Source: a virus (Duplodnaviria > Caudoviricetes). Taken from it: DNA of 42,745 nt. The notes below the pieces were generated by a model. It had not been told where the DNA came from, did no database searches, and worked only from the letters and a program-made list of their open reading frames with translations. The position numbers and the translations under genes were made by a program. The stretch spans positions 1 through 42,745 of IMG/VR virus record IMGVR_UViG_3300037479_000410. The stretch is one strand, 5' to 3'. This document shows positions 1-42,745 of the stretch, one piece after another (within the stretch, counting starts at the first letter, position 1; every line of letters begins with the position of its first letter).

Positions 1-134
1 CCCCGCAGCACGGCCGCGCGGTCCCAACTGTTCCATGCTTCACCTATCAAGCAAGGGACACTGCCCGTTCCCTTCGCCTGATCCGCCAGGACGGCGGTCA
101 GCGCTTCCGAAGTCGTCACGTCCACGTATGTCAT
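1..134 (-). CDS. Hypothetical early protein, 3'-truncated at window edge
   Basis: ATG at 134 after GGGAGGGG; reads MTYVDVTTSEALTAVLADQAKG... open to base 1. Confidence 0.5.
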   Translation of the reverse strand, partial: MTYVDVTTSEALTAVLADQAKGTGSVPCLIGEAWNSWDRAAVLR

Positions 135-156
135 ACCGTCCCCTCCCGCCGCTGTC

Positions 157-211
157 TCATGTGAGGGACGCTCCCTCCGTCTTCCCTTCCCGCCGTTCCT
201 TCAGCGCCTTG
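157..211. repeat. 55-bp exact direct repeat, copy 1 (copy 2 at 42350-42404)
   Basis: tcatgtgagggacgctccctccgtcttcccttcccgccgttccttcagcgccttg identical at both sites. Confidence 0.95.
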
Positions 212-240
212 GGGTCGGGGTGTCCCTCATGGCTTGTCCT

Positions 241-396
241 TCATTGCCACCTCCCGACGACGTAGCCCATGCCGAAGCTCACGACGGAGAGGGCGGTGAG
301 CCAGAAGGTGGTCCACCACTGCGCCTGCCGCTCCGCCTCCCGGCGGCGGTTCGTGAAGACGATGTAGGCCTGCCACGCGGGCGGCAGATGGGTCAT
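241..396 (-). CDS. Small single-TM protein (51 aa)
   Basis: MTHLPPAWQAY...WWTTFWLTALSVVSFGMGYVVGRWQ; C-terminal hydrophobic helix; GGAGGG upstream. Confidence 0.6.
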   Translation of the reverse strand: MTHLPPAWQAYIVFTNRRREAERQAQWWTTFWLTALSVVSFGMGYVVGRWQ

Positions 397-401
397 CACT
401 T

Positions 402-557
402 CTATCCCTCCATCAGCCGGAGCAGGGCGGTGCCGTAGGCGGCGTAGGCGTCGGCGTAGCGGCCCGGCCCGAAGACGGCGTTGAGGTAGGCGGCGTAGGC
501 GGTGACGTAGGCTGCGTAGGCGGTGACGTAGTCCGAGTAGACCTTCGCGTCGGTCAT
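402..557 (-). CDS. Tyr/Ala-repeat small protein (51 aa)
   Basis: Manual translation MTDAKVYSDYVTAYAAYVTAYAAYLNAVFGPGRYADAYAAYGTALLRLMEG; GGAGAGGAG SD. Confidence 0.6.
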   Translation of the reverse strand: MTDAKVYSDYVTAYAAYVTAYAAYLNAVFGPGRYADAYAAYGTALLRLMEG

Positions 558-716
558 TCACTCCTCTCCTTCACAGGGGCAGCAGTAACCGCAACGGCGG
601 CACTGGCTGCACAGCGCGACGAATCCCTGTCCGCACTCCACGCAGCCGGTGGGCCCCTCCTCACGGTCGGCGGCGAGCTTCCAGCGGTCGAAGCCGATGT
701 GCCAATCATCGTTCAT
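558..716 (-). CDS. Cys-rich putative Zn-binding small protein (52 aa)
   Basis: Manual translation ...CVECGQGFVALCSQCRRCGYCCPC...; ATGA overlap with upstream ORF. Confidence 0.6.
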   Translation of the reverse strand: MNDDWHIGFDRWKLAADREEGPTGCVECGQGFVALCSQCRRCGYCCPCEGEE

Positions 717-937
717 GCGATGCGGTGCGATGCGAGGCGATGCGGGGTGGCGCGGAGCGTCGCGAGACGGAGCGCTGTGATGTGCCGCGTTGTGTTGCGG
801 CGCAGTAGGAGACGATGCGGTGCGGTGTGGCGCGTGGCGTAGTGCCGCGTGGCGCAGCGTGGCGCAGCGTGGCGCTGTGGCGTCGCGGGGCGAAGCGTGG
901 CGCTGCGGAGCGCAGCGGCGTGGCGTGGCAGTGTCAT
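713..937 (-). CDS. Arg/His/Ala/Thr low-complexity ORF over a degenerate pentanucleotide array
   Basis: MTLPRHAAALRSATLR...SHRIA; TGATG and ATGA coupling at its ends; CGCNN periodicity. Confidence 0.5.
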   Translation of the reverse strand: MTLPRHAAALRSATLRPATPQRHAAPRCATRHYATRHTAPHRLLLRRNTTRHITALRLATLRATPHRLASHRIA

Positions 938-1140
938 CACGTCCCTACCTTGCTTGCTATCTCGTCCAGCCGGCGCACACTGAGGCCCGTCGGGCGCTGT
1001 TTGCCGTGCTCCCATTTCCAGAGCGTCGTCACGCTTACCCCGAGCTGGTGCGCCATCTCTTCGAGGCTGAGATTCCGCTCCTCCCGCATCGACCGGATCG
1101 TGGCGCTCGTCCATTTGTCGGGCGCATAGGCCTTGGCCAC
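937..1140 (-). CDS. XRE/Cro-CI family helix-turn-helix regulator
   Basis: IRSMREERNLSLEEMAHQLGVSVTTLWKWEHGKQRP is a typical HTH_3 pattern. Confidence 0.9.
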   Translation of the reverse strand: MAKAYAPDKWTSATIRSMREERNLSLEEMAHQLGVSVTTLWKWEHGKQRPTGLSVRRLDEIASKVGT

Positions 1141-1146
1141 GGTGCC

Positions 1147-1175
1147 CTTATAGATGCCGCCGCTCGAAAGGTCAA
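1147..1175 (-). promoter_or_regulatory. Leftward sigma70-like promoter (likely leaderless transcript)
   Basis: TTGACC-N17-TATAAG, 6 nt upstream of GTG at 1140. Confidence 0.7.
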
Positions 1176-1207
1176 GTCTACCCCAGTAATGGGGGAGGGG
1201 AATGTGC

Positions 1208-1236
1208 TTGACTCCCGAAAAGGCCGGCCCTAAAAT
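1208..1236 (+). promoter_or_regulatory. Rightward sigma70-like promoter
   Basis: TTGACT-N17-TAAAAT, 11 nt upstream of ATG 1248. Confidence 0.8.
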
Positions 1237-1247
1237 AGGCAGCCACT

Positions 1248-1790
1248 ATGGACGTAGAGCGACTCAAGCAGGTAGTGCGGGCGGCTGGCGGCGTGACCGC
1301 GGTCGCCTACCACGTGGGCAGGACCGAAGCCGCCGTGTACGGCTGGTACGCGGCCGGGCGGGTCTATCGAGGGCGGGACGCCGTCATTCTCATGCGGCTC
1401 GCGGCCGCGCGCGGGTTCCACGTGAGCTTCGAGGAACTCGTGGGTGAGGCCGAAAGCCCGGCGCCGACTCCGCCTCCCAGCGGCGACGGCGACGGCGGGC
1501 GTGCCAAGGCCAAGGCCAAGGCCCGGGACAACATCTCGTTGGACAGCCTAGCTCACGAGCCGGTTCACCAGGGCGACGAGCCGCCGCGGGCTCAGATGCA
1601 GATACCCCTCGGTCGTCCGCACCGAGCTGTGCCGCGCGAGATCGCGCAGGCTCCACGGATCCACTCCGTCCTCCGCGAGATGCGTCAAGAAGCTATGCCG
1701 CAAGGTGTGAACCGCGCCTTGAAACCCGCACCGTGCGAGCCCGTCTCGGACCATCCGATACACGTGCGTCTGGTGCCACGGGCGGCCTGA
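1248..1790 (+). CDS. Cro/YdaS-like HTH regulator with long C-terminal tail overlapping the integrase antisense
   Basis: N-terminal LKQVVRAAGGVTAVAYHVGRTEAAVYGW; divergent from the other HTH gene; true 3' end uncertain. Confidence 0.7.
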   Translation: MDVERLKQVVRAAGGVTAVAYHVGRTEAAVYGWYAAGRVYRGRDAVILMRLAAARGFHVSFEELVGEAESPAPTPPPSGDGDGGRAKAKAKARDNISLDSLAHEPVHQGDEPPRAQMQIPLGRPHRAVPREIAQAPRIHSVLREMRQEAMPQGVNRALKPAPCEPVSDHPIHVRLVPRAA

Positions 1791-2435
1791 ATGGGGGTTC
1801 GCAAACACCCACGGGACGCCATGTGCCGCGCGATCGCGGGCGGCCTGCAGCTCGACTATCGCATCGCGGCTGAGCGGGAGCGTGGCTTCTTTGCCACCCT
1901 TGGGGTGGAGGTCCGGATAGCGCCAGTCCGCGCGGCGGATGGTGACGGTGCCGGCTTCGAGGTCCACGTCGTCCCACTGGAGCCCGAGCAGCTCGCCGAG
2001 CCGCATGCCGGTCCGCAGGCCGAGAAGGACCAGAGGGGCCAGATGGGGTTGTCGCATGCGGATCGCTGAGACGAGACGTGGCACCGCGTCCCGCGGGATC
2101 GCATGCTGACGCCGCGGCCCCTTCCGCTGTGGCACGATCTTGCCGAGCCCTTCGCAGGGGTTCACGACGCAGAGTTCATCCTCGACACGAGCACTCTCAA
2201 AGATCGTGCGCCAGACCGCGAGGATGAGCTTCACCGTGCCGCTGGCGTAGCCGTCCTCCAGGAGGTCCAGAAGCGCGCGGCGTATCTCCTGGCGTGTGAC
2301 CTCGTGAATCGGCTTCTGCGCGAGCGCCGGCGGCAGGTGGCGGCGCAAAATGTCTTGATACGTCCGGAGGGTGCGGGGCTTCAGCCGCGCCCCGTGGCGG
2401 CGGAACCACAGCTCCGTGTACGCGCTGACCGTCAT
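1548..2435 (-). CDS. int: Tyrosine recombinase/integrase
   Basis: GMRLGELLGLQWDDVDL, HTLRHSF, LARHSS, TEGY catalytic motifs; AGGGGAG SD. Confidence 0.95.
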   Translation of the reverse strand: MTVSAYTELWFRRHGARLKPRTLRTYQDILRRHLPPALAQKPIHEVTRQEIRRALLDLLEDGYASGTVKLILAVWRTIFESARVEDELCVVNPCEGLGKIVPQRKGPRRQHAIPRDAVPRLVSAIRMRQPHLAPLVLLGLRTGMRLGELLGLQWDDVDLEAGTVTIRRADWRYPDLHPKGGKEATLPLSRDAIVELQAARDRAAHGVPWVFANPHSGRPWHQTHVYRMVRDGLARCGFQGAVHTLRHSFLTHLAEDGVDPWSLRDLARHSSVRTTEGYLHLSPRRLVALVNRLVS

Positions 2436-2457
2436 CTGTCTCCCCTTTCGCGTCAGC

Positions 2458-2482
2458 GGCTAGAGAGACAGTCTCTCCAGCC
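2458..2482. promoter_or_regulatory. 25-bp imperfect palindrome just upstream of int (operator candidate)
   Basis: GGCT-A-GAGAGAC-A-GTCTCTC-C-AGCC. Confidence 0.5.
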
Positions 2483-2533
2483 TGTTAGTCCGAACCGGGT
2501 CCCAAGGTCAAGGAGAAACTAGCGGGCAGAGGC

Positions 2534-2542
2534 TGTGGATAA
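2534..2542 (-). promoter_or_regulatory. Perfect DnaA box
   Basis: TGTGGATAA = reverse complement of TTATCCACA, in non-coding DNA. Confidence 0.5.
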
Positions 2543-2583
2543 CCCGGGCGGGAGGAGAGCGGGGCATGGGGTGGCCCCGCGCA

Positions 2584-2599
2584 AGCAGGCGGCATGCCA
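2584..2599 (-). promoter_or_regulatory. Sigma54-type -24/-12 promoter facing int
   Basis: TGGCATGCCGCCTGCT (GG-N10-GC). Confidence 0.5.
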
Positions 2600-2875
2600 A
2601 GGAGGGTGGCCGTGTGTTTTCGGGGAAAATCCCGGGAAAATCGTGAACTGTGGGACAGCTAGCTAGGAACGCCCGCGAACAGCGCAGTTTCTAGCGCACA
2701 GGCGAGGATGGTGGCGGCAGCACGGCGAGATGACGTGCGCGGTGCGCGGAAGTGACTGGCCAAGGTCGGCGGCGGTTGGGACTGTCGAGGACTCCACCCA
2801 TGGTCCTCTCTGCTAGCTCAGAAAGGGTGAGCGGGGCTTGATGATGGTGCGGATGGCGTGCCTAAACGCCCGAGA

Positions 2876-3514
2876 ATGACACCCTACTACAACCATGCGG
2901 GTATCACGATCTACCACGGCGACTGCCGGGAGATTGCTCCATCCGTGGTCGCGGAGACGGTGATTGCCGATCCCGTATGGCCGAATGCTCATCCTGAACT
3001 TGTTGGTGCCGTCGATCCGTGGGGCCTCTTTGAAGAAGCGGTGCGGCAGTTCCCGAGTTCGATGCAACGCCTTGTGATCTGGCTCGGAGTGCAATCGGAT
3101 CCGCGCTTTCTCTATGCTGTGCCTTCGACGATGCCATTCCTTCGCCTTCAGTACCTGAGGCGTGCGGTCCCCAGCTACAATGGTCGGTGTCTCGTATCGG
3201 GGGATGTAGTCTACGCCTTTGGCGCGTGGCCCCCTTCCGTCCCCGGGGCGCGTGTCATTGCGGGCGAGATGTGGCGCGCGACTTCTGTGCCTACCCGCCG
3301 GCAAGATCATCCTGCGGCTCGGAACGAAGAGCATGCCTTGTTTGTCGTGCATTGGTGGGGTCATGGACCCATCTTGGACCCCTTCATGGGAACCGGGACA
3401 ATTCTCGTTGCGGCGAAGCAGCTCGGCCAGCGTGCGATCGGCATCGACATCGAAGAGCGGTACTGTGAGATCGCGGCGCGCCGTCTAAGCCAAGAGGTGC
3501 TGCGGTTCGCATGA
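2876..3514 (+). CDS. DNA amino-methyltransferase (N6A/N4C, beta class)
   Basis: TIYHGDCRE, variant catalytic DPVW, ILDPFMGTGT, AIGIDIEERYCEIAARRL. Confidence 0.9.
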   Translation: MTPYYNHAGITIYHGDCREIAPSVVAETVIADPVWPNAHPELVGAVDPWGLFEEAVRQFPSSMQRLVIWLGVQSDPRFLYAVPSTMPFLRLQYLRRAVPSYNGRCLVSGDVVYAFGAWPPSVPGARVIAGEMWRATSVPTRRQDHPAARNEEHALFVVHWWGHGPILDPFMGTGTILVAAKQLGQRAIGIDIEERYCEIAARRLSQEVLRFA

Positions 3515-3693
3515 CGGCGGCGGTCTCACGCTCACGGCGCTTCGCCACGCTTGCGCATGTCCATCGCGACGGCGGGATGGCGGGGATTCATCTTCCGTGG
3601 GCGCCCGAGCCGGTATTCCCGGAGACGGTGGTGCCGGACACGCCTGAGAGCCGAGTCTTGTTGGCGGTCCTCGAAGACGTCTGGGGCGAGTAG
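3511..3693 (+). pseudogene. Truncated paralog of the downstream gene
   Basis: PEPVFPETVVPDTPESRVLLAVLED aligns with VEPVYPDRQIRDSPERKLMRAVLEE, then stops at TAG. Confidence 0.5.
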
Positions 3694-3713
3694 CGGAAGA
3701 TCTGGAGTCCCTT

Positions 3714-4133
3714 GTGAAGGCACGCCATCACCCGACCTTCTTCGACATCGGGCGCACGATGGCCGCCCCCGTCCCATGGGAGGTCGAGCCCGTCTACCCC
3801 GACCGGCAGATCCGCGACAGCCCGGAGCGGAAGCTCATGCGGGCCGTCCTCGAGGAGGCGATCCGGACGATCCGACGCGGGCCGGGCACCACGCGCACGC
3901 CCTCGCGCCGGGGTGGCGCGGATCAGCTGTACGCGCGGGACCCCCACGCCCAAGCGGTCCAATGGGTGCTCGCGGACGACACCGACACCCTCTTCAGCTT
4001 CCGGTCGATCTGCACGGTGTTGGGGTTGAATCCCGACTACATCCGCCGGCGGCTCCCGAGGGCGAGGAAGCCGGCGCGGCTCCTCCATGCGGTGCCGCCG
4101 CGGGCGGCGCTGTTCCACTCAGGGCAGCGGTAG
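3714..4133 (+). CDS. Conserved hypothetical protein (PERKLMRAVLE...FSFRSICTVLGL family)
   Basis: Recognisable helical family motif; possibly DNA-binding. Confidence 0.75.
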   Translation: MKARHHPTFFDIGRTMAAPVPWEVEPVYPDRQIRDSPERKLMRAVLEEAIRTIRRGPGTTRTPSRRGGADQLYARDPHAQAVQWVLADDTDTLFSFRSICTVLGLNPDYIRRRLPRARKPARLLHAVPPRAALFHSGQR

Positions 4134-4140
4134 CGGAGGG

Positions 4141-5121
4141 ATGGCCTTGGCGCGCATTCGGAGTTTGAAACCCGAGTTCTTCCGCGACCAGAAGGTGCTC
4201 GCCGTGAGCTTCGGCGCTCGCCTCCTCTTCCAAGGCTTGTGGACGGCGGCCGACCGCGAGGGCCGGCTCCGCGACCAGCCGGGGCAATTCAAGCTGGACT
4301 ACTTCCCGACCGACCGCGTGAACATCGAGCAGCTCCTCTCCGAGCTGACCGACCCTGGCCACCTGCTGATCGTCCGCTACCACGTGGACGGGGAGCGCTA
4401 CATCGCGATCCCGAACTTCCTCCGCCACCAGCGACCGCACATGAATGAGCCGCGGAGCGTCATCCCGCCGCCTCCGCCAACTACCGAGAATACCGAGGCT
4501 CGGGAAATGTCCCGAGCCGCACCGAGTCCTCCGGACATGTCCCGAGCCGCACCGAGTCCTCCCGAGCACTCCGCAGGAAAGGAAGGAGATCTGGAAAGGA
4601 AGGGAAGGGAGGGGCAGGGGAAGGGGTGTGGGGAAGGGGAGGGGGAGGGGCCGTCGCGGAGCGACGGCGGGTGTGTGTCACTCGAAAGCCTGCCGGCCTT
4701 GTACCGGAGGCTCTGCCCCTCGCTGCCGCAGTGGGACACGATCACGCCGGCCCGGCGGGTAAAGCTCCGACTCCGCCTCGCGGAGCATCCCGATCCCGCC
4801 TGGTGGGAGGCGGTGTTTCGGCGAGTGGCGGCGACGCCCTTTCTCCGAGGCGAGAACCCGCGGAGCTGGCGGGCGACGCTTGATTGGCTGATCGCGAACG
4901 ACCACCACGCGTTGCAGGTCCACGAGGGCAAGTACGGCGCAGCGGAGAAGCGGCCGGCACCGTTCCGGGCGCCGGGTAGACCGTCGCCGCCGCCTGTTGT
5001 GGCGAGCGTCGGGAAGCCCGTGCCGCCGGCGGTGGGACCAGCGGACATCGCAGCGCAGCGGGCGAAGCTCCGGGAGCAGGCCGCGGAGATCAGTGCGCGT
5101 GAGCGGAGGGAACGGGGATGA
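4141..5121 (+). CDS. Phage replication initiator (lambda O/replisome-organiser type)
   Basis: ARIRSLKPEFF...ARLLFQGLWTAADREGR N-terminus; C-terminal FLRGEN..WRATLDWLI...EGKY; internal repeats. Confidence 0.85.
   Translation: MALARIRSLKPEFFRDQKVLAVSFGARLLFQGLWTAADREGRLRDQPGQFKLDYFPTDRVNIEQLLSELTDPGHLLIVRYHVDGERYIAIPNFLRHQRPHMNEPRSVIPPPPPTTENTEAREMSRAAPSPPDMSRAAPSPPEHSAGKEGDLERKGREGQGKGCGEGEGEGPSRSDGGCVSLESLPALYRRLCPSLPQWDTITPARRVKLRLRLAEHPDPAWWEAVFRRVAATPFLRGENPRSWRATLDWLIANDHHALQVHEGKYGAAEKRPAPFRAPGRPSPPPVVASVGKPVPPAVGPADIAAQRAKLREQAAEISARERRERG
4484..4650 (+). repeat. Putative replication origin: iterons plus purine tract inside the initiator gene
   Basis: 26-bp repeat ATGTCCCGAGCCGCACCGAGTCCTCC at 4507 and 4537; CCGAG at 4484, 4493, 4512, 4522, 4542, 4552, 4562. 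Confidence 0.7.
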
Positions 5122-5360
5122 AGCCGGCCCCGCCGGCAGGCGCGCCGCCCGTCGTCGACCATCCGCCTCACTACCAGGCCGCGGGCTTGCAGTGCATCGA
5201 GGTGATCGAGAAGTTCGGGCTCGGCTACCACTTGGGGAACGTCGTCAAGTATATCTTGCGGGCTGACCGCAAGGGGGAGGCCATAGCGGACCTGCAGAAG
5301 GCGGCGTGGTACTTGGCGAGGGAGATCGCGCGGAGGGAACAGGGGAGGGAACAGGGATGA
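5118..5360 (+). CDS. DUF3310 family protein
   Basis: VDHPPHY...CIEVIE...GNVVKYILRA..KG...DLQKAAWYL. Confidence 0.9.
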   Translation: MKPAPPAGAPPVVDHPPHYQAAGLQCIEVIEKFGLGYHLGNVVKYILRADRKGEAIADLQKAAWYLAREIARREQGREQG

Positions 5361-5536
5361 AGGGCTTTCTCAGGCGGTGGCTCGTGATGGCGGCGGGTGT
5401 CGTCGTGTGGGTCGTGGTAGCCGGTCTAACTGGCGCGCTCGGCGTTTTTGCCATCGGGGATGTGGCAGCCGCCGCGGTGCTGTTGCTCTCTCTGGTGACC
5501 TTCCTCACGCTAGTTACGGGGAGGGAACAGCGATGA
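5357..5536 (+). CDS. Small two-TM membrane protein
   Basis: Two hydrophobic stretches; ATGA coupling. Confidence 0.6.
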   Translation: MKGFLRRWLVMAAGVVVWVVVAGLTGALGVFAIGDVAAAAVLLLSLVTFLTLVTGREQR

Positions 5537-5691
5537 AGGCGTTTCGCAGGATGTGGCGGCCCGTCTGGCGTTGGTGGCGCTGGTTCAGACACGGCGAGCT
5601 CATTGTCAGCGGCACGGCGGTGGCCGAACGAGACGATGAGTTCATTCAGGAAATCGTCAAGCGGTTCGGGCCGTTCGGGCCGAGTACATGA
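5533..5691 (+). CDS. Hypothetical small protein
   Basis: MKAFRRMWRPVWRWW...; ATGA coupling at both ends. Confidence 0.55.
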   Translation: MKAFRRMWRPVWRWWRWFRHGELIVSGTAVAERDDEFIQEIVKRFGPFGPST

Positions 5692-6026
5692 AGGCAATTG
5701 CCTTGCGCCGAAACTTCGGCCGCAGGCGCGCACTCTCCCGCTCGGTCCGGAATACGAAGGCGAAGGGCTCGCGGAACGAGCGGCGGACCATCGCCGTGCT
5801 CGAGGCCGCGGGCTACGCCTGCATGAAAGCGGGCGCGTCGCTCGGCGTCTTCGATGTGATCGGCATCGCCGCGACGGACATCGTGTGCTGCCAGGTGAAG
5901 AGCAATGCGTGGCCGGGGACGGCGGAGCTGGCGCGCCTGCGGGCGTTCGTCGCCCCAGCGAACGTGCGGAAGGTCGTGCATCGGTGGCGGGACGGGGCGC
6001 GGGCGCCGGACGTGCGGGAGGTCTAG
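5688..6026 (+). CDS. Hjc-like Holliday junction resolvase (PD-(D/E)xK)
   Basis: KGSRNERR...LEAAGY...SLGVFDVI...CQVKS. Confidence 0.8.
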   Translation: MKAIALRRNFGRRRALSRSVRNTKAKGSRNERRTIAVLEAAGYACMKAGASLGVFDVIGIAATDIVCCQVKSNAWPGTAELARLRAFVAPANVRKVVHRWRDGARAPDVREV

Positions 6027-6029
6027 GGC

Positions 6030-6308
6030 GTGCCGCGTGCCGTGTCTGTGTGGGCGAGGGAACGTGCCGCGCAATGTTGGTGTGATGAACGGACGGCACA
6101 TCTAGTCCTGGATCCTGTCCTCGCGGAAGTCGTGGCCGAGGCATTGGAGGAGGTGCGGTCGGCGGACCATGCTTTAGATGTCGCCCGTCGGGTGGTGCAG
6201 GCGTGGCAGGATGATGACAGAGGTGCTGGATCAGCGCGCGATCGCTACGAGCTACTGGCCGTCCGCATCGCGGGAGCACTCAAGGCCGCGGCCCGCTCGT
6301 ACTACTAA
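6030..6308 (+). CDS. Hypothetical protein
   Basis: AAQCWCDERT...LDPVLAE motif; follows the resolvase directly. Confidence 0.6.
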   Translation: MPRAVSVWARERAAQCWCDERTAHLVLDPVLAEVVAEALEEVRSADHALDVARRVVQAWQDDDRGAGSARDRYELLAVRIAGALKAAARSYY

Positions 6309-6563
6309 TTTCCGCGACGCTAGTAGAAGATTGGGACAAAGGGCTGAGCCATGAAAAAGCCGAGAGAGGCACCGACCAGCCAAGACGTCTTCGCCGTCTT
6401 CGCGGACTGCGATCCGGAGAAGATGATGCAGCTTAGTTCATGGGGGTCACTCTCCCTTCTCGGCTAGTGCGAGGGCGTCAGGGGCGGCATCTGCGTAGCC
6501 CATGTAGTGTGCGTGCGACCTCTTTCAAGCTGAAGGCCCGGCTGCTCAAGGCGCAGAGCGGGC

Positions 6564-6731
6564 TCAGGGTGCGGGAGGCGACGGCGTGGCCTTCCGCTTC
6601 CGGGGTTTCTTCGCGTTCGCTCGTGCTGCCTCGGTTTTGGCCGCCGACCGCACGTGCCCAGCCTTGGCGGTGAGGCAGGAGAGACAGGTGAGGCGCGCGT
6701 GGGGGTGGAGGGGGCAGTGGGGGTCCGGCAT
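6564..6731 (-). CDS. Small basic protein (55 aa)
   Basis: Manual translation MPDPHCPLHPHARLTCLSC...RSAAKTEAARANAKKPRKRK; GAAGGGAG SD; TGATG coupling. Confidence 0.6.
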   Translation of the reverse strand: MPDPHCPLHPHARLTCLSCLTAKAGHVRSAAKTEAARANAKKPRKRKATPSPPAP

Positions 6732-6919
6732 CACTCTCCCTTCGAGCCACCATCGTGGTCTTCCGTTGACTCCTTTTCGTCCTCGCGCAGCAACTCAAGG
6801 AGTAGCTCGCGCGCGTACTGCACCTGCCGCGACCGAAAAGTGTGGCGCGTCGCCGCGAGGAGGTCGATCACTTCCCGCACGACGGCGCGCCAGTCCCGGG
6901 TTCTAGTCTCGCGACCCAC
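6731..6919 (-). CDS. Hypothetical protein
   Basis: ...VREVIDLLAATRHTFRSRQVQYARELL; start uncertain. Confidence 0.5.
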   Translation of the reverse strand: MGRETRTRDWRAVVREVIDLLAATRHTFRSRQVQYARELLLELLREDEKESTEDHDGGSKGE

Positions 6920-7577
6920 GTATAAGCAGGAGCAGCCGCGTATGACGGCGCATGTAGTCGTGGCTGCCACACTCGTCGCCGCGATCACGTGCAGGGCCGA
7001 GTGTCAGCGCAGCCTGTTGCTGGGGATGCATGCCCGCTGGCTGGTCGTACTGCACGGGGCGCGGCAGGAACCCCCGACAGTCGCCGAGCGACACATACGT
7101 GAGATGGCGGCTCGCCGCCTCTGCCCAATACCGTGCTGCGGCCCAGAGCACGCGATCGCGCTCGGGGCCGCGCACGGGCGGGTGCCACTCTTGCCAGCGC
7201 CCGGAGTGTTGGATCGAATCGTCGTAGTCGGGCGCACCGTTGCCCGTGATCGGGTAGCCGGCTTCGCCGATCGCCGCGAGAATCACCGTGGCCTGCTCAA
7301 GCATGAGCGGATGGCGCCGCGACCAGCCATGGTGGTCGAGCGTTCGGCGCGCGATGTCGTCCGGGCGCAGCGCATACCAGTACATCGCATCCACGATCTC
7401 CCGGTCGATCGCATCCAGCTCGGCCTCGGGCGCGACGTTGCGCCGAGCGACGAGGGCAGCGACCGTGGCGCGAAGGTGGGGTGGCAGCGGGTCACGCTCG
7501 CCAGCGACAGGAGTGAGCGCGGCGACATATTCGGCGTGCAGGAGCGGGTTGAGTGGGTGGAGTGGGGTCGTCGTCAT
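6903..7577 (-). CDS. Hypothetical early protein
   Basis: 224-aa ORF in the leftward cassette, 3 nt after the preceding stop. Confidence 0.65.
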   Translation of the reverse strand: MTTTPLHPLNPLLHAEYVAALTPVAGERDPLPPHLRATVAALVARRNVAPEAELDAIDREIVDAMYWYALRPDDIARRTLDHHGWSRRHPLMLEQATVILAAIGEAGYPITGNGAPDYDDSIQHSGRWQEWHPPVRGPERDRVLWAAARYWAEAASRHLTYVSLGDCRGFLPRPVQYDQPAGMHPQQQAALTLGPARDRGDECGSHDYMRRHTRLLLLIRGSRD

Positions 7578-7580
7578 GAC

Positions 7581-7895
7581 TCAGTACCCGTCACAGTCGG
7601 GCGCCCCGCAGGAGCGACCGGAGCCGAACGAGGAGCAGTTCCCGCCCGTGCGGCACTCACGCAGGAACCGACCGCGCGGTGCCCCGTAGCCGTTGAAGCG
7701 GTCGGGGTCCCACACCTTGCCGCGCGGGGCGACCGCGTAGAGGGCCACGTCGCCGCCCTGCCAGATACACTTCGCGATGGTCGCCGTGCTCGTGCTGCCA
7801 TCCCGCTTGCTGACGGTCACGGTGCCGCTGAGTCCGAGCGGGCCGCGTATCAGCCAGTCCCCCTGCTTGCCCTTGGTCCACGTGATCGTCGCCAT
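7581..7895 (-). CDS. Hypothetical early protein with C-terminal 4-Cys motif
   Basis: GGAGG SD; MATITWTKGKQGDWLIRG...CRTGGNCSSFGSGRSCGAPDC. Confidence 0.75.
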   Translation of the reverse strand: MATITWTKGKQGDWLIRGPLGLSGTVTVSKRDGSTSTATIAKCIWQGGDVALYAVAPRGKVWDPDRFNGYGAPRGRFLRECRTGGNCSSFGSGRSCGAPDCDGY

Positions 7896-7960
7896 GTCGT
7901 CCTCCGTGCCCGATGTGGGTCGCCTCGATCCGTCGGGCTCGCGCAATCGAGGCCATCGTC
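7892..7960. repeat. 69-bp exact direct repeat, copy 1 (copy 2 at 8621-8689)
   Basis: Identical sequence; on the minus strand contains a GCCTCGAT/ATCGAGGC stem, GGAGG SD and ATG. Confidence 0.95.
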
Positions 7961-8002
7961 CCCATCCCGAATTTCTCGCCGCGTGCCGTCCTCGGCGCAG
8001 GT

Positions 8003-8221
8003 CATGCATTCTTCTTCTCCGGCAGCAACTCAGCGTCGCGTAGCGCCGCCGCCAACTCTTCGCGCTCCCACGAACCCATCCGCTCACCGACACGGTTCCG
8101 ACGGTGGATGCCAAGCGCCAGCTCTGCGATCCGACGCAACGAGGAAGTTGTGCGCGTAGAGCGCGATTTCGCGGAGCAAGCGATACTCGGCTTCGTAAAC
8201 TACGGCCTTGTGCATGCCCAT
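8003..8221 (-). pseudogene. Probably frameshifted small gene
   Basis: MGMHKAVVYEAEYRLLREIALYAHNFL... continues plausibly in another frame as ...EREELAAALRDAELLPEKKNA. Confidence 0.3.
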
Positions 8222-8589
8222 CGTCCCTCCGCCTTCGCGACGGCCGCTCGCGCCCGCTTGATGTCGTGGGTGTGCCCCGGCACGCCGCGCCCGTGGGCAT
8301 GCTCGTCGTGAGCAAAGAGCAGCGCCTTGAGCGCCACAAGCAGGTCGGGCGCAGCGGCAAGCAACCGAGCGTTCGCCTCGTTGACAGCAACCGGGTAGGG
8401 CTGCGGAAACGCCTCCGCAATCACCGTCTTGGGGCCTCCCGAATCGAGCGATTCGGCCGACTCGACGACGTAGCCTTTGAGCGGGCTTCCGGGCTTCGTA
8501 GTCAGGCGGTAGCTCCACGGACCGGCAGACCGGCCTTGGAGTACCGTCTCGGCGGCCATGGTCACGGCGTCGGCTTGTTCGTTCCTCAT
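8200..8589 (-). CDS. Phage early protein (ANARLIAAAPDLL family)
   Basis: GPWSY...EANARLLAAAPDLLVALK; GGAGGT SD. Confidence 0.85.
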   Translation of the reverse strand: MRNEQADAVTMAAETVLQGRSAGPWSYRLTTKPGSPLKGYVVESAESLDSGGPKTVIAEAFPQPYPVAVNEANARLLAAAPDLLVALKALLFAHDEHAHGRGVPGHTHDIKRARAAVAKAEGRWACTRP

Positions 8590-8620
8590 GCGTCACCTCC
8601 ACGACGCATAGTAGATGACT

Positions 8621-8689
8621 CCATGTCGTCCTCCGTGCCCGATGTGGGTCGCCTCGATCCGTCGGGCTCGCGCAATCGAGGCCATCGTC
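8621..8689. repeat. 69-bp exact direct repeat, copy 2
   Basis: Identical to 7892-7960. Confidence 0.95.
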
Positions 8690-8715
8690 ATGGTCGGATC
8701 CATGCTGACGAGGGG

Positions 8716-8743
8716 AGTATAGCCAACGCGTTCGCTGTGTCAA
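8716..8743 (-). promoter_or_regulatory. Strong sigma70 promoter with palindromic spacer
   Basis: TTGACA-N16-TATACT; AGCCAACGCGTTCGCT (8721-8736) has 7 of 8 symmetric pairs. Confidence 0.8.
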
Positions 8744-8821
8744 CCAGGGAAAGACGTGATTCAGAGAGAAAAAAGACGGGAGCGGGACGGGAGAAGAAGG
8801 GGCGAAGGGCACGAGCGTGCG

Positions 8822-9319
8822 TCATTCCCAGGAGCGTGGGGCGGGCGGCGGGCTGGGCGGACTGACCGCGCTCTGCTCCTGGCTGGACCGCGAGCGTGTC
8901 GTCCACCACCGCAAGCGCCGTCGCGACACGGGCGCGGGCGTCGGCCCGATCGGCGTGACACTGCTCACGATCCTCCTCCCCTGCAAGCCCCGTGTGCAGC
9001 TCATCACCCACGCCGTCAGACAGAGAGCCGTCGAAAACGGCGGCCGAAACCGGGAGCCCGGGAAGACGGGCAAGCCATACCGCGCCCGCCACAGGTACAC
9101 CGTCCGCACCGCAGGCGTCTCCCGCCGCGCTGTCCGTACCCCCATCGCCCCCAAGTACCTCGCAATCCCCTCCATCCCGACGACGCACCGATCCTCCCCA
9201 GCCGGAAGCGTGCGACGCAGCCAGTCCAGTAGCGCCTGGCGATAGCGTCGCTCTGCGAGCTCGGACTCTCGCAAGAGACGGGTGCGGGTAAGTTCCCCAG
9301 CATTCTCGCGCATATACAT
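8822..9319 (-). CDS. Putative HTH (excisionase/MerR-like) protein
   Basis: GMEGIARYLG...VRTVYLWRARYGLPV pattern; start uncertain. Confidence 0.5.
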   Translation of the reverse strand: MYMRENAGELTRTRLLRESELAERRYRQALLDWLRRTLPAGEDRCVVGMEGIARYLGAMGVRTARRETPAVRTVYLWRARYGLPVFPGSRFRPPFSTALCLTAWVMSCTRGLQGRRIVSSVTPIGPTPAPVSRRRLRWWTTRSRSSQEQSAVSPPSPPPAPRSWE

Positions 9320-9602
9320 GCGAGCGTCCTACCAACTTCCGCGCTCTCAAACAACGGTTGTTTCCTGGGAAACGGGCTGCTCCGAGCACGCGCTCGCCTC
9401 CCTCCGCGCGTAACCCCGCGACATTGCAACGATTCAGTCTAATCGCCGGTAGGACTGACACCCCCCGGCACACCCCCGGCGGTCCGGATAGTGTGTGCCA
9501 CCCGCCCTCTCGAAACCTGGAACCTTCTCCTCCTCGCGTAGGACAGCAAGCCCGCCCCGTGCTCGGAGCACAAGCCTGGTGCTAGCAGGGAGCGTGTGCT
9601 AG

Positions 9603-9803
9603 GTGCTGCGGCGCATGAGGTTGGCGGAGCGGTACATCAAGGAGAAGGGGTGGTGGGGGGAGTATGAGCGCTGGAAGCGGAGGGAGGTTCGGGAGGCCCG
9701 GCAGCGGGCGGGGCGGGCGCGGCATCGCGCGGGAGAGGGGGTGGCGGCTGGGGCGCGGCCGGCGCATCATCCGACCTGCCGGTGTCCGGTCAGGGTCCGG
9801 TGA
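9603..9803 (+). CDS. Small basic hypothetical protein
   Basis: 66-aa ORF with TGATG coupling to the next gene. Confidence 0.4.
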   Translation: MLRRMRLAERYIKEKGWWGEYERWKRREVREARQRAGRARHRAGEGVAAGARPAHHPTCRCPVRVR

Positions 9804-9937
9804 TGATGGATCGCAACATGAGATCGATTCTCGTCCTCCTCCTCGGTCTGGCGCTCGGCTTCTTTCTCGCCCTCGCCTACCAGGGGATGACGCTCGAAGA
9901 CGCCGTGCTCGCCGCCCGGGCCGTGTGCCCAGACTAG
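9803..9937 (+). CDS. Small single-TM protein
   Basis: Manual translation MMDRNMRSILVLLLGLALGFFLALAYQG... Confidence 0.55.
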   Translation: MMDRNMRSILVLLLGLALGFFLALAYQGMTLEDAVLAARAVCPD

Positions 9938-9940
9938 GGG

Positions 9941-10042
9941 ATGCGCCGGACGACTGTTGCAGACCTCGGCTGCACCGCTCTCCTGGCGGGCGGCATCTTC
10001 CTCGTCTACGTCGTCCTCTACTGGCTGAGCGGCTGGGCGTGA
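9941..10042 (+). CDS. Small single-TM protein
   Basis: Manual translation MRRTTVADLGCTALLAGGIFLVYVVLYWLSGWA. Confidence 0.5.
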   Translation: MRRTTVADLGCTALLAGGIFLVYVVLYWLSGWA

Positions 10043-10080
10043 TCTAGAACGCCGTCTCACTTCCTGCTAGTGCTCTCCCC

Positions 10081-10548
10081 GTGCCACGGCGGAGGGCGGA
10101 CCTGGTGCGGACGGCGCAGGCGGCCCTCGCCGCCTTCCCGGCGGAGGTCCCGAGCCTCGACCAGCACACGACCAGAGGGGTCGAGGCCCTCGGGAAGGCC
10201 CTGGGCCTGTGGGAGAAGCTCGAGCCCCTGGTGTCGGACTTCGCGGGTCGCCTGGGCGAGCGGCTGCATGCGGCCGAGATGGACGGCGCCGAGGTTGGCG
10301 ACACGACCCGCGAGCTGGTCACGCTTCTCGGGAAGCTCTCGGCCACGATCGCGAACCTCGTGAACGCGGTCGACCGCGCCGCCCGGCTCCGCTCCTTCCT
10401 CTGCGGCGGGCCGGACTCCCGACCGGATCTCGGACGCATGAGCGACGCCGAGCTCGTGCGCGTCATCGTCGACGTGGTGAAGGCCCGCGGGCTCACGCGG
10501 CTTCTCGAGCCGCCCGCGGTCGTCTCCGATGGATCCCCAGCTTCGTAG
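10081..10548 (+). CDS. Putative terminase small subunit
   Basis: Helical ORF overlapping the terL start; C-terminal DLGRMSDAEL motif. Confidence 0.6.
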   Translation: MPRRRADLVRTAQAALAAFPAEVPSLDQHTTRGVEALGKALGLWEKLEPLVSDFAGRLGERLHAAEMDGAEVGDTTRELVTLLGKLSATIANLVNAVDRAARLRSFLCGGPDSRPDLGRMSDAELVRVIVDVVKARGLTRLLEPPAVVSDGSPAS

Positions 10549-12127
10549 CGCGGCCGAGGCCGCGACGCTCCTCGTCGAGCGGCAGGCGGGAGATCCGCTC
10601 TACCAGTGGGAGCCGTTCGGCGCCCAGCGACGGTTTCTCGAGTTTCAGGGTGAAGAGGCGTGGATCCTCGCCGCCAACCGCTACGGGAAGTCCGATCCCC
10701 TCGCGGCCTGCGTGGCATCCACCCTTCGCACCGGGAGCCTCGACCCGAAGCCGGCATACTTCGGGGTCGGGAACGCCGTCTACGACCGCGCCGTCTCCGT
10801 GAGCGTCATCTCCCCGACCTTCGACATGTCGCGCAACATCATGCAGCCGAAGATCTTCGACAACGGGACGATCCCGCCCGGGCAGAGCCACGCGCCCTTC
10901 ATCCCGGCCTACGAAGTGGCCGACTGGAACAAGAACGAGGGGCTTCTGAAGCTCCGAAACGGCTCCCTTGCCTTCTTCCGCTCCTCGGACCAGGGGCCGC
11001 GGACCTTCGAGGGCTTCGGGCGGGACGTGATAGCGTTCGACGAGGCGCCGCCGAAGGCCATCTACAATGCGGCCGTCATCCGGATCGAGGCGGGGCGGAA
11101 GCTCCTCGTCCGAGGGGTGGCGACGCTCCTCCCGCCCGACGGCGTGACCGGAGGCATCTCGTGGCTCTACACGGACAAGATCAAGCCGTGGCTCCAGGCT
11201 GGAGGCACGCGGGAGCAGCCCCCGCCGTCGTGGGACGGCAAGCTCCTCCTTCTCGGCGGGTCGATCTACGACAACCCGCACCTCGACCAGAGCGAGATCC
11301 AGCGTCTCGAGACGACCTACCCGCCGGGCTCTGTCGACCGTGCCATCCGACTTGACGGCGAGTGGCTGCCCCAGATCGTCGGCTCCCGCGCCTATCCGCC
11401 CTTCGACGCCCGGATCCACGTGAACCCCCATCTTAGCCGCAAGGTCGAGTACCGTCTCCCTCTGCTCTACTGCCACGATTCAAACGTCTCGCCCGTCGTC
11501 GCCGTCATCATGCAGCAGCACGGCCGGCTCTACCGCGTGCTCGACGAGATCACCATCGAGACGGGCTCGCTCCAGGATGTCGCGCGCGAGTTCATGCGCC
11601 GCTTCCCCAACCACGGCGCCGAGCTCCTCATGTACGGGGACGAGATGGCGACGCACCGCCACGTTCAGACCGGCGGCTCCGACTACGACGTGCTGCTGGG
11701 CGCGCTGCGCGGTCTGCCGTATCCGCTCACGCTCTGCGTCCCCACCGTGAATCCCACGGTCGGCCAGCGGATCAACGCCGTCAACTGCATGCTCCGCGGC
11801 CCGGGGGGCGAGGTCCGCCTGGAGGTCGCCCCGCACTGCCAAGAGGTCATCGAGGACTTCGAGACCGTGCAGCGCTCCCGTGACGGCGGCATCATGAAGG
11901 TCCGGAACAAGGCCGATCCGTACTACCGCCGGACGCACTGGACGGACGCGATCGGCTACTGCCTCGCGGCGCGCGAGCCGGTGGCGGCCTTCGTGGACGC
12001 GGATCCCCTCCGAGCGGGGGCCGTCGCCGCGGGCTACGGCATGGCGGGGTCGCGGATCCCGACCCCCGGCTACCGCTTCGGGGAGGAGACGGAGCGCCCG
12101 CTCATCGTGGGAGGCCCATGGGTCTAG
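10529..12127 (+). CDS. terL: Terminase large subunit
   Basis: Walker A AANRYGKS, Walker B VIAFDE, SIYDNPHL, nuclease HWTDAIGY. Confidence 0.95.
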   Translation: MDPQLRSAAEAATLLVERQAGDPLYQWEPFGAQRRFLEFQGEEAWILAANRYGKSDPLAACVASTLRTGSLDPKPAYFGVGNAVYDRAVSVSVISPTFDMSRNIMQPKIFDNGTIPPGQSHAPFIPAYEVADWNKNEGLLKLRNGSLAFFRSSDQGPRTFEGFGRDVIAFDEAPPKAIYNAAVIRIEAGRKLLVRGVATLLPPDGVTGGISWLYTDKIKPWLQAGGTREQPPPSWDGKLLLLGGSIYDNPHLDQSEIQRLETTYPPGSVDRAIRLDGEWLPQIVGSRAYPPFDARIHVNPHLSRKVEYRLPLLYCHDSNVSPVVAVIMQQHGRLYRVLDEITIETGSLQDVAREFMRRFPNHGAELLMYGDEMATHRHVQTGGSDYDVLLGALRGLPYPLTLCVPTVNPTVGQRINAVNCMLRGPGGEVRLEVAPHCQEVIEDFETVQRSRDGGIMKVRNKADPYYRRTHWTDAIGYCLAAREPVAAFVDADPLRAGAVAAGYGMAGSRIPTPGYRFGEETERPLIVGGPWV

Positions 12128-14106
12128 CACCGGGCGAGATCACGGGCGCCCCGGACATCATCACCGCCCCGGGCGAGGCGGACCGCAAGCTCGTCCAGTG
12201 CATCAACGCGAGCTACGACCGGTCCTTCCGCGTCCGCTGGCCGCGCATGCAGAAGAACCGTCGCAACTGGGACTTCTTCCTCGGCAAGCAGGACTGGTCC
12301 CACAAGCAGCCAGGCCAGGCGCGCATCGTCCTCCCCGATCTCCACATGGCGATCCACCAGGTCGGGGCAACCATTCACAATCACCTCGTCACCTTCACGA
12401 ACTGGTTCTCGCTGGAGATCCCGGGCGGCCTCTCGGTGTTCGACGCCGACTCTCTCCGCCTCCTCCTCCAGGACCGGCTCGATCGGCTCTACAAGCCGGG
12501 CGGGGAGATCGAGACCGCCGAGCAGTTCCCGCAGACGCTCGCCGACATGATCCTCCTGGCGATCATCGAGAGCGAGGTATCGGTCAAGGTTTACGGGGTC
12601 GACACCGAGCGGATCGCCTACCTCCTCGGGCGGGACGACAAGCCTCCCGAGACCGCCACCATCGGGGTCGCCGCCGAGCCGCTCAACGCGGGCGGGAACG
12701 GGAACGGCACCGGCCACGGCGTCCCCATCTACGAGCGGCAGCGCCAGCGCATTCGTGCGGCGCGCGTGAAGACCTTCCAGCTCGGCCTCGAAGTGATCCC
12801 GTTCGAGGATTCCTTCCCCGACCCCTCGGACCTGAATCGGTTTCACATCCACGAGGTGACGCGCGCCATCTCGGATCTCCGCGCGAATCCGTCCTACGAC
12901 CCTGCGGGGGTCGAGATGGTCTCGCGCCAGCACCAGGACGAGTCGAATCGCGACAAGGCGCGCCGCGCGGGCACGGAAGCCATCACCTTCGGGCTCGACC
13001 CCGGCGAGGTGCGGGTCCGGGAGTTCTGGGGCGATGCGGTCGATCCCCACAGCGGCGAGGTCTACGCCCCGAACATCCTGGCAAGCGTGTCGCGGGATCA
13101 GCTCCTGCGCGAAGCGGTGGACGTGCCCTTCTGGCATCAGCGTCGGCCGATCGTCCGCATCGTGCTCCTGAAAACGCCGAAGGCCGCCGTCCATCGCGCC
13201 CTCATGGACAACGCGGTCGGGCCGGCCGAGGCGGAGAACGAGCTGACCTCCCTCATGGTCGACGGCGCCGGGAAGTCCGTGTGGGGCGTCGCCCAGGTGC
13301 GGCGGGATTACCTCCTGGACCCCGGCTCCATCGGGAAGGGCATTCCGCAGGGGTTCATCGGCGTCTTGAAGCAGGGCGTGCCGCTCCAGGCGAAGTTCTA
13401 CGAGCGCGTGGACGACACGGCGGTCCTCCCGACCTACGCGATGGAGGTCGCGAAGCGGCTCGGGCTCGCCCGCGAGGTGGGGCTCGCGGCTCCGTCCCTG
13501 CGGCTCGGCATGCTGCCCCCGCGGCAGGTGAAGGCGACCGAGGTGGTCGAGGCCCAAGAGGCGTCTGACAACCTCTTCGAGTCGATTGCGACCAAGATCG
13601 AGGCGCATCTGGAGACCATCCTCCACCTCGCCTGGCTGACGCTCTGGCAGTATCTCGACGACTTCTCGGCGCCCGAGCTGCTCCAGATCCTCGGCCCCGA
13701 GCGGACGGCGCTCTTGACGGCGCTCACTCCCGAAGAGCGCTTCTACGCCTTCTGCAACGGGGTCGTCATCAAGGTCCGCGGGCTCCGAAACCTCCTCTCC
13801 CGGATCCAGGACTTTCGAAAGCTCTCGACCATCCTCAACACGATCGCCGTCTCGCCGGGCCTGATGCTCGCGTGGAACCAGCGCTTCTCGACGGGGCGGA
13901 CGCTGGAAGAGCTGGTGCGGTCGGTCAACCTCGACCCGACAAAAATCGAGTACCGCCCGGGCGAGCCCCTGGACATCCCGCCCGAGATGCTGGCCGGGGC
14001 GATGGGTGGAGGCGGGTCGCCGCCTTCTGCGGAGGGGCCGCCGTCCGACACCGAAGGCGGATTCGCCGAGCCGAACCCGACCGGGGAGCGGGGGCCACAG
14101 CTCTAG
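12118..14106 (+). CDS. Portal protein (P22/podovirus type)
   Basis: 662 aa directly after terL; KATEV motif; VRVREFWG; acidic Pro-rich tail. Confidence 0.85.
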   Translation: MGLAPGEITGAPDIITAPGEADRKLVQCINASYDRSFRVRWPRMQKNRRNWDFFLGKQDWSHKQPGQARIVLPDLHMAIHQVGATIHNHLVTFTNWFSLEIPGGLSVFDADSLRLLLQDRLDRLYKPGGEIETAEQFPQTLADMILLAIIESEVSVKVYGVDTERIAYLLGRDDKPPETATIGVAAEPLNAGGNGNGTGHGVPIYERQRQRIRAARVKTFQLGLEVIPFEDSFPDPSDLNRFHIHEVTRAISDLRANPSYDPAGVEMVSRQHQDESNRDKARRAGTEAITFGLDPGEVRVREFWGDAVDPHSGEVYAPNILASVSRDQLLREAVDVPFWHQRRPIVRIVLLKTPKAAVHRALMDNAVGPAEAENELTSLMVDGAGKSVWGVAQVRRDYLLDPGSIGKGIPQGFIGVLKQGVPLQAKFYERVDDTAVLPTYAMEVAKRLGLAREVGLAAPSLRLGMLPPRQVKATEVVEAQEASDNLFESIATKIEAHLETILHLAWLTLWQYLDDFSAPELLQILGPERTALLTALTPEERFYAFCNGVVIKVRGLRNLLSRIQDFRKLSTILNTIAVSPGLMLAWNQRFSTGRTLEELVRSVNLDPTKIEYRPGEPLDIPPEMLAGAMGGGGSPPSAEGPPSDTEGGFAEPNPTGERGPQL

Positions 14107-14237
14107 GGGCGCGGCCCCGCGCCTCCACTCGGGAGACCCCACCGCCCACCTACCCCAGCGGGCACCGCGCCCCACCTCCGATAGCACGATGTCTCATCTC
14201 TTGCGAGCCCGCCGCCTCCTGATGTAAAACACGGTTT

Positions 14238-14519
14238 GTGACGGACAATCGGGTCGCCGTCCTGCAGGAGATCGACCGGATGTTCCCGACCGCCCCGGCG
14301 GCGACTCCTGCGGCGCCGACGTATGCGCCCCGTGTCGCGCCGCAGCCGACCCGCGGCCGTCGGGCACCGAGGCGGACGCCGGCGCTCGTCCCCACCGGCA
14401 ACTTCGCCCGCGCCCTCATCCTCCGCTCCGGTGCCCTCCGTCCCTTCCTCTTGGGTGGCGTGACCGCCCAGCCCGGCCGCGGCATCGCCGTCCCGCCCGA
14501 GGCCCGCCGTGCCCGCTAG
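14238..14519 (+). CDS. Basic Pro/Arg-rich hypothetical protein
   Basis: ORF downstream of a candidate promoter. Confidence 0.5.
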   Translation: MTDNRVAVLQEIDRMFPTAPAATPAAPTYAPRVAPQPTRGRRAPRRTPALVPTGNFARALILRSGALRPFLLGGVTAQPGRGIAVPPEARRAR

Positions 14520-14937
14520 GTCACAAGCCCAGCAGCGCCTCATGGGCGCCGATCTCCGTCGGGCGCGCGCCGGCCAGAAGACGCGCACCAGCATGAGCGC
14601 AAGCCAGCTCGAAGACTTCGCGACCACACCCCGGCGCTCCCTTCCGGCCCGCGTGTCGAAGAAAGAGAAGACGAACGACTACGCGCACGGGTCCGCGATG
14701 CGGGGCCGGCCCCCGGCGCAGGGCTACGGCCGAATCGCCGTGCCGTTCAGCTACCTCGGCCACTACGTCTCCGGGCATCTCCGCCCGCGCGCGGATCGCG
14801 ACGTGACGCCCCCGCCGCAGGACGTGCCGAGCCAGTGGCGCGAGCCGAGCATTCGCGAGATCCATCGGCCGGGGTTCCGCTCCCGCATGCCGATGATCGA
14901 GAGCATGCCGCCGCCGAAGCGGAGGCGAAGGATCTGA
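14509..14937 (+). CDS. DUF3008-like basic protein
   Basis: MPARSQAQQRLMGA...MSASQLEDFATTPRRSLP resembles DUF3008. Confidence 0.7.
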   Translation: MPARSQAQQRLMGADLRRARAGQKTRTSMSASQLEDFATTPRRSLPARVSKKEKTNDYAHGSAMRGRPPAQGYGRIAVPFSYLGHYVSGHLRPRADRDVTPPPQDVPSQWREPSIREIHRPGFRSRMPMIESMPPPKRRRRI

Positions 14938-14939
14938 CC

Positions 14940-15398
14940 ATGGCGAAGGACGGATACGGCTACCTCCGCGGCTGCATGGGTCGCGTCTCCGGCTTCCTGA
15001 AGGAGGGCCACAACACGGTAGCCGAGGCCCGGGCGAACCTGCGGGCCGCGCGCCGGGGCCTGCGGATGGAGAAGAAGGAGCAGCGGGAGGAGCGGAAGGC
15101 CGCGTACGCCCGTGAGCATCCCGTGAAGACGGCCCGACGCGAGACCCGCGGAGCGGTCCGGGAGGCGAAGCAGGCGGCGCGCGCCGCGGCCCCGGAAGGA
15201 TACCGGGCGACCCGGGCGACCGTGCAGGCCGCCGCCAGCGCGGCCCGCGCGCAGCGCCGCGAGACCATCGCGACCGCGAAGGCGAGCCCGGAGTCCCGGC
15301 GGAGCGAGCGGCGGGCGCGGCAGGCGCAGGTGGCCGCGCGGCGGGTCGAGCGCCTCGAGGGTCGCGCGCAGCGGCTGCGGGAGCGCTTCGGGGTGTGA
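14940..15398 (+). CDS. Arg/Ala-rich helical basic protein
   Basis: AAGGA SD; highly basic; GTGA coupling to the next gene. Confidence 0.65.
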   Translation: MAKDGYGYLRGCMGRVSGFLKEGHNTVAEARANLRAARRGLRMEKKEQREERKAAYAREHPVKTARRETRGAVREAKQAARAAAPEGYRATRATVQAAASAARAQRRETIATAKASPESRRSERRARQAQVAARRVERLEGRAQRLRERFGV

Positions 15399-15943
15399 GC
15401 CTCTGGGATGACCGGATCATCACCGTCGCCCGCACGCCGGTCGATCTCCACGGCCGGCCGATCTCCCGCCTCCGGGTCACGGGCTCCTCGCTCGTCAAGG
15501 CGGCGGACTGGATCCGGTTTCTCGAGGAGTGGTATCCGACCATCGACCGCCGCGAGCCGTGGGTCGATTTCCTCTTCGCCGCCATCATCACGTTTCACCA
15601 GGGCGTGCTCGTGATGGCGCGCGCCGTCCGCCAGCGCAAGGCGTGGACCGGCGCGCACACCTTGGAAGAGGCCGTGACGCCCGCGTGGGACGACGCCGAG
15701 CGGCGGCTCGCGTGGTTCGAGAAGCACTCCGAGGAGCTGAACCAGAATAGCGTCCCCCACTGGGGTCGGTTCGCCTTCTGCGCGGTCCAAGGGGGCCTGC
15801 GGACCTTGGTCCGCCTCGGCCGGGAGGTGAAGGCCATCTCGGAGAAGGGCCACCTCCTCGTGAATGTGGCGCCGCTCTCGACCCTGGAGGAGGAGCGCGC
15901 GGAGCTCGCCGAGGAGCGGGACGCCGTGCATCTTGCCCGGTGA
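15395..15943 (+). CDS. Hypothetical protein
   Basis: 182 aa, coupled at both ends. Confidence 0.7.
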   Translation: MSLWDDRIITVARTPVDLHGRPISRLRVTGSSLVKAADWIRFLEEWYPTIDRREPWVDFLFAAIITFHQGVLVMARAVRQRKAWTGAHTLEEAVTPAWDDAERRLAWFEKHSEELNQNSVPHWGRFAFCAVQGGLRTLVRLGREVKAISEKGHLLVNVAPLSTLEEERAELAEERDAVHLAR

Positions 15944-16248
15944 GCGCGGATCTCCTGAGCTTTCTCTCGGAGTCCGACCTCCAGACCATCAAGGCCGGGG
16001 CGATGGCGAGCCTCGGCTACCAGGCCGTCCAGCCCCACCTGGACCAGCAGTTCGGCGAGGTGCTGCAGGAGGCCGTGAGCCGCTTCAAGGCCCGGCGATT
16101 GACCGCGGAGGAGGCGTACACGGCCATCGGGCAGCTCGCGACCATCCTGGATGTCCGGGCCCGGTTCGCCGACGCCATCGCCGCCGCCGAGGCGGTCGAG
16201 ACGCGCGTCGCTCTTGACGCAGAACACAGTTCTACTGTAGACGCGTGA
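15940..16248 (+). CDS. Small helical protein preceding the scaffold
   Basis: Conserved position in podovirus head modules. Confidence 0.65.
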   Translation: MSADLLSFLSESDLQTIKAGAMASLGYQAVQPHLDQQFGEVLQEAVSRFKARRLTAEEAYTAIGQLATILDVRARFADAIAAAEAVETRVALDAEHSSTVDA

Positions 16249-16250
16249 CG

Positions 16251-17108
16251 ATGGCGGAATCAAACGCTGTCTCTGGCGGTCCTGAAGGCGACGGGAGCCG
16301 GGCGTCCGGGGCTGCGGCCCCGCCTCCATCGGTCCCGCACCCGCCGCCCGCCGGGAGTGGCGCTGCTCCCGGCGCGGCGACGGCTCGCGTGCGGATCGGC
16401 GGCGCGGAGTTCGAGCTGCCCACGGAGGTCGCGAAGGCGATCCAGACCGAGTACAGCCGGGCCTTCGGCCAGGTCGGCGGGAAGCTCCAGGAGTACGAGC
16501 GGACCCAGGCTGAGCTGCGGGCCGAGATCGAGCGTCTGAAGCCCCGAGGGGAGACGCCGAAGGATCCGACCCCGCCCGACCCCTCGCTCCTGAACGCCGC
16601 CTCGCCGAGCTACGACCCCGAGCGCTACCACCGGGAGCAGATCGCCTACGTCGACTGGCTGACCGCCCGGCGGGTGACGGAGGCCGAGCAGCGGCGGATC
16701 CAGGAGGAGCAGCAGCGCGCGAAGGCGGTGCAGAAGGACCAGGCGTGGCGGGACTTCCTGACCGAGTTCTTTACCCGCAACCCGGATCTCGAGGACGCCG
16801 ACGACGTGGTCCACGCGCAGTGGACCCGCCACGCCCCGAAACTCCTCAACATGTACGAGGAGGAGGGCATCGAAGAGCTCGCGAAGCTCACCCGCCAGCG
16901 GCTCGCGGAGCTGTCCGAGCGGGGGCGGCAGTCCGAGCGTCCGCCGGTCCTCGAGGTCTCCGGGGCGCGCGGCCGTGTCGCACGGAAGAGCGCCGAGGAG
17001 ATCGAGGAGGAGGCGGCACGGAAGGCGAGCCTCGGGGCGGCCATCCGGAGCTTCCACGAGCGCTTCGCGAAGGCCGCGAGAGCCCCGCGCGCGGAGCGCG
17101 GGAGCTGA
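16251..17108 (+). CDS. Capsid scaffolding protein
   Basis: Disordered N-terminus, coiled coils, immediately upstream of the MCP. Confidence 0.8.
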   Translation: MAESNAVSGGPEGDGSRASGAAAPPPSVPHPPPAGSGAAPGAATARVRIGGAEFELPTEVAKAIQTEYSRAFGQVGGKLQEYERTQAELRAEIERLKPRGETPKDPTPPDPSLLNAASPSYDPERYHREQIAYVDWLTARRVTEAEQRRIQEEQQRAKAVQKDQAWRDFLTEFFTRNPDLEDADDVVHAQWTRHAPKLLNMYEEEGIEELAKLTRQRLAELSERGRQSERPPVLEVSGARGRVARKSAEEIEEEAARKASLGAAIRSFHERFAKAARAPRAERGS

Positions 17109-17119
17109 GGAGACGGTAG

Positions 17120-18070
17120 ATGGCGTACACTTGGACTTTCGACAAGGAATCGGGCGCATACACGTCCCACGCCATGAGCCGTCGCCTCTACATGGCGTCG
17201 GTCGAGGACGCGCACTTCGTGCCCTTCGCCAAGCCGGTCGACGGCTTCGGGAAGAACCGTGGCGAGTCGGTGCAGCTCATCCGGGTCCAGAACATCACCG
17301 AGCCCGGCGACGCGACCCTGAACGAGCAGACGCGCATCCCGATCGACACCTTCTCCCTCTCGAACGTCACCATCACGGTCTCCGAGTACGGGCGGGGCTG
17401 CGAGTACACGAGCCTCTCGCTGGATCTCTCCGAGTACGACTTGGAGAACCCGATCCAGATGAAGCTCAAGAGCCAGATGACGCTCACGCTCGACACGGCC
17501 GCCGCGGTCGCGTTTCGGGCGGCTCAGGTCAAGTACATCCCGACGGGCGTCACGGCACGGACGATCAACACGAACGGCACGACCGCGGACGCCGCGGCGA
17601 ACGTCAACATCTGGCACATCGAGGAGATCTCCGACTACATGTGGGACACCCTCAACTGTCCCAAGTACGCCGGGGACGACTACGTTGCCATCTTCCGGAC
17701 TCTCGGGCTCCGGGGCATCAAGCGCGACCCGCTCTGGGACGAGTGGCACAAGTACGTGACCCCGGAGGCGAAGGCGACGGGCGAGGTGGGCCGGATCGAG
17801 GCCATCCGGTTCATCCAGACGAACCACAACAACGCGCTCCGGAAGCTGACCGGCACGGGGTCCACGGACCTCCTCGGGGAGGGGGTCGTCTTCGGCCAGG
17901 ACGCCGTGGCGCTCGCCGAGGCGATCACGCCGCAGCTGCGCGCCGCGATCCCGCAGGACTACGGCCGCCAGCGCGGGGTCGCGTGGTACGGCGTGCTCAA
18001 GTTCGGGATCATCTGGGACACGGGGTCCCAGGGCGAGGCGCGCATCGTCCACGTGACGAGCACCGACTGA
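17120..18070 (+). CDS. Major capsid protein (N4 gp56-like HK97 fold)
   Basis: FGKNRGESV, TITVSEYG, GEVGRIEAIRFI, DYGRQRGVAWY; GAGGAG SD. Confidence 0.9.
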   Translation: MAYTWTFDKESGAYTSHAMSRRLYMASVEDAHFVPFAKPVDGFGKNRGESVQLIRVQNITEPGDATLNEQTRIPIDTFSLSNVTITVSEYGRGCEYTSLSLDLSEYDLENPIQMKLKSQMTLTLDTAAAVAFRAAQVKYIPTGVTARTINTNGTTADAAANVNIWHIEEISDYMWDTLNCPKYAGDDYVAIFRTLGLRGIKRDPLWDEWHKYVTPEAKATGEVGRIEAIRFIQTNHNNALRKLTGTGSTDLLGEGVVFGQDAVALAEAITPQLRAAIPQDYGRQRGVAWYGVLKFGIIWDTGSQGEARIVHVTSTD

Positions 18071-18080
18071 GGAGTGAGCC

Positions 18081-18485
18081 ATGCCGCGTGACGCAACCGT
18101 AGTGTTCACGAGCGGGGTGCCCGCCAGCATCACGACGGGCGACAAGGTGGCCGTGCCCTGCGCCGAGGGCTTCGTGGTTGTCGAGGCGGGCATCTACGTG
18201 ACGACGGCCATGGACAACACGCCGACTGCCATCGTCGTGAAGTTCGACAAGATCAACACCGCGGGGTCGCGTGGCGACGGCGACTTCGCCCCGAACCTGA
18301 CGAAGGCGACCGATGTGGAGGCCGGGAAGGTGCTCCGCCGGTACATGAACGCCCGGATCCTCCGCGGCGAGGCAGTGGTCATGGAGTGTACGACTGCTCC
18401 CGGCGCGGGCGCGGGCATCTTCTACCTGAGGGGCTACTACGAGGGGACGAGCGGCGCCGACGCGGCCGACGTGGCCTCCGACTGA
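18081..18485 (+). CDS. Putative minor capsid/decoration protein
   Basis: Beta-rich, directly after the MCP, strong SD. Confidence 0.65.
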   Translation: MPRDATVVFTSGVPASITTGDKVAVPCAEGFVVVEAGIYVTTAMDNTPTAIVVKFDKINTAGSRGDGDFAPNLTKATDVEAGKVLRRYMNARILRGEAVVMECTTAPGAGAGIFYLRGYYEGTSGADAADVASD

Positions 18486-18495
18486 GGGCTGATCC

Positions 18496-18882
18496 ATGCC
18501 GGCGATCGCGGCGACGGATGTGACCTACACGCAGCGGTCCAACCCGCAGGACGGCCACCGACGGATCGGGGGCTTTCGGCGGATGCGGACCCGGGTGCAG
18601 TTCGGGAACGCCTCGCTCACCTATCCCGCGGGGGGCGTTCCGCTCACGGCCGCCAGCCTTGGCTGCCCGAACGTCGTGAACAGCTTGGTCGTCGTCGGCC
18701 AGGTCGTCGCGGCGGGCGACGAGAATGTCCACTGGCGCTGGAACGGGAGCACGAGCGCGCCGAAGCTCTTCGGGGCGGCCATCGACGCCACCGCGGCGAG
18801 CACGGACGAGCGGGAGCACGAGCTGCCGACCTCCTACGCTCCTGCCGCGCAGGACCTGGAGGTGGAGGCCGAGGGCTGGTGA
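18496..18882 (+). CDS. Putative capsid decoration/cement protein
   Basis: YPAGGVPL motif, ends EAEGW; beta-rich. Confidence 0.65.
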   Translation: MPAIAATDVTYTQRSNPQDGHRRIGGFRRMRTRVQFGNASLTYPAGGVPLTAASLGCPNVVNSLVVVGQVVAAGDENVHWRWNGSTSAPKLFGAAIDATAASTDEREHELPTSYAPAAQDLEVEAEGW

Positions 18883-19418
18883 TGCCGGCGCTGCTCCGAA
18901 AGCCCCACGAGTACCACGTCGATCGCGGCACGCGGCAGGCGATCATGGACCGCGTGAACCCGACCCGGGAGTTCCGGATCGGGGAGTGGGAGCGGGACTA
19001 TCCCCCGCCCGCGGGCGCGGCGAAGAACCCCGGGGAGCCGCACGGGCCAATCATCGCGCAGAAGCACGAGGATGGAGTCCATTTCTTCAGCTCGACCGGC
19101 CGGGAGATCCCGCCGACCGAGGTGCCGGACTACATCCACGAGACGCTCCTGCGTGATCCCCTGCGGCTGGCCGGGGAGACGCCTGAGCAGGTCCTCAAGT
19201 TCTGCCCCTACTGCCCGGAGACCGACAACGCGGTCGGCTCGGCGTTCTGGGAGTCCCACCTGCTTGCGCACCTCCGGCGGGCGGGCCTGCAGCCGATCGC
19301 GCGCGCCGAGCGGCCGGGCCCGCAGCCGGACGAGCCGGAGCCGACTGCTCCTCCCGCGGCCCGCCGCCGCGGCCGGCCCCCGAAGCGGCGTCCCGAGACC
19401 GTATCGCTCGAGGCGTAG
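18879..19418 (+). CDS. Protein with C2H2-like Zn motif and AT-hook-like RGRP
   Basis: CPYC-x15-HLLAH; RRRGRPPKRR. Confidence 0.65.
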   Translation: MMPALLRKPHEYHVDRGTRQAIMDRVNPTREFRIGEWERDYPPPAGAAKNPGEPHGPIIAQKHEDGVHFFSSTGREIPPTEVPDYIHETLLRDPLRLAGETPEQVLKFCPYCPETDNAVGSAFWESHLLAHLRRAGLQPIARAERPGPQPDEPEPTAPPAARRRGRPPKRRPETVSLEA

Positions 19419-19421
19419 CGC

Positions 19422-19796
19422 GTGGCGACGCGCCCCCACACCGAGAAGTTCATCGCGGCGGGGGTCGTCGAGGCCATCTGGACCGCGATCACGACCACGG
19501 ACCGGGACGGGTCGCCGCTGCGCTGCGCGAGCCACCCCTACCGCACCGTGCTCGTTCGCGGGACCCCAGGAGGCGGCAGCCCGAGCCTCGCCATCGAGGG
19601 CAGCGACAACGGCACGAATTGGGTGACGCTCGACGACAACGCGGGCGCGGCACTCACCTTCACCGCGGCGGGCTCGGGGCACTGTGAGACCTCCGTGCCC
19701 CACATCCGCCCGAACCTCTCCGGGGGCGATGGCACGACCAACCTGACGGTCGCGATCTACTCCCACGCCGTGCCGTCCGGGAGCGGGAGCCGATGA
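19422..19796 (+). CDS. Small beta-sandwich virion protein (no signal peptide)
   Basis: LAIEGSDNGTNWVTL...HIRP pattern. Confidence 0.7.
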   Translation: MATRPHTEKFIAAGVVEAIWTAITTTDRDGSPLRCASHPYRTVLVRGTPGGGSPSLAIEGSDNGTNWVTLDDNAGAALTFTAAGSGHCETSVPHIRPNLSGGDGTTNLTVAIYSHAVPSGSGSR

Positions 19797-20272
19797 CGCT
19801 CGCGGAAGCCCTGAAGGAGATCGGCACCCTTCAGCGGACCATGGCCGCCCTGCTGCACCTCAAGGAGATCGGCGACGCGATCCAGGCCGAGCACCAGCAG
19901 CGCGGCACCCTCCAGACGGAGGTGAAGCGGCTCGCCGAGCTCTACTCCAAGGCGAAGGTCGATCTCGCGGTGGTCGAGCAGGAGATCGTCCAGGCCCGCG
20001 AGCGGGCGCAGGTCGAGGTGGCCCGCCAGCGCGCGGTCGGCGACGAGCTTCGGATGGCGCAGGCCGCCGCCGCGGACGAAGCCGCTCGGAAGGCGACCAT
20101 GAAGCGGGAGGAGATCGAAGCGGCGGCGGCGGCGGCCGAGGCGCGCGTCCGCGAGGCGGGCGATCAGCTCCGCGCCCTCAAGGCCGAGATCGCCCGGGCG
20201 ACGACCACCCTCGAGGCCATCCGCAGCCAGCTCCGCCAGGCGCAGCACACCGCCGCCCAGGCGCTCGGGTAG
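19793..20272 (+). CDS. Coiled-coil protein
   Basis: Ala/Glu/Arg heptad-rich, 159 aa. Confidence 0.75.
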   Translation: MTLAEALKEIGTLQRTMAALLHLKEIGDAIQAEHQQRGTLQTEVKRLAELYSKAKVDLAVVEQEIVQARERAQVEVARQRAVGDELRMAQAAAADEAARKATMKREEIEAAAAAAEARVREAGDQLRALKAEIARATTTLEAIRSQLRQAQHTAAQALG

Positions 20273-20278
20273 CTCCTG

Positions 20279-20623
20279 ATGGCGCTCCTGCCGTTCTACC
20301 GCGCCGGCTATCTGGTCGTGGAGGGCGATCTCCTGACCAACGTCACGGCCAACACCGATGGGGTGTGGAGCCGGCTCGACGCCTCCCCCTGGACGGTAAG
20401 CGTCGAGACGACGAGCTTCAGCGGGACGATCAAGCTCCACGTCTCGAACAGCGTGAGCAAGCCCGCAGACAACGAGGCGGGCACGGTCCTGAACGCGGAC
20501 CTCGTGAACACCGAGCCGCAGCAGCACCTGGGGCGGTTCACGTGGGTCAAGGCGAGCGTCACGGGATACAGCGCCGGCACGGTGGACCGGGTGAGCGTCT
20601 ACGCGCGCGTCAAGGAGCGGTGA
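20279..20623 (+). CDS. Small beta-sandwich virion protein (no signal peptide)
   Basis: Similar pattern to 19422-19796; TGATG coupled to the next gene. Confidence 0.7.
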   Translation: MALLPFYRAGYLVVEGDLLTNVTANTDGVWSRLDASPWTVSVETTSFSGTIKLHVSNSVSKPADNEAGTVLNADLVNTEPQQHLGRFTWVKASVTGYSAGTVDRVSVYARVKER

Positions 20624-23115
20624 TGCATGCGCGCCTCCTTCTCCTGCTTCTCCTGATCGCCACTCCGCTCCGCGCGGAGACCGCGTATCCCTCCTCTGAT
20701 CTCGTCCACTTCGCGGGCGGGGTGCGGCCGGGAAACGTGACCTTCGCGCGGCTCTCCGCCACCGCCCGCAACGGGGCGCTCCGCTACTGCACGGATTGCA
20801 CCGCGGGAAACCCCTGCACCGGGTCCGGGACCGGCGCCCTCGCGCGACGCGAGAACGGCGTCTGGAACTGCGGGGGCGGGGCCGGAGGAGGCTCCTCGGC
20901 GTTCTCCGCCATCACGTCGGGGACGAACACGTCGGCCACCATGACCTGTGGGACCGGCTGCACCCTCAACACCTCAGGAGCAGGAGTGGTCGCCGCGAGC
21001 ACCGCGGCCGCTCTGGCCTCCGATCCCGGCGACTGCCCGACGAACCAGGCGACCGTCGGGGTGAACGCGGCCGGGACGGCACAGTCCTGCTTCCAGCCGG
21101 TCCTGATCTCGGGCACGCCCGCCAACGACCGGCTCGGGGTGTGGACGAGCGCGACGACCCAGGAGGGTGACCCGAACCTCACCTTCGACGGCACGACCCG
21201 GATCCTCCGGGTGGGGCAGAGCGGGGCGACCGGACGGGTGCGGGCGGACTGCGTGGCGGCGTCGAGCGACTGCTACGAGGATTTCACCGACAACGCGACC
21301 CACGCCGCCGCCCCGACCAGCGCGGGGATCACCCGGCAGTACAGCTTCAGCGGCCGGCGCTACCTCATCGTGAACGGGGGCGCCGGCGCGCCCGTCCTGA
21401 CCGACAGCTCGACCGACGTGCTCACCAACAAAGTCTTCAACACCGCCTCGGTCGGGAACTCCCTCCTGATCGACAACCAGGCGATCACCGACACCTCGGG
21501 GACCGCGAGCAAGGTCGCGACCGTCTCGGGCACGGTCGTCGACGGCAACTACGCCCGCTGGGACGCGACCGGGAACCTGGTCGATGCGGGAGCCCCCGGC
21601 GGCTCGACCCCGCGTCTCGATCAGATCCTGGACCCGACGGCCAACAAGAGCTTCGCCATGACGACCCGGACGCTCGGGTTCACGTTCGGGGACATCAACG
21701 CCGCGACGAGCTTCCAGCTGAGCCTCGGGGCCCTCACGACGACCCCGAACGTCACGCAGGTGTCGATCGTGGACGCGACCGGGAACACGAACACAGGCCC
21801 CTTGGTCAGCATCAACACGGTCGGCACCTCGACGGCGCCTCCCCTCCGAGTGACGGCGCAGGGGACGGCGAACGGCGTCCAGATGTCCACGGCCGGCGTC
21901 CTCTCCCCCATCGGGACGGGGCAGATCGCCCCGCGGCTCAACGACGTGACGAACCCGACCGCGAGCAAGACTTTCACGGTCGGGAACCAGATCGTCGAGT
22001 TCCTCTTCGGCTCCGCGACCGAGACCTCGCAGATGTTCGTCGTGAACGACAGCCCGAGCAACACGGGGACCGGCCCCCTCTTCCTCGCGGCGACGCAGAG
22101 CGCGAGCAACGCCGTCCCGGTCCGCTTCTGCGCCCGGGGGACGGCCAATTGCGTCGAGATGAACACCGCGGCCTCCCTCTTCCCGAGCGGGACGGGGAAG
22201 ATCAGCCCCCGCTGGAACGATCTCACAGCCTCGAACGGCGCCCTCGTCCTGACCGACGGCTCGGGAAGCGAGTTCCGGCTCACGGCCGCGGGGGGCACCT
22301 GGGCGTGGAACACGACCGGCTCGGGGAGCACCGGGACGACCGACAAGTTCACCTTCACCGATCACAACTCGAACACGGGCACGGGGGCCCTCGTGGCCGC
22401 GCGCACGGCTTCGGGGAGCAGCATGAAGCCCTTCGAAGCCTGTGTGGGCGGGACGACCAACTGCGTGCGGCTCAACAACGCGGGCGTGTTCGAGGCGACC
22501 GGCACGGCGTCGATCGCGACCGGGCCGCTCACCTGCCCGACGACCACCTGGATCCCGAGCGCGTTCGCGCCCCCCTCGGGGACGCCCGCGAACGTCTCGA
22601 CGGGCGGGACGGCGGGGCAGCTCCGCTGCTACCGGATGCGCCAGCAGTGTACGAAGACCGGGGCCACGCAGGTCGGCTGGCGCGTCGCCACCGGCTCGGC
22701 CACCCACGAATGCGCGGTCGCGATCTACAACTCGACCGGCACGACGCTCATCGCCAAGGCCGCGGCCCAGCTCTGCGACGCGAACAACACGGACGAGTCG
22801 GACACCGCGGTCGCGTCCTTCAACCTGACGGGCGGGACCGACTACCTCGTCTGCCACGCGACGAGCGTCGCGACAACCATCCTCGTCCAGGGGATGAACA
22901 ACGCGCTCGGGAACGTCTTGACGGATCAGTTCGTCCAGGGACCGACGACGGCGGCGGACGTGGCGCAGTTCAACGCCGCCTGCACGGCCGCCTCGACGCC
23001 CTACAGCTGCTGCACCGGGGCGCAGACCGGCACCTGCACCGGCATGCCCGCGAGCGTCGGCACGCTCTCGGGGATGAGCGGGACGCTCGGAGGGATCTAC
23101 CTTGTGGTGGAGTAG
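20623..23115 (+). CDS. Signal-peptide-bearing, Cys-rich fibre-like protein A (830 aa)
   Basis: AAGGAG SD; MHARLLLLLLLIATPLRA|ETAY; 24 Cys; TDVLTNK fibre motif; three internal repeats. Confidence 0.85.
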   Translation: MHARLLLLLLLIATPLRAETAYPSSDLVHFAGGVRPGNVTFARLSATARNGALRYCTDCTAGNPCTGSGTGALARRENGVWNCGGGAGGGSSAFSAITSGTNTSATMTCGTGCTLNTSGAGVVAASTAAALASDPGDCPTNQATVGVNAAGTAQSCFQPVLISGTPANDRLGVWTSATTQEGDPNLTFDGTTRILRVGQSGATGRVRADCVAASSDCYEDFTDNATHAAAPTSAGITRQYSFSGRRYLIVNGGAGAPVLTDSSTDVLTNKVFNTASVGNSLLIDNQAITDTSGTASKVATVSGTVVDGNYARWDATGNLVDAGAPGGSTPRLDQILDPTANKSFAMTTRTLGFTFGDINAATSFQLSLGALTTTPNVTQVSIVDATGNTNTGPLVSINTVGTSTAPPLRVTAQGTANGVQMSTAGVLSPIGTGQIAPRLNDVTNPTASKTFTVGNQIVEFLFGSATETSQMFVVNDSPSNTGTGPLFLAATQSASNAVPVRFCARGTANCVEMNTAASLFPSGTGKISPRWNDLTASNGALVLTDGSGSEFRLTAAGGTWAWNTTGSGSTGTTDKFTFTDHNSNTGTGALVAARTASGSSMKPFEACVGGTTNCVRLNNAGVFEATGTASIATGPLTCPTTTWIPSAFAPPSGTPANVSTGGTAGQLRCYRMRQQCTKTGATQVGWRVATGSATHECAVAIYNSTGTTLIAKAAAQLCDANNTDESDTAVASFNLTGGTDYLVCHATSVATTILVQGMNNALGNVLTDQFVQGPTTAADVAQFNAACTAASTPYSCCTGAQTGTCTGMPASVGTLSGMSGTLGGIYLVVE

Positions 23116-25333
23116 CCTCCTCGTCCTTCTCCTCGCGGTCCGAGCCGAGGCGGTCGTCCGCTTCGTGAACGGCGCCTGCACGCACAACGGGAACGGCACC
23201 GCCGCGACCTGCGCCGCGAGCGCCGGCGCGGCGGGGGCGTACAACACGATCGGGAACGGTGTGACGGCCATGTCCGCCGCGACGGGCGACCACCTGAACA
23301 TCCGCGGCCCGCACACCTGCACCGCGAACTGCGCGGTCACGAGCTTCGACGGAGTCTACTTCGAAGCCATCTCCCTTCGGAGTGGGATCGCGCTCCCGGG
23401 GCAGACCCTCAACTGCCCGGCGGGGAACCCGTGCGTCATCCAGGGCTGCCGGGTGGCCGACGGCTGCGCGGCGGACGAGGTGCCCATCGTCCGCGGGATG
23501 CGGCTTCGGAGCGACTGGACGGTCGCCTCGGGCTCGGGGTCGAGCACGATTTACACCCGGGCGATGGAAGCCCTGCCGGTCGCGGAGTCCTCGAACGTCC
23601 GCGACAGCTTCGATCCCGGCATGCTCCTCGAAGGCACGCAGTATCCGCTCACGATGATGCCCTACCAGGGCGACAACTCCTCCGCGCCGGTCGACGGGCG
23701 GTGGAGCTACAACACGTCGACCAACGCGATCTTCGTGAATCCCTCGGGGAGCGGCGACCCGAGCACGACCATCTACGTCCCGCACTTCTCCTGGAACTTC
23801 TGGTTCAACAACCCCTCGAACAACGTGACCGTCCGCCACATGGTCTGGGAGGGCTCGCGGCTCCGCTCCCTCCTCTGCTCCGGGACTGGCAGCCAGCCGG
23901 CCTCGGGGCTCCGCTTGGAGTTCATCACCCGCCGCTACGTCCGGCGGTTCTTCAACCACTCGGCCAACTGCCCGGGGTTCGTCGACGAGGACGGCACGGT
24001 CGAGTACGGCGGACGGGGGGCGAGCTGGTTCCTCGGGACCGGCGATGGCGTCTACGGCTGGCGGATGTTCGGCGTCCACGGGGGCGCGATCCGCCGCTGC
24101 ACCGTCCGGGCGCTCGGCTCCGACGGCACCACACGGCTCGCCGGCGGCGCGCAGCGGGCGTGCCCGTGGGCGCCGGCGCCCTGGAACACCCAGACCGGGA
24201 CGGCCATCGCTGCCTCGGCCGACGGCGTGCAGATCAAGCAGACTGAGGGGTTTACCGTCGAGGATTGCGTCGCCGAGGATCTCTGCGGCCCGGCCTACGT
24301 GGTCGACGTGACGCACAACATCACCATCCAGCGCAACCGCGCCGATCAGGTCCGCTCGGGCATCACCATCGGGAACCAGACGCCGGTCGCGGGCTTCAAC
24401 TACTCGGGGGGCGTGCTCGTGCAGGCGAACGTCCTTGACCGGGTGGGGCACGACGGCGCGAACTCCTGCGCCATGCAATTGACCGGGGGGAACGAGACGG
24501 ACGGCACGGTCTCCTTCCTCGCGCGCTTCTTCAACAACATGGTCTCCCGGATCGGCTTCGCGGGGCTCTGTCTCGACACCGATGGGACGCCGACCACGAA
24601 CGTCACGGTGGCGCACAACACGTTCACCATGAGCCGGAGCGTGTCGGGGGCGATCCCGCCGCGGGCGATCGCGGTCCGCGGGGCGGTCAGCAACGTCGTC
24701 CTCCGGAACAACGTGGCCGAGGGGTTGACGGGAGGGATGCTCCTCAGCTCGGCGGCCTGCGGCGCGGGCGCGTCGGCCTGTCTCGGCCTCACGCTCGACG
24801 GCGATGTGATGCACAACATCTCCGGCTGCGAGGTCGACTGGAACGCGCCCGTCTGGGGCACGGGAAACGGCGTCGACCCGGCCATGGGCACCTGCTCCTC
24901 GATGTTCTCGTTCAGCGTGGCGAAGCCGCCGAACTACTTCACCTCCACGGTCGGCCCGCTCAACTTCGTGAACCCGTCGCTCTCGCCGCCGAACCTCCAT
25001 CTCGGGAGCGGGAGCGCGGCGATCAACGCGGGCGTCAACTTCCCGACCGTGGGGTCGGACATTGACGGCGAGTCCCGGCCGCAGTCGAGCCTCTGGGACC
25101 CGGGCGCGGACGAGGTGACGGGCACGCCGCCGACGACCGCCACCACGACCACGAGCACGACCACCTCGACCACCACGACGAGCACTCTGGTCGGCGCGAC
25201 CACGACGACGAGCACGACCACCACGTCGACCACCACGACCAGCACGACCACGAGCACCACGAGCTCGACGACCTTCCCCCCGGGTGGGGCGATCGAGAAG
25301 CAGGGGCCGGTGCTCCAGGGAGTCGAGTTTTGA
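23102..25333 (+). CDS. Signal-peptide-bearing right-handed beta-helix (pectin-lyase-like/depolymerase) protein B with Thr-rich linker
   Basis: MWWSSLLVLLLAVRAEA|VV; NITIQRN/VLVQANV/VTVAHNT/VVLRNNV rungs; choice-of-anchor-Q-like LHLGSGSAAINAG...DIDGESRP...DPGADE; 20 Cys. Confidence 0.85.
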   Translation: MWWSSLLVLLLAVRAEAVVRFVNGACTHNGNGTAATCAASAGAAGAYNTIGNGVTAMSAATGDHLNIRGPHTCTANCAVTSFDGVYFEAISLRSGIALPGQTLNCPAGNPCVIQGCRVADGCAADEVPIVRGMRLRSDWTVASGSGSSTIYTRAMEALPVAESSNVRDSFDPGMLLEGTQYPLTMMPYQGDNSSAPVDGRWSYNTSTNAIFVNPSGSGDPSTTIYVPHFSWNFWFNNPSNNVTVRHMVWEGSRLRSLLCSGTGSQPASGLRLEFITRRYVRRFFNHSANCPGFVDEDGTVEYGGRGASWFLGTGDGVYGWRMFGVHGGAIRRCTVRALGSDGTTRLAGGAQRACPWAPAPWNTQTGTAIAASADGVQIKQTEGFTVEDCVAEDLCGPAYVVDVTHNITIQRNRADQVRSGITIGNQTPVAGFNYSGGVLVQANVLDRVGHDGANSCAMQLTGGNETDGTVSFLARFFNNMVSRIGFAGLCLDTDGTPTTNVTVAHNTFTMSRSVSGAIPPRAIAVRGAVSNVVLRNNVAEGLTGGMLLSSAACGAGASACLGLTLDGDVMHNISGCEVDWNAPVWGTGNGVDPAMGTCSSMFSFSVAKPPNYFTSTVGPLNFVNPSLSPPNLHLGSGSAAINAGVNFPTVGSDIDGESRPQSSLWDPGADEVTGTPPTTATTTTSTTTSTTTTSTLVGATTTTSTTTTSTTTTSTTTSTTSSTTFPPGGAIEKQGPVLQGVEF

Positions 25334-25659
25334 GACATCTCTGGGCGCTTGTCCTTCTCGTCGGGACGGCCCGGTGGCTGCCCGTGGAGCCCATCGTGGT
25401 CAACCACCTCCCGCGGGAGGTGAGCGCGTACCGGCTCTGGCGCTGCACGGGAACGTGCCCGCCGAACCGGACGGCCCGCTGGGTCGTGGTGAGCACCTAT
25501 CTCCCCTCGGCATGCGTGGACGGGCAGTGCAGCGGGACCGTGCGGCTCCGCGTGGACCGGCCGCTCACCGTCTTCTACGCCATGACGGCGGTGGTCGGCC
25601 CGCGGGGGTCGGATCAGACCGGCCTCGGGAACGTGAAGGCCGTCCGGGTGCGGCCCTGA
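25330..25659 (+). CDS. Small secreted FN3/Ig-like protein C
   Basis: MRHLWALVLLVGTA; AYRLWR...FYAMTAV; 4 Cys. Confidence 0.65.
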   Translation: MRHLWALVLLVGTARWLPVEPIVVNHLPREVSAYRLWRCTGTCPPNRTARWVVVSTYLPSACVDGQCSGTVRLRVDRPLTVFYAMTAVVGPRGSDQTGLGNVKAVRVRP

Positions 25660-25660
25660 G

Positions 25661-25957
25661 ATGCCCCGCCCCCGCGGTCCCGCCTTCGTCGCCTTTGCCG
25701 GCGTGGATGCTGCCGCCTACGGGGCGGTGTCGGTCACGGCCGCGACGCAGATCCTGGCCGTCAATCGGGATCGGCGCTCTTTCACGCTGATCCACGACTC
25801 GACGGATACGCTCTACCTCGGCTTCGACAGCGGCGTGACGACCGCGAACGGCTATCCGCTCCTTGGCAATCAGCCCTACAGCTCGCACGACTACGACGGG
25901 GCCGTGTGGGGCGTCTCCTCCGGCGGCGCGATCTCCGTCCGCTACCAGGAGTTCTAG
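25661..25957 (+). CDS. Small beta-sandwich virion protein (no signal peptide)
   Basis: VSVTAATQILAVNRDRRSFTL...LYLGFDSGVTTANGYPL; TAGTG coupled to the next gene. Confidence 0.75.
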   Translation: MPRPRGPAFVAFAGVDAAAYGAVSVTAATQILAVNRDRRSFTLIHDSTDTLYLGFDSGVTTANGYPLLGNQPYSSHDYDGAVWGVSSGGAISVRYQEF

Positions 25958-27558
25958 TGCTCCTCCTGCTCCTCCTCTGGGCGGGGGCGGCGTGGGCGCA
26001 GCCCGTCGTGGGGCCGGCCCCAGGCTACACGACCATTCAGGACGAGGGGACGGCCGTGCCCCGACGGCGGATCCTCAACGTCACGGGCGCGGGGGCGACC
26101 TGCACGGACGACACGACCCGCACGACCTGCGACTTCTCCGCCGGCGGGGGAGGGTGCGCGAACACGTACGCGACCGTCACCGGGGACGATGCGGTGGCGG
26201 CTACGGCGGCGGGCTGCACGGATGATCTCGACCTTCTGGGCTCGACGGACGGGATCGACGTGCTCTGCGAGAACGTGGCCCCCGACTCCTGCACGGTCTC
26301 GTTCGATGCGAGCGAGCTACCCGCGAACGACGTGTCCTGTGCGGCGGTGAGCGAAGGGGCAGGGACGGACATCTGCGCCGACCTGGAGGAGGAGACGCAC
26401 GCGGCGGAGCATTCGGCCGGTGCGGCCGATCCGATCACGGCGACGAACCTCGCGTCGAGCTGCACGGACGCCCAGGTGCTCGGCGGCACGTCTGGCGGCA
26501 CGGGGGTCGAGTGCCAGACGGACGACGACGTGCTCGACCTGCTCGGCGATCTCGGGGACCTCTGCGCGGCGGGCGAGTCCGTGCGGCGCGACGGCACGGA
26601 CACGGCGAACGAATGCTTCACGGCGGGCGATGTGACGGCGGTCGGCCCGGGCTGCGCGATCGGGGCGTGCTGGACCAACGGCGTCGCGACCAGCGGCTCG
26701 GTGCTCCTCAACTGGGAAGGGACGACGGTCGACGGGAACGATTTCCAGATGACCGTCCCAGCAAACCCGAGCGGGCTTCAGGTCTGGCTCGTCTCGGATG
26801 GGCCGGGAACGCTCAGCTTCCCCACCCCCGGCAACGACACGCTCGTCGCCCGGGCCACGACGGACACGCTCACCAACAAGACGATTGCGGGCGGGGACGC
26901 GGGGGCGGGCACGACGCGGCCGGCGGGCAGCAACATCGTGCAGGTGCGGACGCACAATACCGACTGCACGACGCTGACGGACGGGAAGCAGGGCGAGGTC
27001 TGCTGCGACGAGGACAACGGGCAGTGCTGGGTCTGCATCCCGAGCGCCGGGGACTGCGACACGGCAGGGGAGTGGGACGAGGTGGATCAGACCGCGGGTG
27101 GAGGTGGGGGCGGCGATACGGTGGTGCGGCTTGGCAGCGATGTGACGGAATCCGCCGGGTCCTACACCGACGTGACGGGCCTCTCCTTCACGGCCGCCGC
27201 GAGCACCGATTACGTGATCGAGGCGAACCTGCTCTATCGGTCGGCAGGCACAACGACCGGGATCTCGTTCGCCGTGAACGGTCCGGCGTCCCCGACGGCG
27301 GTGGTCGTCGCGACGCAGATCCACACCTCGCTCGCCAACGGCGGGGACATCCGCTACGCGGCGCGCGCCTACAACAGCGGCAACGATACGGCCACGGTCG
27401 ATACGGCCAACGCAGATCTACCCGCGCGGATGCAGATTCTTCTCCGCAACGGCACGACGAGCGGCACGGTCATCGTGCGCGTCCGGCGTGAAGTCGCCGG
27501 GAGCGCCACCGTGACCGTCCGGGCCGGAAGCGTCTTGCGCTATCGGCAGACGAGCTGA
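25957..27558 (+). CDS. Signal-peptide-bearing, acidic Cys-rich tail-fibre-like protein D (533 aa)
   Basis: AGGAG SD; MLLLLLLWAGAAWA|QP; IQDEG...LNVTGAGAT and TTDTLTNKT fibre motifs; 20 Cys. Confidence 0.8.
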   Translation: MLLLLLLWAGAAWAQPVVGPAPGYTTIQDEGTAVPRRRILNVTGAGATCTDDTTRTTCDFSAGGGGCANTYATVTGDDAVAATAAGCTDDLDLLGSTDGIDVLCENVAPDSCTVSFDASELPANDVSCAAVSEGAGTDICADLEEETHAAEHSAGAADPITATNLASSCTDAQVLGGTSGGTGVECQTDDDVLDLLGDLGDLCAAGESVRRDGTDTANECFTAGDVTAVGPGCAIGACWTNGVATSGSVLLNWEGTTVDGNDFQMTVPANPSGLQVWLVSDGPGTLSFPTPGNDTLVARATTDTLTNKTIAGGDAGAGTTRPAGSNIVQVRTHNTDCTTLTDGKQGEVCCDEDNGQCWVCIPSAGDCDTAGEWDEVDQTAGGGGGGDTVVRLGSDVTESAGSYTDVTGLSFTAAASTDYVIEANLLYRSAGTTTGISFAVNGPASPTAVVVATQIHTSLANGGDIRYAARAYNSGNDTATVDTANADLPARMQILLRNGTTSGTVIVRVRREVAGSATVTVRAGSVLRYRQTS

Positions 27559-27568
27559 GCCAAGGAGG

Positions 27569-28792
27569 ATGATGATGCGGAACCGATGGAGTCTCAACGC
27601 TCTGGGGCTGGTCGCTCTGGTGGCTGCGGCCCGGATGGCGGGGGCGCAGTGCCCCTACTTGCCGCCGGAGTCGAGCGGGAGCGGCACCATCTCCTCCTCG
27701 GGCGCAACCGTCACCGGGACGGGCACGGCCTTTCAGGACGAGATCGAGGTGGGCTTCATCCTGAAGGCGGCGAATCAGACGGTCGCGGTCACGGCGATCG
27801 CCAGCCAGACCTCGCTCACCACGAGCCCGAGCTTCGCGCCGGCTCTCAGCGGGGCGACCTTCACGAAGTCCCCGCCGCCCTACCAGATCGACGGCAGCAA
27901 CTGTGCGCCCGTCTACCTGGTCCGCGCCGACGGCAGCCACGTGGGCCCGCGCCTGCAGGTGATCGGCCCGACGCCGCCGACCGCGGCCACCGGGAACGGC
28001 ATCACGCCGGCGGCGGCGCTGCACGTCCAGGCCTCACCCGGCGGGGCGACCACGGACGCGACCGGCGATGTCGGCGGCACGGGGGGCGCGGGCATCCTGA
28101 TCTTGGGGAAGGGCGGCAACGCCCCCGCGGGGAGCACACCCGGCGTGGGCGGCGGCTATACGCTGTTCGCCGGCGACGGCGGCGACATCTCTTCCGGCAC
28201 CGGCGGCACGGCCGGCACGGGAGGGAGCTTCGTCCTCGACGCCGGCAAGGGCGGCACGGCGGGCTCGGGCAACACGAACGGCAACGGCGGCCACATCGAG
28301 ATCAACGCCGGGCCCGCGGGGTCGGGCGCGGGCAGCGCGGGGGTCGCGGGCTCGGTCCGCCTCGGCAACGTGAACGGGAACGTCGAGATCTACGGCGCCA
28401 AGGCCGCCGCCCACACGGTCCTCTCGACGACCGCGGACACGTCGATCGCGTCCACGAGCGAGGTGCAGCTCCTCTCGGGGAGCGTCACGACGCGAAGCGG
28501 GAAGACGATTATAGTCACAGCCGCGGTGAAGCTCGTCAACTCGGCGAGCGCGTCGCGATCCTACACCTTCCAGCTCCGCCGCGGCGGCACAGGCTGCGCG
28601 GACGGCACGGCGGTGACGGACGGCGACGGCTACCTCCCCGGCACGGGTGCAGGCGACCGCTGGACCCATGTCTACAGTGCGAACGAGTCGTCGCCCGGCG
28701 GGACCGTCACGTACCGCTTGTGCGCGAAGTCCTCGAGCGCGACCGGGACGCAGACGGCCGAGTACGCGCAGATGACGTTCACGGAGTTGTGA
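27569..28792 (+). CDS. Signal-peptide-bearing Gly-rich fibre-like protein E
   Basis: AAGGAGG SD; MMMRNRWSLNALGLVALVAAARMAGA|QC; GTISSSGATVTGTGTAF tail motif; 4 Cys. Confidence 0.85.
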   Translation: MMMRNRWSLNALGLVALVAAARMAGAQCPYLPPESSGSGTISSSGATVTGTGTAFQDEIEVGFILKAANQTVAVTAIASQTSLTTSPSFAPALSGATFTKSPPPYQIDGSNCAPVYLVRADGSHVGPRLQVIGPTPPTAATGNGITPAAALHVQASPGGATTDATGDVGGTGGAGILILGKGGNAPAGSTPGVGGGYTLFAGDGGDISSGTGGTAGTGGSFVLDAGKGGTAGSGNTNGNGGHIEINAGPAGSGAGSAGVAGSVRLGNVNGNVEIYGAKAAAHTVLSTTADTSIASTSEVQLLSGSVTTRSGKTIIVTAAVKLVNSASASRSYTFQLRRGGTGCADGTAVTDGDGYLPGTGAGDRWTHVYSANESSPGGTVTYRLCAKSSSATGTQTAEYAQMTFTEL

Positions 28793-28823
28793 TGGTATCG
28801 TCGGAGCAAGGAGGTCTGCTTCC

Positions 28824-29143
28824 ATGACGACACTCGTGCTCCTCATGCTGCTCGTCTCCGGCTGCACGCCCGTGATCGCGTGGTTCGGCTCGTCGATCAG
28901 CTATGGAACCCTCTCTCCTACGTGAGCGACTACAACGCGCTCATCCGCTCGACGTATCCCACACGCTACATCGAGCTCGACGGGGAGTTCCTCGCGCGCG
29001 GGGGGACCTTGGCCATGTTCCCCGACGGGCTCCATCCGAACTGCGACGGCTACACGCTCATGGCGGAGATCGTGGCGGACGCCCTCGCGACACGAGGGGT
29101 CGCGACGCTCAAGTCCCCTCCGCCGGACCTCTCCTGCTCCTAG
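28824..29143 (+). pseudogene. SGNH/GDSL-hydrolase-like exported protein, internally deleted and frameshifted
   Basis: Frame 1: MTTLVLLMLLVSGC...IAWFGSSISYG, stop at 28925; other frame: YNALIR...DGLHPNCDGYTLMA. Confidence 0.65.
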
Positions 29144-29150
29144 GCGACGC

Positions 29151-30209
29151 ATGGCGAACTTCCAGCTGACCCGGGACCTCTGGACCGACGCGCTCCATCT
29201 GGCCGGGGAGCTGACTGACGGCACCTCGCGCTACGGCACCCCGCAGTACGACGGGAAGGCATTGGAGTACCTGAACGCCGTGAACCGCCTCCTCTACACC
29301 GGGGGGCGATTGGGTAGTGTGCTGGTGCTCGCGCACGACTGGCTCTGGGCCCGGCCGTGGCCGCGGCTTCGGCTGAACCTCGAATCGGCGTGGTCCGGGA
29401 GCGGCACCGTGACCCTTACCTCCGGGAGCACGACGGCGACGCTCGACGCCGCGCCCCCGACGGGGATGAGCCTCGCCAACTGGCGTCTCTGGGTGTGGGC
29501 CAACTCCTCAGCCGGGAACGAGGAGCCGTGGACCGTGGCCGTCCAGGCGCACACCGCGGGCTCGACCACCGTGACGCTTCGCGCAGCTTGGCCGTACCCG
29601 AACGGTGTCGCGGGGAACAGCGGAAGCGAGCAGTTCGTGTTCGGCCGGGTCGAGTACCTCCTGACGACCGTCGCGTCCGACTTCCTCCGCTTCGTCGGCC
29701 CCTTCTGGATGATGGGCCGCCCGGGGTACATCCCGATTATCTCCGCCGAGCGCCTCCAGCAGGATTTCCCGCTGTTACGGACGAGCGACGGGCTCCCTGA
29801 GGCGGCGGCCATCGTCGGAGCGTCCACAGACAGCCCCGGTATCTACGTCGTCCAGTTCAGCCACTACCTGAAGAAGATGACGGGCCTGGCGGACCGACGC
29901 TTTCTCTCCTTGGAGTTCGACCGCATCCCGATGCCGACGACGCTGAGCGCGGGCGCGACCGAGGAGCCCGCCGTGCCGTTGCCCCATCGACGGCTCCTGT
30001 CCTTCGGCGCCGCCTACTACCTCTGCCTGGACAAGTCCAGCGCCAAGGCCGCGATCATGGAGCGGGAGTTCGCCCAGGGCCTCTCCGCGATGGTCGAGGA
30101 GCACGAGAAGATCGTTGCCGGGATGACCGAGGAGTATGGGAGGATTCCCCCCTACGCCGGGCGGCGGCGACGGCTCGAGACGGGCGGGTGGGGGCTCCCG
30201 GTCGACTGA
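29151..30209 (+). CDS. Head-tail adaptor / tail tubular A-like protein
   Basis: ALEYLNAV N-terminus; EEPAVPLPHRRLLSFGA C-terminus; position before the nozzle. Confidence 0.7.
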   Translation: MANFQLTRDLWTDALHLAGELTDGTSRYGTPQYDGKALEYLNAVNRLLYTGGRLGSVLVLAHDWLWARPWPRLRLNLESAWSGSGTVTLTSGSTTATLDAAPPTGMSLANWRLWVWANSSAGNEEPWTVAVQAHTAGSTTVTLRAAWPYPNGVAGNSGSEQFVFGRVEYLLTTVASDFLRFVGPFWMMGRPGYIPIISAERLQQDFPLLRTSDGLPEAAAIVGASTDSPGIYVVQFSHYLKKMTGLADRRFLSLEFDRIPMPTTLSAGATEEPAVPLPHRRLLSFGAAYYLCLDKSSAKAAIMEREFAQGLSAMVEEHEKIVAGMTEEYGRIPPYAGRRRRLETGGWGLPVD

Positions 30210-32641
30210 TGCCGGGGCATGCGAGCGACCTCCTGGTCGCGGAGATCCTCTTCGGCGACTACGGCTTGAGCGCGGACGTGAATCCGCTCCGCATCCCCCC
30301 GGGGGCGCTCACCGAAGCCGACGGCGTGACGCTCGAAGGCGGCGCCCTGGAGAAGGAGCCTGGCGCGACGCGCTTCGATACCGTGTCGCTGGCCCCCTTG
30401 GCGAGCGGCACCCTCTCGGCCGCCAACCTCACCTGGGCGGCGGCGCTCGTGACCTTCAAGAAGGCGAGCGGAGCCGCGGTCGTGGCGACGACGCTCGGCA
30501 CCTTCCAAAACGCCAGCGGCACGACGTTCCCGATCACCGTCGCCGGCGGCGCGAGCGTCGGGCATCGGGTCGTGGTCGTCGCCCGCGACAACGCGCAAGC
30601 CTCCCAGAGCTGCACCGTGACCGACAGCCGGGGGAACACCTACACACCGCACGTGACGCTCACGAACCTCGGGGGCACCATGACCCTCCGCGTGTTCTCG
30701 GCGCGCGTGACGACTGCTCTCCTGGTGGGCGACACCATCACCGTCACCTACGGGCTGTCGATCGCGACCGGGGCGACGGCCGGCACGGCGGTGGGGTTCG
30801 CGGACGACGACAACGTGGTCGATCGCCTGAGCACCGCGACCGGGCAGTTTCCGGGGGGGACGGACATCACCGTCGGCCCGACGGCCCCCCTGACCTACGC
30901 GCCCGAGCTGCTCGTCTACTGCGCCGCCTGGCCGAGCGCCGCGACGCACACCCCGGGGTCGAACTTCACGGAGCAGAACGAGCACGATCAGGTGCAGGTG
31001 TCGTATCGACTCGATGCGACCTCGCCCACCATTATCGCCCTCGCGGACTACCACCCCCACCAGCCGACCACCTACAGCTCCGGCTTCAGCGTTTCTGCGG
31101 TCAAGGGGAGCGTGACGGTGACCGGCACGGGCACGCCGAGCTTCGACACCCGGGTGTTCCACAACGACCTGATCGAGCTGAGCACGGGGGGCGTGACGGA
31201 GCGCCGGCGCGTCACGGCGGTCACGGCGACGACGGTCACCGTCGCCGATCCATGGACGACCGATTTCACCGCCCTTACGACCTACACCGTCGTATCGCGG
31301 CAGCGGCTGCTGAGCGCGACCACGGCCGGGTCGATCTTCAAGGAGCGGAACGGTGACCTCGATGCGGTCGCGCTCGTGAGCGGGATCTCCCCGGCGCATC
31401 CCGGCGTCTTCGTCCAGGCCGGGAAGGAAGGCGGGGCGGCGAGCAACCGGAAGCTCTTCTATCTGAACGGCCATGACCCCGTACGCGCGGCGGACGGCGA
31501 CGGGGCCATGACGGCGCTCAACGCCGCGAGCGAGGCCAACGAGGACTGGACCGGGACGCACCAGCCGTCGTTCGCCACTGTGTATCGGAATCGGCTGGTC
31601 GCGCTGGGCAACCAGAACCACCCGCACCGGGTCTATCTCTCCCGGGCGGCGAATCACCGGGACTTCCGCACGATCAGCGGGGGCGATGTGCGCTTGCAGT
31701 ACGACGCGCACACGAACGTCGGGGAGCGCTTGGTGACGGCGGCGGTCGTGCAGGACCGGCTCTTCCTCTTCAAGTATCCCGTCGGGATCATCTGGCTCGA
31801 CGCCACGGACGCGAGCACGGCCAACTGGACGGTCAAGATCCACTCGACCGCCCTCGGGGTGGCGCCCTCGCCCTACGCCACCCTCGCGATCGACGACGAC
31901 GTGCTCTTCATCACACCGGACGCCCGGTTCCATCTCCTCACGGCGATCGACAGCCCGAACGGGTTTCGGGCGAGCGACCTCTCGGCCGCGCTCCGCTTGG
32001 AGCGCTGGCTGCGGGCGAACATCAACACCGCCCGGCTGAACGAGACCGTCTCGGCGTGGCATCCGCAGAGCCGGACGGCGTACTTCGGCCTCCCCGGCAC
32101 CGGGAGCCCCATGAACAGCGTCGTCGTCCGGTTCGACTTCTCCACGGTGGGGCCGCCGAAGTTCACGTACACCCATCTCTACAGCCCGACCGCGATGGCG
32201 ACCCGGACGGATCCCAACACCGGCGAGCAGCGGGTGATGATCGGGGAGGGCGGGACGGTCTTCGTGATCGACCCCCTGAATGCGACCGGCTACACGAAGA
32301 ACGGCCAGGGCTACACCTCACGGGCGAAGACGCCGTACTCGGACCTGCGCTTCGTCGATCCCCGCTACGCGCGGTATCGGAAGAACTTTCAGGGTGTGGA
32401 GCTGGTGTTCGACCGCGCGGCGGGGACGGAGCAGGTAACGGTCGAGGTGCAGGTGGACGGCACCCGGGTCAGCGAGTCAGGGCTGGTCGCCCGGGCGGAC
32501 CGCGTGGTCGACCGCCTCCCGATCCAGGGCGAAGGGGTCGGCGTCGAGACGATCCTCACGACCCCCGCGACGAGCACCACCACGTACCGCCTCCTCGCCC
32601 TCCGGTATCTCTTCGAGCTGACCGGGACCGAGATGCGCTAG
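30209..32641 (+). CDS. Tail nozzle / tubular B (P22 gp10-like beta-propeller) with inserted domains
   Basis: TVYRNRLV, RVYLSRA, RLFLFKY blade motifs; 810 aa. Confidence 0.7.
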   Translation: MPGHASDLLVAEILFGDYGLSADVNPLRIPPGALTEADGVTLEGGALEKEPGATRFDTVSLAPLASGTLSAANLTWAAALVTFKKASGAAVVATTLGTFQNASGTTFPITVAGGASVGHRVVVVARDNAQASQSCTVTDSRGNTYTPHVTLTNLGGTMTLRVFSARVTTALLVGDTITVTYGLSIATGATAGTAVGFADDDNVVDRLSTATGQFPGGTDITVGPTAPLTYAPELLVYCAAWPSAATHTPGSNFTEQNEHDQVQVSYRLDATSPTIIALADYHPHQPTTYSSGFSVSAVKGSVTVTGTGTPSFDTRVFHNDLIELSTGGVTERRRVTAVTATTVTVADPWTTDFTALTTYTVVSRQRLLSATTAGSIFKERNGDLDAVALVSGISPAHPGVFVQAGKEGGAASNRKLFYLNGHDPVRAADGDGAMTALNAASEANEDWTGTHQPSFATVYRNRLVALGNQNHPHRVYLSRAANHRDFRTISGGDVRLQYDAHTNVGERLVTAAVVQDRLFLFKYPVGIIWLDATDASTANWTVKIHSTALGVAPSPYATLAIDDDVLFITPDARFHLLTAIDSPNGFRASDLSAALRLERWLRANINTARLNETVSAWHPQSRTAYFGLPGTGSPMNSVVVRFDFSTVGPPKFTYTHLYSPTAMATRTDPNTGEQRVMIGEGGTVFVIDPLNATGYTKNGQGYTSRAKTPYSDLRFVDPRYARYRKNFQGVELVFDRAAGTEQVTVEVQVDGTRVSESGLVARADRVVDRLPIQGEGVGVETILTTPATSTTTYRLLALRYLFELTGTEMR

Positions 32642-32868
32642 GGCGCGTAGATCAGGACGCGGTGCTGCTCGCCGTAGACGGCCCGCCGGCAGGCGGCCGG
32701 GTCCCCGCCCTGCGCCACGCAGTGCTCGACATCCTCGGCTCGTGCTTCTGCGATCTCTCGCTCGGCGCAGGCGTAGTTGTAGATGCCCATGGTGGCGATC
32801 CCGAGGGCGATCTTGTCCGGAACGGTGCAGCATCCCGTGAGGAGGAGAAGGCCGCAGAGCGCCCGCAC
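32638..32868 (-). CDS. Small lipoprotein, antisense to the late operon
   Basis: GAGAGGGG SD; MRALCGLLLLTGC lipobox. Confidence 0.7.
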   Translation of the reverse strand: MRALCGLLLLTGCCTVPDKIALGIATMGIYNYACAEREIAEARAEDVEHCVAQGGDPAACRRAVYGEQHRVLIYAP

Positions 32869-32931
32869 GGCCCCCTCTCTACACCGCTCCTGTTGACCCT
32901 GACCAGATGCCTAGGGTAGAACGCCGTTTGT

Positions 32932-34086
32932 ATGGGTATGGGTGGGGCTCTCGGGGCTGCGGGGTTCGGCCTCCAGGTGGCCGGGCAGATCCAGCAGACG
33001 TTCGGGGAGTGGCTGAAGGCCCGCGAGGCGAAAGCCTTCCTCGAGAAGGAGCGCCACCGCCTCCAGAAGCTCCAGTACCCCACCCGGGGCGAGCAGCGCC
33101 GCCGCCGCCGGCTCCGGGAGGTCCTGGGGGCTGCGGAGGCCGCCGGGCAGCGGCAGTCCTTCGGCATCAACCTGATTCAGCCCGAGCTGTTCCGCGAAGC
33201 AGGGTTCGAGCTCGATGTGGATCCCGCGTCGGTCGCGCGCGCCGCCGCCGCCCGGGGCGAGGTCGAAGCCGCGGAGCAGCGGATCGCCGGCCTCCGCGCT
33301 GCCCTTGCTGGGACACGGGGCAAGAAGAAGGGCCAGCGGAAGCAGCTTCGTCGGGAGACGAGCCAGCTGACCAACCTCCTCTTCGCCGCGGCCGAGGCGG
33401 AGGCGGCGGCCAACCGCCCGAGGGGGATCCGACGGGTGGGAGAGCCCGGTGGGGTGCTCGGGACCGAGCGGGACCGCCGGCTCTTCGACGTGCTCCTCGG
33501 GCGGATCGAGACGGCCGCCCGGGGAGAGGCGGGGGCCGACCCCGAATTGGAGCGCCGGCTCGCCGAGGAGGAGCGGCAGGTCCACGAGGTGCTCCGCCGC
33601 CAGCTCGGCCCCGACTACGCGACCAGCTCGGCGGGCATCGAGGCGTTGGCGGAGTTCAGCCAGCGGGCGAACGAGCTGCGGACGGAGTTCGCGCGGCGGG
33701 ACCTGACGGAGCTTTTGCCCATCATCGGCGCCGAGCGGGGCCGGCTCGCGGAGATCGCCGGGGTGCGCCAGGCCCTCCTCGCCTTCCCGGCCGTGCTGCC
33801 GGGCGAGGCGGCGCGGACGCTTGCGAGCTTGGCGGGCGTCAACCTCGAGGAGCTGCGGATGATGCAGCAGGACCGGCTCGCCATGCTAGCCCAGGGGCAG
33901 TTCCCGACGCCGCCCTCGCCCATCGGGATCGGCCTCGTGAGCGGCGGGGAGGGGATGGAGCGGAGCGGCTCGGCGCTCTCGATGGGCGCGCTCTTGGGTG
34001 GCGGGGGTGGCGGGGGTGGCTTCGGCGGTGCTTCGCTCCGAAACTCGCGCATCGCCTCCCAGGCGTTCCAGGTGGACAACCCCTAG
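32932..34086 (+). CDS. Putative internal virion/DNA ejection protein 1
   Basis: Gly/Ala hydrophobic N-terminus, helical body; position after the nozzle. Confidence 0.65.
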   Translation: MGMGGALGAAGFGLQVAGQIQQTFGEWLKAREAKAFLEKERHRLQKLQYPTRGEQRRRRRLREVLGAAEAAGQRQSFGINLIQPELFREAGFELDVDPASVARAAAARGEVEAAEQRIAGLRAALAGTRGKKKGQRKQLRRETSQLTNLLFAAAEAEAAANRPRGIRRVGEPGGVLGTERDRRLFDVLLGRIETAARGEAGADPELERRLAEEERQVHEVLRRQLGPDYATSSAGIEALAEFSQRANELRTEFARRDLTELLPIIGAERGRLAEIAGVRQALLAFPAVLPGEAARTLASLAGVNLEELRMMQQDRLAMLAQGQFPTPPSPIGIGLVSGGEGMERSGSALSMGALLGGGGGGGGFGGASLRNSRIASQAFQVDNP

Positions 34087-34087
34087 C

Positions 34088-35335
34088 ATGCTGTCCGGTC
34101 AGCCATTCGCCGACGCCACCGCCCGACGCGGGATGGACCCGAGCCAGCCGACCGGGCTCTCCACCGGACTCGCGGGGGATCCAGGGTTGGAGCCGCCCCA
34201 GCACCAGCCGATGAAGCTCGGGGAGATCGGCGCCCTCACCGACGAGCTGATGGCCGCCATGCCCGAGCTGCAGGCACTCGAAGGGAACGAGACGGCCTTC
34301 GACGTGGGGCCGCTCACGCTCGACCAGAAGCTCGGCCTGATGGGCGTCGCGATGACAAATCCCGACGGGGCGATCCAGCTCATGCGGTCGATCCAGGACA
34401 GTCGGCTCCGCCGACGCACCGCCCGAGCGCAGGCGCGGCTGAAGCTTCTGAACGCCGTGGTCGGCTTCAAGGACGCCGAGTCCAAGATGGCCCTCGCCTT
34501 CTTCGACGCGAACATGCGGGCGAACCGCGAGAGGCGGGAGACCTTGGCGAACGAAGCCACCATGCAGCTTATGCAGGCGCAGACGGAGCTGGCCCACGCC
34601 AACACCGCCCTGGCAAAGAAGAAGGCCGCCGAGGAGCCCGCGGTGCCCGCGGTGAATCTCGTCCTGGATCGCCTCCGCTCGCGTCTCACTCCGAGCCCGC
34701 CGCCCGCCGCGCCCGCCGGAGTCGGCTTCCCTTCACCGCTCTCGGCCCATGCGGAGGGCGAGCCGCTGAACCGTCGGGTGGCCGGGCCGACCGCCCCGGC
34801 GACGCTCGCCGAGCAGCTCGGCCTCAGCATCGGGGAGAAGCTCACCATCGGGGGGGAAGGCTTGAGCCTCAGCCTGAGCGGCCCGGAAGCCCCCTCGGCC
34901 GGCGAGCGTCAAGCGCTTGCGGAAGGGCAGGCGGCGCTCGACCTGCTCGAGTCCGTGCGCTTCCTCGCCAGCCCCGAGGCGGGGGGCAATATCATCGGGC
35001 CGATCTCGGGCAGGGTGGCGAGGGGTCGCGCGCGCACGGTCGGGCTACCAGCGGGCGAGGGCGATCTCTACGCCGCCGTCGAAGCCCTCCGCAACCAGGT
35101 CATCCGCAACATCTCCGGGGCGCAGCTGAGCGAGCAGGAGGCGAAGCGGATCGAGCGGCAGCTCCCGGACATTGGGCTCCCGTACGCGACCTTTGTCGCG
35201 CGCCTCCTCGCCACCCGCGACAACATCGGCTTCCTCCAGCAGCGGCGGGCCGAGGTGCTCCGGGGGAGCGGTGTGCAGGTGCCGACCATGGCCGCGCCCA
35301 CCGCCCCGCGTCGGCTCCTCGAGCTCTTCCGGTAA
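34088..35335 (+). CDS. Putative internal virion/DNA ejection protein 2
   Basis: C-terminal RNISGAQLSEQEAKRIERQLP motif. Confidence 0.65.
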   Translation: MLSGQPFADATARRGMDPSQPTGLSTGLAGDPGLEPPQHQPMKLGEIGALTDELMAAMPELQALEGNETAFDVGPLTLDQKLGLMGVAMTNPDGAIQLMRSIQDSRLRRRTARAQARLKLLNAVVGFKDAESKMALAFFDANMRANRERRETLANEATMQLMQAQTELAHANTALAKKKAAEEPAVPAVNLVLDRLRSRLTPSPPPAAPAGVGFPSPLSAHAEGEPLNRRVAGPTAPATLAEQLGLSIGEKLTIGGEGLSLSLSGPEAPSAGERQALAEGQAALDLLESVRFLASPEAGGNIIGPISGRVARGRARTVGLPAGEGDLYAAVEALRNQVIRNISGAQLSEQEAKRIERQLPDIGLPYATFVARLLATRDNIGFLQQRRAEVLRGSGVQVPTMAAPTAPRRLLELFR

Positions 35336-35336
35336 G

Positions 35337-37085
35337 ATGCCGCTCGACGACGACCGCATCGCCGCGGAACTCGGTCGGCCGCTCTCGCCCGAGGATCGGG
35401 CGTTCCTGATCCCGCTGGAGTTCGATATTCCCCCCAGCAGCGCGACCGCCCGGCGGTACGGCGTCACCGTTTCCCGCTCCCGGACGACGACCCTCGGGGA
35501 GACGCTCGGCGCGACCGTCGGCGGCATCCCACCGGGGCCCCTCGGGGTGGCGGGCGCGGGGGTCGGCGCGGTTGTCGGGCGGAGCGTCGAGCGGGCCGCC
35601 CGCGGGCAGCCGGTCGACCTCTCCGGAGCGTCCGGAGCCTTTGCCCGAGGAGTGACGGGGGAGCTGATCGGCCGCGGCGTTGTCAAGGGGGTCGGCTTCC
35701 TCGGCTCGCTCTTCACCCGGAGCATGCCGCGGGCGGCGGCGCGGGAGGTTCTGGAGGCCGGAGAGGCCGCGGGCGTTCCTCTCACGGCCGGGGAGTTCAG
35801 CAGCGGCGCCGCGCGGCTCCAAGCTGGTATCGCCCGGACCCCGACCGGGGCGCAGGCCATCGAGCAGCTCGACCGCGTGCAGAACGAGCGCCTGTCCACC
35901 TTCCTCGAGGGCCAGGTGGATCGGCTCTTCGGGGGACGGGTCGCAGCCCCGGAAGCCGGCCAGATGGTGCGGGGCGAGGCCCTGCCGGCTCTCCGCCGTC
36001 TCAAGGCGCAGTCCCGCGCGCTCTACGGTGCCGTCGCCCGGCAGGCGGATCAGGCCGGCACCATGGTGCAGCTTCCGCAGTCAATCATCGAGGAGCTGTC
36101 GACCCTCGAGGCCCTCGGGGTCGCGGGCAAGCATGCCGCCCGGGTGCGTGAGCTGCTCCCGATCCGTCCCCTTGGGGAAACCCCGATCCCGCCCGCCACA
36201 CCGCTCCGCTACGGGCAGGCGGAAGAGATCCTCCGGCTCGTCCGCGAGGCCGCCCCGCCGTTCCGGCTCCGCGGGCAGGCGACCAACCTCCCCGCGGGCA
36301 CGCTCGACGGCCTCGTGGCGCAGCTCGACGGGCTCTTGGATGATGCCGTCGCGGGCACGGCGGGTGAGCGGCTCCGGCAGGCGGCCAAGGGGTTCTACGC
36401 CGAAGAGCTCGCGCCCTTCCGGGAGATCGTGCATCAGGTGCGGAGCAAGAGCGTGCAGGTGGCCCCCGAGAAGGCCCTGGACGTGCTCGTGCAGGCCGGC
36501 CGGCCGTCCATCCTCGCGCACACCTTCCGCCACCTTCCCGGACCGATTGCGGACTCCCTCCGCGCCGGATGGTTCACGCGCCAGCTGGAGCGCGCCGTTG
36601 ATTCGCAGACGGGGGTGTTCAGCCCCGCGAAGTTCCTGCGTCACTGGTCGGCGCTCGACGGCGGCACGCGGAAGCTTCTCGCCGGGCAGGGGGCGGACGA
36701 GATCGACCGCACAGTTCTTCTCCTCCGGGCCGTGGCCGAGCGGCAGAGCGCCACGGGCAATCCGAGCCGCACGGCCTTCGGCCTCGGGGCGATCGCCCAG
36801 GTCGGGAGCGCCGGCGCCTCGCTCCTCTCCGGAGACGTGCTGACCGCCGTCGGGGTGATTGGCGGGCCTCCGGCGCTGGCGGCGATCCTGGCGTCGCCCC
36901 CGGCCCGGCGGCTCTTCGCCGTCGGCTTGATGGCGGGTCCGGGCTCCTCGACCCACCGGGCGGCCATGGCCGCGATGGGCCGGCACCTCACACGCTTCGG
37001 CGCACAGGCGGGCGTGCAGGCGGTGGGGCAGCCGCCCGAGTTCCCCCCAGGCATGACGCCCGCCGAGCAGCTGAGTGCCCCGTGA
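35337..37085 (+). CDS. Putative internal virion/DNA ejection protein 3 (P22 gp16-like)
   Basis: GVPLTAGE, FSPAKF, NPSRTA motifs; hydrophobic Gly/Ala segments. Confidence 0.7.
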   Translation: MPLDDDRIAAELGRPLSPEDRAFLIPLEFDIPPSSATARRYGVTVSRSRTTTLGETLGATVGGIPPGPLGVAGAGVGAVVGRSVERAARGQPVDLSGASGAFARGVTGELIGRGVVKGVGFLGSLFTRSMPRAAAREVLEAGEAAGVPLTAGEFSSGAARLQAGIARTPTGAQAIEQLDRVQNERLSTFLEGQVDRLFGGRVAAPEAGQMVRGEALPALRRLKAQSRALYGAVARQADQAGTMVQLPQSIIEELSTLEALGVAGKHAARVRELLPIRPLGETPIPPATPLRYGQAEEILRLVREAAPPFRLRGQATNLPAGTLDGLVAQLDGLLDDAVAGTAGERLRQAAKGFYAEELAPFREIVHQVRSKSVQVAPEKALDVLVQAGRPSILAHTFRHLPGPIADSLRAGWFTRQLERAVDSQTGVFSPAKFLRHWSALDGGTRKLLAGQGADEIDRTVLLLRAVAERQSATGNPSRTAFGLGAIAQVGSAGASLLSGDVLTAVGVIGGPPALAAILASPPARRLFAVGLMAGPGSSTHRAAMAAMGRHLTRFGAQAGVQAVGQPPEFPPGMTPAEQLSAP

Positions 37086-37228
37086 CTTGGGCCGAGCTCG
37101 ACCGCTACAGCCCGCGGCTCGCCACCCTGCGCCGAGTCCTGAGCCAGCTCCGCTGCTGCCTCCTCACGAGCCTCTGGGGCGCCGTGGGGGGCACGCTCGC
37201 GGCCTTCCTCCTCTGGGCTACGACATGA
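37082..37228 (+). CDS. Small single-TM protein
   Basis: Manual translation MTWAELDRY...LLTSLWGAVGGTLAAFLLWATT; coupled at both ends. Confidence 0.5.
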   Translation: MTWAELDRYSPRLATLRRVLSQLRCCLLTSLWGAVGGTLAAFLLWATT

Positions 37229-37344
37229 GCCACCGGGCGAGAGACCAGAGAAGGAGAGCCGCCGCCCCGCCCGCCGCCCCCGCGAGGAGGAGTTGGCGCC
37301 GTCGCATCCGCCTCGCCTACCACGGCCGTCAAGGGGAGACGTGA

Positions 37345-37761
37345 GTGCCGCGGCTCGTGCCTGACGAGACTTGGGCCGTGCTCACCATCTGGCAAGAGGC
37401 CCGTGGGGAAGCGGCCGAGGGCCGGGTGGCGGTCGCGGAGGTGATCCGAAACCGCATGCGCAGGCAGTACCAGAGCGACGGGACGGTCGTCGGCACGGTC
37501 CTGCGGCCGTACCAGTTCTCAGGCTGGAACACCCGGGACGTGAACCGCCGCCTCTCGGCCGTCCTCCACGACGACGACCCGAGCGTCATCGCCTGCCGGG
37601 ATGCGTGGCACTTGGCTCTGGAAGGCTCGGAGATAACGAACGGCGCCGTCCTCTACTGCAATCCCAAGGTGATCGCCGAGCTGCCGCTGTGGGTGGCGGC
37701 CTCCCGGGAGGTCGCCGTGATCGGCCGCCATCACTTCTACGTGCCGGGCGAATGGGCATGA
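37345..37761 (+). CDS. Endolysin, SleB/Hydrolase_2 cell-wall hydrolase family
   Basis: TIWQEARGE...AVAEVIRNR, PYQFS, TNGAVLY, IGRHHFY. Confidence 0.9.
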   Translation: MPRLVPDETWAVLTIWQEARGEAAEGRVAVAEVIRNRMRRQYQSDGTVVGTVLRPYQFSGWNTRDVNRRLSAVLHDDDPSVIACRDAWHLALEGSEITNGAVLYCNPKVIAELPLWVAASREVAVIGRHHFYVPGEWA

Positions 37762-38030
37762 CCGTCACGGACCTCCTCCTCCCGATCATCACTGGCCTCC
37801 TCGGCATCATCGCGACCATCCTCTGCTACGGGGTCCGGCTCTTCTACGACACATTGCAGGAGATCCTCCAGGAGGTGAACGGCCACCGGGACCGGCTCGT
37901 GGCTTTGGAGACCTGGGAGCGGGAGCACAAGGAGGAGATGACGATCCAGCGCCAGCAGTGGCGGGAGGAGGCAGATCGAGTATGGGCGGTGATCGACCGA
38001 CTGCGGGCGAACGGCCCGACGGCGCGATGA
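37758..38030 (+). CDS. N-terminal TM + coiled-coil protein (holin-like)
   Basis: LLLPIITGLLGIIATILCYGV; ATGA coupled to the endolysin. Confidence 0.6.
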   Translation: MTVTDLLLPIITGLLGIIATILCYGVRLFYDTLQEILQEVNGHRDRLVALETWEREHKEEMTIQRQQWREEADRVWAVIDRLRANGPTAR

Positions 38031-38446
38031 ACGCAAACAACGGCAGCCTCAAGACGGCCGGGTTGCTGGCGGCGGTCCTGGCCGCCGTCGTGACGCCGCT
38101 CTGGACCATGATCTCCTACCAGGGCAGCCGGACGGCCGAGCTGGAGCGCCTGATCCAGAAGCACCTCACACGCCCGCACGCGGCGCACGCGGAGATGGGC
38201 GTGCTCGACGAGCGTCTCACCACGCTCCGGCGCCAGCACGAGGATTTCGTCCGCGCGCTCGACCATCGGCTGAACGAGCTGGACACGAAGCTCCAGATCG
38301 AGATCCGGGCGCAAGCCGCAGTGAAAGAGGACACGCTCCGCATGACGGACGAGAAGCTCCGCATCGCCACCCAGGAGCGCGAGGTGCTCCGCATGCGCGT
38401 CCGGGATGTCGAGCTGGCGCTGGCGGCGATCAAGGGAAAGCCGTGA
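38027..38446 (+). CDS. N-terminal TM + coiled-coil protein (i-spanin candidate)
   Basis: GLLAAVLAAVVTPLW followed by long heptads. Confidence 0.55.
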   Translation: MNANNGSLKTAGLLAAVLAAVVTPLWTMISYQGSRTAELERLIQKHLTRPHAAHAEMGVLDERLTTLRRQHEDFVRALDHRLNELDTKLQIEIRAQAAVKEDTLRMTDEKLRIATQEREVLRMRVRDVELALAAIKGKP

Positions 38447-38556
38447 GCACGCTCCGGTACATCCGGGAGGAGCTGCAGCAGCCGACAGTCACGGGATTCG
38501 TCGCCCGGCTCGTGAAGGCGATCCGCTGGGCGCTCAGACGACGGAAGGAGACGAGG

Positions 38557-38832
38557 ATGAAGAAGCTCGGAGTGGTGATGCTGGCCCTGTGGCTCGCGGG
38601 GTGCGGGGCCGGGCTCAAGGCGAAGGTCGAGCCGGCGTTTGCGGTCTACGGGGCGCGCGGGACGGAGGTCGGGGTCGCGGTCGGGGTGAGCGACATGGCC
38701 GAGCGGCCCGTCGGCGGGGTCGAGGCGGCGGCGTACGCCTACCCGGGGGCGGCCCTCAACGTGCTCTTTGGGTGGCTGGCGGGCCTCTTCGGGAAGGCGC
38801 GGGCCGCGACCACGACGGCCACGGGATCGTAA
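38557..38832 (+). CDS. Lipoprotein (o-spanin candidate)
   Basis: AAGGAG SD; MKKLGVVMLALWLAGC lipobox; in-frame upstream GTG at 38443. Confidence 0.65.
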   Translation: MKKLGVVMLALWLAGCGAGLKAKVEPAFAVYGARGTEVGVAVGVSDMAERPVGGVEAAAYAYPGAALNVLFGWLAGLFGKARAATTTATGS

Positions 38833-38833
38833 G

Positions 38834-39082
38834 ATGCGCCGAGAGAAGTACGTCAAGGTGGGCTTCCAATGGCTCCGCCAGATGCTGACGGGTAGCCACC
38901 ATCCCGTCGCGCTCCCCGTCACCAGCGACGCACCGGCGGACCTTCGCGTGGTGTGGGTGGACGCACACCCCGACCATTACGCCCGCGTCTATGTCACATC
39001 CGAGACGTTCCCCGAATTGGCGGATGACGAAGCCCCGCCTGAGCTGATCGTAACGATGACGGCGCACGCACCGGGCACGTGA
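38834..39082 (+). CDS. Hypothetical protein
   Basis: MRREKYVKV...VYVTSETFPEL. Confidence 0.6.
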   Translation: MRREKYVKVGFQWLRQMLTGSHHPVALPVTSDAPADLRVVWVDAHPDHYARVYVTSETFPELADDEAPPELIVTMTAHAPGT

Positions 39083-39309
39083 CCGTGTTGCAGCGGCTCA
39101 AAATCGGGTTCCTAATCGGGAGGGCAGAAGCGATGATTCCGAAGGGCTACATGACCAAGATCGGGGCGGCGGGGCTGGCACTCGGGATTTTCGGCTCGCT
39201 GCTCACCGACTTCGCCAACGGACAGCTCACGGCCGAGACGCTCATGGAGCAGTGGAAAGCCCTGAGCGTTGTGCTGATCGGCCTTGGCCTGCGGCGGGCG
39301 ATCGGGTGA
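39079..39309 (+). CDS. Two-TM holin-like protein
   Basis: KGYMTKIGAAGLAL...LIGLGLRRAI. Confidence 0.65.
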   Translation: MTVLQRLKIGFLIGRAEAMIPKGYMTKIGAAGLALGIFGSLLTDFANGQLTAETLMEQWKALSVVLIGLGLRRAIG

Positions 39310-39394
39310 GACGGAAGACCATCGCCATCCCGACCCGGGCGTGCGTCGGCGAATCTCTGGGAATGGATTGCCGTAAAGAGTAAGGCATCGCCCC

Positions 39395-39718
39395 ATGGGT
39401 AAGCAGCGCGTGGCGGGACAGCCAACGACCCCCGAGAAGTTTGCGGAGACAACCCCTCCGGCTACCACTGGCGCGGACTACACTCAGTTCCCGCTTACGA
39501 CAGTCATGCAACTCCAAGGCACCGTGGGTGGGTTGACGAAAGCGGTTGAGACTCTCGCCAAGTGCTCCGACGACCAAGGGAAGAAGATCGATCACCTTAG
39601 TCACGTCATCTATGCCGCTGGCGCCGTCGTGACGATCCTCACGGCGGCTGCGGTCTTCATCCTCAACAAACTCTCCGACGTACTCGTCGAGGCCTTTAAG
39701 AGGGGACTCGGGCACTAA
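39395..39718 (+). CDS. Coiled-coil + C-terminal TM protein
   Basis: IYAAGAVVTILTAAAVFIL; lower GC than flanks. Confidence 0.65.
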   Translation: MGKQRVAGQPTTPEKFAETTPPATTGADYTQFPLTTVMQLQGTVGGLTKAVETLAKCSDDQGKKIDHLSHVIYAAGAVVTILTAAAVFILNKLSDVLVEAFKRGLGH

Positions 39719-39734
39719 AGCCTCGCGCAAGCCA

Positions 39735-40664
39735 TCACGGGGCGGCCGGTGGTCCAGACGCCAAGTCATTCATGAACTCCCGAACGTGATCCATGATGAA
39801 CCGGGCCTTGGCATCGCCGTAGAACTTCTTCCCGTGCGAGACGTGATTCCGCCACGCATCTTTGATCGCCCGGAAGTGCACTGAGGCGTTGCCGAAGTAC
39901 TCTAGCTCCGCTGCGCGTTGTGGCGTCTTCGGCTGCTGTTCTAGCGCCTTTAGATGCTTGTCGGCCGCATTGAGAATGTCCTGAATGTTGGCCTCGGTGA
40001 CCGGGACGGTAAGAGGCGCTCCGATCATGCCGACCCACTGGCGGAGCGCCGCCTCAACGGCTCGCATGAGGTGAAAGACGCACGCGGTATTGCGTCCGGC
40101 GGTATAGCAGTTGCCGGCCTCCTCAATGTCGTCTGCCGCGTCGGGAAAAACTCTCGCCACGTCCGGGCCGAAGAGTTCAGGCTTTTCCCAATAGTCCTCC
40201 TTCCCTGCGTCGACGATCATGCATAGGCATGAGTTATAGATTTCGGTGATCATTGTTTGCGCGAGATGCCGCAGTTGGCCACCGATTTCCGATGGCGTCT
40301 TAATGTGCTCCTCGTTGATGGCGTGAACCAAAAGCTGGAATTCGGTTTTGGAGTTCTTCAATCGGGCCTCATCGATGGCCACGCTCATCTCATCGAGCAC
40401 GCGGTTTAGGTGGTCACGCGAGAGTTCTCCCTCGCCATAGCCGCGAGCCATGTCTACCTGCGCGTGGATGGAGATTGAGTTCGCGATGGCCGTGGCGATT
40501 CTCTGAGGCTGAAAGCGCTTCACGAGATCGTCCACGTGGACGAGGGTGCCGGGACGTAGCCTCGGATCGGAGGACCATTGCGGAGGGGGGAACGCCGATG
40601 GGTCGGTCATCCACCGCTTAACGACTCTGCCGCCATAGGCCCTCCCTGGTGAGGTGCTCATCAT
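39735..40664 (-). CDS. HEPN-domain protein (putative RNase toxin/defence)
   Basis: DIEEAGNCY...TACVFHLMRAVE and WRNHVSH (Rx4H); start 40664 or 40610. Confidence 0.75.
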   Translation of the reverse strand: MMSTSPGRAYGGRVVKRWMTDPSAFPPPQWSSDPRLRPGTLVHVDDLVKRFQPQRIATAIANSISIHAQVDMARGYGEGELSRDHLNRVLDEMSVAIDEARLKNSKTEFQLLVHAINEEHIKTPSEIGGQLRHLAQTMITEIYNSCLCMIVDAGKEDYWEKPELFGPDVARVFPDAADDIEEAGNCYTAGRNTACVFHLMRAVEAALRQWVGMIGAPLTVPVTEANIQDILNAADKHLKALEQQPKTPQRAAELEYFGNASVHFRAIKDAWRNHVSHGKKFYGDAKARFIMDHVREFMNDLASGPPAAP

Positions 40665-40668
40665 CGCC

Positions 40669-40884
40669 TCACGCGGATGATGTCCGGCTCTCCGACGTGC
40701 TCTGCGACCGGCCAGCACTCCACGACCACGCCCGCTCCCGCGACCGCGACCACGACCGCGACCACGACCACGACCACGACCGCGACCACGACCACGACCG
40801 CGACCACGGCTCCCGCGACCACGACCACGACCACGACCGCGACCCCGACGAATCAAACCCGCTGCGCGCGACGGTCGCGACCAT
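40669..40884 (-). CDS. Ser-Arg/Ser-Trp dipeptide-repeat peptide
   Basis: SRSWSWSWSR...; hexamer array TCG(C/T)GG; ATG 4 nt after the upstream stop. Confidence 0.6.
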   Translation of the reverse strand: MVATVARSGFDSSGSRSWSWSWSREPWSRSWSWSRSWSWSWSRSWSRSRERAWSWSAGRSQSTSESRTSSA

Positions 40885-40888
40885 GAGC

Positions 40889-41179
40889 CTACTTCGTCTC
40901 CCGCGGGAGCGGATGCGGCCACACGGTGGCGTCGATCAGCGCGCTCCGTCCGACCGCCACCAAGCTGGCGGCCGGGTACGGCTCCACTTCGGCGAGCGAG
41001 CCGGTCGCGAGCGCCATCGCATATCGGCCCGTGTCCGCGATCCACGCCGCGTCGGTCAGAATCAGCTCGTGGTCGTCAAGCGCGACGAGCCGCCCCGTCA
41101 GGTAGTGCGTCACGGTGCGGATGAAGTACGGCTCTCCGACCTGCCAGAACTCGCTCGCGCGCTTCTTCGTGTCTGCCAT
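40889..41179 (-). CDS. Conserved small beta-barrel (Sm/Hfq-like fold inferred)
   Basis: YFIRTVTHYLTGRLV...LILTDAAWIADTGR...EVEP; AGGAGG SD. Confidence 0.75.
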   Translation of the reverse strand: MADTKKRASEFWQVGEPYFIRTVTHYLTGRLVALDDHELILTDAAWIADTGRYAMALATGSLAEVEPYPAASLVAVGRSALIDATVWPHPLPRETK

Positions 41180-41213
41180 TCGTCCTCCTTGGTTTTCGGT
41201 TCGTTAGTGCTCG

Positions 41214-41426
41214 TTACCTCTTCCGATCCTCACCCGGCTCCCGCCGCTCTTTCCACGGCTCCAGGCTGACGGAGAGGAAGGCGACCTTCTTCCCCTGCTT
41301 CCGCCAGCCGACGAGCCGGATACGCTCCCCGCGGTACTTCGCCTCGCCGTGGAAGTCGGGGGCCGATGCCTTGGACTTCTCGCTCACGCGGAAGAGGATT
41401 CCGCTCCCGTCGCGCTGTTCTCCCAT
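41214..41426 (-). CDS. DUF736-like ssDNA-binding protein
   Basis: GILFR...KAPDF.G...GW.K......LSVSL pattern. Confidence 0.7.
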   Translation of the reverse strand: MGEQRDGSGILFRVSEKSKASAPDFHGEAKYRGERIRLVGWRKQGKKVAFLSVSLEPWKERREPGEDRKR

Positions 41427-41433
41427 TCTCCCA

Positions 41434-42294
41434 TCACTCCTCCTTCTCGACGCTGATCCGGAACGCCGCCGTGCCCTTCTTGCGATACTGATCGAGATTC
41501 ACGCCCCGCAGCTCGGGGATCGCGCGGTAGTCAACCCGCCCCTCCATGGTGTAGCGCGTGAGCGTGATGCCCCCGCCTGCCACGCGCACAGCCGGGCCAG
41601 CGAGCTGATCTAGGAGCTGCCGGGCCGCCTCTTTCTGCGCCGTGTGCTCGACCACCTTCGCCTCGGCCGCCCGGTAGAGCTCGGCGGCCTCCAGCCACTC
41701 CCGGTCCGTGCGCTCCATCACCTCTTGCTCCGTGAGCGGCGGGGGCGTGTTGCTCTCGACGTACCGCCAGAACCGCCGCTCCGCCTCCATGAGGTCCGCG
41801 ATGTACGCCGAGGCCGGGAACACCTCTAGGAGGACCGTCGGCTGCTGCGCCTCGGGGCAATAGGACCAGTAGTGCAGCACCTTCGCCTGCGTCACGGCCA
41901 GGATGTGCTGGCACTGCGGGACATAGTAGTCCGGCACTGTCCCCGCGACGGCACTCGCATGGCCGGCGAGCCCTGGGCACTTGACCTCGAGGACGCACGC
42001 CCCGTCCAGGGTGATGCCGTCGACGGAGCAGCGCATGACGGGCCAGGCGGGATGGGTGAACGTCCCCGGCTGCACGATGAGTTCCGTACGTGCTTCGTAG
42101 GCCCGCCGGGCGATTGGCTCCAGGTCCTTCCCCCGCTGCATCGCGGCCGTGACGAGGGGCTCGAGGCGCCCCGTCTTCTCGAGCCAGACCTGATGGGCCG
42201 TCTTCCAGGGCGAGACGCCGAGAATGGCGGCGGCATCTGAGCCGCCGATCCCGGCCCGCCGCCACGCGAGCCAGTCCTCTCCGTCCTGGATCAT
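41434..42294 (-). CDS. YqaJ/lambda-exonuclease family recombination nuclease
   Basis: WLAWRRAGIGGSDAAAILGVSPWKT, RGKDLEP, SVDG, LEVKCP, QCQH. Confidence 0.95.
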   Translation of the reverse strand: MIQDGEDWLAWRRAGIGGSDAAAILGVSPWKTAHQVWLEKTGRLEPLVTAAMQRGKDLEPIARRAYEARTELIVQPGTFTHPAWPVMRCSVDGITLDGACVLEVKCPGLAGHASAVAGTVPDYYVPQCQHILAVTQAKVLHYWSYCPEAQQPTVLLEVFPASAYIADLMEAERRFWRYVESNTPPPLTEQEVMERTDREWLEAAELYRAAEAKVVEHTAQKEAARQLLDQLAGPAVRVAGGGITLTRYTMEGRVDYRAIPELRGVNLDQYRKKGTAAFRISVEKEE

Positions 42295-42349
42295 GCCGTC
42301 TTCCTCCGCGCCTTCTTCGGTGGGCTCTGCTCCTTCATGTACCAGCTGG

Positions 42350-42404
42350 TCATGTGAGGGACGCTCCCTCCGTCTTCCCTTCCCGCCGTTCCTTCAGCGC
42401 CTTG
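42350..42404. repeat. 55-bp exact direct repeat, copy 2
   Basis: Identical to 157-211; encodes the ERF C-terminus KALKERREGKTEGASLT*. Confidence 0.95.
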
Positions 42405-42745
42405 ATGATGCGGTCGTAGTCCTTGGCGTAGATCTCTTCCAGCTTCTCGGCGTAGCCGATCCACGTCGTCAGCTGCTCGCGCGTGCGCCCGATCAGGGCG
42501 AGCTGCTTGTCGATCTCCTTGATCTGCGCCGCGGAGAGGAGGGCAAGATCGGCTCGTGCCGGCGGGGCCTCCACCGGCCGTCCCGTCCGGCCCATGGCGG
42601 TCTCGGCGTCGTCGTCCTCGGGAGCGATCCCCACCATGGCGCTGTAGTGGTAGCGGCGGAGGTACGTCGTGCCCGAGCCGATGGTCTGCGGATCGGCCGC
42701 GGGCAGCACGCACGCCATCGTCCCGGCGATCCACTCCCCGGAGGT
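42350..42745 (-). CDS. erf: ERF-family ssDNA annealing protein, 5'-truncated
   Basis: SGEWI...PQTIGSGTTYLRRY...GIAPEDDDA. Confidence 0.9.
   Translation of the reverse strand, partial: TSGEWIAGTMACVLPAADPQTIGSGTTYLRRYHYSAMVGIAPEDDDAETAMGRTGRPVEAPPARADLALLSAAQIKEIDKQLALIGRTREQLTTWIGYAEKLEEIYAKDYDRIIKALKERREGKTEGASLT

Follow-up and report, generated by a model that had tools for sequence, protein, structure and literature searches.

Five co-oriented genes of a tailed phage, here called A to E, are predicted to encode exported appendages, matured in the periplasm of the host, that attach at lysis to bases made in the cytoplasm, an explanation of the block that appears reasonably probable. The phage was analysed as one stretch of 42,745 nucleotides (the window; IMG/VR virus record IMGVR_UViG_3300037479_000410, Duplodnaviria, Caudoviricetes); it is a freshwater, temperate podophage with an integrase gene. 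Given the leaders, the many cysteines and the missing ordinary tail fibre, the parts that bind the host probably fold outside the cytoplasm. The usual view is that tailed phages complete assembly in the cytoplasm ahead of lysis. A search of paper listings found no description of exported or post-lysis-attached tailed-phage fibres, and attachment of exported fibres at lysis appears to be new within the literature searched.

The genes start at positions 20623, 23102, 25330, 25957 and 27569, encode 830, 743, 109, 533 and 407 amino acids and lie, like the other window genes given here with coordinates, on the plus strand. Each start has a Shine-Dalgarno-like, purine-rich run upstream, and each gene overlaps or adjoins its predecessor; D has one further downstream start at 26056, with GAGGGG upstream. 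From the capsid to the nozzle gene the largest intergenic gap is at most 31 nt, and the block belongs to one tightly coupled late operon. It occupies the head-decoration slot, between the genes of the leaderless major capsid protein (17120–18070; phrog_1357, E 7e-16) and of the leaderless adaptor (29151–30209), named by position and homology to relatives, and not the tail slot. In the related loci L005 and L058 the same slot holds head-spike-like pairs of a base and a leaderless fibre, and in the window leaderless small genes are interleaved with the leader-bearing ones. The sequence across the block is genuine: a Logan contig, which may be the source sample, covers positions 19000–34500 with 0 differences, and the listed pieces from a second study, including 28093–29005, also show 0 differences.

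A genome scan for the host returned three metagenome-bin contigs from three phyla, and protein-cluster look-ups returned no organism; judging from the Thr-rich linkers, the host could be Binatia-like. A metagenome scan with the adaptor found one weak locus, and no RNA data sets were listed as containing the window sequence.

The leaders were scored with an in-house hydrophobic-leader and signal-peptide heuristic, not SignalP. The sequence-only reading had proposed five leader genes at these starts, and all five products (5/5) pass. They show the layout of Sec/signal peptidase I substrates, with a basic n-region, a hydrophobic h-region and small residues at −3 and −1; as had been noted, D is without the basic n-region and C has the weakest cleavage site. 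Conservation of the leaders in related phages, a check named beforehand, was found as well: 106 of the 136 Met-start homologues of A pass the same heuristic, compared with one of the 161 core structural proteins scored in related loci, and the leaders of A to E thus exceed chance. Among these 106, the n-region is basic in 103 and Gln stands at +1 in 41. The leader sequences diverge (identity 0.29, versus 0.62 for the knob described below), whereas the residues after the Ala site stay conserved, as in homologue P0034. The property is conserved across unrelated phages: all 24 loci that carry a motif of D and have an intact 5′ end begin with a leader, judged by eye, and 17 of 22 distinct proteins of this family pass the heuristic; these loci have a GC content of 38–68% and lie next to head, tail or ejection genes. 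Export of the five products is well supported by these sequence comparisons, with A, B, D and E, and probably C, likely to use the Sec route, and cleavage by signal peptidase I, at sites read by eye, is very probable.

A (20623–23115) consists of a leader, a knob with four cysteines at about residues 39–83, a mosaic fibre-like body and a Cys-rich C-terminal domain at about residues 636–830. Its start overlaps the end of g114 (20279–20623), which encodes a leaderless, Cys-free jelly roll predicted to be a pentameric spike base. The AF2 model of g114 (pLDDT 80) matches XepA best in a VIA structure search (6i56; Z 11.1, rmsd 2.5, 96 aligned residues), followed by YomS (6i5o; Z 11.0), the next entry having Z 8.1. 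XepA and YomS are pentamers for which capsid-vertex binding has been proposed (PMC6834076). In the gene transfer agent RcGTA, the head fibre Rcc01080 is described as attached to a jelly-roll pentamer, Rcc01079, by nine hydrophobic residues at its N-terminus (PMC7296036). As in RcGTA, a small jelly-roll gene directly precedes the fibre gene in the window, to judge from the g114 fold and the gene coupling. The RcGTA fibre docks by its own hydrophobic N-terminal peptide, whereas A has a cleavable-type leader and the knob; the alternating hydrophobic-Gly N-terminus of the RcGTA type is absent from A to E, and Rcc01079 is absent among the best 50 structural matches listed for g114. Homologues of g114 were found only in L100 and L113/114, where each overlaps a gene with leader and knob, although the bodies of these proteins differ; a DNA pattern search matched only the two contigs already known. 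The pairing of g114 with the knob is seen in only two contigs, which resemble one another. A predicted complex of four g114 chains, not the full pentamer, with the N-terminal 70 residues of A gave a score of 0.02 and a mark of 0.32, values that speak neither for nor against the contact. From its modelled fold, g114 is a candidate cytoplasmic dock for A.

Further small leaderless genes lie in and before the block. The product of g124 (19422–19796), a small beta protein, is a candidate capsid-surface base and a distant homologue of g114 (HHalign probability 81, E 1e-5); its family comprises 24 ORFs in the fetched loci, the window counted. The next gene, g159 (19793–20272), encodes a Cys-free protein with a coiled coil predicted by eye, possibly a stalk, and similar Ala/Glu-rich genes come after g124 homologues in L005, L054, L071 and L113. 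Between C and D, overlapping the start of D, lies g98 (25661–25957), the gene of a Cys-free protein of 98 amino acids and a candidate second base; it matches phrog_30212, its Atlas clusters are viral at 0.96, and the nearest named family, PRD1_P5_spike_N at 0.89 for 32% of members, is a lead only. A different arrangement is found in L087, where a leaderless fibre anchor (phrog_1640 N-terminus, E 5e-19) has a gene to itself and the next gene encodes a protein with a leader, an A-type knob and collagen. PDB sequence searches with the knob and with g124 gave nothing significant.

B (23102–25333) combines a leader with a right-handed beta-helix (PF13229, E 1e-7), a choice-of-anchor Q domain (NF041518), a Thr-rich linker and a short C-terminal beta peptide. 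It resembles the beta-helix enzymes that cells secrete, all its Atlas look-alikes being bacterial, and by sequence is likely to bind or cleave polysaccharide. A similar C-terminal tail is present on gp14 of the phage Tunturi_2 and on an L015 protein. The corresponding tether pattern, written post hoc after these three had been seen, occurs in 3/113 leader-bearing and 1/1291 other ORFs and is a lead only; an earlier, looser pattern carried little signal (4/244 versus 17/1998). For C (25330–25659) no homologue was found by profile and database searches or in related loci.

D (25957–27558) has a leader, a fibre-like stalk in which all of its cysteines fall within residues 49–367, and a Cys-free tip. 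The tip (residues 381–529) matches the end of the leaderless anchored tail fibre of L048 (E 8e-7, 30% identity over 138 aa). E (27569–28792) has a leader, an N-terminal domain matching tail-fibre PHROGs (phrog_1980, E 6e-7, and phrog_1591, profile positions 6–73), a Gly-rich middle and an Ig-like tip with two conserved cysteines. In a set of 50,697 phage records, one match was found for A, one for D and none for E. PDB sequence searches with whole E and with D gave nothing significant, nor did one with the N-terminal domain of E (best, the distal tail protein 23gd_B, E 0.79); homology of this domain to the adaptor or nozzle insertions is unsupported (adaptor E 2.4, nozzle none). The structure model of E is of low confidence (pLDDT 41) and matches generic Ig-like folds only. 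Modules common to annotated or anchored tail fibres are found in the D tip and the E N-terminus, not in B or C. The block had been described as a whole tail-fibre module, which oversimplifies it: the slot is that of head decorations, B is enzyme-like, C has no homologue found, and the related L037 combines such a block with a normal tail fibre. A sixth leader gene, with a lipobox, follows E (28824–29143); it is broken by a frameshift, also present in the contig of the second study, and its motifs are, we assume, SGNH-esterase-like.

The cysteine counts of A, B, C, D and E are 24, 20, 4, 20 and 4, and those of the portal, capsid and nozzle two apiece, a recount that agrees with the earlier figures. 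An even count is found in 78 of the 106 leader-bearing homologues (p=1e-6) and in 14 of the remaining 30, so the even-Cys skew follows the leader; together with leader conservation it bears out the export first proposed from the sequence. Conserved cysteines lie in the knob of the A family and in the tip of E. Twenty-nine distinct knob proteins comprise 21 with a clear leader, six leaderless, one cut and one unclear. The six leaderless ones retain the four knob cysteines and have up to 20 in all, which shows that Cys richness needs no export and weakens the disulfide argument; the CxxC knob could instead bind metal. Judged from sequence, most cysteines of A to E likely pair, and host Dsb-type enzymes would be the somewhat favoured makers of the bonds.

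No conventional fibre gene had been noticed in the window, and none was detected with a profile of the anchors of 14 relatives (best E 0.52), including the region behind the nozzle gene. All 14 viral loci that can be read beyond the nozzle gene encode a leaderless anchored tail fibre, as does the contig of L037 (15/15). The window's capsid groups with that of the anchor-bearing L002 (97/98). The anchored fibres of this group (L002, L041, L048 and others) carry a tail anchor at the N-terminus, lack a leader, contain 0–5 cysteines and are encoded after the nozzle gene, unlike D, which has the same tip domain as the L048 fibre. That D and E stand in for a lost tail fibre is slightly favoured.

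Leader-bearing blocks are also found in cultured phages. In Cellulophaga phage phi18:3 (KC821620; Pachyviridae), also a tailed podophage, three adjacent proteins with Sec-type leaders, gp085–gp087, are annotated "structural protein, experimental MS/MS", 3 of 12 so annotated. They have no homology to A to E, contain 0–3 cysteines and come from a phage of a Bacteroidota host. The record passes over the leaders without remark; mass spectrometry may also pick up material that co-purifies with the particles. Tunturiibacter phage Tunturi_2 (PP885685), a plaque-forming podophage, has a leader-bearing block, gp12–gp17, with 20, 10, 21, 2, 2 and 34 cysteines; one of its proteins is annotated as a tail fibre, and another, a pectin lyase, has a C-terminal peptide like that of B. 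This block lies after the tail gene, has no BLAST match to A to E and lacks a knob. The main text of the Tunturi_2 paper contains neither "signal peptide" nor proteomics (PMC11924767).

The five products could instead be exported but never virion-borne, acting as host-surface or released proteins (lysogen adhesins, receptor-masking decoys or capsule-degrading lysis helpers), while the long N-terminal beta-rich insertion of the 810-aa nozzle (30209–32641; phrog_376) could bind the receptor without them. The phage is temperate, so lysogen functions are possible, and B resembles secreted cellular proteins, as do, by eye, the E homologue P0177 and the D homologue P0013. The MAT fibres of Bdellovibrio, which are phage-like, trimeric and mosaic, bear signal peptides and disulphides (PMC10769870) and so show that maturation of fibres of this kind after export is feasible. 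Unlike A to E, they are encoded by the bacterium and sit on the cell surface; they have a conserved N-terminal domain of about 130 aa and, in 13 of 21, an S74 chaperone (PMC10769870). No Pfam match to the S74 chaperone was found in A to E. The contig of L037 has three leader genes in the same slot and a normal anchored fibre, and such blocks therefore need not be essential appendages. Against a purely cellular role, the genes are translationally coupled in a late operon without space for a promoter of their own and have genes for leaderless, capsid-type jelly rolls among them; the products show no membrane anchor, the window has no other fibre, the plaque-forming Tunturi_2 has the same kind of block and the counterparts in phi18:3 carry a virion-protein annotation. 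This explanation is unlikely.

It is very unlikely that the leaders are not export signals but docking peptides of the RcGTA type, or that internal starts yield leaderless forms, with ordinary assembly in the cytoplasm and cysteines that bind metal or are air-oxidised after release. The RcGTA precedent, the predicted fold of g114, an N-terminus with Leu repeats behind such a base in L058, the leaderless knob proteins and the second possible start of D would fit this, whereas the three-part layout with its basic n-regions, the divergence of leaders before conserved residues and the even-Cys skew speak for export, and an alternating Leu-Gly pattern occurs in just 2 of the 106 leader-bearing homologues of A. 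Highly improbable, too, is that the proteins are optional head decorations for adhesion and the enlarged nozzle is the true receptor-binder of the tail, a judgement that covers only this accessory, head-only form, export and late docking being common to it and the preferred explanation. The slot, with its base and fibre pairs in L005 and L058, the coexistence of block and tail fibre in L037 and the lack of a remaining leaderless tail anchor for D or E would agree with it; however, the D tip and E N-terminus are tail-fibre modules, and L043, L045 and L049 have enlarged nozzles and still retain an anchored fibre.

In the preferred explanation, periplasmic maturation followed by docking at lysis, A, B, D, E and probably C would be Sec-exported virion appendages that acquire their fold and their disulfides in the periplasm, with the particles built in the cytoplasm; lysis would then join the two compartments, and the appendages would clip onto small jelly rolls without leaders, located on the capsid or the tail. 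The five proteins probably end up on the virion, and this location together with signal peptidase cleavage, if both hold, places docking after the holin lesion or full lysis. The identity of the docks is more tentative, with the chance that jelly rolls fill this role and that the knob of A sits on g114, probably as a head spike, falling a little short of even. More broadly, a modest preference goes to a widespread class of tailed phages, in podo-, sipho- and myo-type contexts and over the same GC range of 38–68%, that would build the virion in two compartments: a capsid, a tail and small leaderless docks in the cytoplasm, and secreted, disulfide-stapled fibres and enzymes that lysis would let snap onto these docks. 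The connectors would be a four-Cys knob, seated on a XepA/YomS-like pentamer or on a stand-alone fibre anchor, and a C-terminal beta peptide. The phage of the window would have lost its cytoplasmic tail fibre altogether.

The question is open to test in the cultured phages Tunturi_2 and phi18:3. If the explanation is true, lysis would be an assembly step too, and the host Sec and Dsb systems would be phage dependencies. Whole adhesins and enzymes that cells secrete could be taken over as parts of the virion, many phage genes called "secreted morons" would turn out to be structural, and the docking modules would represent a new type of plug-in connector.

The window, an entire IMG/VR record, is a temperate, podovirus-like genome, linear and 99% complete (CheckV), whose sequence is present in two freshwater runs. 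It encodes an integrase (1548–2435, minus strand), a terminase (10529), a portal (12118), a capsid protein (17120), an adaptor (29151), a nozzle (30209), likely ejection proteins (32932–37085) and a Hydrolase_2 endolysin (37345). A lipobox gene at 38557, adjoined by membrane-helix genes, suggests spanins and hence a two-membrane host. A Cro/YdaS-like ORF on the plus strand overlaps the 3′ end of the minus-strand integrase ORF (1248–2435).

Between the capsid and adaptor genes lie five ORFs, A–E (starts 20623, 23102, 25330, 25957 and 27569), with hydrophobic leaders and 24, 20, 4, 20 and 4 cysteines, against two each in portal, capsid and nozzle, just as the sequence-only reading had stated. 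To its list are added a leaderless 114-aa gene overlapping the start of A (g114, 20279–20623), a second leaderless gene, of 98 aa, that separates C from D (g98, 25661–25957) and a sixth, lipobox gene 3′ of E (28824–29143, plus strand), which has esterase-like motifs, is below full-domain length and is split by a frameshift, the same break occurring in contigs from two studies. No gap from capsid to nozzle is longer than 31 nt, most genes overlap, and Shine-Dalgarno-like stretches are found at the starts of the leader-bearing genes. Positions 19000–34500 are reproduced without change in an independent assembly, which may derive from the source sample, and the pieces from a second study, among those listed, agree with the window sequence. 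An ACCACG-type repeat among the early genes (40690–40860) resembles the Thr linker of B (77% over 98 nt).

Leaders were scored by our own heuristic, with 161 terminase, portal, scaffold, capsid, adaptor, nozzle, ejection and anchor proteins of the fetched loci as the control set, only one of which passed. Among 149 homologues of A, 136 have a Met start and 106 of these pass; many of the others are signal-like by eye. The n-region is net basic in 103 of the 106, Gln occupies +1 in 41, and Ala-x-Ala follows the h-region in 49, a modest excess over the 23–30 in windows further downstream. In the 23 passing homologues with an N-terminal knob, the 4-Cys domain at about residues 39–83 of A, identity is 0.29 in the leaders versus 0.62 in the knob. 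A motif from the stalk of D matched 25 viral loci (GC 38–68%), which adjoin capsid, portal, tail and ejection genes. Wherever the 5′ end is intact (24 loci), a hydrophobic leader can be seen by eye; the heuristic accepts 17 of the 22 distinct proteins and rejects four in which a leader is visible, the last one being cut. Export of the leader-bearing proteins is well supported as a prediction, because of the counts relative to the control and the leaders found across the D-motif loci.

Leader-bearing homologues of A contain 2.6 Cys per 100 residues versus 1.1 in the others, and their Cys count is even in 78 of 106 (p=1e-6) versus 14 of the remaining 30, a skew that fits Cys pairing. Of 29 distinct knob-motif proteins, 21 have a clear leader, six have none, one is cut and one is unclear; all six leaderless proteins retain the four knob cysteines, which argues against a strict leader–Cys link. 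The knob CxxC could bind metal, or the bonds could form after release; Dsb dependence of A–E is something we only infer.

Relatives were picked on the capsid only. Of 41 viral loci, 40 were examined together with L037; 19 had less than 4 kb downstream and were set aside, which left 22. The 14 that could be read beyond the nozzle all have a leaderless fibre with an N-terminal tail anchor at that place, and leader genes ahead of the adaptor are absent from them (one hit there was false). The anchor is present in the extended contig of L037 (E 6e-37); none was found in the window (best E 0.52). The window capsid groups with that of the anchor-bearing L002 (97/98), which together with the missing anchor implies loss of the anchored fibre in the window lineage. 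In several relatives (L048, L050–L052, L067, L068) the same anchor peptide starts two genes each; their fibre set may be branched or comprise alternatives. The gap corresponding to the anchored fibre is occupied in the window by a 76-aa lipoprotein-like ORF with five Cys (32638–32868, minus strand), possibly a moron or exclusion protein. The window nozzle has 810 aa versus about 530 in most relatives, enlarged nozzles being also found in L043, L045 and L049 (778–783 aa), and its extra beta-rich part (30209–31300) may bind receptors.

Besides the loss of the anchored fibre, further observations bear on whether A–E are virion parts. The Cys-free tip of D is that of the L048 anchored fibre, and E opens with an N-terminal domain known from tail-fibre PHROGs. 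L087 encodes a leaderless protein of 130 aa that consists solely of the N-terminal tail-fibre anchor and directly precedes a protein with a leader, an A-type knob and collagen, a pair that would represent a fibre split at the membrane. In cultured phages, leaders occur in three of 12 phi18:3 proteins annotated as structural and MS/MS-detected, and Tunturi_2 has a leader-bearing block in which five of gp12–17 pass the heuristic. Against these stand the phi18:3 leader proteins themselves, which are Cys-poor and unrelated to A–E, and B, for which all ten Atlas look-alikes among the matches listed are bacterial secreted-type beta-helix proteins. Leader genes fill the capsid–adaptor slot in three of the 22 relatives (L037, L064, L075), and since L037 retains a normal fibre beside them the block can be an extra, which also counts against a virion role. 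That A–E are secreted or surface proteins acting off the virion is unlikely in our judgement. A separate phage, L033 (MW202444.1 36356–40117), with a lambda-like tail gene order, encodes at the usual side-fibre position a 1253-aa leader-bearing protein with an A-type knob at its C-terminal end.

Small beta proteins occupy the capsid–adaptor slot in this phage group. One of 95 aa in L058 lies directly before a leaderless protein of 607 aa whose N-terminus has a Leu repeat, a layout shared with the RcGTA head spike, in which nine N-terminal residues of one fibre bind a jelly-roll pentamer (PMC7296036). The best matches listed for the predicted g114 model (pLDDT 80) are XepA (Z 11.1, rmsd 2.5, 96 aligned) and YomS (Z 11.0), the next being at Z 8.1; both are described as pentamers with capsid vertices as proposed site (PMC6834076). 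A search of the 8407 ORFs in the fetched loci gave close homologues of g114 only in L100 and L113/114. Both loci had been fetched via the knob, and in each the homologue overlaps a leader-plus-knob gene with a different body. Thus g114 and the knob are a candidate dock and plug, seen in two mutually similar contigs of 33 with a knob. Of the knob matches, 39 are N-terminal, 24 C-terminal and 16 internal, as expected for a connector. A is therefore better read as a head spike than as a tail fibre. On an Atlas lead g98 may serve D, and B may hang by its own C-terminal peptide, also a lead. Next after the gene of the g124 family (19422–19796) there often comes one of about 155 aa that is Ala/Glu-rich and coiled-coil-like (window 19422–20272; L005, L054, L071, L113), possibly a base plus stalk. 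A leader-bearing beta-helix protein (L113:7839–9716) has a 4-Cys knob at each end and could chain head to tail.

In the mechanism that we consider probable, suggested by sequence features and the comparative pattern, the late operon would supply the cytoplasm with capsid and tail proteins and the leaderless docks, and A–E would be sent out via Sec, cleaved, oxidised and kept in the periplasm. Contact with the particles would come once the inner membrane gives way or after lysis, and binding would need no catalyst; P22 tailspikes attach in this manner in vitro. The leaders could instead be docking peptides with assembly remaining cytoplasmic, which is improbable. The least probable reading makes A–E a head-only accessory, to which the slot of the block is favourable and the tail-fibre features of D and E are not.

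The proposed system would in part resemble RcGTA head spikes, in its base plus fibre, and Bdellovibrio MAT fibres, in its signal peptide and disulphides (PMC10769870), and probably belongs to neither. A search of openly accessible papers found no description of exported appendages in tailed phages. The term "signal peptide" is absent from the text of the HFTV1 structure paper (PMC12494034) and from the main text of the Tunturi paper (PMC11924767), and a 2026 preprint still explains that the P22 tailspike has no signal peptide because no export is needed (10.64898/2026.09.13.751334). The window contributes relatives with leaderless fibres as a natural control, the loss of the anchored fibre and a candidate dock–plug pair.
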